A model generated the notes under the pieces. It was not told the origin of the DNA. It did no database searches and saw only the letters and a program-made list of their open reading frames with translations. The position numbers were made by a program, and so were the translations under genes. A stretch of DNA of 64,000 bases from Octopus vulgaris (taxonomy: Eukaryota), in the NCBI GenBank assembly GCA_951406725.2, contig OX597819.1:109058001-109122000 (forward strand), written 5' to 3'. Every line of letters begins with the position of its first letter. The first letter of the stretch is position 1. This document shows positions 1 through 64,000 of this stretch, piece by piece.

Positions 1-335
1 CAGACTTCGGTCTCATTTGGCATGGTTTTCTACAGCTGGATGCCCTTCCAACTATTCTAAGAGTGTAATGGGTGTTTTTACATGCTACCAGCATGGGTGC
101 CAATTTGCATGACACCAGTATCTACCACGATTGCAATTTTGTTCAGCTTGATGGGTCTTCTTCTCAAGCACGACATAATGCCAAAGGCCTTGGTCATTGC
201 TTCCGTGAGGCCCAACACTTGAAAGGAAGTCAGCTACTTTGCCTCTGTGAAGCCCAACACTCAAAAGGAACTCAGCCACTTTGCCTCCATGCAGCCCAAC
301 GCTCTGTCCATGAGGTCCAACACTCATGTGAGGCC
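1..335 (-). mobile_element. SINE-like repeat fragment (family C) with internal ~39-bp tandem units
   Basis: Contains the family motif CATGGTTTTCTACAGCTGGATGCCCTTCC found throughout the window, then repeated GCCCAACACT...ACTTTGCCTC units. Confidence 0.55.
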
Positions 336-342
336 CAATATA

Positions 343-375
<33 letters not shown>

Positions 376-516
376 TACAAATAAGAAAATGGACGAACAG
401 ATTCATTTCAATCATCGACTTACAGATCTATTTATGAAGTTAATAAATAATATGAATTGCAAATATCTGTAAGTTGATGATTGAAATGAATCTGTTCCTC
501 CATTTTCTTATTTGTA
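376..516. repeat. Inverted repeat (52-bp arms) next to (TA)n; probable Penelope-like element end
   Basis: 376-427 is the near-exact reverse complement of 465-516; inner ends carry a degenerate AGATCTGTAAG hammerhead stem-III remnant. Confidence 0.7.
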
Positions 517-3186
517 TTATGAATTTGAGGTAAAATATTTTACCTTTGCCCATCTAATACAATAAATGAATTAATTGCATTGCAATTATAAGCATTTATG
601 TATTTGCCATTTGGGTGCTTCACCAGCAGTATATTGGATAACTGATATCCCATAGTGGGTTACACTCATAACCCCTATCTCACTTTGTACTTTATATATT
701 TATATATATCTTCCATCATCATTTTACATAGCTTTTCATGTTGGCATGAGTTCATCAAGATCTAACAGATCAAAGGACCATCTCTTATTCCAACATAGCA
801 GTTTTAGCATGCATTTTATGGTTGAATGCCCTTCCTATCACCATGTACTATGTGCATTTTTATGTCACCTGCATTATATATAAGTGTTTGTATGTGTATA
901 GGTGGACAGACAAATTGATGTAGGTATATTAATTTAGTTATGACAGACAAGGAAATGTTCTCATTGATATAATGAAACACAAATCAGATACTTAAAAGAG
1001 ATGTTGTGTTGGTAGACCAATCAAACACATGTTGATATCTGAAGAATTGGACATTAAATCACTGATGATATTGATGACAGTTATGATGATGGTGAGGATA
1101 GTAGTGGCATGGTAATAGTACAGGTGATGGCACTGGTGACCATATTGATTTGGTAGTGGTGGTGGTTGTGGTATTGGCTGTGTTGGGACTGTTAGAGGTG
1201 GTAGTAATGCTGCTGTTGTGATGGTAGTGGTAGGATTATTATAATGATAGTAATACTGTCATCATGGTGGTGCTGGTGGCAGTGGTGGAGGGTATCAAGC
1301 ACAATGGAAACTGTTGTGAAGAAAAATTAAAAGCTTAAGAAATTAAAGGTTATTTTGTATTTCAACTGGAAATTTAAACCAACACACAATTACACTTAAT
1401 CATTCGCTTATACACATTCACACTCTCACATACATAGACTCATGCATGCATACACGCTATAATCAGCAAGGAACCTAATCTATTGTATTTATATTGCTCA
1501 TTAGTAACACTAAATTAAGAATTAATTTTTAAATAATTTGTCATTAATCTACAGTTGGGAGATTAAATGTCTAAATATCTGAGACAAATCAATGTTAATA
1601 TGATTGTAATTTTTCAAACTGTTAACTTCATCACTGAATGTATATACAATATTTATGAGAAAATGCATGGCCGAGTGGTTAGGCAACATGGTTCCTAATC
1701 TCAGGTCACTTTCCTTTGCATTGCTCCAGTCCACTCAGCTGGCAAAAATAAATATTTAAGATTGCCTGAGTACTTGGTCAGTATAATGTTAGCCTACCAA
1801 TGTTAACCCTTTTGATACCAACTTGCCTGAGACAGCTCCTAATTTAATGATATCAACTTCCTGTTTGAAAGTGATTAAATGAAAATTACATATTGATATA
1901 TGTTCCAAACAATAAGAACATCAGCTTAATAAAGACAAAGTTGTTTTAATAAATTCTTTATTATTTCCAAAATTAATTAAAATAGGTGCAGGTGTGATTG
2001 CATGGTAAGAAGTTTGCTTCCCAACCATATTGTTTCAGATTCAGTACCTTTGCATGGCACTTTGGACAAGTGTCTTCTAATATAGCCCTAGGCTAACCAA
2101 AACCTTGTGAGTGAATTTAGTGGATGGAAACAAAGAAGCCTGCCATATGTGTGTGTTACTGTCTCTTTGCCTTAACATCATATAATAATTGTAAATAAGT
2201 GTCAGTATCATGCAAGTGATATCCTTCATTTCCAATCTTTCATGAAAACATGTCTGGTCATGAGGAAATATTACCTAAAGCTCAAGTGTAGGAGTGGGCT
2301 GGCAGCAAGAAGGTCATCCAGCTGTAGAAATCCATCTCAACAAAATTCCACCCAATCCATGCAAGCATGGAAATGTGGAGGTGAAACTGAAGACGATGAT
2401 AATGACAACAATGATGGTGATGATGATGATGAATTGAAAATATGGCAACAGAATGGTTAACAATTCAGTAGTGTACCTCAAATCCTTCTGGCATGAATAC
2501 AGATACAATCAACAGTGAACTGATATATTCTATCTTTACCCCATTTGATGTTAGGAAGGGCATCCAACCATAAAAACCATGTCAAAACAGACCTCACTGG
2601 GACTGGTGCCACATAAAAAGCACCCAGTCCACTCTCTAAAGTGGTTGGCATTAGGAAGAGCATCCATCCGTAAAAACTATACTAAAAAACGATGGTGGAG
2701 TTTGGTGCAGTCCTCAGGGTTGCCAACTCCTATCAAACCGCCCAACCCGTGACAGCATGGAAGATGGACATTAAATGATGATGATGATGAAGACGACAAC
2801 ATTTATATTAACACTATATTTCAGTTAATCATCATCAGGTGTCTTATTTTTGTATATTGTTCATTGTATGAGACCAGCTTCAAATAAGGAACCTTTATTT
2901 CTAAACTAGGAATAACAATGACCTGATCTGCTTGGCAATCGATGCACAATAAATAACATAAAGGAAGGATGGATGAATGAATGCACCAACGGCTTTGGAG
3001 GGAAGACAAGAATATTCTTATACTTAGTTTAGAAAAAAATAACAAGTACCTAGTTCAAATCCAGGCTGTACACATCTGATGCTAATCTAATATTGAATCT
3101 AAATATAACATTCATGTTGATACTGTAATTTGCAATCTTTTTGTCTTTGCATTTCTAAATCGCAGCAGGGAAATATTGACATAAAA

Positions 3187-3540
3187 CGATGATGATGATG
3201 ATGGTCATTATCATGATCTGGTGGTGCTACTGCTGCTGCTGATAATGAATATGATGAGGATGAAAGCAATAATAACAGTGATAATGATATTGATGATAAC
3301 AACAGCAGAGGTGGTGGTACTGCTGGTACTGGTGCCGGTGGTACTGTTGCTGGTGATGATGATGGTGGTGGTGGTGGTGGTGGTGGTGGTAGTGTTGCCA
3401 ACAATGCTGGCAATGATAATAACAATAACAATGGTGATGATGACAATAGCAGAGGTGGTGGGGAAGTGACAATGGTGGTGGTGGTCATGATGATGATGCT
3501 CATGATGATGGCAATGTTGACAATGACAACGAAGATGATG
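3187..3540. repeat. Compound (GAT/GGT/GCT)n trinucleotide low-complexity tract
   Basis: Read directly; explains the poly-P/H/V ORFs here. Confidence 0.9.
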
Positions 3541-3764
3541 TCAAATCAAGTGTTTTATTCATTTACTGACAAATCCCCCCCCCCCCAGCTAAACTAAAAA
3601 GTAAACAAACAACACAAGAAAAAATTATGAAACAACTATGTAATATGAGGATGAGGAGAAAAAGGTTTTGAGGGAGAAGGAGAAAGGGTTAAAAATATTG
3701 TTTATTAGCTTGATTTTGAGAATTATAACATATTCAGTCTACATCTACACAATGATGTGTGGGT

Positions 3765-4600
3765 GAATGGACGGATGGATGGATGGATGGAAAGGAGTAT
3801 GGATGAATGGGTGTGCAGATAAACAGATGGATGGATCAATTGATCGATTGAAGGATCAATGGATCAACGTCAGGATGGATGAGTGGGCAGGTGGACTGAT
3901 ACATAAATAGGTGGGTGGATGAAAATGGCTGGCTGGTTGGTTGACTAACTGGATAGATGGATGGATGGATGGAAAGGAGCATGGACGAATGGGTATGTGG
4001 ATAAACAGATGGATGGATCAATTGATCGATTGAAGGATCAATGGATCAATGTCAGGATGGATGAGTGGGCAGGTGGACTGATACATAAACAGGTGGGTGG
4101 ATGAAAATGGCTGGCTGGCTAGTTGACTAACCTGATGGATGGATATACAGGTGGGTGGATGAAAATGGCTGGACAGATGGTTGAATAGATGGATTGATGG
4201 TTGGATGGATAGATGGATGGTGGAATGTATGGATGACATCATGAATGGGTGAATGGACGGATGAACTGATAAGTGAATGGTTACATAGATAGATGGATGG
4301 ATACGTGGGTGGATGGAAAATAGATAGATGTGTAGAAAGATGGATGGATATATGGGTGAGAGGGAAAGTGGATGGATGACTTGATAGATAGATAGGAGAA
4401 TGAATAGATGGATGGATTGATACATGAACAGGTGGATGCAAGGCTGTATAGATGAGTAAATAAATAATTGGACAGGTGAATGCATGGATGGATAAGATAG
4501 ATGGACTAATGGATAGATGGAAGGGGAAAGAGATACATGCATTAACATATTAGATGGCTAAAAGATGGATGATTAGATGGACTGAGAGATAGATACATAC
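3765..4600. repeat. Degenerate (GGAT)n tract with ~182-bp higher-order duplication
   Basis: GGAT runs; unit GGAAAGGAG...GATCAATTGATCGATTGAAGGATCAATGGATC occurs at ~3789 and ~3971. Confidence 0.85.
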
Positions 4601-5098
4601 ATACATAGACAGAATAGTTGATGGATACTGATTGTAAAGAGAAATGAATACTTCTAAATGCTTCATTCAAGACATCAGTTGTGAAATTGCGCATATTGCA
4701 GGTAACAGCATGTGCATGCATGTGTGTATGTATATCTGTGTATGTGTGTGTGTGTGTATTGCTTCTGACCAGCTGGGGAGTTTCAAGTGAATAACTGTAG
4801 AACCACAGTAGGGAGAGAGAGAGAGAGAGACAACAAATGTTTATGTCTTCATCATTCTCTCTACAGTCTCTTGTCTGAGCCATACATTCATCATCACCAT
4901 GAACTTCCAGAAAATCGGTCAAGTGCAACTGAACAATGGTTTAACTGTATATGTACATAAATACATAAATATATGCATGCATACACACACACACACACAT
5001 GTATATACACACATATATATTCATGTATGATTGTCTATGTATGTGTTTGTATATGTGGCTCAGTTTATCACAATTTCTTATTTTCTCTCTCTTTAGAC

Positions 5099-5138
<40 letters not shown>

Positions 5139-5671
5139 CTGCAAAACAAACTCTCTCTTCCCTCCTAATTCACTTCTTTGTCTTTCATTTTCTTCCTCTT
5201 CTTCCTGACTATATGCATATATTTTTTTCTTATCTTTTATATTTTTCTTGTTCTATTCAGTGAACTGCAGCCATGTTGGGACTCTGCCTTGAAGGGTTTT
5301 GTTGAGTGATCAACCCCAGTACTTTATTTAAAGTCTGGTACTTATTCTATCAGTCTCTTTTGTTAAACCACTAAGTTATGGAGGGATAAACATACCAACA
5401 TCCATTGTCCAGGGAATAGTAAGGGACAAACACAAACGTAAAGATGCAGATGCACACACATATATACACAGGGGAGAAAGAAAATTCAACTTCAGTATTT
5501 GATTAGTACTTCATTTATTGATCTAGAAAAAATGAAAGGTAAAGTCGATCTCATCTGGATTTGAGCTCAAAATGTAGAGAGCTGGAAGGAATACTGTGAA
5601 GCATTGTATCCAATACTTTAATGACTTCACCAACTCACCACTTTCATATATAAATATACAAAAGAATGACT

Positions 5672-6064
5672 GAGTGGCTGTGTGGTAAGTAGCTTGCTTA
5701 CGAACCACATGGTTCCAGGTTCAGTCTCACTGCGCGGCACCTTGGGCAAGTGTCTTCTATTATCGCCTTGGGTCAACCAAAGCCTTGTGAGTGGATTTGG
5801 TAGACAGAAACTGAATGAAGCCTGTAATATATATATATCTATATATATATATGTTTGTGTGTCTGTGTTTGTCTCCCCAACATCGCTTGACAACTGATGC
5901 TGGTATGTTTACATCCCTGTAACTTAGCGGTTCGGCAAAAGAGACCGATAGAATAAGTACTAGGCTTACAAAGAATAAGTCCTGGGGTTGATTTGCTCGA
6001 CTAAAGGCGGTGCTTCAGCATAGCCACAGTCAAATGACTGAAACAAGTAAAAGAGTAAAAGAAT
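5672..6064 (+). mobile_element. tRNA-derived SINE (family A), full length
   Basis: Head GTGGCTGTGTGGTAAG (A-box) and GGTTCAGTC (B-box), CTTGGGCAAGTGTCTTCT core, central (TA)n, tail GGCGGTGC...CAGTCAAATGACTGAAACAAGTAAAAGAG; many copies in the window. Confidence 0.85.
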
Positions 6065-6705
6065 AAGGATGTCTACTTCGTGAAAACTAGAATATAAATT
6101 GGGGGTCAGTATATTTGATGTCATCAGCATTGTCATCATCATCATCATCATTATCATTTAATGTCCACCTTCCATGCTGGCATGAGTCAGACAGTTTGAC
6201 AGGAGCTGGCAAGCCAGAGGACTTCATTCACCCAGTTGTAAGAAAGAAATTTCAGTGAACTGAAATTACATTTTTACTAATGAGAGCAATCTTTATGTAA
6301 ATGACTAATTCTCACTAAAAAAGGCAGCAGAAACAACCGTTAAATTTTAATTAATAAATATTAATTAATTATGGAATAGAATGTAGTGGGAAGTGTCTGA
6401 ATTTTAATCATGCAAGGACAACTCTAGATACGTTTCTGCATTTTGGACCTCTTCAGTAAAGCATAGTGAAATCATTACGGCACTATATATTTGCAAAGAT
6501 TGGAAGATAGATGTGTTTTACAGACAAGCAAAGAAAAAGACTCCTCCTGAGATTCATATTACAGAAAATAGCAGCATTGGTAGTTCACATTTCCCTTTAC
6601 TATAAAAGGAGATAGGACCAATGACAAGGAAGACCCAAGATGATTTGTACCTTCCCTTAGCTGTAGAAGGCTGCTAGAGACCCACTCTAATGGAACTTAC
6701 TTTAA

Positions 6706-6920
6706 CTCATTTGTTACCATATTTTTATTGAAATACACCGGCTTTGTTGTAATTAATTTCAAATATAAGAAAAATTTAGTAAAATAATTTGGTCATTATT
6801 AAATTCGTGATTGGAACATAAATTTACATGAAATTTTGATTGAAAAGATTTAACTTAGATAATTTTAAAACAAGTCACTTGTATCATAGAACCAGGATTC
6901 TCACAGGTTGGCATCAAGGG
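6706..6920 (+). mobile_element. Old copy of piggyBac-type MITE
   Basis: TTAA flanks; diverged homology to the MITEs at 21068 and 21591. Confidence 0.6.
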
Positions 6921-7509
6921 TTAAATTTGGCTAGTATTGTAAAAGGCAGCATAACAGTTATTGGTAAATATCAAAGCATATTCCTCCTAGAGTAGCCCTA
7001 CATACTATATCTCTGGAGCCAACTACTGTATTAAGGTCCCTTACAAAATAAGCTAGGGTCACAAAGCACTTGGTTACTGAGTGTAACTACAGCAAAGCTT
7101 GGTAGGAGTCTTGGTGTGGGAAAGGCTGTGCATACTAGGAGAAAAGACATGCACTAGCCTACTTACCACCTCACACATAGGCTAGCTTGCAAGTGTTTTC
7201 AGTATTCTGTGAAATACTCAACAATAATTCAATCAGTTCGAAGCTCAGATTGTAGTTGATCAAACAACTGAGGGTGCGTTACCTTAATAGTGAAAATCAA
7301 AATAAAACAAAATGCATAACACGTGTGTGTGTGAATACAAAACACACACACTATATATATACATATATACACACATATATGTGTGTGAGTGAGTGTCTGT
7401 TCTGTGTTGACATAATCCGTCAGATGAGCAAACTCATCTCGCTTCACTATTGTTTATACAACACTGACATTAAGCAGCTTTCACTGACCATTGATGCTTC
7501 AAGTTATCT

Positions 7510-7530
7510 CCCTTTTCTTTATTCTCCTCA

Positions 7531-7561
<31 letters not shown>

Positions 7562-7818
7562 TGTTATCTTTCATTCTTCTATCATTCTCCCTCCTTGTAC
7601 CTTCTTATATCTTTACTGTTTCCTCCTATTGTTCTCTCTCTTTCTCTCATTCGTTCTATCCCTCCACCTTTTTATTTCCTTATTTTTCATTGCTCTCTCT
7701 CTCTCTTTGCTCCTTATTTATCTCCCTCTCTTCTTTATGTCAGCTCTTCCTGATCTCCTTATCCCTTTCTTTCCTTCTTTCCTATTCTCTTTACTGTGCC
7801 GCCTCTCTCTTCCTCTCC

Positions 7819-7900
<82 letters not shown>

Positions 7901-7960
7901 TACTTTCTCAAAATCTCTACTTTCCAGATTCTTTTTTCCTTTTTCTCTTTGTATTTTCTC
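7510..7960. repeat. Pyrimidine-rich tract with (CT)n and (CTAT)n
   Basis: Read directly; (CTAT)n at ~7819-7897. Confidence 0.9.
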
Positions 7961-10900
7961 CTAACTCTTTCTTTAAAATATTTAGTACTATCACATCACT
8001 GAAGACTAGGTCTTTGAATTCTCCTGTGCCTCATTCCTGGCGAAATCATTTTTTTAAATAACTTTCCCCTTTCCTATCCTTCTCCCTCACTGTATAACAT
8101 CATTTTATCTGGAACTTTTTTCAAACAAAAATGTTTTTCACATAGTCTTTGTGGCGATCCACTTGGGTTGGTCATGTTACCACAGTTGATATTGATGTTC
8201 TTTAATTAATTAATGAATAAATTTATTTATTTTTTTTTTTTAGGTAATGTTACAAAAACTTCCCTTATTCCTTGAAGTTAAGAGCAGAGGAGGGCAGTGT
8301 CCATTTCTTTTGCAGGCGCTTCCAGACTGGTAAATTTAAGGTTGATTCCTATCTGTAACTGTAAAGAGCAGAGGGAGTAGTGCCCTTGAGTGATAACCAA
8401 AATGGACATCTACAAGGTAATGACTACAGAGAAAAAATTTTTTAAAACTAGAATCAAGCAAGGAGGGATCTTGAAGCTTGTTCCAAATACTTCCAAATGT
8501 TACTGAAGACACCTAAGTACCATGAAAATGACACTGAAAGTGAGAAATGTCAATCTCCACAACCATCATTATTGAAAATAACCAGAGTGACTTCTAACTT
8601 TCTCTTTTCATACTAAAAATGAGAATGACATAATTCCCCTGAAATGTATATAATTAGAACAATGTGTATAATTACATAAATGGATTTTTATAATTACATC
8701 AGTGGATTTATGCTGGGGTTTTTTTTTGTTTGTTTGTTTATTTTTTTTACTTCTTTGTAGCTTAATCAGGGAAAAGAGGACAGTATTCAGGACCTTTTTT
8801 ATGACCTCTGAGATTTGTAGGCGGTAGTTATCTTTAGACCGGAAACTTGGCCTGAATGCTAGGAATAAAGTGAACTCTACTAAAGACACCCATGAGCCAG
8901 GTGATGATGTTAACTAGGGGATAGACTTTATCTATTACCCATAATTAGAATAATCTACATCCTTGAATGGAAGGAACCCCTAATTTTTTTATCTTAAAAT
9001 TTGGAAAAATATGTTTTGTAAGGGATTATAATACTATCCATGTATAAGAAACTTCCATATTTTTTTAACCTAATTTTTGACAAAAATGCATTCCATATAC
9101 ACATTAACATACCGTAATCCTGAAAACTTCTCTGTATTTTGTACATGACATTGCATTCAACGACAACAGCATTTAGAATGAACCAACATGAAAAGCTCAA
9201 AGCAGTCTCTCCACTGGTTAGAAATAGCAACAAAATATCCCTCAATTATACCATACTATTTTCCAGTTACAACATATTATTTTAAAAAGGACCAACACAG
9301 TTGTATAGTCCTAGATGCACTGCATATATAAAAAAAGCAACACCTTCAATCATGGGACTAACCTGGGATCAGGTTTGACCTGAAGTTAAACAAAAACAAT
9401 AAAACAAACATTTAAAAATCAGAACTAAAATATAAATAATGAATTAAAAGCCATAGGTAGGAGATAAAGGCCACCATCTAGTATTGTTAGAACACATGAG
9501 AGATCTTTCCAAATGTAGAGTTGAATAACTAAATTTTTATGAATGAATGGATGGATGGATTTCTATTGGTTTTGACAAAAAGGTTTCTCTTGTTGAAATG
9601 AGATGTTTGGGTGCTGCTGTTGTGACACTGAAGATTTGGCATGGCTGAGTGGACATTCAGCCTGTTCTGGTAAGAGTACTTTTTGGCACTGGAGGTAAAC
9701 ACGCACACATACATACACTAGTGTACATGCACACAAAGATACATGTGCAGATAGAGAGAGTGGGAGAAGGAAAGACATTACAATTTATTAATTAAACATG
9801 ATTGACATAAACACTTTCCCTCTCCTCATGCATATGAAGAGAAGTATATTCTCACATAATTAGAGAGAATGAAGAAGAAAGAGAGAAATATTAAAAGGTC
9901 TGATGTCAAATAAGTCAGTAGAGAATCAGCAATGCAAAATGGGTGGTGCCAAAATGTTCCATACATTTCCATTCTTCAATCAGCTGGATTTTCTACTTAT
10001 TGAATTAGAATCTAAGTGGCTGAACATTTCACAAATATGTCTAGCTTGAATATAATTCTCTGACAGAATCAGTGAGACATGGTTGACTTTTGATTTGCTG
10101 GTAGAATCCATTCAGTGGACTTTTATATAGTTTCCATTGAATCAATTTTACTCAGTGAATGAGCTGATCCAAAGTTTTCCAAAGTGACATTTGTCCAAGA
10201 TGCCATGCGGTGGAATCAAATCTGAAACTTCATGAGAAGCAAACTTCTTAACCATTTGACTGTACTTGCTGCTATGCAGGTGTATTTGTTAGTACCTGAC
10301 CAAGAAAACACATGGTATGGTGGATGAAAACCTGAAGATGACTCCAATGAGAATTAAAATTGCAAACATCTAGTTGTTAATATGGTGCCAAGGAAGTATT
10401 CATCCATTTATTGCCAAGACACTGGTGTTTGCCTATCATCAAGGGCTTTCCAGCTGTAATTAATCTGTCTTTTTGTATATCTAGGATGACATGTCCAGTT
10501 TATCCTTTTTTTTAAACTATAGAATATGATTTGATAGAATTTAATAACTATTTCTAGCATATGGACCTAAAAGACAGAGGACCCTCCAGCTTATTTAGAA
10601 AAGTTATTTAATTTTTGATGATGACATATGATCTCTGGACCTTTCTCTTTGTCCACCCTTTTTTCTTGCAGCTAACAATATTACAGAATAACTTGAAATT
10701 CAACTCTGTCAATTTTTCATCAGTTGAACCAAGGAGGGAGAGCCTTTACGTGGTTACCACCCTACTAGAAACTGCAGTCAGTTCTTTCTCCCCACCTCTC
10801 TCAAACCTTATCCATTCACCTTTCAAATAAAGGGCACATTTGATAATTTAGTCCTGAGAACATGATGTCTGACAAAAAAAATGGAGTGGTCGTAACTGGA

Positions 10901-11865
10901 ATCCTTAATCATAAACCAGCTTGATCAGGGCTGATATCTAAATAACAAAAAAAAACAAAAAAAACACCAGTCCTTCATCAGTCAGGAGGAAATTACACTC
11001 CACATTGGACAGGATTGTTTTATAGTTAAAAAATATATTTGTGATACAAAGTGGATCAAAAAATAATTTTAAAAACTCACTTTTTTGTGAATAAATATAA
11101 TCACTAGTTGGTAGGGTTGGGGTTGTTTATCCCCTGTTCAGTCCTGATCTAGCAAGTTCCTATGGTTAAAGCTATTCTAACCATGGCCACCCCATCTATC
11201 TGGAAACTGAGTCTCAGACTACAGTGACATTTCTTCTTTTTAAAGGGCAACAAAATATGATTTATGCTTTCGCTCAGTTTTCTAGTTTACCAAATAGTCA
11301 CAGACAAGCTTCTGTGTGACAGAGTAGTGAGGGTCTATGTTGACATGAAGTGGATTTGAAATAGAAACTGAAGAAGTGTATGTTGATGTAGAAACTAGGG
11401 GAGTATATATTGTTTTATGAGCTAGATCAGAGAATAATGTTGCATTTTCACTGTAGATTGACAATTTATTCTATGACAAGGGGTGAATGACACAGTGGAG
11501 CTGAGGTCACTAAATTATTATCAAATGGTGAATGATGAAGTAGAATAAAGTGCTCTGCCCAGAAACACAATGAACTGCTTGCAGTGTTATTTTTAAAATA
11601 AGTTGATTAAAGAAGGATGAGCAGTGACATGACCTTTGAAAGGTCATATATCCATGCTTGTGAATGATGACCAACCTGAAAATGTCTGAATCAACATATG
11701 CAGGTAAAACATGGGAAGTAGATGGGTTTGAATGCTTACAATAGAGTGACCTCTACTAAAATAAAGGACAAGGTGGTGATGTTCAACTGGCAGCATATTA
11801 CACCTACCACCTAAAAGGCCCTCATGTGAAGCTTCTCAAGAGTTATTAGCATGTACTTCAACTCA

Positions 11866-12093
11866 GGCGAGCTGGCAGAAACGTTAGCACGCCAGGCGAA
11901 TTCGCAGCCGTATTTCGTCTGTCGTTACGTTCTGAGTTCAAATTCCGCCGAGGTCGACTTTGCCTTTCATCCTTTCGGGGTCGATAAATTAAGTACCAGT
12001 TACGCACTGGGATCGATGTAATCGACTTAATACCTATGTCTGTCCTTGTTTGTCCCTTCTATGTTTAGCCCCTTGTGGGTAATAAAGAAATAG
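11866..12093 (+). mobile_element. Young SINE (family B) with 13-bp target-site duplication
   Basis: GTACTTCAACTCA at 11853-11865 and 12094-12106; B-box-like GAGTTCAAATTCC; CpGs retained. Confidence 0.9.
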
Positions 12094-13589
12094 GTACTTC
12101 AACTCAATCATCATACTTCATGTATAAGTGTAATAGTTTTAGCTGTATATTGATCCTGATCAGCTATGATGTGACAGTGTGGTATTGTAAGATTGAGTTA
12201 CTTTAACTTACTCCTCGAGTCAGCTTTACTTGAACTATATTGTAGAAACTGACTATACTGAAAGTGGAACAAATCTTATTAGTTTCGTTTTGCCCGTTTA
12301 AATAAGCTGCAGGCAAACCTTAGTCTCAGTCAAAACGAATTTTATAATAACCATTAATTACTAAATTTTTCCTGTGCACATTGATTTCCTTTGTGAACAG
12401 TTTGCAAACCATACGCATGGCTTAGAGCAGCGATTCTTAATCTTTTTGACTTTGTAGGTATCGTGGTTCAAAAATTCGCTTTCCAACTATGTCGAGTATT
12501 TTGTGATATTTTCTCTGGCTATTTTACATGCTGAAATCAAATTCTGCCAAGATCAACTGTGCCTCTTTTGTACTTTGCTCCCAAAATACCTTTCAAGTGT
12601 CAGTGTAATCGACCCTATGTTATAATTTAAGCCTTGAGCTTAGATTATAACATAGAAAGCTACACATCGGAAGGGATACGTATATACTTAATTACTCATT
12701 CTATCTACTACATTTATAATAATTTGCTCAACATGGTCACTCGATGTGCTAGAAATATCAACCAAATTATCCTCAAATCTATTTAAAATAGTAAAGATAT
12801 TTTGGGTAATGAAGTCCGAAACGCAACGATCGATAATAAAAAAAAACGTGGTAGCATGGTTTGAAATGCTTGGTCAGATCAGCTTCATAAATTCTGAGAG
12901 GTACAAGGCCAGTAATTTAGGTAATGGTGGTAATGTATGGAAGAGTGTCATGAATTGGATCGACTGTAATTGATTGATGTTGTCTTATTGACCTTCAGAG
13001 AACGAAAGTCAAAGTCGACTTCTGGGGGTTTGAACTCGGAATGTAAAGCAATGAATTTAAATACTCCGCATCAATGTGATACGCCATCGCCTCTGTAAGC
13101 ATTATAAAGACTTCTAATATTAGTACAAGAAGTGGAATTTTGAGGATGGTGGAGGCTATAATTAATTTAAGCCGATTAAGTACTTGAGTACTTGAATTTT
13201 ATTGACTCTTAGAATAAAGGATAAATGTCGACCTCGATAGGATTTGAACTCAGAACGTAAAGGGATGTAGTTAGATACCGCTTTGACGATTCTGCCAATC
13301 TACCACCCCGTGTGAATATCGTACTCACACACTAGTATGTGTATATGCATGTTCTACATACATGCATACTCACACATAAAGATAGAGAGAACTAGATAGC
13401 TAAACACGTTCTCTGTACCACATACACCCATAAAAGCATATATCAACTTTGCACACACACACATATGGACAACTGTTGTCTCAGGTCACATTATAAGACC
13501 ATCAAACAAACAACGAAACCAGCAGATTTGTCAATCATCCATGGGTTCATCGTCGGCTCCACACATCCCGCCATCAATCTGTCAATGGA

Positions 13590-13830
13590 CGACTGACAGT
13601 ACAAAGCCCCGCTACTCATGCGCACACACGCTCACATGTATCTACGTCAGAGATGACATGACCTAGTAACCATGACGACCGCACACGGAGTGGCGGAGTG
13701 AACAAGACGGGAGTAATGGTGTGTGGAGTGAAAGGGTGGAGTATGAGTGAGGAGGGACAAAGTATTTTATCTGCTGCAACAGTTGGAGTGAAGCTTGCTG
13801 TTGCTATGGTAATGTAGGCTGGAGATTCCC
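13590..13830. promoter_or_regulatory. Candidate Pol II promoter or enhancer
   Basis: Unique, locally CpG-retaining sequence with X-box-like GTTGCTATGGTAAT (13800-13813), half X-box CCTAGTAAC, TACGTCA and CATGCGCA; no linked gene identified. Confidence 0.35.
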
Positions 13831-14424
13831 GTATTGAGTTACTGTCATAGTTTGTGTATTTGTGCTGTGAGGAGGGGTTATAGTGAAGTTGGTGTCGTTT
13901 AACCCTGGTCAGCCCTTAATCAGCGGACCTGTGATCAAAGGTGTTCCAACTATGACCATCCCTGCTTTTGTTTTTTAGATACTATCTAGAAATGCATTAT
14001 CCAATATAACTGATATGACGAATATTTCGCTGTTTTTCCTAGCAGGTCTAGTGACCACGCTACCTTCGTTTAGTAGGGGAGGTGAGTTGTGAGGTTTGAG
14101 ACTGTAGTGTTGCTGTGTGGTGTGTTGTGAGATGTAGTGTTGCCATTTAATGGGCTATATGGTGAGTGATGGTAGTGTTGTTTAACTCCAGATCAGTCAT
14201 AAACCAATAACCTTATATGATCAAAGGGTTTCCAGCTGTGACTATCTCGCCTTTTAGTTTTTCAGCAATATATATATATGCATGTATAGGTTGAGTGTCA
14301 TCTGAAGACTATTTCACTACTATTTCTAGTGTATCGAGTGACCACTTAGAGGCTTTCAGGATGGCTTGTGTAATTATGCGGTATTGTGTTGTGCGGTTAT
14401 GCGGTGTTGTATAATGCGATTATA

Positions 14425-14957
14425 ATCTTTAATTTGCTTCAGTCATTAGATCGCGGCCATGCTGGAGCACGGCCCTCAAGAATTTTTAGTCAAACGAATC
14501 GACACTAGTACTTTTTTTTTAAGCCTGGTACTTATTCTTTCGGTCTTTTTTTGCGGAACTGCTAAGTTACGGGGAGGAAAACAAACCAACAGCGGTCGTC
14601 AAGCGGTGGGTGGGGGACAAACACACACGGGCATACATACATACATATATATATAGAGAGAGAGAGAGAGAAAGGATTATGCCAAATTCCGACTGCTTCG
14701 TATTTTTTTCAATATACAATATCTGTACAATACATCAATTACTACACACACACACACATATATATATATATAGGACGAGGACGGGCTTCTTTCAGTTTCT
14801 GTCTTCCAAATCCATTTACAATGCTTTGGTTGGGCCCAAGGCTATAGTAGAAAACACTTCCCCAAGGTGCCATACAGTGGGACTGAACCCAGAACCACGT
14901 GGTTGGGAAGCAAACTTCTTACCACAAGCTGTCAGCAAACTTCTTACCTCACGCCTG
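14425..14957 (-). mobile_element. tRNA-derived SINE (family A), reverse orientation
   Basis: Reverse complement of the 5672-6064 family; microsatellite in the middle. Confidence 0.75.
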
Positions 14958-15430
14958 TGAGAAGTATTGTGTGGTGTATGTTTTGGTTATATATAGCATA
15001 TAGGTTGTGGTGTGATGTGTACTGTAGTGTAATATGTTGTAGCATGTTCAATCACTTTACTCTGTGATTTCTTGTGATACAGTATTGTTGGGTAGTGTAT
15101 GATGTCCCCCGATGCTAAGTGTTGTGGGATGCTGTGGTATTTTGTGACCTTGCTCGTTATAAGGTTTTCCCTTTTATCCTCTGCTGGTTTCAGTCATTAG
15201 ACTGCAGCCATGCTGGGGCACAGCTCTGAAAAACTTTTAGTCAAATGAATTGACTCCAGTACTTTTTTTCTTTTATTTGAGCCTGCTACTTATTCTATCA
15301 GTCTTTTTGCTGAACCGCTAAATTACAAGGACGTAAACTCACCAACACCGGTTGTCAAGCAGTAGTGGTAGACACACACACACACACACGTATGTGTGTG
15401 TGTGTGTAAAGTTAAACAAAGAAAAGAAAG

Positions 15431-15950
15431 TGGAGATAAGGAAGTTAATTATTTATTATTAACAAATTGGTCATCTTCGCTTCTTACAGCCATTTCAATT
15501 AATACTCAATAATTTTAATTACAAATTTGTACATTAAATTTGCATTTATGTGACATGAGCATAATTTCATCAGTAAAAAAGATGTACCTTGTGATGTTAT
15601 ATGTGGGACCTATCAATTCATTTCATATAACATCCCAAGGTAAATCTTTTATTCTCTGATGAAATGATGCACGTGTCACATAAATGCAAATTTAATATAC
15701 AAATTTGCAATTAAATTATTGAGTATTAATTGAAACAGCTGTAAGAAGTGAAGATGACCAACTTGTTAATAATAAATAATTGTTAACTTCCTTATCTCCA
15801 TTTTTCCCCCCTTCTTTTAACTGGATATAAACTATATGCTTAATATACTTATTGTTTTAAGGGAATTTCATTTCCCAACAATACTAGGTATTGAACCAGT
15901 ACTTCCTTGGATGCAACCATCCCTCCATGAGATTAGCATATCCTCCAATT
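15431..15950 (+). mobile_element. Penelope-like element terminal fragment: ~173-bp-arm inverted repeat plus one-sided tail
   Basis: 15431-15603 pairs with 15624-15800; right arm continues ~150 bp into (TA)n; contains a hammerhead core. Confidence 0.7.
15652..15747 (+). ncRNA. Type I hammerhead ribozyme-like motif with extended stem II
   Basis: TTCT-CTGATGA-[AATGATGC...GTATTAATT]-GAAAC-AGCT-GTA-AGAA: canonical core, palindromic stem III, GUA triplet, 4-bp stem I. Confidence 0.6.
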
Positions 15951-16129
15951 TTATATATATATGTATATATATATATATATATTGGAGTTAGGAAGGGCAT
16001 CCAGCCGTAGAAACACTGCCAGATCTGACTGGGCCTGACGAAGCCTTCCAGCTTCACAGACCCCAGTTGAACCGTCCAACCCATGTTAGCATGGAAAGCG
16101 GACGCTAAATGATGATGATGATGATGATG

Positions 16130-16161
<32 letters not shown>

Positions 16162-16309
16162 CTTCTCTCAGTGTCCATCTACCAAATCCACTCAAGGCTT
16201 TGGTGGGCCCAAGGCTATAGTAGAAGGCACTTGTCCAAGGTGTCACACAGTCGGAGTGAACCCGGAACCATGTTTGCAAAGGAACCTTCTTACCACACAG
16301 CCACACCTG

Positions 16310-17260
16310 TGAGGTTGTGAGGTATTGTGTTGGGTCTTGTAACGATGAGATTTATTGGGCAGTAGAGTATTGTGATCTGGAGTGCTGTGCCATGGCAAGG
16401 TGTTGTGTAGTGTCTGATGGTATGTGGTGTGGTATTGTATAGTAACTTGTGACCTGGAGTGTTTTGGAGGTTGTGAGGTGTTGTGTGGTGTGGAGTGTTG
16501 TTGGGTAGTGAGGTGTTCTGTAGTGCCTTATGGAGTGTTGTAGGGTACTGTGGTATTGTATAGTATCTTATGATCTGGAACATAGTGAGGTGCAAGGTGT
16601 GTAATATTTTGTGATGTGAAGCATTATTGGGTGGTGGAGCATTGCATGGTGTCTTGTGGTGAGGGATGTTGTAAGGTGTATAGCAGCTTGTGATGTGGTG
16701 TCTTGTGGGATAGCATCATGTCTTGTGATGTGTAGCATTGTGGTATCGTATGCAACATCTTGTGATGTGGAATAGTGCCATGTCTTGTGACATGTAGTGT
16801 TGTGACATTTTATGCAGTGCCTTGTGTTGTGAGATAGTGTTGTGTTTTGTGATGAAGAGTAATGTGGGATAATATGAGGTAGTGTTGTGTTTCGTGATGT
16901 GATGTGATGTGATGTGATATTGTGTAGTGTCTTCTGATGTGGGATAATGTGGCATCTAGTGTGAGGGTAGTTGATGTCTGGCACTGGGAAGTGTTGTGGT
17001 GTTGTGTAGCATCTTGTTATGTGAAATGTTATAGAGTTAGTGTGATTTCTAGTGAGGTGGAGTGTTCTGCAGTGCTTTGGTGTTGTGCAGTGTCTTGTGA
17101 TATTGAGCAGTGCGGTGTCTTGTGATGTGGTTTGCAATTGGGTTGTGTGGGATAGCAGGGTATGGGGTAGATCGAACTGTGGAACTAATTGAATAAGCCA
17201 TGGTGTGGTGTGCAAACAGGGGAGGGCAGGAGCTGTGTGGAAAGTTACTAGTGGTGGTAG
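16310..17260. repeat. GT-rich degenerate pentamer (TGTGA/TGTGG) tract
   Basis: Read directly; source of H/T-rich spurious ORFs. Confidence 0.8.
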
Positions 17261-17469
17261 TAGTGGTAAGAAGTGATAATTTTAGTAGAGTGTCATGGGT
17301 AGTAGTATGAGGCTGCACAGTGCTTCGGTTACAATGGTAAATGGTGGTGGTAGTGGTGGGTCAAGAAAGAGAGAGAGAGATTTATGTGTATGTGTACATA
17401 AGAGAGAGTAAGGGTGAGGGAGAGAGAGAAAGAGAGAGACCATATGTGGTGTGTAAGAGAGATTAAGGG

Positions 17470-17501
<32 letters not shown>

Positions 17502-18519
17502 TATATGTATATGTGTGTGTAAGAGAGAAAGTGGGAGAGAGAGAGTAAGGAAAATGAGATGCGGTGGAAGGGTGGATTCACTAATGATAAAATACAAATT
17601 GTAGATACCAAGTAGATATCGATGAATATTGATAATGATGCTGATGATACTGAAGTTGATGACATCACTATGGCGACAGATATATATTAACAAAAAAAAA
17701 TCAGCTGAATTTGTTTTCTCAGACACAATACACCATGACATAGCAAGGTTTTCTAGAATAACGATTTCTTATATCGACATAAGGAGAAACATTTGTAGAT
17801 GGAGACTATAGATAAATGAATTGATCCTAGTGTATAACTGGTACCAAATCATCAAGGGGACTACTACGTGGCCATTTGATCTGCTAGAAACAGCAGCTAA
17901 ATAGCTCTCAGATTACACACTTCATCAGCCCCATCATTTAAATGTCCACTTTTGTATGCTTACATGGGTTCAATAGTGTTTATTTGAATCAGATTTTCTA
18001 TAGTAGAATGCCCTGCCTATTGCCAAACCTCATCTGTTTCCAAGCAAGGTAATATTTCCCCATGCCCAGGTATGTTCTCACAGAATATTGGAAATGAATA
18101 ACATTGCTTGTGTGACAGTGACAATAATTTTACAGCTATCACAAGATGTCATGACAAGAGACACAAACACACACACACCCATATTCATACACACACGTGC
18201 ACACACACACAGGTGCTAACAGGACGGTGTTGTAAGAAGTTTGCTTGCCAACCCCGTGTGGTTCTGAGTTTGGACCCACTGCATGGTAACTTGGGCAAAT
18301 GCCTTCCACTATAGCCAGCCCTTGAGAGTGCATTAGGAAGACGGAAAGTCAAAGAAAGCCGCTGTGTGTATGTATGTATGTATATATGTATATATATATA
18401 TTGATAAAAATGGTAAGACAACATGACTACCGAATAATTGTATATATATATGCATATATATCATCATCATTTAATCATCATCGTTTAACGTCCGTTTTCC
18501 ACGCTAGCACGGGTTGGAC

Positions 18520-18685
18520 ATATATATATATACATATATATATCTATACATATATATATACATATATATATATACACACATATATATATACATATATATA
18601 TATATACACACATATATATATATATATATGTATGTATGTATGTATATATATATGCATATATATATATATATATATATATACATAC

Positions 18686-18717
<32 letters not shown>

Positions 18718-18830
18718 GTATATATATATGCATATATATATACATATATGTGTATATATATACATTTATACACATGTGTATATATATGTATGTATGTATG
18801 TATATATATGCATATATATATACATACATT

Positions 18831-18867
<37 letters not shown>

Positions 18868-18960
18868 GTATGTATGTATGTATATATATTCATATATATA
18901 CATATATGTATATATATATGTATACATATACATTTATACACGTGTGTGTATATATATATA
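18520..18960. repeat. Compound (TA)n/(TATG)n/(TACA)n microsatellite
   Basis: Read directly. Confidence 0.95.
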
Positions 18961-19690
18961 TTATATTATATTAAATTAGAGATAAAACCACTATTAGGCA
19001 AATCAAACAATGAAAAACATAAGCCAATACATAAAATTAATTTAATTTATATTATTTTAAATATATATCAAAAGTATTAAAAGTTTAATAAAAGATAAAG
19101 AGTAAAACACTACGATCGTTTCATGGCTGTACAATTCGAATAACCATAATTTAAATTCAATTAATAATTCGAGTTATGGTTACAGTCAATCTTCAGGTTA
19201 ATTGAAATATCTGGAGCTGAATAGAATTAACCACAACAACCAGCAGTTCCACTTGCCTCTGCAGAGTTGCCACACGTTCAGTCAAAGTCAGGAACTGAAA
19301 CCACTGTCATCGGCTTGAAGAGAATTGGCTTTGGGACAAGTCCAAGGAAATCCTTTAATAATATGATTGTAAAGTTTTGCCTTATAAACCAAACCCTCTA
19401 AATAATTTTTCTTCTTTTTATCATGGCCAAAGAAAAATAATTTATGGCCATCAAAAATAGCCATTTTCTGACGGAGAGGAATAATTTTCTCAGGGAAGCA
19501 GTCAACCACAATGCGTAATTCATTAAGACCGAAAGTATGTGTTGGCTTATGTTTTTCATTGTTTGATTTGCCTAATGGTGGTTTTATCTCTAATTTAATA
19601 TAATATAATATAATATATTTATACAATAAAATTGGATTTAATCCTAAATCTGATTTTTCCCTGTAAGTTTGGATTTATTCCCTAATATTT

Positions 19691-19695
<5 letters not shown>
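18961..19695. mobile_element. Penelope-like element terminal fragment with ~70-bp terminal inverted arms
   Basis: 18961-19030 pairs with ~19536-19608; shares tail AAAATTGGATTTAATCCTAAATCTGATTTTTCCCTGT...TTTGGATTTATTCCCTAAT with the 25970 element; flanked by (TA)n. Confidence 0.65.
19109..19198 (-). ncRNA. Type I hammerhead ribozyme-like motif
   Basis: Minus strand AC-CTGAAGA-[TTGACTGTA...TACAGCCAT]-GAAAC-GATC-GTA-GT; palindromic stem III ACGATCGT; weak stem I. Confidence 0.55.
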
Positions 19696-19731
<36 letters not shown>

Positions 19732-21067
19732 AGGCACCGTAAATTTAGAGTGAATACTTGATAAGTGTAAGCACCTGTATATGCCAAATAGTGGCAGAGG
19801 TGAGAGAATATATCAAATATAAATTAAAAACAGATACATCCATACATACATACATACATACATACACTCACTGAGCAGAAGCATTCATCATATCAAGTTC
19901 ATTGTGTAGAATATTCTGAACTCTCTCACTAGATATGCTAATAGCACTGGCTATTTGATTTGTAGCTAATTGTCTGTCATCCATCTGTATGTGGTGAATA
20001 CAATCAATGTTTTTGTTGGTAGTGGCAGTTGCAGGATGTCTAGACCTTGGATCCTCTTCAAGACTCCTTAAACCTTCTAAAAACTAAAATCTTTTTGTTG
20101 TTGTTGTTGATGTATAACTGATAAAAATGACTGGATGATGATAGTGGAAACCCCTTTGGACATTGTTCAACTAAACAAAGGCTGATCTATAAAACCTTTG
20201 AATAAATCTCATGCATTAAAACATGTTAATGAGATAATGGTACTCTATGGTTTAATTAAAAGAGGAAGGGAAGCGGCCTATGACTTTCTTGAAAGGCCTC
20301 CTTCAGACTGAAACAAAGTTTGAATGATTGTAACAGAATGAACTTAGCTATAGGTACCCAAAGGCTCAAGGTGTTGCTGGTGGTGGTGCTGGTGTTAAGC
20401 AGGGTGACAGACTAAGTTTACCACCCAAGAACAGGCACAATTCATTTGAGCTGCTTCCACACAGTTTCCATCTATCCAATTTCATTCACAAGGGTCTAAC
20501 CAACATGATGGTAAAGGACACTTGTCCAAGGTAAATGTTGCAAAGCATTTAGGCCATTCCTGTAGTGTTTCTGTGTAACCACAACTACTGTCCTTCAATA
20601 ATAATTTCTCACAATGTCTCAGGTTTGTAAGGAAAAGAGTATAACTGAATGACTTGACCAAGTATATGACTGGTACTCACCTTGTAGAGTCTTGTGTGCT
20701 TTGAACTCAGAACACAAATGTATGTAGCTAAATGCCACAAAGCATATTGTTTGCCAGTTGCCCTGCTAATTCTGCTGTCCATTGCACATTTTAATAGAAA
20801 TAGCAGCTAAATCTCCCTCAAATTACATCCTACTCTCCTAACAAAAAAGACACTTTGGACTTGCTGGTCATAACTGGAATGCTTTCCATCAGAAATCTGC
20901 TTAATTAGGGCCAATCTAGAGTTATACAACATTAACAACATTAACTAGGACAAATGCTTCTTTTTTTTTAACGATTTTGTTCCAAAAAGCCTTGAGGCCA
21001 CTGTAATCTAAAAATAGAAAACAAGAGGCCTCCAAATTCAAAAGATATCAATTGACAGAAAGCTTAA

Positions 21068-21288
21068 CCCTTTTGTTACAGTATTTATTTTGAGATGCTG
21101 TGTGTTTCTTCCCATTACTTTAAATATAACAAACAATTTAGTAAAATAACTTAGTCATCATTAAGCTAGTGTTAGGAACAAAAAATTGTGACTAAGGTTT
21201 GGTGGAAGATTTTAATTCAAAACTTCTGAAAACAAAAGATTTGTACTCAGAGCCAGAGCCAGTTTCAGCCAGGTTGGTAACAAAAGGG
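21068..21288 (+). mobile_element. piggyBac-type MITE
   Basis: TTAA|CCCTTTTGTTAC...GTAACAAAAGGG|TTAA. Confidence 0.85.
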
Positions 21289-21590
21289 TTAAAAGGAATT
21301 AATATCATAGACCAGAGGAAAAACAAGATGGTGATAGAGAGTTCCCTAGACACAACTGAACAAATTTTCAGGATGATGGGAAGTACATCTTACAGTTATA
21401 GTTCCATTCATATCTCAGATGCCTTATAAGAATACAAATTAACTTCAGTATTTGCCTAGTACTTTATTTGATCAACCACACACAGAGATGAAAAGCAATT
21501 TTGAACTTGGCAAGATTTAAATTCAGAATGTACAGAGGTGTAACTAAGTACCACAAAGATTTTGTGCAACATTCTAAGAATTCTGCTTAA

Positions 21591-21810
21591 CCCTTTCGTT
21601 ACTGTATTTATTTTGAGATGCTCTGTGTTTCTTTCAATTACTTTAAATATAACAAAGAATTTAGCAAAATAACTTAGTTATCATTAAGCTAGTGTTAGGA
21701 ACATTAATTGTGATATAGGTTTGGTGGAAGATTTTAATTAAGAACTTATGAAAACAAGACATTTGTACTCAAAGCCAGAGCTGGTTTCAGCCAGGTTGGT
21801 AGCGAAAGGG
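21591..21810 (+). mobile_element. piggyBac-type MITE (second copy)
   Basis: TTAA|CCCTTTCGTTAC...GTAGCGAAAGGG|TTAA; highly similar to the 21068 copy. Confidence 0.85.
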
Positions 21811-21875
21811 TTAAAGTTGAATTGACACCAGTACTTAACTGGTCCTGGTCCTCCTCCTCCTCCTCCTCCTCCTCC

Positions 21876-21920
<45 letters not shown>

Positions 21921-22646
21921 CAACTACCATGACCACAACCATGACCACAACGACCACCACCACCATCACCATCATCATCAACTAGCATTAGCATTTTCAC
22001 GGTTGCATACGTGAGATGGAGTTTGCTGAGGTAGATTTTCTACAGCTGAATGCTCTTCTTGTTACCACTTTCAAATGATTCCAACCAAAGTAATAATTTC
22101 ACCATAGCTAGATGTGTCTTTTTTTTTTTTACAGAAGACTGGAAATGAAGAACCTCACTTGTATGGCTGTAATACTTATTTACAACCATCATGTGATATC
22201 TAGACATGGGTATACATAAACACATGCATCTCTACAAATATATATATATGACACTTGTCAAAAATGCCATGGAGTGGGGCCAAACCAAAAACTACATGGT
22301 TGAGGAATAAGCTTCTTAACGACACAGCCATGCCTGTTCCACCTAGGAAAGAGGTAAGGAAAAATGAACTCCATATGGGATTTGAATCAAGAATGTAGTG
22401 GATATTATAAGGAATTTACAGCATTGGTATATTGTTTGTATTTTGCAAATAACATGTCCAAAAATAGTGATTTCTTCAAGGTCAAAAATTTCTTAGGAAG
22501 AAGACTTAGTCAATTGAAGTAAACTCTGGCACCTTGGGCAAGTGTCTTCTACTATAGCTTTGGGCCCACCAAAGCCTTGTGAGTGGATTTGGTAAACGGA
22601 AGCTGAAAGAAGCCTGTCATGTGTGTGTGTGTGTGTGTGTGTTTGT

Positions 22647-22697
<51 letters not shown>

Positions 22698-24119
22698 TGC
22701 GTGTGTGTATTTGTTGCCCCACTATCGCTTGACAACTGATGCTGGTGTGGTTACATCCCTGTAACTTAGCAGTTTGGTAATAGAGACCAATAGAATAAGT
22801 ACCAGGCTTACAAAGAATGGGTCCTGGGGTCAATTTATTTGACTAAAGGTGGTGCTCCAGCAGGGCTGCAGTCAAATGACTGGAACAAATAAAAGAGTAA
22901 AAGAGTAAAGAGATCATGGCTGCTACCATCATCATCACCTTTAATATGGAAGTCAAGGTCTGCATCATTATAGCCTTAATCTGAGGTCATTGTCAACATC
23001 ACCACCAGGACTTTGTCAGGGATGCATTCAGCAGAGTTCACTCAGGTGTAAAAAAATATTTGAAACTGTTTTCTGGTTTGAGGATAAGTCAATACATTGA
23101 TGAGTAGCTTCCTACTGTAGTAACATATGAGTCATAGTTTTTTTCTTCCTTTCCCTCTCCCCACCATGCCCCTTTTAATAATACTGCTGTCATTGTAGAT
23201 TTTCTTGTAGCTAACAAATCCATTTGGTGGAGAGTGACTGTTTGTTATAGGATTAGTTGATCAGGAGTTGATACTTCTCACTTGCAAAGTTTCCTTTATA
23301 TCCTGGTAAAAGAAACAAAGCTTTTTTTTTTTTTTTTTGCTGTGCTTAGGTTTTTTAAAAAAAGGATTAGAATAATAGAAGAGACATCATCGCCCAGAAT
23401 GCAACAAGTAAATCCAAAGACACGGATTTTGGTGCAGTAACACATATAGAGAATGGAGTATCACCATATTGTATATAATCAGATTGAGAGTATGAATACA
23501 ATAGCAAGTCTGACAGATAGATGTGAGGTCAGTAACAGGAGAGTGACTTCTTGACATATTACTCAAACTACATCATCATCATTGTCATCATCTCTATTTT
23601 CCCTCCCACCCCCACTTCCACCCAACTTCAATGCAGAGAGAATGTAGTCAAATATATAACGTATTGGACTGCTTAGTTCATATGCCTTCATTTCAAACCT
23701 GTTTTCAAGTAACGGTAGATATTATACAGTTTGTAAAAGTAGAGTGTCTTGTAAAAGAGCAGGAAGTGGAGATACATCTAAGTGAAGTAAAGTGTCTTGT
23801 CTAAGGTGACTTGACACAATGGATAAAACCAGTAATGGTGGTAGTACCTATTATGGAGTTAGAGGGACTATGGTGAAGTAGCACATTTTGTCTAAGGAGA
23901 CACAACAGCTGTTGTTATCTTGAATAACTATCTGTATCAATGTCATCAATACAAGGGAACCTCTAAATGTATGGGTTTTATCTCTTTCCTTCTTCCAATC
24001 ATAATTGTTGTTCTGTATGTCAATGCGATTCACCCATATTGGCAAAGAGTCAACTTTACTGTGCTCTTTTATTCAAAGAAATAATCGTTTCTAATTCAAG
24101 TACAAAACAAGGCTGACTT

Positions 24120-24495
24120 TATCGTGGTGCAGTGGAATGACTCTGAGAACTATTCCAGAAGAGCTCAAACTTTTGGTAGGGCTTCCCATGCTGTGCAGAT
24201 CAACGAATAGAGGCCATAAGGGTTTGTGAAGGACCGACACCTCTACCTAGAAAAAGCAAAGTTGCAGAAGCATCAACGACAATTCAAAACTAACAAGACC
24301 TGAGAGAGGAAGTCCTTCACTTGGGGAAGCATATGACATGGTGCAGCAAAATTCAAAAAGGAGCTGCAAGGCCAAAGAGCTGAAAAAGCATGGGTCCAAC
24401 TGGAGAGAACCAGAAAAGATGGCTTAAAGTAAAGAACAATGGAGAAAAGTTGTCAATGGCCTCCTATGAGCTGGAGAGAGCAAAGAGTTTAAGTA
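24120..24495 (+). mobile_element. Degenerate non-autonomous RTE-derived element
   Basis: RTE 5'UTR-like GGTAGGGCTTCCCATGCTG followed by a decayed RT C-terminus-like stretch (TGGAGAAAAGTTGTCAATGGCCTC, WRKVVNGL). Confidence 0.4.
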
Positions 24496-24743
24496 TGCTA
24501 CCTATGGTAGACTGATGTCCTATCCAGGAGGATATTTTATCTTTCATCTACCTTTACACCATTAAACCAGACATATATTTGGACACTTTTTACAAAAACA
24601 CCCATATCATCATCATCATCATCATCATCATCATTTTATACCCAATCATCACTTGCCATGTTCTCGTGGGTTGAGTGTTTTGATGGGATCCAATGGGTCA
24701 GAGGACCACGTCTTGCTCCAGTGTCATATATATATATACATAG

Positions 24744-25148
24744 GTGCAGGAGTGGCAGTCTGGTAAGTAGCTTGCTTACCAACCTCATGGTTCCAGGTTC
24801 ATTCCCACAGTGTGGCACCTTGGGAAAGTGTCTTCTACTATAGCCTTGGGCCGACTAAAGCCATGTGAGTAGATTTGGTAGACAGAAACTGAAAGAAGCC
24901 CGTCGTATATATGTATATATATATATGTATGTGTATATGTTTGTGTGTCTGTGTTTGTCTCTCCACCATCACTTGACAACTGATGCTGGTGTGTTTACGT
25001 ACCTATAACTTAGCGGTTGAGCAAAAGAGACCAATAGAATAAGTACTAGGTTTACAAAGAATAAGTCCTGGGGTTGATTTGCTCGACTAAAGGTGGTGCT
25101 CCAGCTTGGCCGCAGTCAAATGACTGAAACACATAAAAGAGTAAAGAG
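24744..25148 (+). mobile_element. tRNA-derived SINE (family A)
   Basis: Same head, core and tail as 5672-6064. Confidence 0.85.
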
Positions 25149-25843
25149 TATATCCACACACTCTCCATGCTCTGACACATCTACCACAACCTCCTCTCAG
25201 CCACTTCATTTTCTGTCACCATCATTTGCAGCAGTCATGTCTTGCCCATCTCTAAACCTTTCCCTTCACATTTATTATCAAACATACCCCTCTATCTCCT
25301 CTGTACTACTTATACTCCCCACTGCTATTCTCCATAGATAGGTCTCAATACATCTCCAACACCATCTATTTCTCTCTCTCTCCATCTTTCTCTTTAACTC
25401 CCTTACTCCTTCCCTGTCCTACAGGGATAGCCATGTATCTCCTCTATAGTAAGACAACTATCTCTCACCCTCTATTAAACTCTAAACTTTTTCCCTCAGT
25501 TCCACTCCTTCTCTCAACTGAGAAGTCTTTGTCTTGCAAGCTACTTGGTGATCTCGCTGTTGCTGATGCCACATAAAAAGCACACAGCACACTCTGTAAA
25601 GTGGTTGGTATTAGATAGGCTCCAGTCTGATCTGGTAGTGTTTCTACTGCTGGATGCCCTTCCTAACACCAACCACTCGTGAGTGTAGTGAGTGCTTTTT
25701 TCGTGCCATCGGCACAGGGGTCAGAGGAGACTGGCAAACGACCACGATCGGTTGGTACTTTTACGTGTCACCGACACGGACGCCAGTCAGGCGGCACTGG
25801 CATCTGCCATGTTCGGATGGTGCTTTTAACGTGTCACCGGCGC

Positions 25844-25958
<115 letters not shown>

Positions 25959-25969
25959 CATATATATAA

Positions 25970-26478
<509 letters not shown>

Positions 26479-26480
26479 TA

Positions 26481-26907
26481 TATATAAAAAAATTAACAGA
26501 ATGAGACAAAAATCCAAGGCTATGAAAATTTTCAGAACATTTACAAATAAAAGGTCTTACAGCTGTTTCCAGGATATTTTATATAACCTTTCATCGGAGA
26601 CGGTGTGAGAAAATGGTTAAGCAATAGTTATTCTAGATAAGATATGAAATAGAGAGTGAAGTAGAGGAAGATACAATGTCCCTGCATATCTCACGTCTCT
26701 TTTCAGTTCTCTATTTTCATTCCTCCACTTCACTCTCTATTTCATATCTTCTCTAGAATAAACTATTGCTTAACCATTTCCTCTCACTGTCTCCAAAGAA
26801 GGGATTTATAAAATATCCCAGAAACAGCTGTAAGACCTACTTATAAATGTTCTGAAATCTTTCACAGCCTTGGACTTTTATTTCAGTCTGTTGATTTTTT
26901 TATATAT
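26481..26907. mobile_element. ~188-bp-arm inverted repeat; Penelope-like element end (second family)
   Basis: 26481-26669 pairs with 26720-26907; shares GAAACAGCTGTAAGA with the 15431 element. Confidence 0.7.
26554..26601 (-). ncRNA. Hammerhead-like motif with U4-to-C core variant
   Basis: Minus strand GTCT-CCGATGA-AAGG(TTATATAAAATAT)CCTG-GAAAC-AGCT-GTA-AGAC. Confidence 0.45.
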
Positions 26908-27071
26908 ACACATGCTAATATATGACCTACATTGGACTCCTCATTCACATAATCACTGTACCTGGAGCTTAACTATAGTCTGTCAATAGCACTTACTTAG
27001 CATTACCTGACACCTTTGTGTCTTCTTGACACCATTACCTCTCACAACCTATATACATACATACATACATA

Positions 27072-27551
27072 TTGAATCAGCTAAGACTCTACTTCCTGGA
27101 GAGAAGACAGGAGAGGTATGCAATAATATATATCTGGAAGATCCTGGAAGGAATTGTGCCAAATTTTGGCATTGAAAGCTACACCAATGCCAGAACGGGA
27201 CGACACTGCATAGTGCCAAAGATCCCAGCAATGCCATCACGCTTCAGGACCAGTTACTGCAAGAGCCTGGGTTTCAAGGGCCCACAGCTTTTTAATATTC
27301 TCCCAAAGAGTCTGAGGAACTTGCACAAAGTTGATGTAGGGGTTTTTAAATCAAAGCTGGACCTCTTCCTGTCGAGAGTCCCAGATGAGCCTACCTCATG
27401 GCAAGAGGTGCAAAGGAGGGTAGCTATATCAAACTCCATTCTTCATCAAGTGCCACATATTAGAGGAGGCTCCTAGTAATAACAGTGTAGTGCAAAACGG
27501 CGGTGCATCAGCATGGCCACAGCTCTGAGCTGAAACTTTAAATTAAAAAAA
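27072..27551 (+). mobile_element. 5'-truncated CR1-like LINE: ORF2 C-terminus, 3'UTR and A-rich tail
   Basis: ORF 27072-27476 LERRQERYAIIYIWKIL...GPQLFNILP...FKSKLDLFLSRVPDEP is typical of CR1-group RT C-termini. Confidence 0.75.
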
Positions 27552-27640
27552 ATATATATATGCATATATATATATATGTATTATATATATTATTAATTGT
27601 TTGAATACCATGCATCCATTTCCAAGTAAGGTTATCTTAC

Positions 27641-27679
<39 letters not shown>

Positions 27680-27765
27680 CATATACATATATATTTATAT
27701 ATATATATATAAATACATATATATATATAATTATATATTTATATATATATATATAAATACATATA

Positions 27766-27879
<114 letters not shown>

Positions 27880-27937
27880 TATATATATTTATATATATAG
27901 GTGCAGGAGTGGCTGTGTGGTAAGTAGCTTGTTTACC

Positions 27938-30230
27938 TTCTTTTTCTCTGAGCTGTCTTTCTGCTCTTTTATTTATTTTTGACTGTGTTAAACTGCTCAT
28001 TTTGAACTATTTAATTTTCTTTTTCTGCAAACATGGCAAAAAAAGACTTCTTTGGATTGGGAAATTGTGCCTCCAAGGCAAGTGGTTGGAAAATTTCAAT
28101 GAGAGAACTGTAGTGTTGAGAACTTATTGTAAGTCTCTCAACACCATTACGGTATTCCCTCAAATTGAGATAGAAAAAGAGTTGACAGAATGTCTGCCAA
28201 CTATTAAGTTTATTGCCAGGGGTGTCAGGTATGCGACGGTGTGGTTGCTATTTGACACCCCTAAGGAGAGTTGCAATTTTACGAGCCAGCTCTTAGAAGG
28301 GCAAAAAATTCTGTTTCTTCCTACATATGGTGGGAAGTAATTAACAAGAGCTTGGGTCTGTGTGCTGCCATCCAGAATAGAACCTGAGTGGATAGAAGAC
28401 ACTATCCACCAGGGTCTGGGTTGCAGCGGAGCCAAGCTCATCATCATCATCATCATCGTTTAACGTCCGTTCTCCATGCTAGCATGGGTTGGACGGTTCG
28501 ACCGGGGATCTGGGAAGCCAGAAGGCTGCACAGGCTCCAGTCTTATCTGGCAGTGTTTCTACAGCTGGATGCCCTTCCTAACGCCAACCACTCCGTGAGT
28601 GTAGTGGGTGCTTTTTACGTGCCACCTGCACAGGTGCCAGGCGAGACTGGCAACGGCCACGGTCGGATTGGTGTATTTTATGTGCCACCGGCACGGAAGC
28701 CAGACGAGGCGGTGCTGGCATCGGCCACGAGTCGGATGGTGCTTTTTACGTACCACCAGACCAGGGATCCTGGCTGGTTCAATTCGATTTCGATTTTGCT
28801 TGCCCCAACATGTCTTCGCAAGCAAGGGGGTTGGCATGGGTGCCTGTTGTACGGTCAGATTGGTGTATTTTACGTGCCACCGGCACGGAAGCCAGTGGAG
28901 GCGGCGCTGGCATCGGCCATGAGTCGGATAGTGCTTTTTACGTACCACCAGACCAGGGAACCTGGCTGGTTCAATTCGATTTCGCTTGCCCCAACATGTC
29001 TTCGCAAGCAAGGGGGTTGGCATGGGTGCCTGTCGTACGGTCAGATTGGTGTATTTTACGTGCCACCGGCACAGGTATTAATGTTAAAGTGTTGCCTGCG
29101 GTGTATTGGGTGGGATCAAAATCGGTTTTGACCCTGTAGACCCAATCAGCCAATGATCTGGTTTTTCCAGATTTTTTGAGGATGGCTGGTTCTAGGTATC
29201 CAGTGATTCTTGAGGGATGCCCCCACCCCCACTCCTAAGTGTCACCTGTGCCAGGAACCAGGCCACATTAAGAAGAACTGCTCCCAAGACCAAGGTAAGG
29301 TCCTGAAGCAGTTAACAAAAGCAGTGCCCCCTGCTCCTCCATCTGAGGGAGAGATGAAGGCATTCAAGGAGGTGAAGACCTCCTTGGAAAAAGATAAAAG
29401 AAAGGTGGGTAACACTGGTTGCCCGTCAATGGATCCTGAGGCGGCAGGAGGGAAGGAAAATCTTCCAGACAAAACAAAAGAACTCCACCCTCCTGTCGTA
29501 AAGGAGAAAAGAAGAAAAAAGAAAAATGGGGCATTGCCGGCAGTTGCTAGTACACTGCCGGCATGTCCAGAAACCCCTTCAGTGAAAATTGTGCCACTAG
29601 AGGAGGGGATTTGAGGACTCTCCTCATGTGGAAGAGGAATTTGTAGTCCTGTTCCACAAAGGAGGGAAAATCAAAAAGTTTAATAAAAAAGGTTGAAGGG
29701 AAGGGATTCTTACCTGTACCAAGAACCCTGGCCTCCGCAGGTGACTGCAGAGGTTGTGTGGGAAACAAATTTGTTCGAGGTAATGGATTCCTTCCCCGAA
29801 GACACATTCCGCTTCATGCTGAAGCACCCCAAACTAGCACCATCAAGGTGCTTGAGTGAGGCATTGAGCCTGGTCGGATGACAGCGGGGCGGAAAAAATT
29901 AAGAGGCTTAGTGCCTCGTATTGTGTATCAAAATTAAGATAAGAGGTTTAATGCCTCGGTTTGTTGTTTCTTTGAGTTTATTGTTTGTAAGAGGCTCAGG
30001 GCCTCAATTTATAATGAACTATGGAACTAAACTAAGAGGTTTAATACCTCATATTGTTTTTACTGTGTAAAAAAAAAAAGAATAATGTTTCAGAGAGGCA
30101 AAAGATCGGCAGGCATCTTTTGTCTTCTCCCATCAATATCATCCTTTTCATCACTCATCTCATTAATGTTTTTGTCCAGCCTGCAAGCTACTCCCTCTGT
30201 GTTATGCCTTTATGGCAAAATTTTGAAATA
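27938..30230 (+). mobile_element. Decayed ORF1/gag-like (CCHC zinc knuckle) retroelement with no RT
   Basis: Broken reading frame ~28014-29881 incl. CHLCQEPGHIKKNC (CX2CX4HX4C); four 3' stem-loops; A-run at 30069-30079; 16-bp TSD with one mismatch. Confidence 0.65.
28439..29075 (-). mobile_element. Family C SINE-like element nested in the ORF1 element
   Basis: (CAT)n tail then CGTTTAACGTCCG...CTGGATGCCCTTCC and tandem TACGTGCCACCGGCAC units; interrupts the ORF between ...GAKL and INVKVLP. Confidence 0.8.
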
Positions 30231-30389
30231 AAGTAGCTTGCTTACCAACAACATGGTTCTGGGTTTAGTTCCACTGCATGGCACCTTGGGCAAGTGTCTT
30301 GTGCTATAGTCTTGGGCTGATCAAAGCCTTGTAAGTGGAGTTGGTAGATGGAAACTGAAAGAAGCCCATAGTATATATATATATATGTA

Positions 30390-30428
<39 letters not shown>

Positions 30429-30636
30429 TGCATGTGTGTGTGTATTTTTGTGTGTCTGATGTTGGTGTGTTCACCTCCCTGTAACTTATCAGCAAAAGTG
30501 ATTGATAAAATAAGTACTAGGCTTACAAAGAATAAGTCCTGGGGTTGATTTGTTTGACTAAAGGCAGTGCTCCAGCATAGCTGCAGTTAAATGACTGAAA
30601 CAAATAAAAGAATTATATATAAAGAATTATATATAA

Positions 30637-30683
<47 letters not shown>

Positions 30684-31774
30684 CTAGCTGGTGTACCCAG
30701 TAATTCCCGGGGGTAAAGATGTTCTATTGAAATGCCTTTTCCTCATAACTGCAACAAAAAGTGTATTTTCTGTCACGGAAAATTACAAAAATCTGTCAGC
30801 TGGATTAGGGAGAGATTGTTGTAAGTTGGCAAGAGAGGTTTCTGGAGGTTGGCAGGAAAGATTGTCGGAAGTGTGTGAGAGAGATTGTCAGAAGTTGGCA
30901 AGAGGCAAAGACATTATTCTGCTTAGCGAAGGCATCTGGGAAATGTATAACTGCTATCATTCACAGAAAATCTATTGTTTTACCACGAGAAAAGCGTTGT
31001 TGAAGTGTTAAGGGAAATTTGGCTATCAAGGATCGAATCCACACTATGCCTGCATGAAGGCACTACAAATACACTGTGGAATAAAAAATTTATCTACTGT
31101 CATGGAAAAAGCCTAACTGTAAAAATGCAGAATCATCAGAGTAATGGGCATTCAAAAAGTATGTATGTATAGAAATGCATGAATGAAGTCTAATGTTTAA
31201 GGTTCAAATTAAGGAAATGCAATAATAATGTTTAGCAGTTCAAAACTGTGAGTAGTGAAATGCAGAATTAAGTCAGCTGATTGTGAGAATCAAATATTGA
31301 TCGCTTCTCTAAAATCTGCAGGTGGTATGGGTTATTTCCCTTGGGTTGTTTAAATAAAATATTAGTAATATGTAGTAGATAGAAGGATCCATTGCAAGGG
31401 CCCTATCATTGATTTTTATCAACAATCTAAGTATGTCACGAGGTTTCCACACATGAGTTATACTCACATGTCAAATAAAGTATAAAAGTGATATTGTCTG
31501 CAAAAATTAGAAATAGGACACACAAAAAAAATCAATATTCAAAGTTATCAAACATAAAAAAATGAAATGGGTTATTTCCCTTGAGTGTTTAAAAAGATAT
31601 TGTACAGGTACTATGGGTTATTTTCCTTGGGTGTTTAAAAAAATTAGTTATATGAGGTAGATATGGAGTTCTATTCACGTGTCAAGATACATCAAAATCA
31701 ATAAAATGATGTAGGAGGAGTTAGCTAACAATGCCACAAACAAAAACACACCGATTTTCCACATATGTAGTAGA
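30684..31774 (-). mobile_element. Non-autonomous Helitron
   Basis: Minus strand starts A|TCTACTAC and ends CCCGGGAATTACTGGG...CTAG|T (subterminal hairpin plus CTAG); internal repeats of ATGGGTTATTTCCCTTG. Confidence 0.7.
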
Positions 31775-31851
31775 TATTTCTGTATATTATATATATATAC
31801 ATATTTCTGTATATTATATATAGCTAGATATTTATGTATATTATATATATA

Positions 31852-32201
31852 TGAACCTCTCAGATTTAATATAGTATGAATATATATAGATATATAAATA
31901 TCTATATATATTTACGTATATTATTATAAATATATATACATATATACATATTTATATATATATAAATATACATGTATATAAAAATGTGTATATATATATA
32001 TATTTATACAAAAATTTATATATCTATATATTTATACATAAACATATATATATATTTATATATATGTACATATATAAATATATATACATATTTATATATG
32101 TATAAATATATACATAAATATAAATATATATTTGCATATGTATAAATATATATATATATTAATATATATTCATACTATATTAAATCTCTGAGCAAGGTTC
32201 A
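31852..32201. repeat. ~35-bp inverted repeats enclosing a TA-rich microsatellite
   Basis: TGAACC..TCAGATTTAATATAGTATGAATAT at 31852 versus ATATTCATACTATATTAAATCT...GGTTCA ending at 32201. Confidence 0.65.
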
Positions 32202-33523
32202 CACATATATATATGTATGTATATAAATATATACATATAAATATAAATGTATGTATGTGTGTGTGTGTGTATATATATATATACACATATATATGCATTG
32301 TTGCCAACCTGATGGCCTAGTTGTGAAGTTCACTTTGTAACAATATGGCTTCCAGTTCACTCCTACCACATGTGTCTTCTACTATAGCTTTTCGCTGACC
32401 AATACCTTATGAGTAGAATTGGTAGAGGGAAACAGAATCTATTGTGTGTGTAAGTGTGAATACCACTCCCTGATCATTTGAGGGGTCTTGTCTTGCAAGT
32501 TACCAGGTGACCTCATCACAGTTGCAGGTGCCATATAGAAAGTGCTCTGTACACTCTGTAAAGCGGTTTGCATTAGGAAAAGCATCCAACCATAGAAGTC
32601 ATATGAAAGCAGAGTTTGGTGCAGTCTTCCCACTTGCCGGTTCATGTCAAACTTTATAACCTATACCAGCATAGAAAATAGACATTAAATAATGATAATT
32701 ATGTTTATATGTGTTTGAAAGTGTGTATGTGTGTTTCTGTCTCATTGGCTTGATATTGCATGATTGTTGTAAAATGAATATCATTTACTTCTAATATTCT
32801 GCAAAGAAATGTCTGATCACGGGGACAATATTATTTTGCTTGGAAACAGGTATGAGTAGACAACAGGAAGGGCAGTCAGTGATAGAAAATCTGCCTCAAT
32901 AAACTCTGTCTGACCCACACAAACATAGAAAAGAGGGCATTAAAACAATGATGATGATGAACATATCAGCTACTGCAAATAGGACATGCACATCTTTGTG
33001 TTGTTTCTATATACTAATAGATTAAGAGATTCAGTTTTATTCAAATTACAATGCTTTTTTTTTTCTTTTAATCTTTCTCTTCCCAACCAATTTTAGCCAA
33101 AACTAAAAGTTGAACTTGATGGCTTATTTGACAATTATGAAAAAAAATGAAACCCTTCCATACAGAAGTGATAAAGCTTTCCACATACTGGCATAATCTA
33201 TCATCAATGCAGTGACGGTATGTTACTAGATTTTTGCAGTAGTGGTTGTCCTAATGGTAACGATGAGTCAATGGTACATCAATGCAGCAATAAAACAGGT
33301 TTAAAATGTAGACCAACAACACCAATAAATTGATGTGTCATCAATCTGCTGACTCATTCCAAATTTGTATACATTTGAACAAGCTGCAGTACATTGTATT
33401 TTCATCTGTCTCAACTCTGAAAAGCTCAACCATTCATGGGATTTAACTTCAACACATATCTCTTTTTCTTTGCCATGGTTACCTGTTCTTTAAGGTGTTA
33501 TCTATTACATGTACATGAACATG

Positions 33524-34071
33524 AACGTCGAAATAAATATCAATGGAAATAGTAGTTGTGATGCCTGTGCCGGTGGCACATGAAAAGCACCATCCGAACA
33601 TGGCCGTAGCCAGCGCCGACTCGACTGGCTTCTGTGCCGGTGGCACATAAAAAGCACTATCCGAACGTGGCCAATGCCAGCGCCGCTCCGACTGGCTTCT
33701 GTGCCGGTGGCACATAAAAAGCACCATCCGAACGTGGCCGATGCCAGCGCTGCCCCGACTGGCTTCTGTGCCGGTGGCACATAAAAAGCACCATCCAAAC
33801 GTTGCCAGCGCCGCCTTGGCTGGCACGTTAAAAGCTCCAACCGATCATGGACGATGCCGCCCGCCCCCTGGCACCTGTGCAGGTGGCACGTAAAAAGCAC
33901 CCACTACACTTGTGGAGTGGTTGGCGTTAGGAAGGGCATCCAGCTGTAGAAACTCTGCCAGATCAGACTGGAGCCTGGAGCAGCACCTGGCTTCCCAGAC
34001 CCCGGTCGAACCATCCAACCCGTGCTAGCGCGGAAAACGGACGTTAAACGAGGATGATGATGATGATGATG
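33524..34071 (+). mobile_element. Family C SINE-like element with internal 67-bp tandem units and (GAT)n tail
   Basis: CTGTGCCGGTGGCACA recurs at 33565, 33632, 33699 and 33766; ends GGACGTTAAACGAG(GAT)n. Confidence 0.8.
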
Positions 34072-35039
34072 TAGCCATTTGTAACCCACATATCAGCTAT
34101 GTCCTATTTCTTTATCATTTCAAGAATGCATCTAAGTTTATGTTACAAAATACATATTATATATTACTTATAATATATGCTGACATAGGTTGGACAGTCT
34201 GAGAGAAGGTGGCAACCATAAGGACTGTGCCAAGTTTTACTGTCGGCTTTGGCATGGTTTCTACAGCTGGATACCCTTCCTAATAGTGGTGAGGGAGGTG
34301 GCTTTGTTCTGGGTAACGAGAGGGTAAGCTATGATAGAAAGAAAGGAATATGTATCTTGCCATAGAGGAGAGAATATTATATTATATAAACTTGCACCCA
34401 AGTTTATGTTCGACAACTAGATACCAACAGAATAAGTATTAAGGTCAATTTGATTGATTAATTCCTTCAAGGTGGTGCTCCAGTATGGCAAAGAAACAAA
34501 TAAAAGAGAAAAAAAAGGAAAGAATATAAAAACATTTAAAAGCAGTTGGGGATGAAGGATGTTTTTAATTTTTCTATCAAATCTTCAAACTAATAGTTAG
34601 GTAAAGTAAGCCATTGTAATTAATTGACATCTGGGTCTGGTAAACAGCGAGTAAATTAAGAACAGACTAAAATAATTTTGTTTTTAAATCTGAAAACGAA
34701 GGCAATCCTTTTGCGTTCGTTATGTTGAGGTAAGCTTTCCAAGGGAAGTAACTTGTACATTTACTATTTAAAACTTTTCCATACGTGACTAAATTTACTT
34801 AAAGAGCAGTTCATGGAACTGTATTAGCTTACCTTATTTACTTCCATAACAAATTTAAAAATCCAACGACACAAATTTTCTTGCTTCACGATTATTTACC
34901 TAGTATGAACAGAGTCTAATGTGACGATTATCCCAGGTTGGCACTCATCAAGCAGTTCTATCATCAAAGGCATTCCAGCCATAACAGGACTTTACTATTC
35001 AGTATAATGGTAGAGTGAAATCTAAAGAAAATGTGGATG

Positions 35040-35370
35040 CTTGCTTGTTTGTTGAGCGAAGCAGACTTCGTCCGTAGTAGATGTCCGATACGTGGTCCTT
35101 TGCTATTTGTAAGACCCGCAGAAGAGAAAGCAGGTCAACCCCCGACACCGAGAGCATCAATGGATGGATGAATGCACATCCAAGCTCAGCAATCGTGTAG
35201 GAAGTCGGGGACAAGAAACAGGAAGAAAGAGTATAACAGGGGTGGCCACTACCCCCTGCTGGAGCCTCGTGGAGCTTTAGGTGTTTTTGCTCAATAAACA
35301 CACACAACGCCCGGTCTGGGAATCGAAACCACGAGTCCACTGCCCTAACCACTGGGCCATTGTGGCTCCT
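35040..35370 (-). mobile_element. tRNA-derived SINE (different family)
   Basis: Minus-strand head TGGCCCAGTGGTTAG (A-box) and GGTTTCGATTCC (B-box) followed by a non-tRNA body. Confidence 0.65.
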
Positions 35371-36309
35371 GTGGTTGCTGTTCTTAGCAAGAGGGTATAG
35401 AACAGGTACCAGTTGAGCACTGGAATTGATGTAATCAACTAGCTTTCCTCCTGCAAAATTTCCGGCTTTGTGCCTATTGTAGAAAGAAAAAAGACAATGA
35501 GCTGCATCACTGCCTTCAAATAACAATTTTTCTCAAGAGAGAAAGGTTGTCAACCTGTTTATAAAGATATAGTTGTTCAATGTTCTGCTTTTTTACAGAG
35601 TTGGCCTGGTACAACAGTAGAAGACACTCACCCAAAGTGCTATGCATAGACTAAATCCAAAAGCACATAGTTGCAAAGCAATCATCTTAACCATATGTCC
35701 ATGCCAACATCAGTAGAACACACACACGCATATATATATATATATATGTTTTATACTTATGGAGTGTTTAGCGTTAGAAAGGGCATCCAGCTGTAGAAAC
35801 CGTGTCAAATCAGATTGGAACCTGGTGCTGTCCTCCAGCTTGTCAAACCGTCTCATGTATGCCCACATGGAAAGCAGATGCTAAGTGATGATGATGATGA
35901 AATATAATAGATTCAAGAGAAACGAGATTGATTGACACTGTCTCACTGAAGAGTGAAATCGCCAAGCAATAGAGGGCAGCCAAGCATAGCATCATGCATT
36001 CATTGGTGTTGAGAATGAAAGGGGAACTGAGAGATGTAGAAGAGAGCCATGCTGCAAACCATGCCAGTCTGAAAAGAAATAGCATGCATAAAATTGTCAA
36101 TAATTAAAAGTATGAAATGGCTTTGGCCAGGAATTGAAACCTGCTCATTAGTTTAGAATTTACACAATACCTTTTGTTCTACCGACAATACAGGTTCCTC
36201 CTTTTTGAACATTTTTACTGGGACACCTTGTCTTCTTGTAGTATATCTGGGATAAAGCAACCCGATGGAACCCATTTCTAAGTTATACTATCTACTAGAA
36301 ATAATAATA

Positions 36310-38285
36310 CTAATCCTTTCTACCATATGCACAAGGCCTGAAATTTTGTGGGAAGGGGCTAGTTGATTACATCAACCCCAGTGTTCAACTGGTACTTACT
36401 TCATCAACCCCATAAGGATGAAAGGCAAAGATGACCATGGCAGAATTTGAATACAGGATATAAAGACAGACAAAATGCCACTAAACATATGTCCAGCGTA
36501 GTAACAATTCTGCTAGCTTGCTGCTTTACTAATGACAATAATGTATTCTTTTATTGCCACAAAACAAAGCCTGAGAGTATTATAAGGGTCAATTACAAAA
36601 TGATGTGAGATGGGAATGTTGAATGTATGATAGGTAACAAACAAATGTATAAGTGATGCTGAATATATTATATGTCTCTAAAGAGGCCGGCTACCTTGAA
36701 GCAATCAGGGAATCTACAGATCCTAAGTTACCCTGACTAAAGGTGAGTGCTCAGTCCAAATATGTGTTATTCTTGTTATATATTTAGAATAGGCTATTGC
36801 AGCTTTCACTTACCTTTCAACAGATTTATTGGCAAGCAGTACTACCTTCTCTACTCTTATCATCTTTAACCAATACCTGAAGAAGTCAACATGGGCTTTA
36901 TCAGAGAGGAAAATCTGTCCTTAGTACCTTCAATCATTTCCTCAACACTGCTATGGGTGATTTTTTTTTCTTTTTCTTTTTTTTTTTGCAAGGTCACCAG
37001 GTTTAAGAAAACTATCTTCCTTGCTAAAGGGATGTGGTGGATCAATGTTACCAATGGAATAAGTTGAGGGCATTTGAATTCAAAGCATATCAGAATGCAG
37101 TTAAATACAATAAGGTATTACCTACAAGATATTACTGTTTCTTCCAGTATAATGCCCAGTCATACAATCCTTGTTTCTAACATAGCACAGGGCCAACAAT
37201 TTTGAAAGGAGAGTGTTAGTCAAAAACATGAAACCCAGCACATGACTGGCATTTATCAACCCCAAAAAGGTGAAAATAACTGTTCTTGACAATATCTGAA
37301 CTGAGGATGTAAAGAGCTACAAGATATTTTTTCCAAGTGCTTTGAGTCTGCCAGTGTGCCACCTTAATTAGAATAATAACAATTATGATTTCTAATCATG
37401 GCACAAGGTCAGCAAATTTGGAGTGAGGAGTTAATCAATACCATCAACCAAGCACTTGACTAATACTTTATTTTATTGAGCCCAAAAGAATGAACAGCAA
37501 AGATGACCTAGACAGGATTTGAACTTAGAATGTCAAAATCCAAAAAGAATACTGAAAGGCATTTTTTCTGATGTACCAATAGTTCTGCTAACTTGCCACC
37601 TAAACAGGAATAATTATGACTTCCAACTTTGACACAAGGCCAGAAATTTTGAGGGGAGGGGGAAATTGATTATATTACACCCCCCCCCCCCCAGTGCTGA
37701 ACTGGTACACATTTTATTGACCTCAAAAGGATGAAAGGCGAACTAGACCACGGCAGAATTTGAACTCAGAACATAAAAGCCAAAAGAAATGCCGTTAAGC
37801 ATTTTGCCTGATGCTCTAACAATCCTGCCAGTTCACTGCTTTAATAATAATAATAATCTTCTCTACAATAGGCACAAGGCCTAAAGTTTTGGGAGAGGAG
37901 GTTAGTTGATTACATCGACTCCAGTGCTCAATAAATACTTATTTTATTGACCCTGAAAGGAGGAAAGATAAAGTCAACCACAGCAGAATTTGAATACGGA
38001 ATGTAAAGCTGTAAGAAACACAGCTAAACATTGTCCAGCATGCTAGTGATTCTGGCACTTCTAACACAGCCTGAAGACCACAAATTTTGGGGAAAGCTTT
38101 CTATATTAAATCACTCTCAATACTTGAATGGTACCTGCATTTTATCAACTTTGGAAAGCTGAAAAGCAAAGAAGGCCATACTTGACATGGGAGCATTTAA
38201 GGTAAAGTCGATACCAATTCAGAACATAGAGGACTGTCATTGAATACCACAAGACATTTTGTATGATGATCAAATAATTCTACTA
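36310..38285 (-). mobile_element. Cluster of ~6 co-oriented, diverged family B SINEs
   Basis: Recurrent GGCACAAGGCC...ATTTGAACTCAGAA...TTCTGCCAG blocks about every 220-240 bp from 37170 to 38285, plus one at 36316-36530. Confidence 0.75.
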
Positions 38286-38358
38286 TCATGGTAGTAGTAG
38301 TAATAGTGGTAGTGACAAGCACAATCATAATTACAACAACAGCAACAATACAAATATT

Positions 38359-38563
38359 TTATTTAACTTTTTTTTTCCCCTTTCCTCCCTTTTTCTTCTG
38401 ATTATTCTTTGCCTTCATCGATCGTTTGTCCTTCTTTAATCGTCTGTCAACCACCTTGAAAGGTCCCTTGGGTTTCGCACCCTTTGTTCCACCACCTTTC
38501 TTGGATATCACATAAGAAACTTCTTTCTTCTGTTTCGTTAGCAAACCAGCTTTCTTGTAAATT
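38359..38563 (-). CDS. FTSJ3: FTSJ3/SPB1 pre-rRNA methyltransferase, last coding exon
   Basis: tttatag|A ATT TAC AAG AAA GCT: IYKKAGLLTKQKKEVSYVISKKG...GPFKVVDRRLKKDKR...KKVK*; matches the Spb1_C YKKA...YVV.KK...FKVVD.RMKKD motif. Confidence 0.95.
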
Positions 38564-39022
38564 CTATAAACAGAAATAGATGAAGGATAGGAAAAAAGAA
38601 AATTTTAAATAGACACTTATCAATGTGTACACATATACACACATACATACACATACAGTACTATCATTTATTCGGTTGTCTAATGTATACAAATGATATG
38701 ATATACACAAGCAAGTGTATATCATATCATTCAACCAATTCTAAAAGTGTATATGTGTATATCACATGACTGACCAGACTATTAGATGTTGTTACACATC
38801 ACTGATTACAATGTGCTTTGCATCATTTTAGTCTTCAAATGATGCCACCTTGCTGGCTAAGTGAGCAGGCTAACATTCACCCATGATCGAAAGGAGTGCT
38901 GGAGCAATGTGAAATGAACTCTTTTGCTCAAGAACACAATGCCCCACCCAGTCTGAGAATTGAACTTGTGATCTAGCAGTCATTAGTGAAACTGCTTGAC
39001 CACTAGGCCACATGCCTTCATA

Positions 39023-39066
<44 letters not shown>

Positions 39067-40799
39067 ACATGCACAAACTATACACACAGACATGTTTAAC
39101 AAGATCATTCATTAAGTTCTAATTGTGTGTGTGTGTGTCTATCTCCTTGCACACCAACACCCATAATTAGAATTGGTGAAAAATCAATGCTAATACATAC
39201 ATCTATGCATTATTGTTGTTACACATGCATATACATGCATATTCACTTCATCAATTATGGTCTTCCAAACCCAATACTAAGTACACTCATCATCATCATT
39301 TAACATCTGTTTTTCATGCTGGCATGGGTTGGACAATTTGACAAGGGCTGGTAAAGCTGGGAGCTGCACAAGCTTCTACTGTCTGATTTAGCATGCTTTC
39401 AACAGCTGAAAGCCCTTCTTAATGCAATTTTTTTCATCTTGCAAACACTTTGGTGACCCTGTCAGTGCAGGTGCCACTTAAAAGCACTGTTCACACTGTA
39501 AAGTGGTTGGTGCCACGTAAAAACCACTCAGTTCACTCTGCTGAGTGGTTGGTGTTAGGAAAGGCATCCAGCTGTAAAAATCCTGCGAAAACAGTCACAG
39601 AAGTCTGGTGCAGGCTTCTGCTTGGCCGGCTCTTGTGAAACCTTTCTACCATGCTAGCATGGAAGATGGACATTAAATGATGACGATGATTTCCTAACTA
39701 CTAGTAAAGTTACAAAAGTGACTCGAAACCAATTTTTTAAAAAATCACACATACAGATGCACATAAACAGATATTTATCACAACACAGCAATTACTAGAA
39801 GCCCAAAATAAACTTAAAATCAGTTTTTAAAGAATTTGCTTTGAAACATTAAACAAATGTAAATACATTGTTTTATCCTCTTTGTACACAAGAAAATAAA
39901 GGAGACTGTCCAGATTATGTTTCATAAATTGTTGATCACTCAGAGGACAAGTACCCCTAAGAGAATTATAGTAACAGAATTTAGCTGTATTGGTTAAACT
40001 AAAACGCATAACATACATTCAATCTCAGTGTGATTAAATAATAAATATCTGCAAAAATCAGATCTTAGCTCATTCTCCATTTTACCCTGAATAAAGGATT
40101 TTTAAAAACTAAAAATATTGACATATTAGGCAAACAAATAAATTTTCACTTTTCTTCTTAATTTATTATTTCCAACTTGTATTCTAAAACACTTTCAAAT
40201 TACATACATATGTGTGTGTTCATTTGTTTTATGTGTACTTTCCATGCTCACATGGGTTGGATACTCTTCCTGGCACTAACCCATACCCGCTTTTCAAGAA
40301 AGGGATCACTTACCCAACATGGCTTTGAAGGCATGATTTCAGGGAAGAAACTAACAACAACACCACCTTTCACACTTTTGGAGAAGGGATTGCAGACATA
40401 AACGCACACACATATATAAATATGCCCCACTTGTTTCTGAATAAGGTAATATTTCCTCATGACTAGACAAGTTTCCATGGAAGATTGGAAATGAAGGACT
40501 GCTTATATATATATATATATATATACGTATGTATAAGCACTCTCCTTCGTTTCCTACCTTCCATAAAAACTTGTCAGAAATTTTTACCTTATTAAGACGC
40601 AAGTAAGGCTTGGAAACAGGGAGGGCATCTGACCATAAAAATCCCATTTTAATGAATTCCATCCAATCCATACATGCATGGAAAAGTGAACGTTAAAATA
40701 ATGATGATGATGATATACATGTCAATATTGTATAAGCCCAAATGCAGACACACATACACCTTTTGACATACACAGAGATGGAAAATATTCTGTACTTAC

Positions 40800-40894
40800 T
40801 CCTTAATCTTCAGCCATTTCTCCCTCTCTGATGTGTCCACACAGTCTGTAATTGTCTCTGCCCTCTTTCGTACCTTCTGCAGTTTCTTTGTCAT
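40800..40894 (-). CDS. FTSJ3: FTSJ3/SPB1 exon
   Basis: tacag|MTKKLQKVRKRAETITDCVDTSEREKWLKIK-E|gtaagt; phases 0/2 fit neighbours. Confidence 0.93.
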
Positions 40895-42506
40895 CTGTAC
40901 AACAACATCAACAACAAAATGATTTAAGTAAATATTAACAGATCACCTCCACTGATCAATTCTTCTCCTCCTATGTTGTAAAATCATCCATTAATTATTC
41001 ATTTATAAAACCAGTTACCCAATATGTGCAAACAAGAGTCTATACATGGTTACTCAAGCTGATTTATATATGTAAAACCAAGCCTCTCTCAAATAACAGT
41101 TGATCATCTTCAAAAACTGGCTAACAATGTTTAATTTGAAACTCTGGCTCAATTCTTGAAAAAATTTTTTAATTACTATGTTTTGATTTTAAAATATTCT
41201 GTAAAACATATATCAAAAGCATGCACTCAGTCAAATCCAAACTAGATTCATGATTAACTTAAGAGAATTTTTTGCTATGTCAACTAACGTAAAAGAAGTT
41301 TATGAATCTATATACTAAAAGATGTGACCTATTTCCCCTTCACTTTGTCTATATCAACCACACCAAACAGAAGCTCTCTCCTTTACCCCACCAATAAACA
41401 CATCCAAATGAATTCTAATTACATGAACAGCATTTAAAGGTTTTGCAGATGAAACTGAAAAACTTCTCGTCAGGCATTGGTCTTCTGAATAACTGTATGT
41501 ATTCATTTGGACAATTTCTATCTCTGTTCTCCATCTAAGGACTCTTACTTAATAGGACTAGATATACACCATGTGGATGGGTATTCCTCCACACACATCT
41601 TTGCTAACACCTCATATTGTTCTTTTCTTTATTCCATTATTGTTAATAAAGTTGTTATAACACATATCGATTACTTTCTCCATTTCCTTTGGCCTACATT
41701 ATGAATAAGGGTTTAGGAATAATTACCCTAATCTGCCTATGAGATCTAGTATAGGCTTCAATCCAGCTTACAAAGCCAAACAATTTTAACATCTCCAATG
41801 TAACCTTTCATGCAGTAACCTTAAATAGATGGCAGAACGATCACAGCTGAAATATCTCTGATCATAGTTCAGCTTGATCAGGGCTGATCTGGGATTAAAC
41901 ACCAATTTTGTTTAAACTAGTTGCAAACCATGCCAGAAATAGCAACATGATCTCGCTCAAAAGGAAAAAAGGGACAAATTAGATAATGGATAACATAATC
42001 AAAATACAATATGTCTAAATAAGAAATGGAAGCAAAATAGCTGGAACACCTTACATCATACATTTGACAGATGAGGGTGAGACAATAATGATACTACACT
42101 GACACAAAATAGCTATTCCACCATTCATGATTACTAATAGGAAGATGAATGTAAAATGGAAAGGAAAAGTGATTGTAAGACATGCTTCAATAAATTTGGA
42201 TATTTCCATATCAACTGTCAAAGGAAGTGATTTTTACAGCCAGCTGTCTAGCTGTGTTTTACTCTCTCTTTCTTTCTGAATGTATTTTTACCATTCACCA
42301 AACTATCAAATGGCATAAATCACCAACATTTTTATTAAGTTTGATGAAACATATACGGATGTGATTTCAAACAACAAAAAAAAAACTTTCAACTATAAAA
42401 AAACCCCTTCATGTTATCCATGTTAGGTTCAGCAGATTTGAAGTGAGAGATGTGAAATAAGAGGGTGAGAGAGTGAGTTGATAAATAAGTAAGAGTAACA
42501 ACTTAC

Positions 42507-42599
42507 TCTGAGCTTTTTCCTGATTTTAGCTTCAGCAACCTTCTTTATAGGCCGAGCATCAACTTCTTTCATCTGCTTTTTGTATTCTTCCATTTCAGC
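42507..42599 (-). CDS. FTSJ3: FTSJ3/SPB1 exon
   Basis: ttcag|AEMEEYKKQMKEVDARPIKKVAEAKIRKKLR|gtaagt; hallmark ARPIKKVAEAK motif. Confidence 0.96.
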
Positions 42600-43718
42600 C
42601 TGAAACAAACAACAGCATCAAAACATATAATAGCAATAACTGTAGTATTGAAAGGTTACACCAGGTCAGTCACTTCTCTATACAACCACTTAATAATTTA
42701 ATGATGATCATTTTCTCAGCTCAGTTGTACACTTAATTCATTTTCAATGGATCATTCACAACCACTTACTTGCCAGCATCTACATACCGATATTGAATAC
42801 CAAAGCAACAAGCTGGCCTCTGTGCCGATGGCACGTTAAAAACACCTTTCAAGCATGATCGTTACCCGCGTCGCCTTACCAGCACTTGTGCTGGTGGCAC
42901 ATGAAAAAAAAAACAAAAAGCATTCAAGCGAGGTCATTGCCAGTGCCGCTGGACTGGCTCCTGTGCAGGTAGCACATAAAAAGCAACATTTGAGCATGGC
43001 CGATGCCAGTACCACCTAACTGGCACATAAAAGCACCCACTACACTCTTGGAATGGTTGGCATTAGGAAGGGCATCCAGCTGTAGAAACTCTGCCAGATC
43101 AGATTGGAGTCTGATGCAGCCATCTGGTTCACCAGACCTCAGTCAAATCATCCAACCCATGCTAGCATGGAAAGTAGATGTTAAATGATGATGATGATGA
43201 TGCCAAGCAGAATTTTATACTCATTATAAGATAGGTATTATTAATAATAATAATTGCTTCAAATTTAAGCATAAGACCAGCGATATTAGGGGTAGGAGGT
43301 TAGACGATTATATCAATTCCAAATTTTGGCATGAGGCCAGCAATTTCAAGGAGTGGGTAAGTCAATTACATCAACCCTAGTGCTCAACTAGTACACTGGT
43401 ACTTATTCATCAACTCTGGAAGGATGAAAAGCAAAGTCAACCTCAGCAGAATTTGAACTCAGAATGAAAAAGGGAGATGAAATGCAGCAAAACATTTTGC
43501 CTGGCATGCTAACGATTCTGCCAGCTTGCCACCTTAATAATAATGATGATTTCAAATTTTGGCACAAGGCCTGAAAGTTCAGAGTACAGGGTTAATTGAT
43601 TACATTGACCCCAAGACTCAACTGGAACTTGTGCTAACGATTCTGCCAGCTCACCATCTTAATAATAATAATAATAATAATATGAGAAAGAATATGAAAA
43701 GCAAATTAATGGTCTTAC

Positions 43719-43803
43719 TTTTGTGACTGGAACATTCTTTCTTGCATGTTTTTCTTCTTCTTTCAAGAACCAGCGTGGTAAGTTGGGGTCATCATACATG
43801 AAT
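43719..43803 (-). CDS. FTSJ3: FTSJ3/SPB1 exon
   Basis: attag|-FMYDDPNLPRWFLKEEEKHARKNVPVTK|gtaaga; LP.WF..EE..H...PVTK motif. Confidence 0.94.
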
Positions 43804-44732
43804 CTAATAAGATACAAACAGATTTAGTGAAAAGAAGTCCATCCTAGTATGATGGTCATGACAATATAATTGGTGGACACAGGATTACAACAAATACTTT
43901 AGGCAAAGGCATAGTTAGCACTTGTAGTTATTGTTGTTACCATTCTTTTTTAGATAACATATTTAAGACTACATTACAAAACATATCGTTCCCTTTACTT
44001 TTAAGCCAATGTGATTTCAAAATGATTTGGCTGCCATTTTGAGCAGGCTCAGTGATCAAATACAAATAATACTGAATATGAAGAAACCTGTACATCAGGC
44101 AAGCCACACCACTAAAAAAGTTCAAGGTAATTTTGCATTGGGCATGCCATTCAGAAAGTCCCTACAGCCACAGTTTGCCCATGATTGTTCTACATCAGTG
44201 GTTCTCAATCGAGGTCCACACAAAATAGTAAATTAAGGATCCACAATAGTGTTTTAAGGGACCCTGAAAAGAATTTTGCTTTAGATTAATGTACTGGTAT
44301 GAATTGCAAGAAACAGCTAACTTTCTCTAACATTTTATATAGTTCAATCTATACAAAGCAATGTATGGAAAATCAAAACAGGTAAAACTAGTTTTTAAAC
44401 ACTGAATGGCAATGGGGGTCCACCAGAATAAAATAGTAATCAAAGGGGTCCACAGGTAAAAAACGATTGAGAACCCCTGTTCTACATGATTGTGCAACAT
44501 GTTATAAATAGTAACCTACTGCCCTTCAAATCACATCTAATTGTCTTAGGAAGAGAACATATTAGATAATGTAAACCTAATCCTAGTCCATGTATAAAAA
44601 AGAGAGGATGGCCATAGCTGGAATGAGTTTGATCAAAAACCAGATCAGGGCTGACTTGGGGACAAAACAACAGACTTGTACTCACAGAAAAACACACTGT
44701 TGATTAAGAAACAACACTGGGGTGTTACTTAC

Positions 44733-44829
44733 TTGTGATATCCTGATTCAATAACTTCACGACGCTGCTTCTTGGAATGTACCATCTTAGCAGCAAGGGC
44801 AAGACCTTCTGGATCCAGTTCTGGTGCCA
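44733..44829 (-). CDS. FTSJ3: FTSJ3/SPB1 exon
   Basis: actag|-APELDPEGLALAAKMVHSKKQRREVIESGYH-K|gtaagt; LDPEGLAL motif. Confidence 0.94.
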
Positions 44830-45954
44830 CTAGTAATTAATAAATCAAACAAACTTCTTTAAAATCTCATTCCTGCACCAAACTACATGCATGCATATAC
44901 ACACACAAAGAGACAGAAGCAAATTGGAAAAGTCATTAGTGTGTTGGATAGAATATTTTACAGTATTTGTTCGGATTCTCTGGATTCTGAGTTCAGATGC
45001 CATCAAAGTTAACTTTGTCTTTTCATTATTTTGAGGTTATAAATAGTGTTACAAATCAAGAAAGCTTTAGATGAACCAGTGTAGAAGTGAATAGTTCATA
45101 GCCTGGCAGACATTGGGTTCAACAACCCTACTTAGGACTTGAGATTCGATTGTAGAGACCACTCAACTGCAAGATGACAGACCTGATTTCAGTCAGACAA
45201 TAGTTCCTTAACTAGTTCCCATCAGTCTTAGACACTCTGATATGGGTCAGAGACAGTGCAATTCCTCACTCTGACCAATCCATGAAAAATATTTTTAATA
45301 TAAAAAAAGAAAGATTCCCTTTACATGTCATGTCCCTAGGATCTAATTAAGAGATCATTAATGTAACCACAGCCAAGAGTAGCTGGAAAGAATTTCAAGC
45401 TTCTCTTTTTAGCGTAAAGGCTTCCACATAGTGGTTCCCTTTCATATATATATATATATATATATACCAGAGGTAGACCTTTATGACTTAAATGGCTTTG
45501 GTCAATATTCTGAGGCAGTCATTGTCTCCTAAATAATACTGGATCTAAATTAAGGACTATCACTATGCATAATTCCAGGTTTTAAAGCCACATTCATAAT
45601 ATCAAATACATGTTGACCAAACTGTGAGATACAAAGAAACATATACTTGATAACCATGCATTCGCGCAGACAAATATGCAAATATAAGAAGAACAATGTA
45701 TGCCCCGTGTACCTCTCTCCTAATTTAAATGTCTGTTTAACCCTTTTGATACCAACACACCTGAGACCACTCTTAATCCATGGTACAAATTTCCTATTTT
45801 AAAGCAAGCAAAATTTCGTTTTAATTTATTTTCCAAGGCAATAGAAATATAGTAACACAATGGTTAAAACATCAGGTTAACTAAGCAGGTATGCAGTGGA
45901 TCAGTAAACAAAAATTCATATAAATGTAACATGTGAAGAATAATACATCTATGC

Positions 45955-46090
45955 AAATGTATGATGCATGTGAAGTCTTTTGCCATTCCAATAAAAACCA
46001 GAAGACACAAAAAGCAGCATCACATTAATATAGCATCTAGCTTTCCCCCCAACAATGACATAGAGGTCAGAGTGGGTCTACAGAGATGCC
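45955..46090 (-). ncRNA. H/ACA box snoRNA copy 1 (SNORA58-like)
   Basis: GCAUCU...AGAUGC hairpin, H box AUAUUA, UGAUGC...GCAUCA hairpin, ACA plus 3 nt; intronic and sense to FTSJ3. Confidence 0.8.
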
Positions 46091-47776
46091 ACTCACATAC
46101 ACACACTAACACAGATATTTATTGCAATACCAAAACATAACTTGTTTGGGGCTCGTGCCAGTGGAATGTTAAAAGCACCATCTGAGTGTGATTGTTGCCA
46201 GGGCCACTGATTGGCTCCTGTGCCGGTGGCACATAAAAAGCACCATTTGAGCGTGATCATTGCCAGCATCGCCTTCCTGGCATATGTACCAGTGGAATGT
46301 GAAAAACATTTGAGAGTGGTCATTGCCAGTGCCGCCGAACTGCCTCCCGTGCAGGTAGCAAAAAACTCCTTTTGAGCATGGTCGTTGCCAGAACCACCTG
46401 ACTGGCCCTCGTGCCGGTGGCACGTAAAAGCACTCACTACACTCTTGGAATGGTTGGTGTTAGGAAGGGCATCCAGCGTAGAAACTTTGCCAGATCAGAC
46501 TGGAGCCTGTTGCAGCCTTCTGGCTCACCAGTCCTCAGTCAAACCATCCAACCCATGCCAGCATGGAAAGTGGACATTAAATGACAACGATGATGATGAT
46601 GATGTTAAAAGGTCTCTTGGTTCAAAACAAAGAGATAAACACTATAGGAATCCATAAAAGAGAATCACTACATTAGTGGACAACTGACCAAGGCACCAAT
46701 GGTTATTCTCTTACATTCATACAATGTTGTTTCAGAGATACAATGTAGTAATGTTTGAAAGAGAATAACCATTGATATCTTGGTCAATTGCCATATCATG
46801 GCAATATTTCATTATTGCAAGTACCAGCAACAATATCTGACCAACTGTATTAAGGCATAGACATGGTTGTGTGTTTAAGAAGTTTGCTTCCCAACCACAT
46901 GGCTTCGGGTTAAGTCCCACTGCATGACACCTTAAGCACATCTACTATAGCCACAGGTCGACCAAAGATTTAAGAGTGGATTCAGTAGCTGGAAACCAAA
47001 AGCTCAATGTGAGTATATGTGTATATGTATATATGTGTGTATGTTTGTGTTTCCTTGTTTTGACATTGAAGATAGTTCTAAATGCATATCACTGTCACAC
47101 AAGCAGTACCATTCATTTCCAATATTTTCTGGAAAACATGTCTGGCCATGGGGAAATATTAATTTGCTTAGAAACAGGAAGATCTGTTGAGAATCCACCT
47201 TAATAAACTCCATCTGACCCATGCAGGCACGGAAAAGTGGATGTTAAAATGAGGATGATGATGTATTATAGACTTAAGCATCATTACTTTTTAAAATGAC
47301 CTTAAGTATAACTTCTGGTGTTTGCAGTCCTTCACAGACCCTTAATCTAAAATCTAATGTACTGTATGACACCTAAGTTACTAGATCCAAACTCTGGTAT
47401 GTATGATGTCACTAAAGATATCTCACTTCAAATTTTCCCCCAAAGAAAGTTCTAACTTTATATGCAGCATCTACATGTTATAATTCTTAAGAACTAATTT
47501 ATCTCTTATAGGTGTCTAGTTCTGAGATCATTAATGTAACCAAGACCAGAAGCAGTTGAAATGACTTGCAGCTCAGTACATATAATACTCTGTGCAGTTA
47601 TAAAGTTTGCTGTCATAAGAGCATTTTAAAGCAAAAATTCTCAGTCTAGTGATGTGTTTAACTATGTTGGATCTAAATAATCAGACAGTCAGAATGTCCA
47701 AAGTAGTTGTTGCTTATGATCTTTTCAAAATCTGAGGCTGCTACTGTGACAAAACTTTGAGCAGACACACACACAC

Positions 47777-48153
47777 TTACTTGTACTTGTGGCAACATTC
47801 ACCCTGGGCGGGTTGAGTCGGCTTCTTCTACTCATGGAAGAAGTTTCGTGGGAATATGTGGATTTCACAAGCGGTCCCCAACAATCCCGCATGTAGAGAC
47901 ATCCCGTTTGCCGCAGATTGTCCGCAGACACAGGAACAGAACGACCGAGGAGCCGCCGGTTGCCGAAGCAGACACTCCGAGGATTTTCACCAGAGCCCCG
48001 TCTGCCAGGTTGTGGCCTTAATACCACTCGGTGTCAGACCAATCCACCTTGGGTGGCCCTACCAGGAACCGAAGTTCCCGACGGCATAGCTCTGACACTA
48101 CCTGTTGCCAGCGTCCCCATCATGGTGAGGAGGGGATGGACTTTGGGGACGCG
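47777..48153 (-). mobile_element. GC-rich RTE-like 5'UTR-derived insertion in (CA)n
   Basis: GCTATGCCGTCGG...GGTAGGGCCACCCAAGG motif; CpG-rich; GACACACACACAC on both sides. Confidence 0.5.
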
Positions 48154-48420
48154 ACACACACACACATATGAATGATTGTAAAATAATACATCACAGGCAT
48201 GGCTGTGTGATAAAAAGCTTGCTTCCCTACCACATGGTTTCAGGTTTAGTCCTACTGTGTGCACCTTGGGCGAATGTCTTCTACTATAGTCCTGGATCAA
48301 CCAAAGACTTTTGAGTGGATTTAGCAGACAGAAACTGAAAGAAGCCTGTTGTGTACACACACACACACAAGATTACTCAATATTTTTTGGAGAGTATATA
48401 CATACTTATTACACTTTAAT

Positions 48421-48531
48421 AAGAACAGTGTTGATAGGGACTTCAAACTTTCAGCCTGCTTAGCCTTCATTGGACTATCTGATGAAGGCTAAACAGGCCA
48501 AAAATTTGAAGTTACTGTCAACACTATTCTT
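48421..48531. repeat. ~52-bp-arm inverted repeat with decayed hammerhead core
   Basis: 48421-48472 pairs with 48479-48531; arm consensus CTGATGAAGGC...GGC(C/T)GAAA. Confidence 0.55.
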
Positions 48532-48691
48532 GTTGAAAAGTAATCTCTCTCTCTCTCTCTGTACATACATGCATGCATGTGTCTGTCCAGTTTTGTCACA
48601 GCCCTGTCTCCTTGCCTTGGCATCACATGTTAATTATAAGTGTCACCATCATGCAAGCATAGCAAAATAGGCATTAGAACAATGATGATGA

Positions 48692-48826
48692 GAATGTATG
48701 ACACATGTAACATCTTGTGTCATTCCAATAAAAACTAGAAGACACAGAAGCAGCATCACTTTAGTATAGCATCCAACTTTCCCCCCAACAATGACATAGG
48801 GGTCAAGGTGGGTCTACAGGGATGCT
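48692..48826 (-). ncRNA. H/ACA snoRNA copy 2
   Basis: Same fold; basal stem GCAUCC/GGAUGC; H box AUACUA; ACA box. Confidence 0.78.
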
Positions 48827-49348
48827 AAACATATCACTAATGAAATAATGTAGAAACGTCTAACATATTCAGATGAAATCCAAAGGATTTTAGAAGTTAA
48901 AAAAGATCCAAACATAGACTAAGTGTGTCTTACACGTTTGCAGGTGAGCAAAAATGCTTGAAACAATATGAAAATGTACATTGAATAGATAGATTGGTAA
49001 ATCTTATGATGCCTACATGTACCATGCAGGACACAAATCTAATATTTTATGTTCAGTGTACTAACTCTCAGCTCCAATATCTGATATGCAGTAAAGAGCA
49101 ACTGATATTTAATGTATATTCTGCACTGGAAGGGAAGCTTCCAGTGTAGAATGTACCTATATATCATGGCCTAGATTCTGGAGGTCATGTAATATTTTTA
49201 TGGCTTTAGTTTGACTTTAACATGGGTCTTTACAAAAGATGACTCTAGACATTTCTAGATTGAAAACTTGTGTGTTAGGTTGGCTGTCCTATAATGCTTA
49301 ATGATGTACACAATTATATGTCTCAGGGGAAAAATACTTCTCTGTAAA

Positions 49349-49484
49349 CAATGTATGATACATGCAACATCTATTGTCATTCCAACAAAATCTAGAAGAC
49401 ACAGAAGTAGTATCACATTTAATATAGCATTCAATTTTCCCCCCAACAAAGACACAAGGCTCAGGTTGGGTCAACAGAGATGCC
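49349..49484 (-). ncRNA. H/ACA snoRNA copy 3 (pocket variant CUGUUGA)
   Basis: H box AUAUUA and ACA intact; guide substitution. Confidence 0.7.
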
Positions 49485-49880
49485 ATATACTCAAACAGTT
49501 ACAAGCCTACCACAGAAACTTTTAAGTACTTCAAATAATATTTAGAGGTTTACAGGTGTCTAAGTTAAGAAACCAAAACAGAAAACAAAAGTTAATACAT
49601 CAGGTTACTAGGAACACCCAGACAGGCAGTCATATGTTTTTAATATCTTTATGCACTTAGTTTAGTCTTAAAAAAGATGACACCAGATATCTCCAGAGTT
49701 GAAACATGCCTGTTGGGTTGGTTATGTCTTACATAGGTAACTGATGTCCATATGTTTTGATGGAGTTGGGGAAAGTGTTGTCCTCCAGTGGACCAGATCC
49801 TGTTGAACCATCCAACTCATGCCAGCAAGGAAAGCAGAAGAAGAAATGTATGACTGTGGAGAATAACACTTCCTTGAGAA

Positions 49881-50015
49881 CAGTGTATGATGTATGTGAT
49901 ATCTTTTGCCATTCTAATAATAACCAGAAGACACAGAAGCAGCATCATTTTAGTATAGCATCCAATTTTCCCCCCAACAATGACATAGGGGTCATGGTGG
50001 GTCTACAGGGATGCT
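49881..50015 (-). ncRNA. H/ACA snoRNA copy 4
   Basis: H box AUACUA, ACA box, both stems present. Confidence 0.76.
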
Positions 50016-50540
50016 AAACATATCACTAATGAAATACTGTAGAAACTTATAACATATTCAGATAAAATTCAAAGGATTTTAGAAGTTAAAAAAAGATCCA
50101 AGCATAGACTAAGTGTGTCTTACACGTCTGCATGTGAGCAAAAATGCTTGAAACAATATGAAAATGTACATTGAATAGATAGATTGGTAAATCTTATGAT
50201 GCCTCCATGTACCATGCAGGACAACAAATCTAATATTTTATGTTCAGTGTACTAACTCTCAGCTCCAATATCTGATATGCAGTAAAGAGCTAGTGATATT
50301 TAACGTACATTCTACATTGGTAGGGAAGCTTCCAGTGTAGAATGTACCTATATATCATGGCCTAGATTCTGGAGGTCATGTAATATTTTTATGGCTTTAG
50401 TTTGACTTTAACATGGGTCTTTGCAAAAGATGACTCTAGACATTTCTAGATTGAAAACTTGTGTGTTAGGTTGGCTGTCCTATAATGCTTATTGATGTAC
50501 ACAATTATATGTCTCTGGGGGAAAAATACTTCTCTGTAAA

Positions 50541-50676
50541 CAATGTATGATACATGCAACATCTATTGTCATTCCAATAAAATCTAGAAGACACAGAAGG
50601 AGTATCACATTTAATATAGCATTCAATTTTCCCCCCAACAAGGACACAAGGCTCGGGTTGGGTCTACAGAGATGCC
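50541..50676 (-). ncRNA. H/ACA snoRNA copy 5
   Basis: H box AUAUUA, ACA box; paralog of copy 3. Confidence 0.72.
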
Positions 50677-51113
50677 ATATACTCAAACACAGTTACAAGC
50701 CTACTATAGAAACTTTGAAGTACTTTTAAATAATATTTAGAGGTTTACAGGTGCCTAAGTTAAGAAACCAAAACAGAAAACAAAAGTTAATACATCAGGT
50801 TACTAGGAACACCCAGACAGGCAGTCATATGTTTTTAATATCTTTATGCACTTAGTTTAGTCTTAAAAAAGATGACACCAGATATCTCCAGAGTTGAAAC
50901 ATGCCTGTTAGGTTGGTTATGTCTTACATAGGTAACTGATGTCCATGTTTTGAGGCAGTTGGGGGGAAAGTGTTGTCCCTTAGTGGACCAGATTCTGTTG
51001 AACCATCCAACCCATGCCAGCAAAGAAAGCAGACATTGATTGATGTGGAGAAGGAAGAGTGATGATGATGATGAAGAAATATATGACTGTGGAGAATAGC
51101 ACTTCCTTGAGAA

Positions 51114-51248
51114 CAGTGTATGATGCATGTGATATCTTTTGCCATTCTAATAATAACCAGAAGACACAGAAGCAGCATCAAATTAATATAGCATTCAATT
51201 TTCCCCCCAACAAGGACTCGAGGCTCAAGTTGGGTCTACAGAGATGCC
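51114..51248 (-). ncRNA. H/ACA snoRNA copy 6
   Basis: H box AUAUUA, ACA box; mosaic of copy 5 and copy 4/7 types. Confidence 0.72.
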
Positions 51249-51528
51249 ATATACTCAAACACAGTTACAACCCTACTATAGAAACTTTTAAGTACTTTTA
51301 AATAATATTTAGAGGTTTACAGGTGTCTAAGTTAAGAAACCAAAACAGAAAACAAAAGTTAATACATCAGGTTACTAGGAACACCCAGATAGGATGACAC
51401 CAGATATCCATAGAGTTGAAACATGCCCGTTGGGGAAAAAGTTGTCCTCCAGTGGACCAGATCCTGTTGAACCATCCAACCCATGCCGGCAAGGAAAGCA
51501 GACATAGATTGATGTAGAGAAGGAAGAG

Positions 51529-51559
<31 letters not shown>

Positions 51560-51597
51560 GAAATGTATGACTGTGGAGAATAACACTTCCTTGAGAA

Positions 51598-51734
51598 CAG
51601 TGTATGATGCATGTGATATCTTTTGCCATTCTAATAATAACCAGAAGACACAAAAAGCAGCATCACATTTAATATAGCATCCAATTTTCCCCCCAACAAT
51701 GACATAGAGGACAGAGTGGGTCTACAGAGATGCC
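51598..51734 (-). ncRNA. H/ACA snoRNA copy 7
   Basis: H box AUAUUA, ACA box; basal stem with U-G wobble; 5' hairpin closest to copy 1. Confidence 0.78.
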
Positions 51735-52335
51735 ACACATACATTGTTATTGCAATACCAGAAAACACTACCACTCTATACATTAAAATAACATGCAGGA
51801 GAATATAGATATCTTGGTTTAACCCGTTAGCATTTAAACCAAGCAATACCTGGCTCAAATACTCTATGTGTTTTACATTCAAACTGGCCAGATCTGGTCT
51901 CTCATATCCACCCTATCAAAATCTCTTATTTACAAGACAATGCATGATTAATTCAGAACAATGTGAACAAATAAGCATTACATTGGCCAGAGTAATTCAT
52001 CATCATCACGATCAACACTTAACATCCATTGTCCATGCAGGCATGGGTTGGATGGTTTGACCAGGGCTAGTAAGTTGAGGGGCTGCACCAGACTCTAGTC
52101 TGATTTGCCATGGTTTCTTTGACTGGATGCCCTCTGAATGCTACAGGGTTAAAATGATGGCAGAAACCTTAAGCCCCTTAGGTTCTAACATTTGGGGTCA
52201 TGTACTTTACAGGTCCCTATGATTCAACTTCTGGTGTCCATGTGCACTACAGGACTTTATTAAACTCATGTCTTTCCTAGTATGACCACAGAGTTACACA
52301 ATAGTAAAACACTAGATGCTCATATATTGTATGTA

Positions 52336-53053
52336 CAGGGTGCGATGTGTAAACTGTCGCCATTTTATATTTTTAATTTTGCACATGCACATTGTTTGTT
52401 TTTGATTTTGTCAACTAGACAGTATAGTAGGGTCAGTTAGGCACCGTCTGTGAGAAAAAACAGCACTGTGATGCAATTCACTCTGCCAGAAATATGGAAA
52501 AGACATGCTTTATTGCTTGGAATTTGTGCCGGAAGCTCTAATACAAACATTTCAGAGTGTTTAGGTGTCAATCTGAGGACAGTGCAGAGGATTCAGAAAA
52601 AGTTGGACAAGTTTAATGGTGATTATGAAGGTACGGCAGCTCAGAAAACTCACTCTGATCGTTCCGATAAGAAAAGAAATCCTGAATTTGTTGGTGAGAT
52701 CCAGGCCATGACTGACAATGATCCCTTCAAGTCAATCAGATCCATCACAAGGGACATGGGAGTGTCTGAGTTTCTTATCAAGCAGGTAGTGCATGAAGAC
52801 ATTCGGTATTCCTCATACAAGATGAGAAAGGGCCAATTTTTATCCCAAGCCATCAAGGACAAGAGGAAAGACCGTGCTTCACAACTTTTGAACAAACACA
52901 AGCATTCCTTCCAACCAAACATGCTTTGGTTTTTCTCAGACAAGAAAAATTTCTGTTAAGATCAGATAGTGAACATACAAAACAACCATTGGTTTGCCAT
53001 GTCCTCAAATTATGTACCAAGAATGATAAAAATCAAACATCCAGTCAGCATCA
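52336..53053 (+). mobile_element. Tc1/mariner (maT, DD37D) fragment: left TIR plus N-terminal transposase
   Basis: TA|CAGGGTGCGA end; ORF 52450-52959 with HTH-like ISECLGVNLRTVQRI and first catalytic motif WFFSDKKNF; truncated. Confidence 0.8.
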
Positions 53054-53161
53054 TTGTTGTAAGCAGAATCAAAAGAAGTTGTAATAAAATACAGGCTCCT
53101 CTAGATATAAAGGCTACAGTTGATAAAGCAAGTAGAACCACCAGAAGTTGGGACAACTGAC

Positions 53162-53857
53162 AGCAGCTAGTAATCAATAGTGAGATTAGGCATGGCTGTA
53201 TGGCTTAGAAGTTTACTTTCCAACCGTGTGGGTTTGAGTTGTCTCATTATTTGACATCTTGAACAGGAATAGCTTCAGGCCAACCAAAGTTTTATGAGTA
53301 AATATAATAAACAGAAACTAAAAAAGCCTGTCGTGTGTGTGTATCTCCTTGCTTTGACATCATGTGATAATTGTAAACAAGATTCACCATCATAGCAGCT
53401 AGTAATCAATAGTGAGATTAGGCATGGCTGTATGGCTTAGAAGTTTACTTTCCAACCGTGTGGGTTTGAGTTGTCTCATTATTTGACATCTTGAACAGGA
53501 ATAGCTTCAGGCCAACCAAAGTTTTATGAGTAAATATAATAAACAGAAACTAAAAAAGCCTGTCGTGTGTGTGTATCTCCTTGCTTTGACATCATGTGAT
53601 AATTGTAAACAAGATTCACCATCATAGCAGCTAGTAATCAATAGTGAGATTAGGCATGGCTGTATGGCTTAGAAGTTTACTTTCCAACCGTGTGGGTTTG
53701 AGTTGTCTCATTATTTGACATCTTGAACAGGAATAGCTTCAGGCCAACCAAAGTTTTATGAGTAAATATAATAAACAGAAACTAAAAAAGCCTGTCGTGT
53801 GTGTGTATCTCCTTGCTTTGACATCATGTGATAATTGTAAACAAGATTCACCATCAT
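53162..53857. repeat. Near-identical 232-bp tandem triplication of a decayed SINE segment
   Basis: AGCAGCTAGTAATCAATAG starts at 53162, 53394 and 53626. Confidence 0.92.
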
Positions 53858-54177
53858 ACAAGCAGTGTTCTTTGTTTCCACTCTTCAGGGAAGACATGCC
53901 CAACCATTGGGAAATATTACCTTGGTTAGATATAGGTGAGAGTTTGTGGCAGAAAGGCATCTGGCCATAGAAAATCTGCTGCAACAAATTCCATGTAAGC
54001 ATGAAAACTGAATGTTAAAACAAAACAAAATTTTAAGATTGATATTACACTTTAAGACTGGTTAAATAAGAGGCCAAGATTGTACCTCTTGCTTGATCTT
54101 AACGTCAATTTAATGCATGAGTCACAACATGTTTACCAGACATTTACATATGTATTAGGTACATACATACTTGAGAG

Positions 54178-54314
54178 CAGTGTATGACATAGCTAAACAT
54201 CTTGTGACATTCTAATAATAACCAGAAGACACAGAAGCAGCATCACATTTAATATAGCATCCAACTTTTCCCCCCACAATGACATAGAGGTCAAGGTGGG
54301 TCAACAGAGATGCC
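54178..54314 (-). ncRNA. H/ACA snoRNA copy 8 (pocket variant CUGUUGA)
   Basis: H box AUAUUA, ACA box; unique flanks. Confidence 0.7.
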
Positions 54315-55271
54315 ACACACACACAAATATCTTTACTGAGGCCTGCAACAGAACATTCTCTCACACCTGAGACAGAGCTGCCATTGCACACAAACATTCA
54401 ACATGCCAATCAGTCAGGTGGGCCAAAAAGAGGGCCATCTAACTGATTGGCATAAAGCCACTCGCAAACATGTTCCAGCCTTTAATCGAAAGTCTTCTCT
54501 TTCTGCTTTTTTTTACCACTACTATACTGACCTCTGCCCATTTGGGCTACCTCCACTTAGACATTCCCATTCCAACTGTCTCTCCTCCTCTCATTACTTT
54601 TGTTGTATCCTAGCCCCTAGGCCCTACACTACACCAAGTCCTTCCTTCCTAGAAAGTCAGCCTTCTGGAATCCCCACATATACAACACCCGCTCATATTT
54701 TTCCCACAAGTATTGACTTGCAAAGATTCATGAGGCACATTAATGGCTTCAGTCTCAGTCTAACAAATTCTATCTGGCACATGCCAGCATAGAAAAGTGG
54801 ACATAAAAATGTTGATGATGGTGTGCTATCCAAACAATGCGTTTCAGGTATCTTTAAAATACCTTTGTCTAAAAGATTCTAACTTCAAATAAAGGATACT
54901 TGTATGTGTTATAATTCTCAAGAAGTAAACCTGCTCCTACAGATGTCTATGATAAAATTCCAAGAATTGATGTAACTAGAACCAAGAATAGTTGGAATGT
55001 TTGCAGATCTGTGCATAAGTTACAAAGTTTGGTTTGGCGTAGAGTTATCTTAGTCTAAATTATCAATCTGTCTCAGACGGTCTGGATGTAAATGGTGAGG
55101 CAGTGAGAGTGCCAAAAGTATTTGTGGTTCTGTTGATGATGTTGGTCTCTTTGAAAATCAGACATTGCTTCAGCAGTCAGACATGCTAAAAAAAAAGACA
55201 TATTTGATACACACCCTTTCACCCACCCCCACTGTATGTATATACAGCTATAGAAAAAAATACACATCTAA

Positions 55272-55406
55272 GAATGTATGACACATGTGACATCCTGTAT
55301 CATTTCAATGAAAACGAGATGATACAGAAACAGCATCACTTTAATATAGCATCTAACTTTCCCCCCAACAATGACATAGAGGTCAAGGTGGGTCTACAGA
55401 GATGCA
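55272..55406 (-). ncRNA. H/ACA snoRNA copy 9
   Basis: GCAUCU/AGAUGC stem, H box AUAUUA, ACA box; more diverged 3' hairpin. Confidence 0.74.
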
Positions 55407-57210
55407 ACACACACCCAACACATTTTTAATATTTGTAACAATAGGGCATCCAGCTGTAGAAACTTGGCCAGATCAGATTGAAGCATGGTGCAGCCATCTG
55501 GTTTGCCAGTCCTCAATCAAATCGTCCAACCCATGCTAGCATGGAAAGCAGACATTAAATGATGATGATGATAGATGTTAAAAATTTTAAAGCATATGAA
55601 TAACCAAACAGTACATTAAAGGATTCTACAGAAGCTAAGAGGTCAGTAGTCTCTTGTTTATTGTATCTTACTGAATCTTACACTCAAATGTTTATCATTT
55701 GTGTACTACAATGCATCCTTGAAACAACATTTCATGTTCAAGAACCAAACAGTACCTTAGTTAATTTGTTGTTTCTATTGAACAAACTGTCTGTACATTC
55801 ATATTCTTGTATATATAATGTGGCTTATTGTTTTCAAAGATTCTGCAAATCAGTATACCTACTACATCTTCAATGTTTTTATATCCTCAGAGCACCTTAA
55901 AGCTGACATTAAATCTTGATGATAATAAATATTTCCAGTGTTAGAAACCCACAAGTTAGTTGCATCTTACAGAGGTTCTTCATGTAAGAAAGAGCCAGGA
56001 AAAGTTTACAAAACATACAGCATACTAGTTATAAACTCTGTAATCAAAAGTATAACCAAAGTCTATTTCACTACACAGGTCGGTTTGATTTAAGACTATT
56101 CTAGTGATTAGTGCACTCTAAAAACCATCTTGTGCCAAAATTATGATTACACTTGTAAGTTAGGTTGGTTATCCTATCAGAGTTGATGTTGTAAGCAGGC
56201 CCACGAGACGGTGTGATAACATACAAGGTTTCCTAGACATATATTACAAAGTTCAGTTTAACATGAAGGACTTGAAAATATCCTGATATAAATTTACTCA
56301 AAGGAATATACATTATCCACACACTTAAACACAAAAACTATCACATAGTTACAAATCATTATAGAGCACAGACATGGCTTAAAGGTCAAGAGGCCTGCTT
56401 CCTAACCATGTGGTCTAGAGTTCAGTTCAACTGCATGGCACCTAGGGAGTCTTCTAGTTGCAAACCCAGACTGCACAAAGTCTAGTGAGTGGATTTCATA
56501 AATGGAAACTGAAAGAAGCCCATTGCATGTGTGGGTGTCTGTGTGTACCCTTTTCAAAACACCATGTAGGGTTGTAAATGAGCATCATCATCATACAAGC
56601 ATGGTTGTTCATTTCCCATCTTTGTGGTAAATATGTCCAGCTATGGAAAAATATTACCTTGTTTGGAAACAGGTGACAGAAACTGACAGGATGTGCATCT
56701 AGCCACAACAAATTTTGTCACAGACTTTAAATGTTAAACCACCCACCCACAACTTCTATTCCACTTTTGCCTGGTGGGGCCTTCTGGACACCTTAACACC
56801 ACTCTATGCCGTGTGGATTCTACTGATCATTTTATCCCCATCACCACCACCTTTTTTTTCCATATAAGACGTTAGTAGCCAAGCAGAACCCTCTGCAGGA
56901 ACCTGCTCTACCCTCTTCTCTCATAGTAAACTCCCAGCATGAAGCTGACTCTTCCTCCACCTACACCAGGGCTTGTGGCCCAACAAACTGCAGAGTGACC
57001 TTAAATGTGCAGGTGACACAAAAAAAGCACCCGGTACCTACTGTAAAATGATTATTGTTAGGAAAAGCATCCAGTCATAAAAAACCATGCCTAAGCAGAC
57101 ATTGGAACTCGAAGCAGTCCTTGGATACATCGATGTTAAAAACACATAGACATGAACATGTCATATAAAAACAAACTACCATATAGCACTATATATAATA
57201 TTATACATAC

Positions 57211-57499
57211 CTCGCTTTTTTGCTTTATGTGCTGTTAAGTTGTCTTCCTCTTCCTCACTATCATCATCATCATCATCATCATCATCATTGTCGTCGTCGT
57301 CTTCGTCGTCAGAGCTAAATACTTGTTGTTGACCAATACTATTATCCACTGGTATCACCTCAAAATCTTCCTTCTTATTTTTTGCCTTTGCTTTGCTAGG
57401 TATTTTAAGATCATCAATTTCATCCTTCCCATCTTTCATTTCATCCTCACTGGCTTCACTTTCCTTCTCGTCTTTTGAAATCAAAGCAGAGAATGAATC
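57211..57499 (-). CDS. FTSJ3: FTSJ3/SPB1 exon (acidic region)
   Basis: tctag|DSFSALISKDEKE...EDFEVIPVDNS...D/E run...KAKKR-G|gtatgt; phase 1 joins the 44829 exon (GTG, Val). Confidence 0.88.
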
Positions 57500-57640
57500 C
57501 TAGAAGAAAAAGAGGTAAATAAATACACAAAACAGAAGATGTAAATACAAAATATGAAAATTTACATATATACATGTGTCTTCCCTCTCTTCTCTCTATC
57601 TATCTATCTGTATGTATAAATAAATATATATATATAAAAT

Positions 57641-57975
57641 GAAGGCGTATGGCTCAGTGGTTAGAGCGTTGAGCTTTTGATCGCGCGGTTGTGAGTTTGA
57701 ATCCTGGACCGGGCTGCATGTAGTGTTCTTGAGCAAGACACCTTATTTCACGTTGCTCCAATTCACTCAGCTGTAGAAATGAGTTGCGACGTCATGGGTG
57801 CCAAGCTGTATCGACCTTTGCCTTTCCCTTGGATAACACTGGTGGCATGGAGAGGGGAGGCCGGTATGCATGGGTGACTACTGGTCTTCCATAAACAACC
57901 TTGCCTCGACTTGTGCCTGGGAGGGTAACTTTCTAGGTGCAATCCCATGCTCAGTCATGACCGAAGGGGTGTCTC
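57641..57975 (+). mobile_element. tRNA-derived SINE
   Basis: TGGCTCAGTGG A-box, GTTTGAATCC B-box, CTTGAGCAAGACAC core. Confidence 0.7.
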
Positions 57976-58329
57976 AGCAGTCAATATATATAAAACTATA
58001 AAACTGATATCTATTAGAAATGGATGAACTCCACCCCACCAGTTTTACTTTGCATTTGCTTCCATTAGTCTCAACTCTTAATTTTAGAAGTTGTATTTCC
58101 ATATCTATTTCGTTTAGAGACATTAATTCCATAGTTTCTTTTATTTTTCTGGCTCTTCAGTTATTGTTTTTATTTGCAGTTTACAAAGTAAACTAATGAA
58201 CAAATGGAAAAGGAATGTACCAAAAAAGCAGAAGGACTCCACTTACAAAACATTTTGAAACTCTGAAAAGAAGACTGTGAAAATATGGACACTGTGTCCC
58301 TCCAATGATGGAAGAGAAATAATAATTGG

Positions 58330-59360
58330 TTCCTAAATTATGAAGCGGAGTTTAAGTGGACAACCCTTTCGCAAAGAAATTGATTTAAGTAAAAACATAT
58401 GCGGATACAGTAGGACAACCAAACATAAGCTCAAATATGTTTGATAGAGAAGATAATAGAGACAAATCACTAGTAAAAAAAAAAAAAGCAAATTTTGTCC
58501 AAAGGTAGGGAAAAAATACAGCTCTTGATACTTCCTGAGAACTAATTGCAAATTTTTCTATTTAAATGAAAGAAAATAGAAAATAGAAAATCAAATTTCA
58601 CAAAACAAGACTGGCAAAATCTAATTAATCTACAATTAAAGAAGCTAACAAAGGTAGTGCTGTGGTTATCCTGGATACAAAGTATTACAAAGAAATGGTA
58701 TTGAAATGTTTGAAAATAACTATTATGAAAAAATAGACAACTATAAACAATCAAAGGTATTGGGAAAATCTTGCTATATTGAATAAATATCACAAATATC
58801 TGACACCAATAGAATTTGACCATATAAGCAATTTCAGACACAAAGCCAGTGACTACTATGGTCTACCAAAAATTCACAAAAATAAAGTTATAAGTTATAC
58901 TTGTAAAAACTCTAAATATAAATATGTTAAAATATTGCCTCTAGATAATACAAAACTCCAACCAGTTATAGCAGGCCTTGCATATGAAGCACACAGGTTA
59001 AGCAATTTTTTGGACATCTTACTAAAACATTTCTTAAGGCATGTACTGAGTTTTATTCAAGAGGATCTGTATTTACTTAATCACTTATTAAACACAGTAA
59101 GTCAAAATACAATTATTATTTCTTTTAACGTTATTTATCTATACACTAATATTCCACCTAATTATGGAATTAATGCAATAAAATATTAGATGTACACTAA
59201 GTCAAATTACCAGAATGCATCAAAATAACTTTATCATTAAAACTCAGAGATTCATATTAGAAAATAATTACTTCTCCCTCAATGATTTAATGTACTTTAA
59301 AATATCAGAGACTGTGATGGGGACCAAAGTTGCCCCTACATATGCCTAACTAGTAACGGA
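58330..59360 (+). mobile_element. Decayed Penelope-like element reverse transcriptase
   Basis: Ordered PLE RT motifs: KEANKGSAVVI, YGLPKIHK, LQPVIAG, SFNVIYLYTNIP, ILENNYF, VMGTKVAPTYA; stops and frameshifts. Confidence 0.85.
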
Positions 59361-59778
59361 AGTCATAATTGTCACTTCAGATAATAATACAAGGAAGAAT
59401 GATGAAATGGCAAATTTTTTGAGTATTGGCCAAAATACCATGCAGTATTTCTCCTGGTTTCTTATATTCCGAGTTCAAATCCTACTGACTTTTGCCATTC
59501 ATTCCATTGGGATCAATAAAGCATCAATTGATAAACTAAAGCATTGAGGTCAGTATTATCAATTAATTTCCTCCCCTTCAAAATTGCTAGCTTATGATGA
59601 AAAGTATTCCAGCCATGACCATCCATAAGGTATAGTGTAGGACTATATTAACCAATATATCTCACACTTTTTAAGTGGAGGGATGTGAATCAAGGGTGAC
59701 CTGGCTATTATTTCTAGCATATAGAGGACTCCTTTATTGATTTGTATGATTATAGTTTATGAAGAGAGCAAAGCTTAC

Positions 59779-59860
59779 CTTGCTAAACCATTCTGCCACT
59801 TTTTCAGATGTCGTCTGTTTCTCAGTGAGACTCACCAACAGAGGATTTTCTTTCTCTTTT
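59779..59860 (-). CDS. FTSJ3: FTSJ3/SPB1 exon
   Basis: aatag|-KEKENPLLVSLTEKQTTSEKVAEWFSK|gtaagc; NPLLV...WFSK motif. Confidence 0.92.
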
Positions 59861-60156
59861 CTATTTAAAACAAATACAACATATAATACAGATGATGACA
59901 ATGATGGTGAAGGTTAGTGGTGATGAGGAGGAGAAGAATACGGAAAAATACAAAAATGACTGCAACAATGATGGTCAATGCTTCTCGACCTTTTTTAATC
60001 ATCACCCCTTTTCTTTTACTAACACTTTTTCAATGACTTCTTACAATAATCTGGAAGAGGGTAGAAAAGTGATGACCCTGCATTCCCTCTGTAAATGGTG
60101 AGACTGATGCTGCTGTTAATGTTCCAGTTAAACTGCGCTTATATATGCATACACAT

Positions 60157-60201
<45 letters not shown>

Positions 60202-60207
<6 letters not shown>

Positions 60208-61030
60208 GCGATGGATAAATTGCTGCCATTCTATATTTTTAATTTCGTGCATGCGCATAGTTTGTTTTTGATTTTGTAGACTACACCGTATAGTAGGGTC
60301 AGTTGGGAACCATCTGTAACAAGAACATCGTGATGCAATTCATTCTACCAGAAATTTGGAAACAACATACTGTACAGCTTGGCAATGGCACTGGAAGCTC
60401 CAATGTGAACATTTCAGAGTGTTTAGGTGTCAATCTGAGGACATGTACTGAGAGTAATAAAAATCAAACATCCAGTCAACATTATGGTGTTTGGAGTAAT
60501 CACTAGTGATAACAATGTTAGGCCTCCATTCATCTTCTCACACGGCCTCACACTCAACATGGAGGTCTACATTAAGTGCTTGGAGGAGGTAGTGCTGCCT
60601 TGGGTCAAGAGGGTGGCTGCTGGAAGACCCTATGTTTGGCAACAGGACTCTGCACCATGCTACACAAGCAAGAGAACCCAGTCATGGCTGTCAGACAATT
60701 TCTGCAACCACATCACCCCTAACATCTGACTGCCTAACTCCTTAGACTACAATTCCTTTGATTTATTATGTGTGAAGTGCAGTTGAGCAAGAAACCAACA
60801 AAATTTCTTGTAAAACCAAAGATAACTGAAGGCAAGGATTATGGAAGCATTCATCAACCTAAACAAGGAGACCATCCAGAAGAGTTGCAGGAGATTCCAA
60901 AGTTGTCTGGAGGCCATGGTTGAAGCCAATGGTGATTTTATTGAATAAATTTACTCTTTAGTATTTCAAGTTATTTTTATGTAATTTTGGTAAATATATC
61001 TGTAAAAATGAGATGTCAGTGTTATTTTGT
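60202..61030 (+). mobile_element. maT (DD37D) element with internal deletion, catalytic half
   Basis: Same left end as 52336; MVFGVITSD...WQQDSAP...PNSLDYNSFD with 37 codons (one a stop) between the 2nd and 3rd Asp. Confidence 0.8.
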
Positions 61031-61519
61031 TGGGCGTATTCAGGGTTTTTTGACACCTGGCACCCTGGAGCAATTTTACTTTTAATGTAATCATGCAGTT
61101 AGTGAGAACATAAAGAAGATACACACACTGAGTATGTGACAGCTGTGGTGTTTATATATATATATTCTTTTACTTGTTTCAGTCATTTGACTGCAGCCAT
61201 GCTAGAGCACCACCTTAAGGGGTTTTAGTTGAACAAATCAATCCCAAGACTTATTCTTTGTAAGCCTAGTACATATTCTATCAGTCTCTTTTGCTGAACT
61301 GCCAAGTTACAGGGATATAAACACACCAACATTGGTTGTCAAGATATGGTAGTTGGGAGAAACACAGATGCAAACACACAAATATATACATATATATCAT
61401 CATCATTTAATGTGTCTTCCATGCATGCATGAGTATAAAAATTTTACAAGTGAAAAATTGATAACGACTTCGAAGTTTTTGTTTGTTTGCCTGCATCATA
61501 TATATAATATATATTTATA

Positions 61520-61667
61520 TCTATCTTATATATTAAAAGGCAAGTTGTATGTCTGTGTGTTGTGTGAACCACTTCTCCTACACTTTTCAACCGAATTTCA
61601 TTAAATTTTACACATGCCTTACTAAAGGTCCTGGGCCAAAAACATTTCAACTTCGAAAGAAGTCTGT

Positions 61668-61704
<37 letters not shown>

Positions 61705-63474
61705 CTTATGCATCCCAAAACCAAGTAACTGATTTTGATGTATGGGGTATCAAAAGATTCAGTACTATTTCAGTTACACACTAAACTTCATTGTCATTCA
61801 CATATTTGCATTCCAAAACTTTAACATTATAATCTTTTCCGTAGATCAACTACCATAAACATTTTATACGATAATGACGTCACATTTTCTGCATGCGTAT
61901 GTTCCTTATGCATTAAAAAATTGGGTTTCACCTTCATTCTTTCAATTTGAATTCTAATGTGATAACATTAAGATCATTTTATTTTTGTTATATTTGAAAT
62001 AAATGAATAATTTACGTCCTAATGTGAACATTACGCATCGGCAACTTTCTGTTTTTATGGCCAATACATCAGAATGGTGTGTCAGTGTATGTGTTGACTG
62101 ACATAACAAATGGCTGGAGGTGAAACTCTTGACAAAAAACAATGAGATGGCAGGTCTAAGGTATATAAAAATGCACATTTACTGTTCAATTACCAGTTAA
62201 TCACTATCGCAGCAGTTGCAAGGTATTTACATATTTACCCTCAAATTAACATTTAATACATGTGCTTAATATATATATATATTAAGAAATTTACCTATAA
62301 TAATTATTGTGGTATTTACCGTTAAATTAGCAGTTCATACATGTGCTTCTCTTTGGTTAATTTATACTGCATACAAAAAATAAAAACATACTACATATAT
62401 ACAACTGCTTACAAAAATAGGGAACAATGTGTGATTTTTTTTCTATGTTCATAATTTTTCTTTTACAATATTGAAAAAAGTATGCCACCAAAGAAAAGAT
62501 GTTATCTCTCCAGAAACAAGTATAATGCAAGGAGGATTGTAGAAAACCAAAGGGATGTTACAGGGATGCTCAAGAGAGAAGGGAGATAAAACTTTCCCAA
62601 GATCAGCAAATGCATGCTGCAGCACTTAATGCTGGATCATTAAATCAATGTTTCAATGATTAGACAGAGCTCCAATAGAATAGCGCTCAGAAACAGATTA
62701 TGTACAAATTCATTCTTCACAACTCATGGCACTGTTTTCAGATATGATCCATCCCATTCTTATCAAAATGATAACTCTGTTCAAACTGGTGTGCTAAATA
62801 CAAATTGTCGTTTCTGTAGAGCTTTAAAATTTTCAAATGAAACAAATGGCATGTGCTGCTCAGGCGGTTAGGTAAGATTGCCAGCACTACCAATTCCTTT
62901 TCAACCTCTTATGGATCTTCTAGAAGGCACTTACATCTAGTCAAAGAATTTTCTGAACAATATCAGACAATACAACTCTGCATTTCAAATGACATTGTTT
63001 ACTCCATCTAAGAAGATACTTAAACATGAATTTACGCCGATGTCAAAGTTCAAGGGCAAGTCTACTACCTTATTGGTTCCCTCTTACCCACAAATGAACA
63101 ACCACAGTTCCTCCAAATTTATTTTATAAGTGATGTAGGACATCAAACCCGAAGGAGGCGTCAAAATTTCAGATGATGGGTCATGTTAGACACAGCGCAG
63201 ACTACTGCAAAGGAGAGTATATCCACTGACAGATTTTCGGTGCGTTCAAAAATCACATAACCCTCACCCCCAATTTTCCACGACAGGCTAAGGCCTGAAA
63301 AACTCCAAATGGACATATAGCATGTTGCTTAGTCGAATCAGCCCATCATTTACTCCAGAAATATTTTGTTGTCAATGCTGCACTTTCCCATATCATCTGT
63401 TTCAACATAACTGTAATATAATATATACAAACTATGACATTTTAATCCCGAGCAAAGCCAGGCATCTCAGCTAG
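61520..63474 (+). mobile_element. Internally deleted Helitron with decayed RepHel N-terminus
   Basis: A|TCTATCTTATATATTAAAA start; CRFCRALKF...MCCSGG, FLNNIRQYNSAFQMT, VQGQVY, PQFLQIYF motifs; CCCGAGCAAAGCCAGG...CTAG|T end. Confidence 0.85.
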
Positions 63475-63540
63475 TATATATATATAGATTATTCACACAC
63501 ACACACAAAACATACAAAGAAGGGAATGTACATGACTTAC

Positions 63541-63824
63541 TCTTCAATTCCGTCATCACCATCATCAACCTTTTTCTTCCCATCTAATTCCTCTAGTTCA
63601 TCATCATCAGATAATTCCGCCATGCTGATATCATCATCGTCATCATCAGCCTTTGGTTCTTCACCATCATCACTATCGATGTTGTAATCGTAATCTTCTC
63701 TCTCCGTTGGGTCACGGTTATAAGACACCTTTGTAACTATTTTAGGAATGAAAATGTCATCATCATCTATTAACGCTTCCTCATCAGCCAAGCTCAAATC
63801 TCCCTTTTGAATCTTTTCCAGACC
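63541..63824 (-). CDS. FTSJ3: FTSJ3/SPB1 exon (acidic middle region); gene continues upstream of the window
   Basis: ttaaag|GLEKIQKGDLSLADEEALIDDDD...DDGIE-E|gtaagt; phase 2 joins the 59860 exon. Confidence 0.8.
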
Positions 63825-64000
63825 CTTTAAATAACAAACAATAATTGTGAGATAAAGGCTTTGAGAATTATAAAGTTGCACAACTGAATAAAATACAGGT
63901 TCAAATCTTAAAACAACCACAATATCAACTTTACTACAAACATTAAAAAATATATTGTCCTACAAGGGATGTGAGGTTGAACTTATGAACATCATCTTAC

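Follow-up and report, generated by a model that had tools for sequence, protein, structure and literature searches.

An intron of the octopus gene FTSJ3/SPB1 that is removed by splicing appears to hold nine SNORA58-like H/ACA snoRNA genes, which are likely co-transcribed with their host and likely cut into guides of about 135 nt, seven of them predicted to direct pseudouridylation at the 28S rRNA position equivalent to human Ψ3823; we consider this reading probable. Introns with several H/ACA genes are already known in Drosophila, and the present case comes from another animal lineage and comprises nine copies of one family. When one copy was compared by BLAST with the whole window, i.e., the 64-kb stretch of DNA analyzed, nine copies were recovered at E<=8e-34, while the next match did not fall below E 0.08. 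All are 135–137 nt long and lie on the minus strand, which is the FTSJ3 sense strand (Table 1), as had been read from the sequence beforehand. The eight spacers between them measure 349–2,601 nt, five being short, and contain transposon and SINE fragments as well as one perfect 3x232 repeat.

Table 1. Array copies, duplication block, host intron and flanking exons, in window coordinates; sums such as 4+5 are pocket base pairs.
Feature	Position	Strand	Description or evidence
Copy 9 (first transcribed)	55272..55406	-	SNORA58-like H/ACA; 28S guide intact, 4+5, with +3 past a mismatch
Copy 8	54178..54314	-	SNORA58-like; GUAGA to GUUGA; best match 18S Ψ324-equivalent (3+5); pocket to H box 17 nt
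Copy 7	51598..51734	-	SNORA58-like; 28S guide 4+5
Copy 6	51114..51248	-	Chimera; 5′ half nearest copies 5/3, 3′ half nearest copies 4/7; 28S guide 4+5
Copy 5	50541..50676	-	Recent duplicate of copy 3 (96%); 28S guide 4+5
Copy 4	49881..50015	-	Chimera; differs from copy 2 by 2 in the 5′ half, and from copy 6 by 1 and copy 7 by 3 in the 3′ half; 28S guide 4+5
Copy 3	49349..49484	-	GUAGA to GUUGA; best match 18S Ψ324-equivalent (3+5); pocket to H box 16 nt
Copy 2	48692..48826	-	SNORA58-like; 28S guide 4+5, with +3 past a mismatch; sole genome-wide RF00418 match returned
Copy 1 (last transcribed)	45955..46090	-	SNORA58-like; 28S guide 4+5; 3′ splice site 1,125 nt on
Recent tandem duplication block, copy2-A-copy3-B-copy4-A'-copy5-B'-copy6-B''-copy7	48689..51741		Self-BLAST; spacer and half-copy comparisons
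Host intron of FTSJ3/SPB1, 12,381 nt, GT...AG	44830..57210	-	Joint 44829/57211 in 4/4 RNA-type runs; splice-site sequences
FTSJ3 coding exon upstream of host intron (acidic region)	57211..57501	-	Contig pieces 57316-57501, joint at 57211; in frame with Spb1_C exons
FTSJ3 coding exon downstream of host intron	44733..44829	-	Joints 44733 and 44829; translation; next exons match Spb1_C

The host was identified on the minus strand by Spb1_C exons downstream of the array and by an FtsJ exon upstream, beyond the window, which bears out FTSJ3 as proposed in the sequence-only reading. The two exons flanking the array are joined to each other in all four RNA-type contig runs, which come from four studies, i.e., the intron is removed whole, and the joined exons remain open in frame without a stop; on both counts the location of all nine copies in a single intron is upheld. 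Over the parts of the intron that they cover, the runs labelled as organisms B–D differ by a few percent. In the other FTSJ3 introns (38000-45600, 56000-64000 and 40 kb upstream), Rfam scans by E value turned up no convincing snoRNA, the matches being limited to microsatellite-driven miRNA and weak C/D ones.

Every copy presents two hairpins, an ANANNA hinge between them (AUAUUA or AUACUA) and an ACA 3 nt before a 3′ end that was itself inferred from the motif. None of the six box columns varies, so the retention of H box and ACA by all nine copies stands, and boxes together with the two-hairpin fold in 9/9 support the identification as H/ACA snoRNAs. The named structure is paired in 92.8% of 333 cells across the copies, with single-copy folding z-scores of only -0.66 to -2.96. 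Basal pair 6 does vary as described earlier (U-G in five copies, C-G in two and U-A in two); the general claim that many substitutions preserve pairing was overstated, as 14 of 31 stem alleles pair (P 0.21–0.58 against a null with the transition bias measured in the spacers). Two-sided change was seen in 2 of 37 pairs and was equally high in 11 of 500 shuffles. The proportion of variable columns did not differ significantly between stems and loops (26/74 vs. 25/49, p=0.094).

In an Rfam scan, SNORA58 (RF00418) was the top-ranking snoRNA family in the array region. All nine copies align with model positions 1–136, i.e., over the full length, but at 26.4–35.1 bits (E 0.001–0.13) they are far under the family's gathering cut-off of 75 bits. 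A gathering-threshold scan of the whole window gave no match, and standard annotation misses the locus because Rfam does not detect it at that cut-off. A genome-wide SNORA58 search, in which 41 of 190,384 candidates were scored, returned a sole match, which lies inside the array (copy 2). The copies resemble SNORA58/ACA58, the vertebrate guide for 28S Ψ3823, in the full-length model match, the 5′ pocket strands, the predicted 28S uridine and the H/ACA anatomy, while they differ in the low score (26–35 vs. 75 bits) and in a G·A mismatch in the 3′ pocket strand. Judged by their sequence, they are SNORA58-like and not members of Rfam SNORA58.

SNORA58 has been assigned to human 28S-U3823 and Xenopus U2982, with Ψ printed in the matching context (PMC6984369 supplement). 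The pocket strands of the Rfam consensus, GUAGA and GGGACAGU, are complementary to ACUGUCCC-U-A-UCUAC, which is present in 4/4 28S loci of this genome. According to the H/ACA rule in PMC5062969, a bipartite pocket pairs 9–13 nt around the target U, the distance to the H or ACA box being 13–16 nt. Seven copies pair with 28S in this way, forming 4+5 pairs around the uridine equivalent to human Ψ3823, while copies 3 and 8 do not; a nine-pair match was also reached in 8/100 and 14/100 shuffled target sets. When 28S, 18S, 5.8S and U2 were searched, this site was the top Watson-Crick match for 7/9 copies and for C5, a copy outside the array. In eight of the nine copies, 16 nt separate the pocket from the H box. 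At pocket position -5, which is paired in the Rfam consensus, all nine show a G·A mismatch. Guiding 28S pseudouridylation is thus the likely predicted function of seven copies. The 3′ pocket is probably non-guiding; no target common to the copies was found for it in 28S, 18S, 5.8S or U2. The 18S of this genome is about 2.6 kb long, and the genome measures 2.8 Gb, both figures being in keeping with a cephalopod.

An A->U guide change in copies 3 and 8 turns GUAGA into GUUGA, and the pairing with 28S is lost. The array may raise the dose of one guide, as proposed in the sequence-only reading, with these two of its nine copies no longer pairing at the 28S site. Their best match is the 18S Ψ324-equivalent, in the context GCCC-U-A-UCAAC, with just 3+5 pairs and with no change on the opposite pocket strand to compensate. 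These two copies may be either weakened 28S guides or guides partly retargeted to 18S. The SNORA58 cluster in UBAP2L of Xenopus tropicalis likewise consists of local paralogs, five in about 3.9 kb, two of which, the SNORA58-like pug18S-324, have been assigned to 18S U324 by point mutation (PMC6984369). This uridine is common to the frog guides and to copies 3 and 8, with Ψ324 being detected in Xenopus (PMC6984369) and only predicted here; the hosts differ, UBAP2L in the frog and FTSJ3 in the octopus. It is conceivable, though in our opinion rather unlikely, that the array acts as a guide-diversifying cassette, in which body crossovers would shuffle hairpins and the A->U change in two non-sister copies would have moved the target from 28S Ψ3823 to 18S Ψ324 independently of frogs. 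All copies would then stem from one lariat, and therefore an endonucleolytic release route or a long RNA with nine snoRNPs would exist outside insects. If the retargeting were true, frogs and this animal would have made one target switch independently, and Ψ at the 18S U324-equivalent would mean convergent guide retargeting.

Tandem duplication of DNA enlarged the array, and crossovers occurred within RNA bodies. Spacers of the recent duplication block are 3.6–6.0% diverged, and two copies (4 and 6) are chimeras whose crossovers lie within the RNA body. The divergence of the flanks of older copies, noted previously, was confirmed: the six older bodies are 77–92% identical vs. 47–63% for their 100-nt flanks, the random level being 51+-4%. 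One or few copies might be functional, with gene conversion and unequal crossover holding the remaining passengers similar, so that the array would be neutral churn around one gene. The absent covariation excess would agree with this, as would the active recombination seen in the chimeras, the lost 28S pairing of copies 3 and 8, the deletion of about 20 nt in the dispersed C2 copy and the youngest pair, whose bodies have diverged as much as the spacers (3.7% for copy 3 vs. 5); furthermore, yeast snR9, which guides near this region of 25S, is reported to be deleted without growth effect (PMC5062969). However, the boxes, the length of 135–137 nt and both basal stems are kept in all nine despite 8–23% divergence among old copies, and box and guide columns vary less than unpaired ones (2/15 vs. 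25/49, Fisher p=0.015). We thus regard such neutral churn as improbable.

Intronic clustering of H/ACA genes is described as the fly pattern (PMC3089462). Like the intronic clusters of Drosophila in the supplement of PMC11028025, the octopus array has several snoRNA genes in one intron on the host sense strand. In that supplement, H/ACA isoforms of one guide share introns of a coding gene and are labelled 'intronic_cluster', namely Psi28S-1135a-f and 1192a-d (RpS5a), 3316a-e (dom) and 3405a-d (Hrb98DE). Among 60 of its 63 Psi28S entries, which do not state the number per intron, the largest single-family set has six members (PMC11028025), compared with nine here. The Drosophila mfl cluster was dropped as a precedent, since it is presented in PMC1821038 with one snoRNA per intron. 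Human SNORA58 copies are listed one per intron in MRPL3, UBAP2L and NDC1, not in FTSJ3 (PMC11028025 supplement), whereas nine share an intron here; no ACA58/SNORA58 entry was found in the supplement of PMC6182160. In the octopus, the host is itself the gene of an rRNA-modifying enzyme. Spacers in fly intronic snoRNA clusters are short, unlike the repeat-rich octopus spacers of 0.35–2.6 kb, and the phylum is presumably a different one.

Regarding expression, the nine copies would be transcribed with FTSJ3 within one intron, which is spliced out whole and would then be debranched. Endonucleolytic cuts in the spacers, as Drosophila-type intronic clusters need, would part the copies, and exonuclease trimming would yield guide RNAs of about 135 nt. 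A dyskerin complex would assemble on each copy, and seven would direct pseudouridylation at the 28S Ψ3823-equivalent. The enzymes that free co-hosted snoRNAs are described in PMC12508059 as largely unknown except in budding yeast. A cleavage signal specific to the spacers was not found. Strong hairpins form in some spacers but not in them alone, and RNase III-type spacer hairpins were rejected as a release signal because hairpins as strong occur in snoRNA-free introns as well. Low-depth intronic contigs, which show neither ends nor levels, cover some copies.

If the intron were only trimmed by exonucleases, monomers would be few, and the main products would be SLERT-like long RNAs with H/ACA ends, spanning at most about 9.5 kb (copies 9 to 1). 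A mammalian intron with two snoRNAs gives a sno-lncRNA, and SLERT has H/ACA ends (PMC11028025); as in these, with more than one snoRNA in the excised intron, a long RNA could be capped here as well, although sno-lncRNAs have two snoRNAs at their ends and the octopus array has nine paralogs. The long spacers and the lack of a spacer-specific cleavage hairpin also favor such products. On the other hand, nothing suggests a selected long RNA, since transposon and SINE fragments, along with the 3x232 repeat, fill the spacers, and old flanks are unconserved. Intronic H/ACA clusters of Drosophila yield monomers. According to PMC3089462, clustering within introns is the general arrangement of H/ACA genes in flies. 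We therefore assign a low probability to long RNAs as main products. Copy-specific variants could tell monomer release from sno-lncRNA formation in one small-RNA experiment.

It seems very unlikely that the intron is divided by rare cryptic exons or recursive sites, with each snoRNA coming from its own small lariat and the isoforms being lost to nonsense-mediated decay. One snoRNA per intron is given as the usual animal rule (PMC11028025), 5′-splice-site-like motifs occur in 7/8 spacers, and contigs lose rare forms. However, there was no internal GT-AG joint among the 15 joints listed of about 1,009, the 12.4-kb intron has no AG/GURAG ratchet motif, and in a crude scan 3′-splice-site-like motifs occurred in 2/8 spacers and in none of the five short ones. 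Neither a concealed one-per-intron arrangement nor recursive splicing was indicated by the listed joints, the motif scans or the exon joining.

Genome-wide DNA searches with two query copies gave at least 11 and at least 10 matches in the 2.8-Gb genome. At least two copies lie outside the array, C5 (full length) and C2; these counts, which come from both DNA searches and from the Rfam model, are lower bounds. The family model R1, run over 134 kb, found no copy past the nine, C5 and C2, and a crude ORF filter recognized no host gene around either. Despite these two dispersed copies and the fairly sharp body boundaries, a snoRNA-derived SINE or MITE, with many dispersed copies, A tails and target-site duplications or TIRs, is scarcely credible, because only two further copies were found and none of the nine is poly(A)-tailed, which agrees with the earlier view of the unit; no target-site duplication is evident in the flanks of the nine, homology runs into the flanks and spacers were duplicated along with the bodies. 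In the DNA-type runs, copy-only bins have a depth of about 10–100, compared with 10^5–10^6 for true repeats.

The ~135-nt unit occurs nine times in the window, always on the minus strand, and each of the nine copies (numbered by rising coordinate, copy 9 being transcribed first) consists of a first hairpin, AUAUUA or AUACUA, a second hairpin and ACA plus 3 nt. FTSJ3/SPB1, the host gene, lies on the same strand: Pfam Spb1_C is matched above cut-off by three of the four downstream exon frames and below it by the fourth, and an FtsJ match lies in an exon ~10 kb past the window edge. Position 57211 is joined to 44829 in each of four RNA-type contig runs (of 24 listed), which come from as many studies, and the four downstream introns are spliced out as well. 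On the minus strand the skipped stretch of 12,381 nt runs from GT to AG, and the exons joined across it are translated without a stop. Thus, one intron of the main mRNA holds all nine copies, in agreement with the sequence-only reading, which had placed them on the sense strand of a single FTSJ3/SPB1 intron; the joints covered were 15 of about 1,009, and rare internal splicing could escape. A donor-like GTGAGT motif ends directly before copy 1, with no joint there among those covered.

In the Rfam comparison suggested by the same reading, zero matches were obtained across the window at gathering cut-offs. At relaxed E-values all nine copies matched SNORA58 (RF00418) over the whole model length; their scores of 26.4-35.1 bits lie below the cut-off, which is 75. 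A genome-wide RF00418 search that scored 41 of 190,384 candidates gave a single match, copy 2. Guide targets were sought in 28S, 18S, 5.8S and U2, taken from the rDNA and U2 of the same genome. Within this set, 28S ACUGUCCC-U-A-UCUAC was the best Watson-Crick match to the 5' pocket in seven of the nine copies and in a dispersed copy on contig C5; the pairing is 4+5 and contiguous, at a distance of 16 nt from the H box. A G·A mismatch is common to all copies, and beyond it copies 2 and 9 form three further pairs. Since a 9-pair match was also reached in 8/100 and 14/100 shuffled target sets, and is weak alone, the weight of the match lies in the coincidence of the site with the assigned target of SNORA58. 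The latter has been assigned to human 28S-U3823 and Xenopus U2982, and the accompanying rRNA alignment shows the Ψ3823 site in the same sequence context (PMC6984369 supplement). The 3' pocket differs in sequence between copies, with no common target found in 28S, 18S, 5.8S or U2. The array is a real SNORA58-like cluster.

In copies 3 and 8, GUUGA replaces GUAGA and the 28S pairing is broken (4+2, then a mismatch); their best match is 18S GCCC-U-A-UCAAC, with 3+5 pairs. Exactly this context surrounds Xenopus Ψ324, whose assigned guides are two SNORA58-like copies that lie next to three ordinary SNORA58 ones (PMC6984369 supplement), a case named a target switch through point mutation (PMC6984369); the 18S uridine predicted for copies 3 and 8 is that of Ψ324. 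We nevertheless consider it unlikely that the two copies were retargeted to this site convergently with the frog. Simple decay of the 28S guide explains the data equally well, and retargeting is weakened by a match of only eight pairs, by the lack of a compensating change on the other pocket strand, where three mismatches follow, and by the copy 8 pocket lying 17 nt from the H box. Given that copy 5, a 96% twin of copy 3, retains GUAGA, the change would require two origins or a short conversion.

The copies are co-linear in one spliced intron, and their anatomy, complementarity and duplication history are directly observed. H/ACA proteins would assemble on each copy, the excised intron would be debranched, cut between copies and trimmed to monomers, and the predicted monomers may guide Ψ at the 28S site. 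As a main rival, trimming alone could yield, instead of monomers, long H/ACA-ended RNAs like SLERT, described as such in sections of PMC11028025. No ratchet splice motif was found in the host intron, no 3'-splice-site-like motif in the five short spacers and no hairpin specific to the spacers. Long palindromic hairpins in the spacers have similar counterparts in upstream snoRNA-free introns and are probably MITE-like.

Concerning the growth of the array, self-comparison gave the order copy2-A-copy3-B-copy4-A'-copy5-B'-copy6-B''-copy7, where the duplicated spacers (A/A', B/B'/B'') are 3.6-6.0% diverged. The 5' half of copy 4 is of the copy 2 type (2 differences) and its 3' half is near copies 6 and 7 (1 and 3 differences); copy 6 combines a 5' half nearest copies 5 and 3 (5 and 6 differences) with a 3' half of the copy 4 and 7 type. 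Such mixed halves would be expected of unequal crossover within the RNA bodies. The starting set was probably the six older copies (1, 2, 3, 7, 8, 9), whose bodies are 77-92% alike with flanks near background. A dispersed SINE or MITE, named as the alternative by the sequence-only reading, is very unlikely, as genome-wide DNA searches with two queries returned, rather than hundreds of copies, at least 11 and at least 10 matches (lower bounds), namely the nine array copies, a full-length C5 copy and a C2 copy with a ~20-nt deletion, and an A tail is present in 0/9 array copies. In three DNA-type runs, contigs reach across several copies and the flanks belonging to them, at depths far below those of true repeats, and therefore the array is not confined to a single assembly; one of the runs may be the source sample.

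Regarding constraint, the named structure is paired in 92.8% of 333 cells and two-sided change affects 2/37 pairs (as high in 11/500 shuffles), both figures being favoured by a structure drawn from the same nine sequences. Basal pair 6 carries the U-A, C-G and U-G alleles previously described. However, the broader claim of many pairing-preserving substitutions did not hold: 14/31 stem alleles keep pairing (P 0.21-0.58 under a null with transitions at 0.60-0.75 of changes; spacers show 47/70), and an excess appears only when mutation is taken as unbiased. Variable columns amount to 26/74 in stems versus 25/49 unpaired (p=0.094) and to 2/15 in boxes plus guide (p=0.015 versus unpaired). Divergence between copies 3 and 5 proceeds at the rate of their spacers. 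Selection is supported by the boxes, the guide and the body-versus-flank contrast, not by covariation.

Animals mostly carry one snoRNA per intron (PMC11028025, in part), whereas Drosophila H/ACA loci generally cluster in introns (PMC3089462, in part). The nine-copy cluster extends this already known layout of multi-H/ACA introns: isoform sets of up to six, labelled intronic clusters, appear among 60 of 63 Psi28S matches in the PMC11028025 supplement, against nine here. In the same supplement, as far as covered, human SNORA58 copies are single-per-intron in hosts other than FTSJ3, in contrast to nine in one FTSJ3 intron, and there is no FTSJ3 row. Among titles and abstracts, mostly outside subscription journals, no published report of this locus was found in those listed; a squid genome paper, in the parts covered, gives Rfam counts only (PMC6962438).

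Features of the locus and related sequences (bare coordinates, window; G000, whole genome with contigs C2 and C5; L010, L011 and L020, stretches cut from it)
Feature	Coordinates	Strand	Remarks
Nine-copy array	45955-55406	-	
Host intron	44830-57210	-	
Recent tandem block	48689-51741		copies 2 to 7
GTGAGT motif	46091-46096	-	
Palindromic hairpins	46677-46793, 48421-48531, 49095-49172, 50294-50357		
Tenth full-length copy	G000:C5:78637812-78637943 (L010:1500-1631)	+	132 nt; retains H box, ACA and the 4+5 pocket for 28S; A tail absent
Degenerate copy	L011 about 1498-1613 (G000:C2 near 95571900)	-	116 nt; deletion in 5' hairpin, then short T/A run; adjoins inverted-repeat element
232-nt unit, three copies	53162-53858		99-100% identity; between copies 7 and 8
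Tc1/mariner-like transposase fragments	52441-52956, 60297-60729	+	in FTSJ3 introns; high copy by read depth
Diverged stretches	about 45340-45600, 47400-47760, 54840-55190		short words in common (by eye)
150-aa frame	58737-59189	+	no Pfam match
Uninterrupted frame, about 525 aa	L020:3789-5363	+	upstream of FTSJ3, opposite strand

A crude filter recognised no host exon within 20 kb of the C5 copy, and the C2 copy is a probable pseudogene. Parts of the 232-nt unit resemble dispersed repeats of the window. The first transposase fragment gave weak HTH matches, and Pfam gave no match for the 60439-60726 frame in the second. The diverged stretches are possibly old LINE remnants; the 150-aa frame resembles a decayed retroelement reverse-transcriptase piece, and the 525-aa frame we take to resemble a Tigger/CENP-B-type transposase-derived gene. 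Finally, lengths of about 2.6 kb for the 18S rRNA and about 4.9 kb for the 28S match were obtained, and at least 48 near-full-score U2 snRNA genes are spread over many contigs, several of them arrayed in tandem on C3 and C23.
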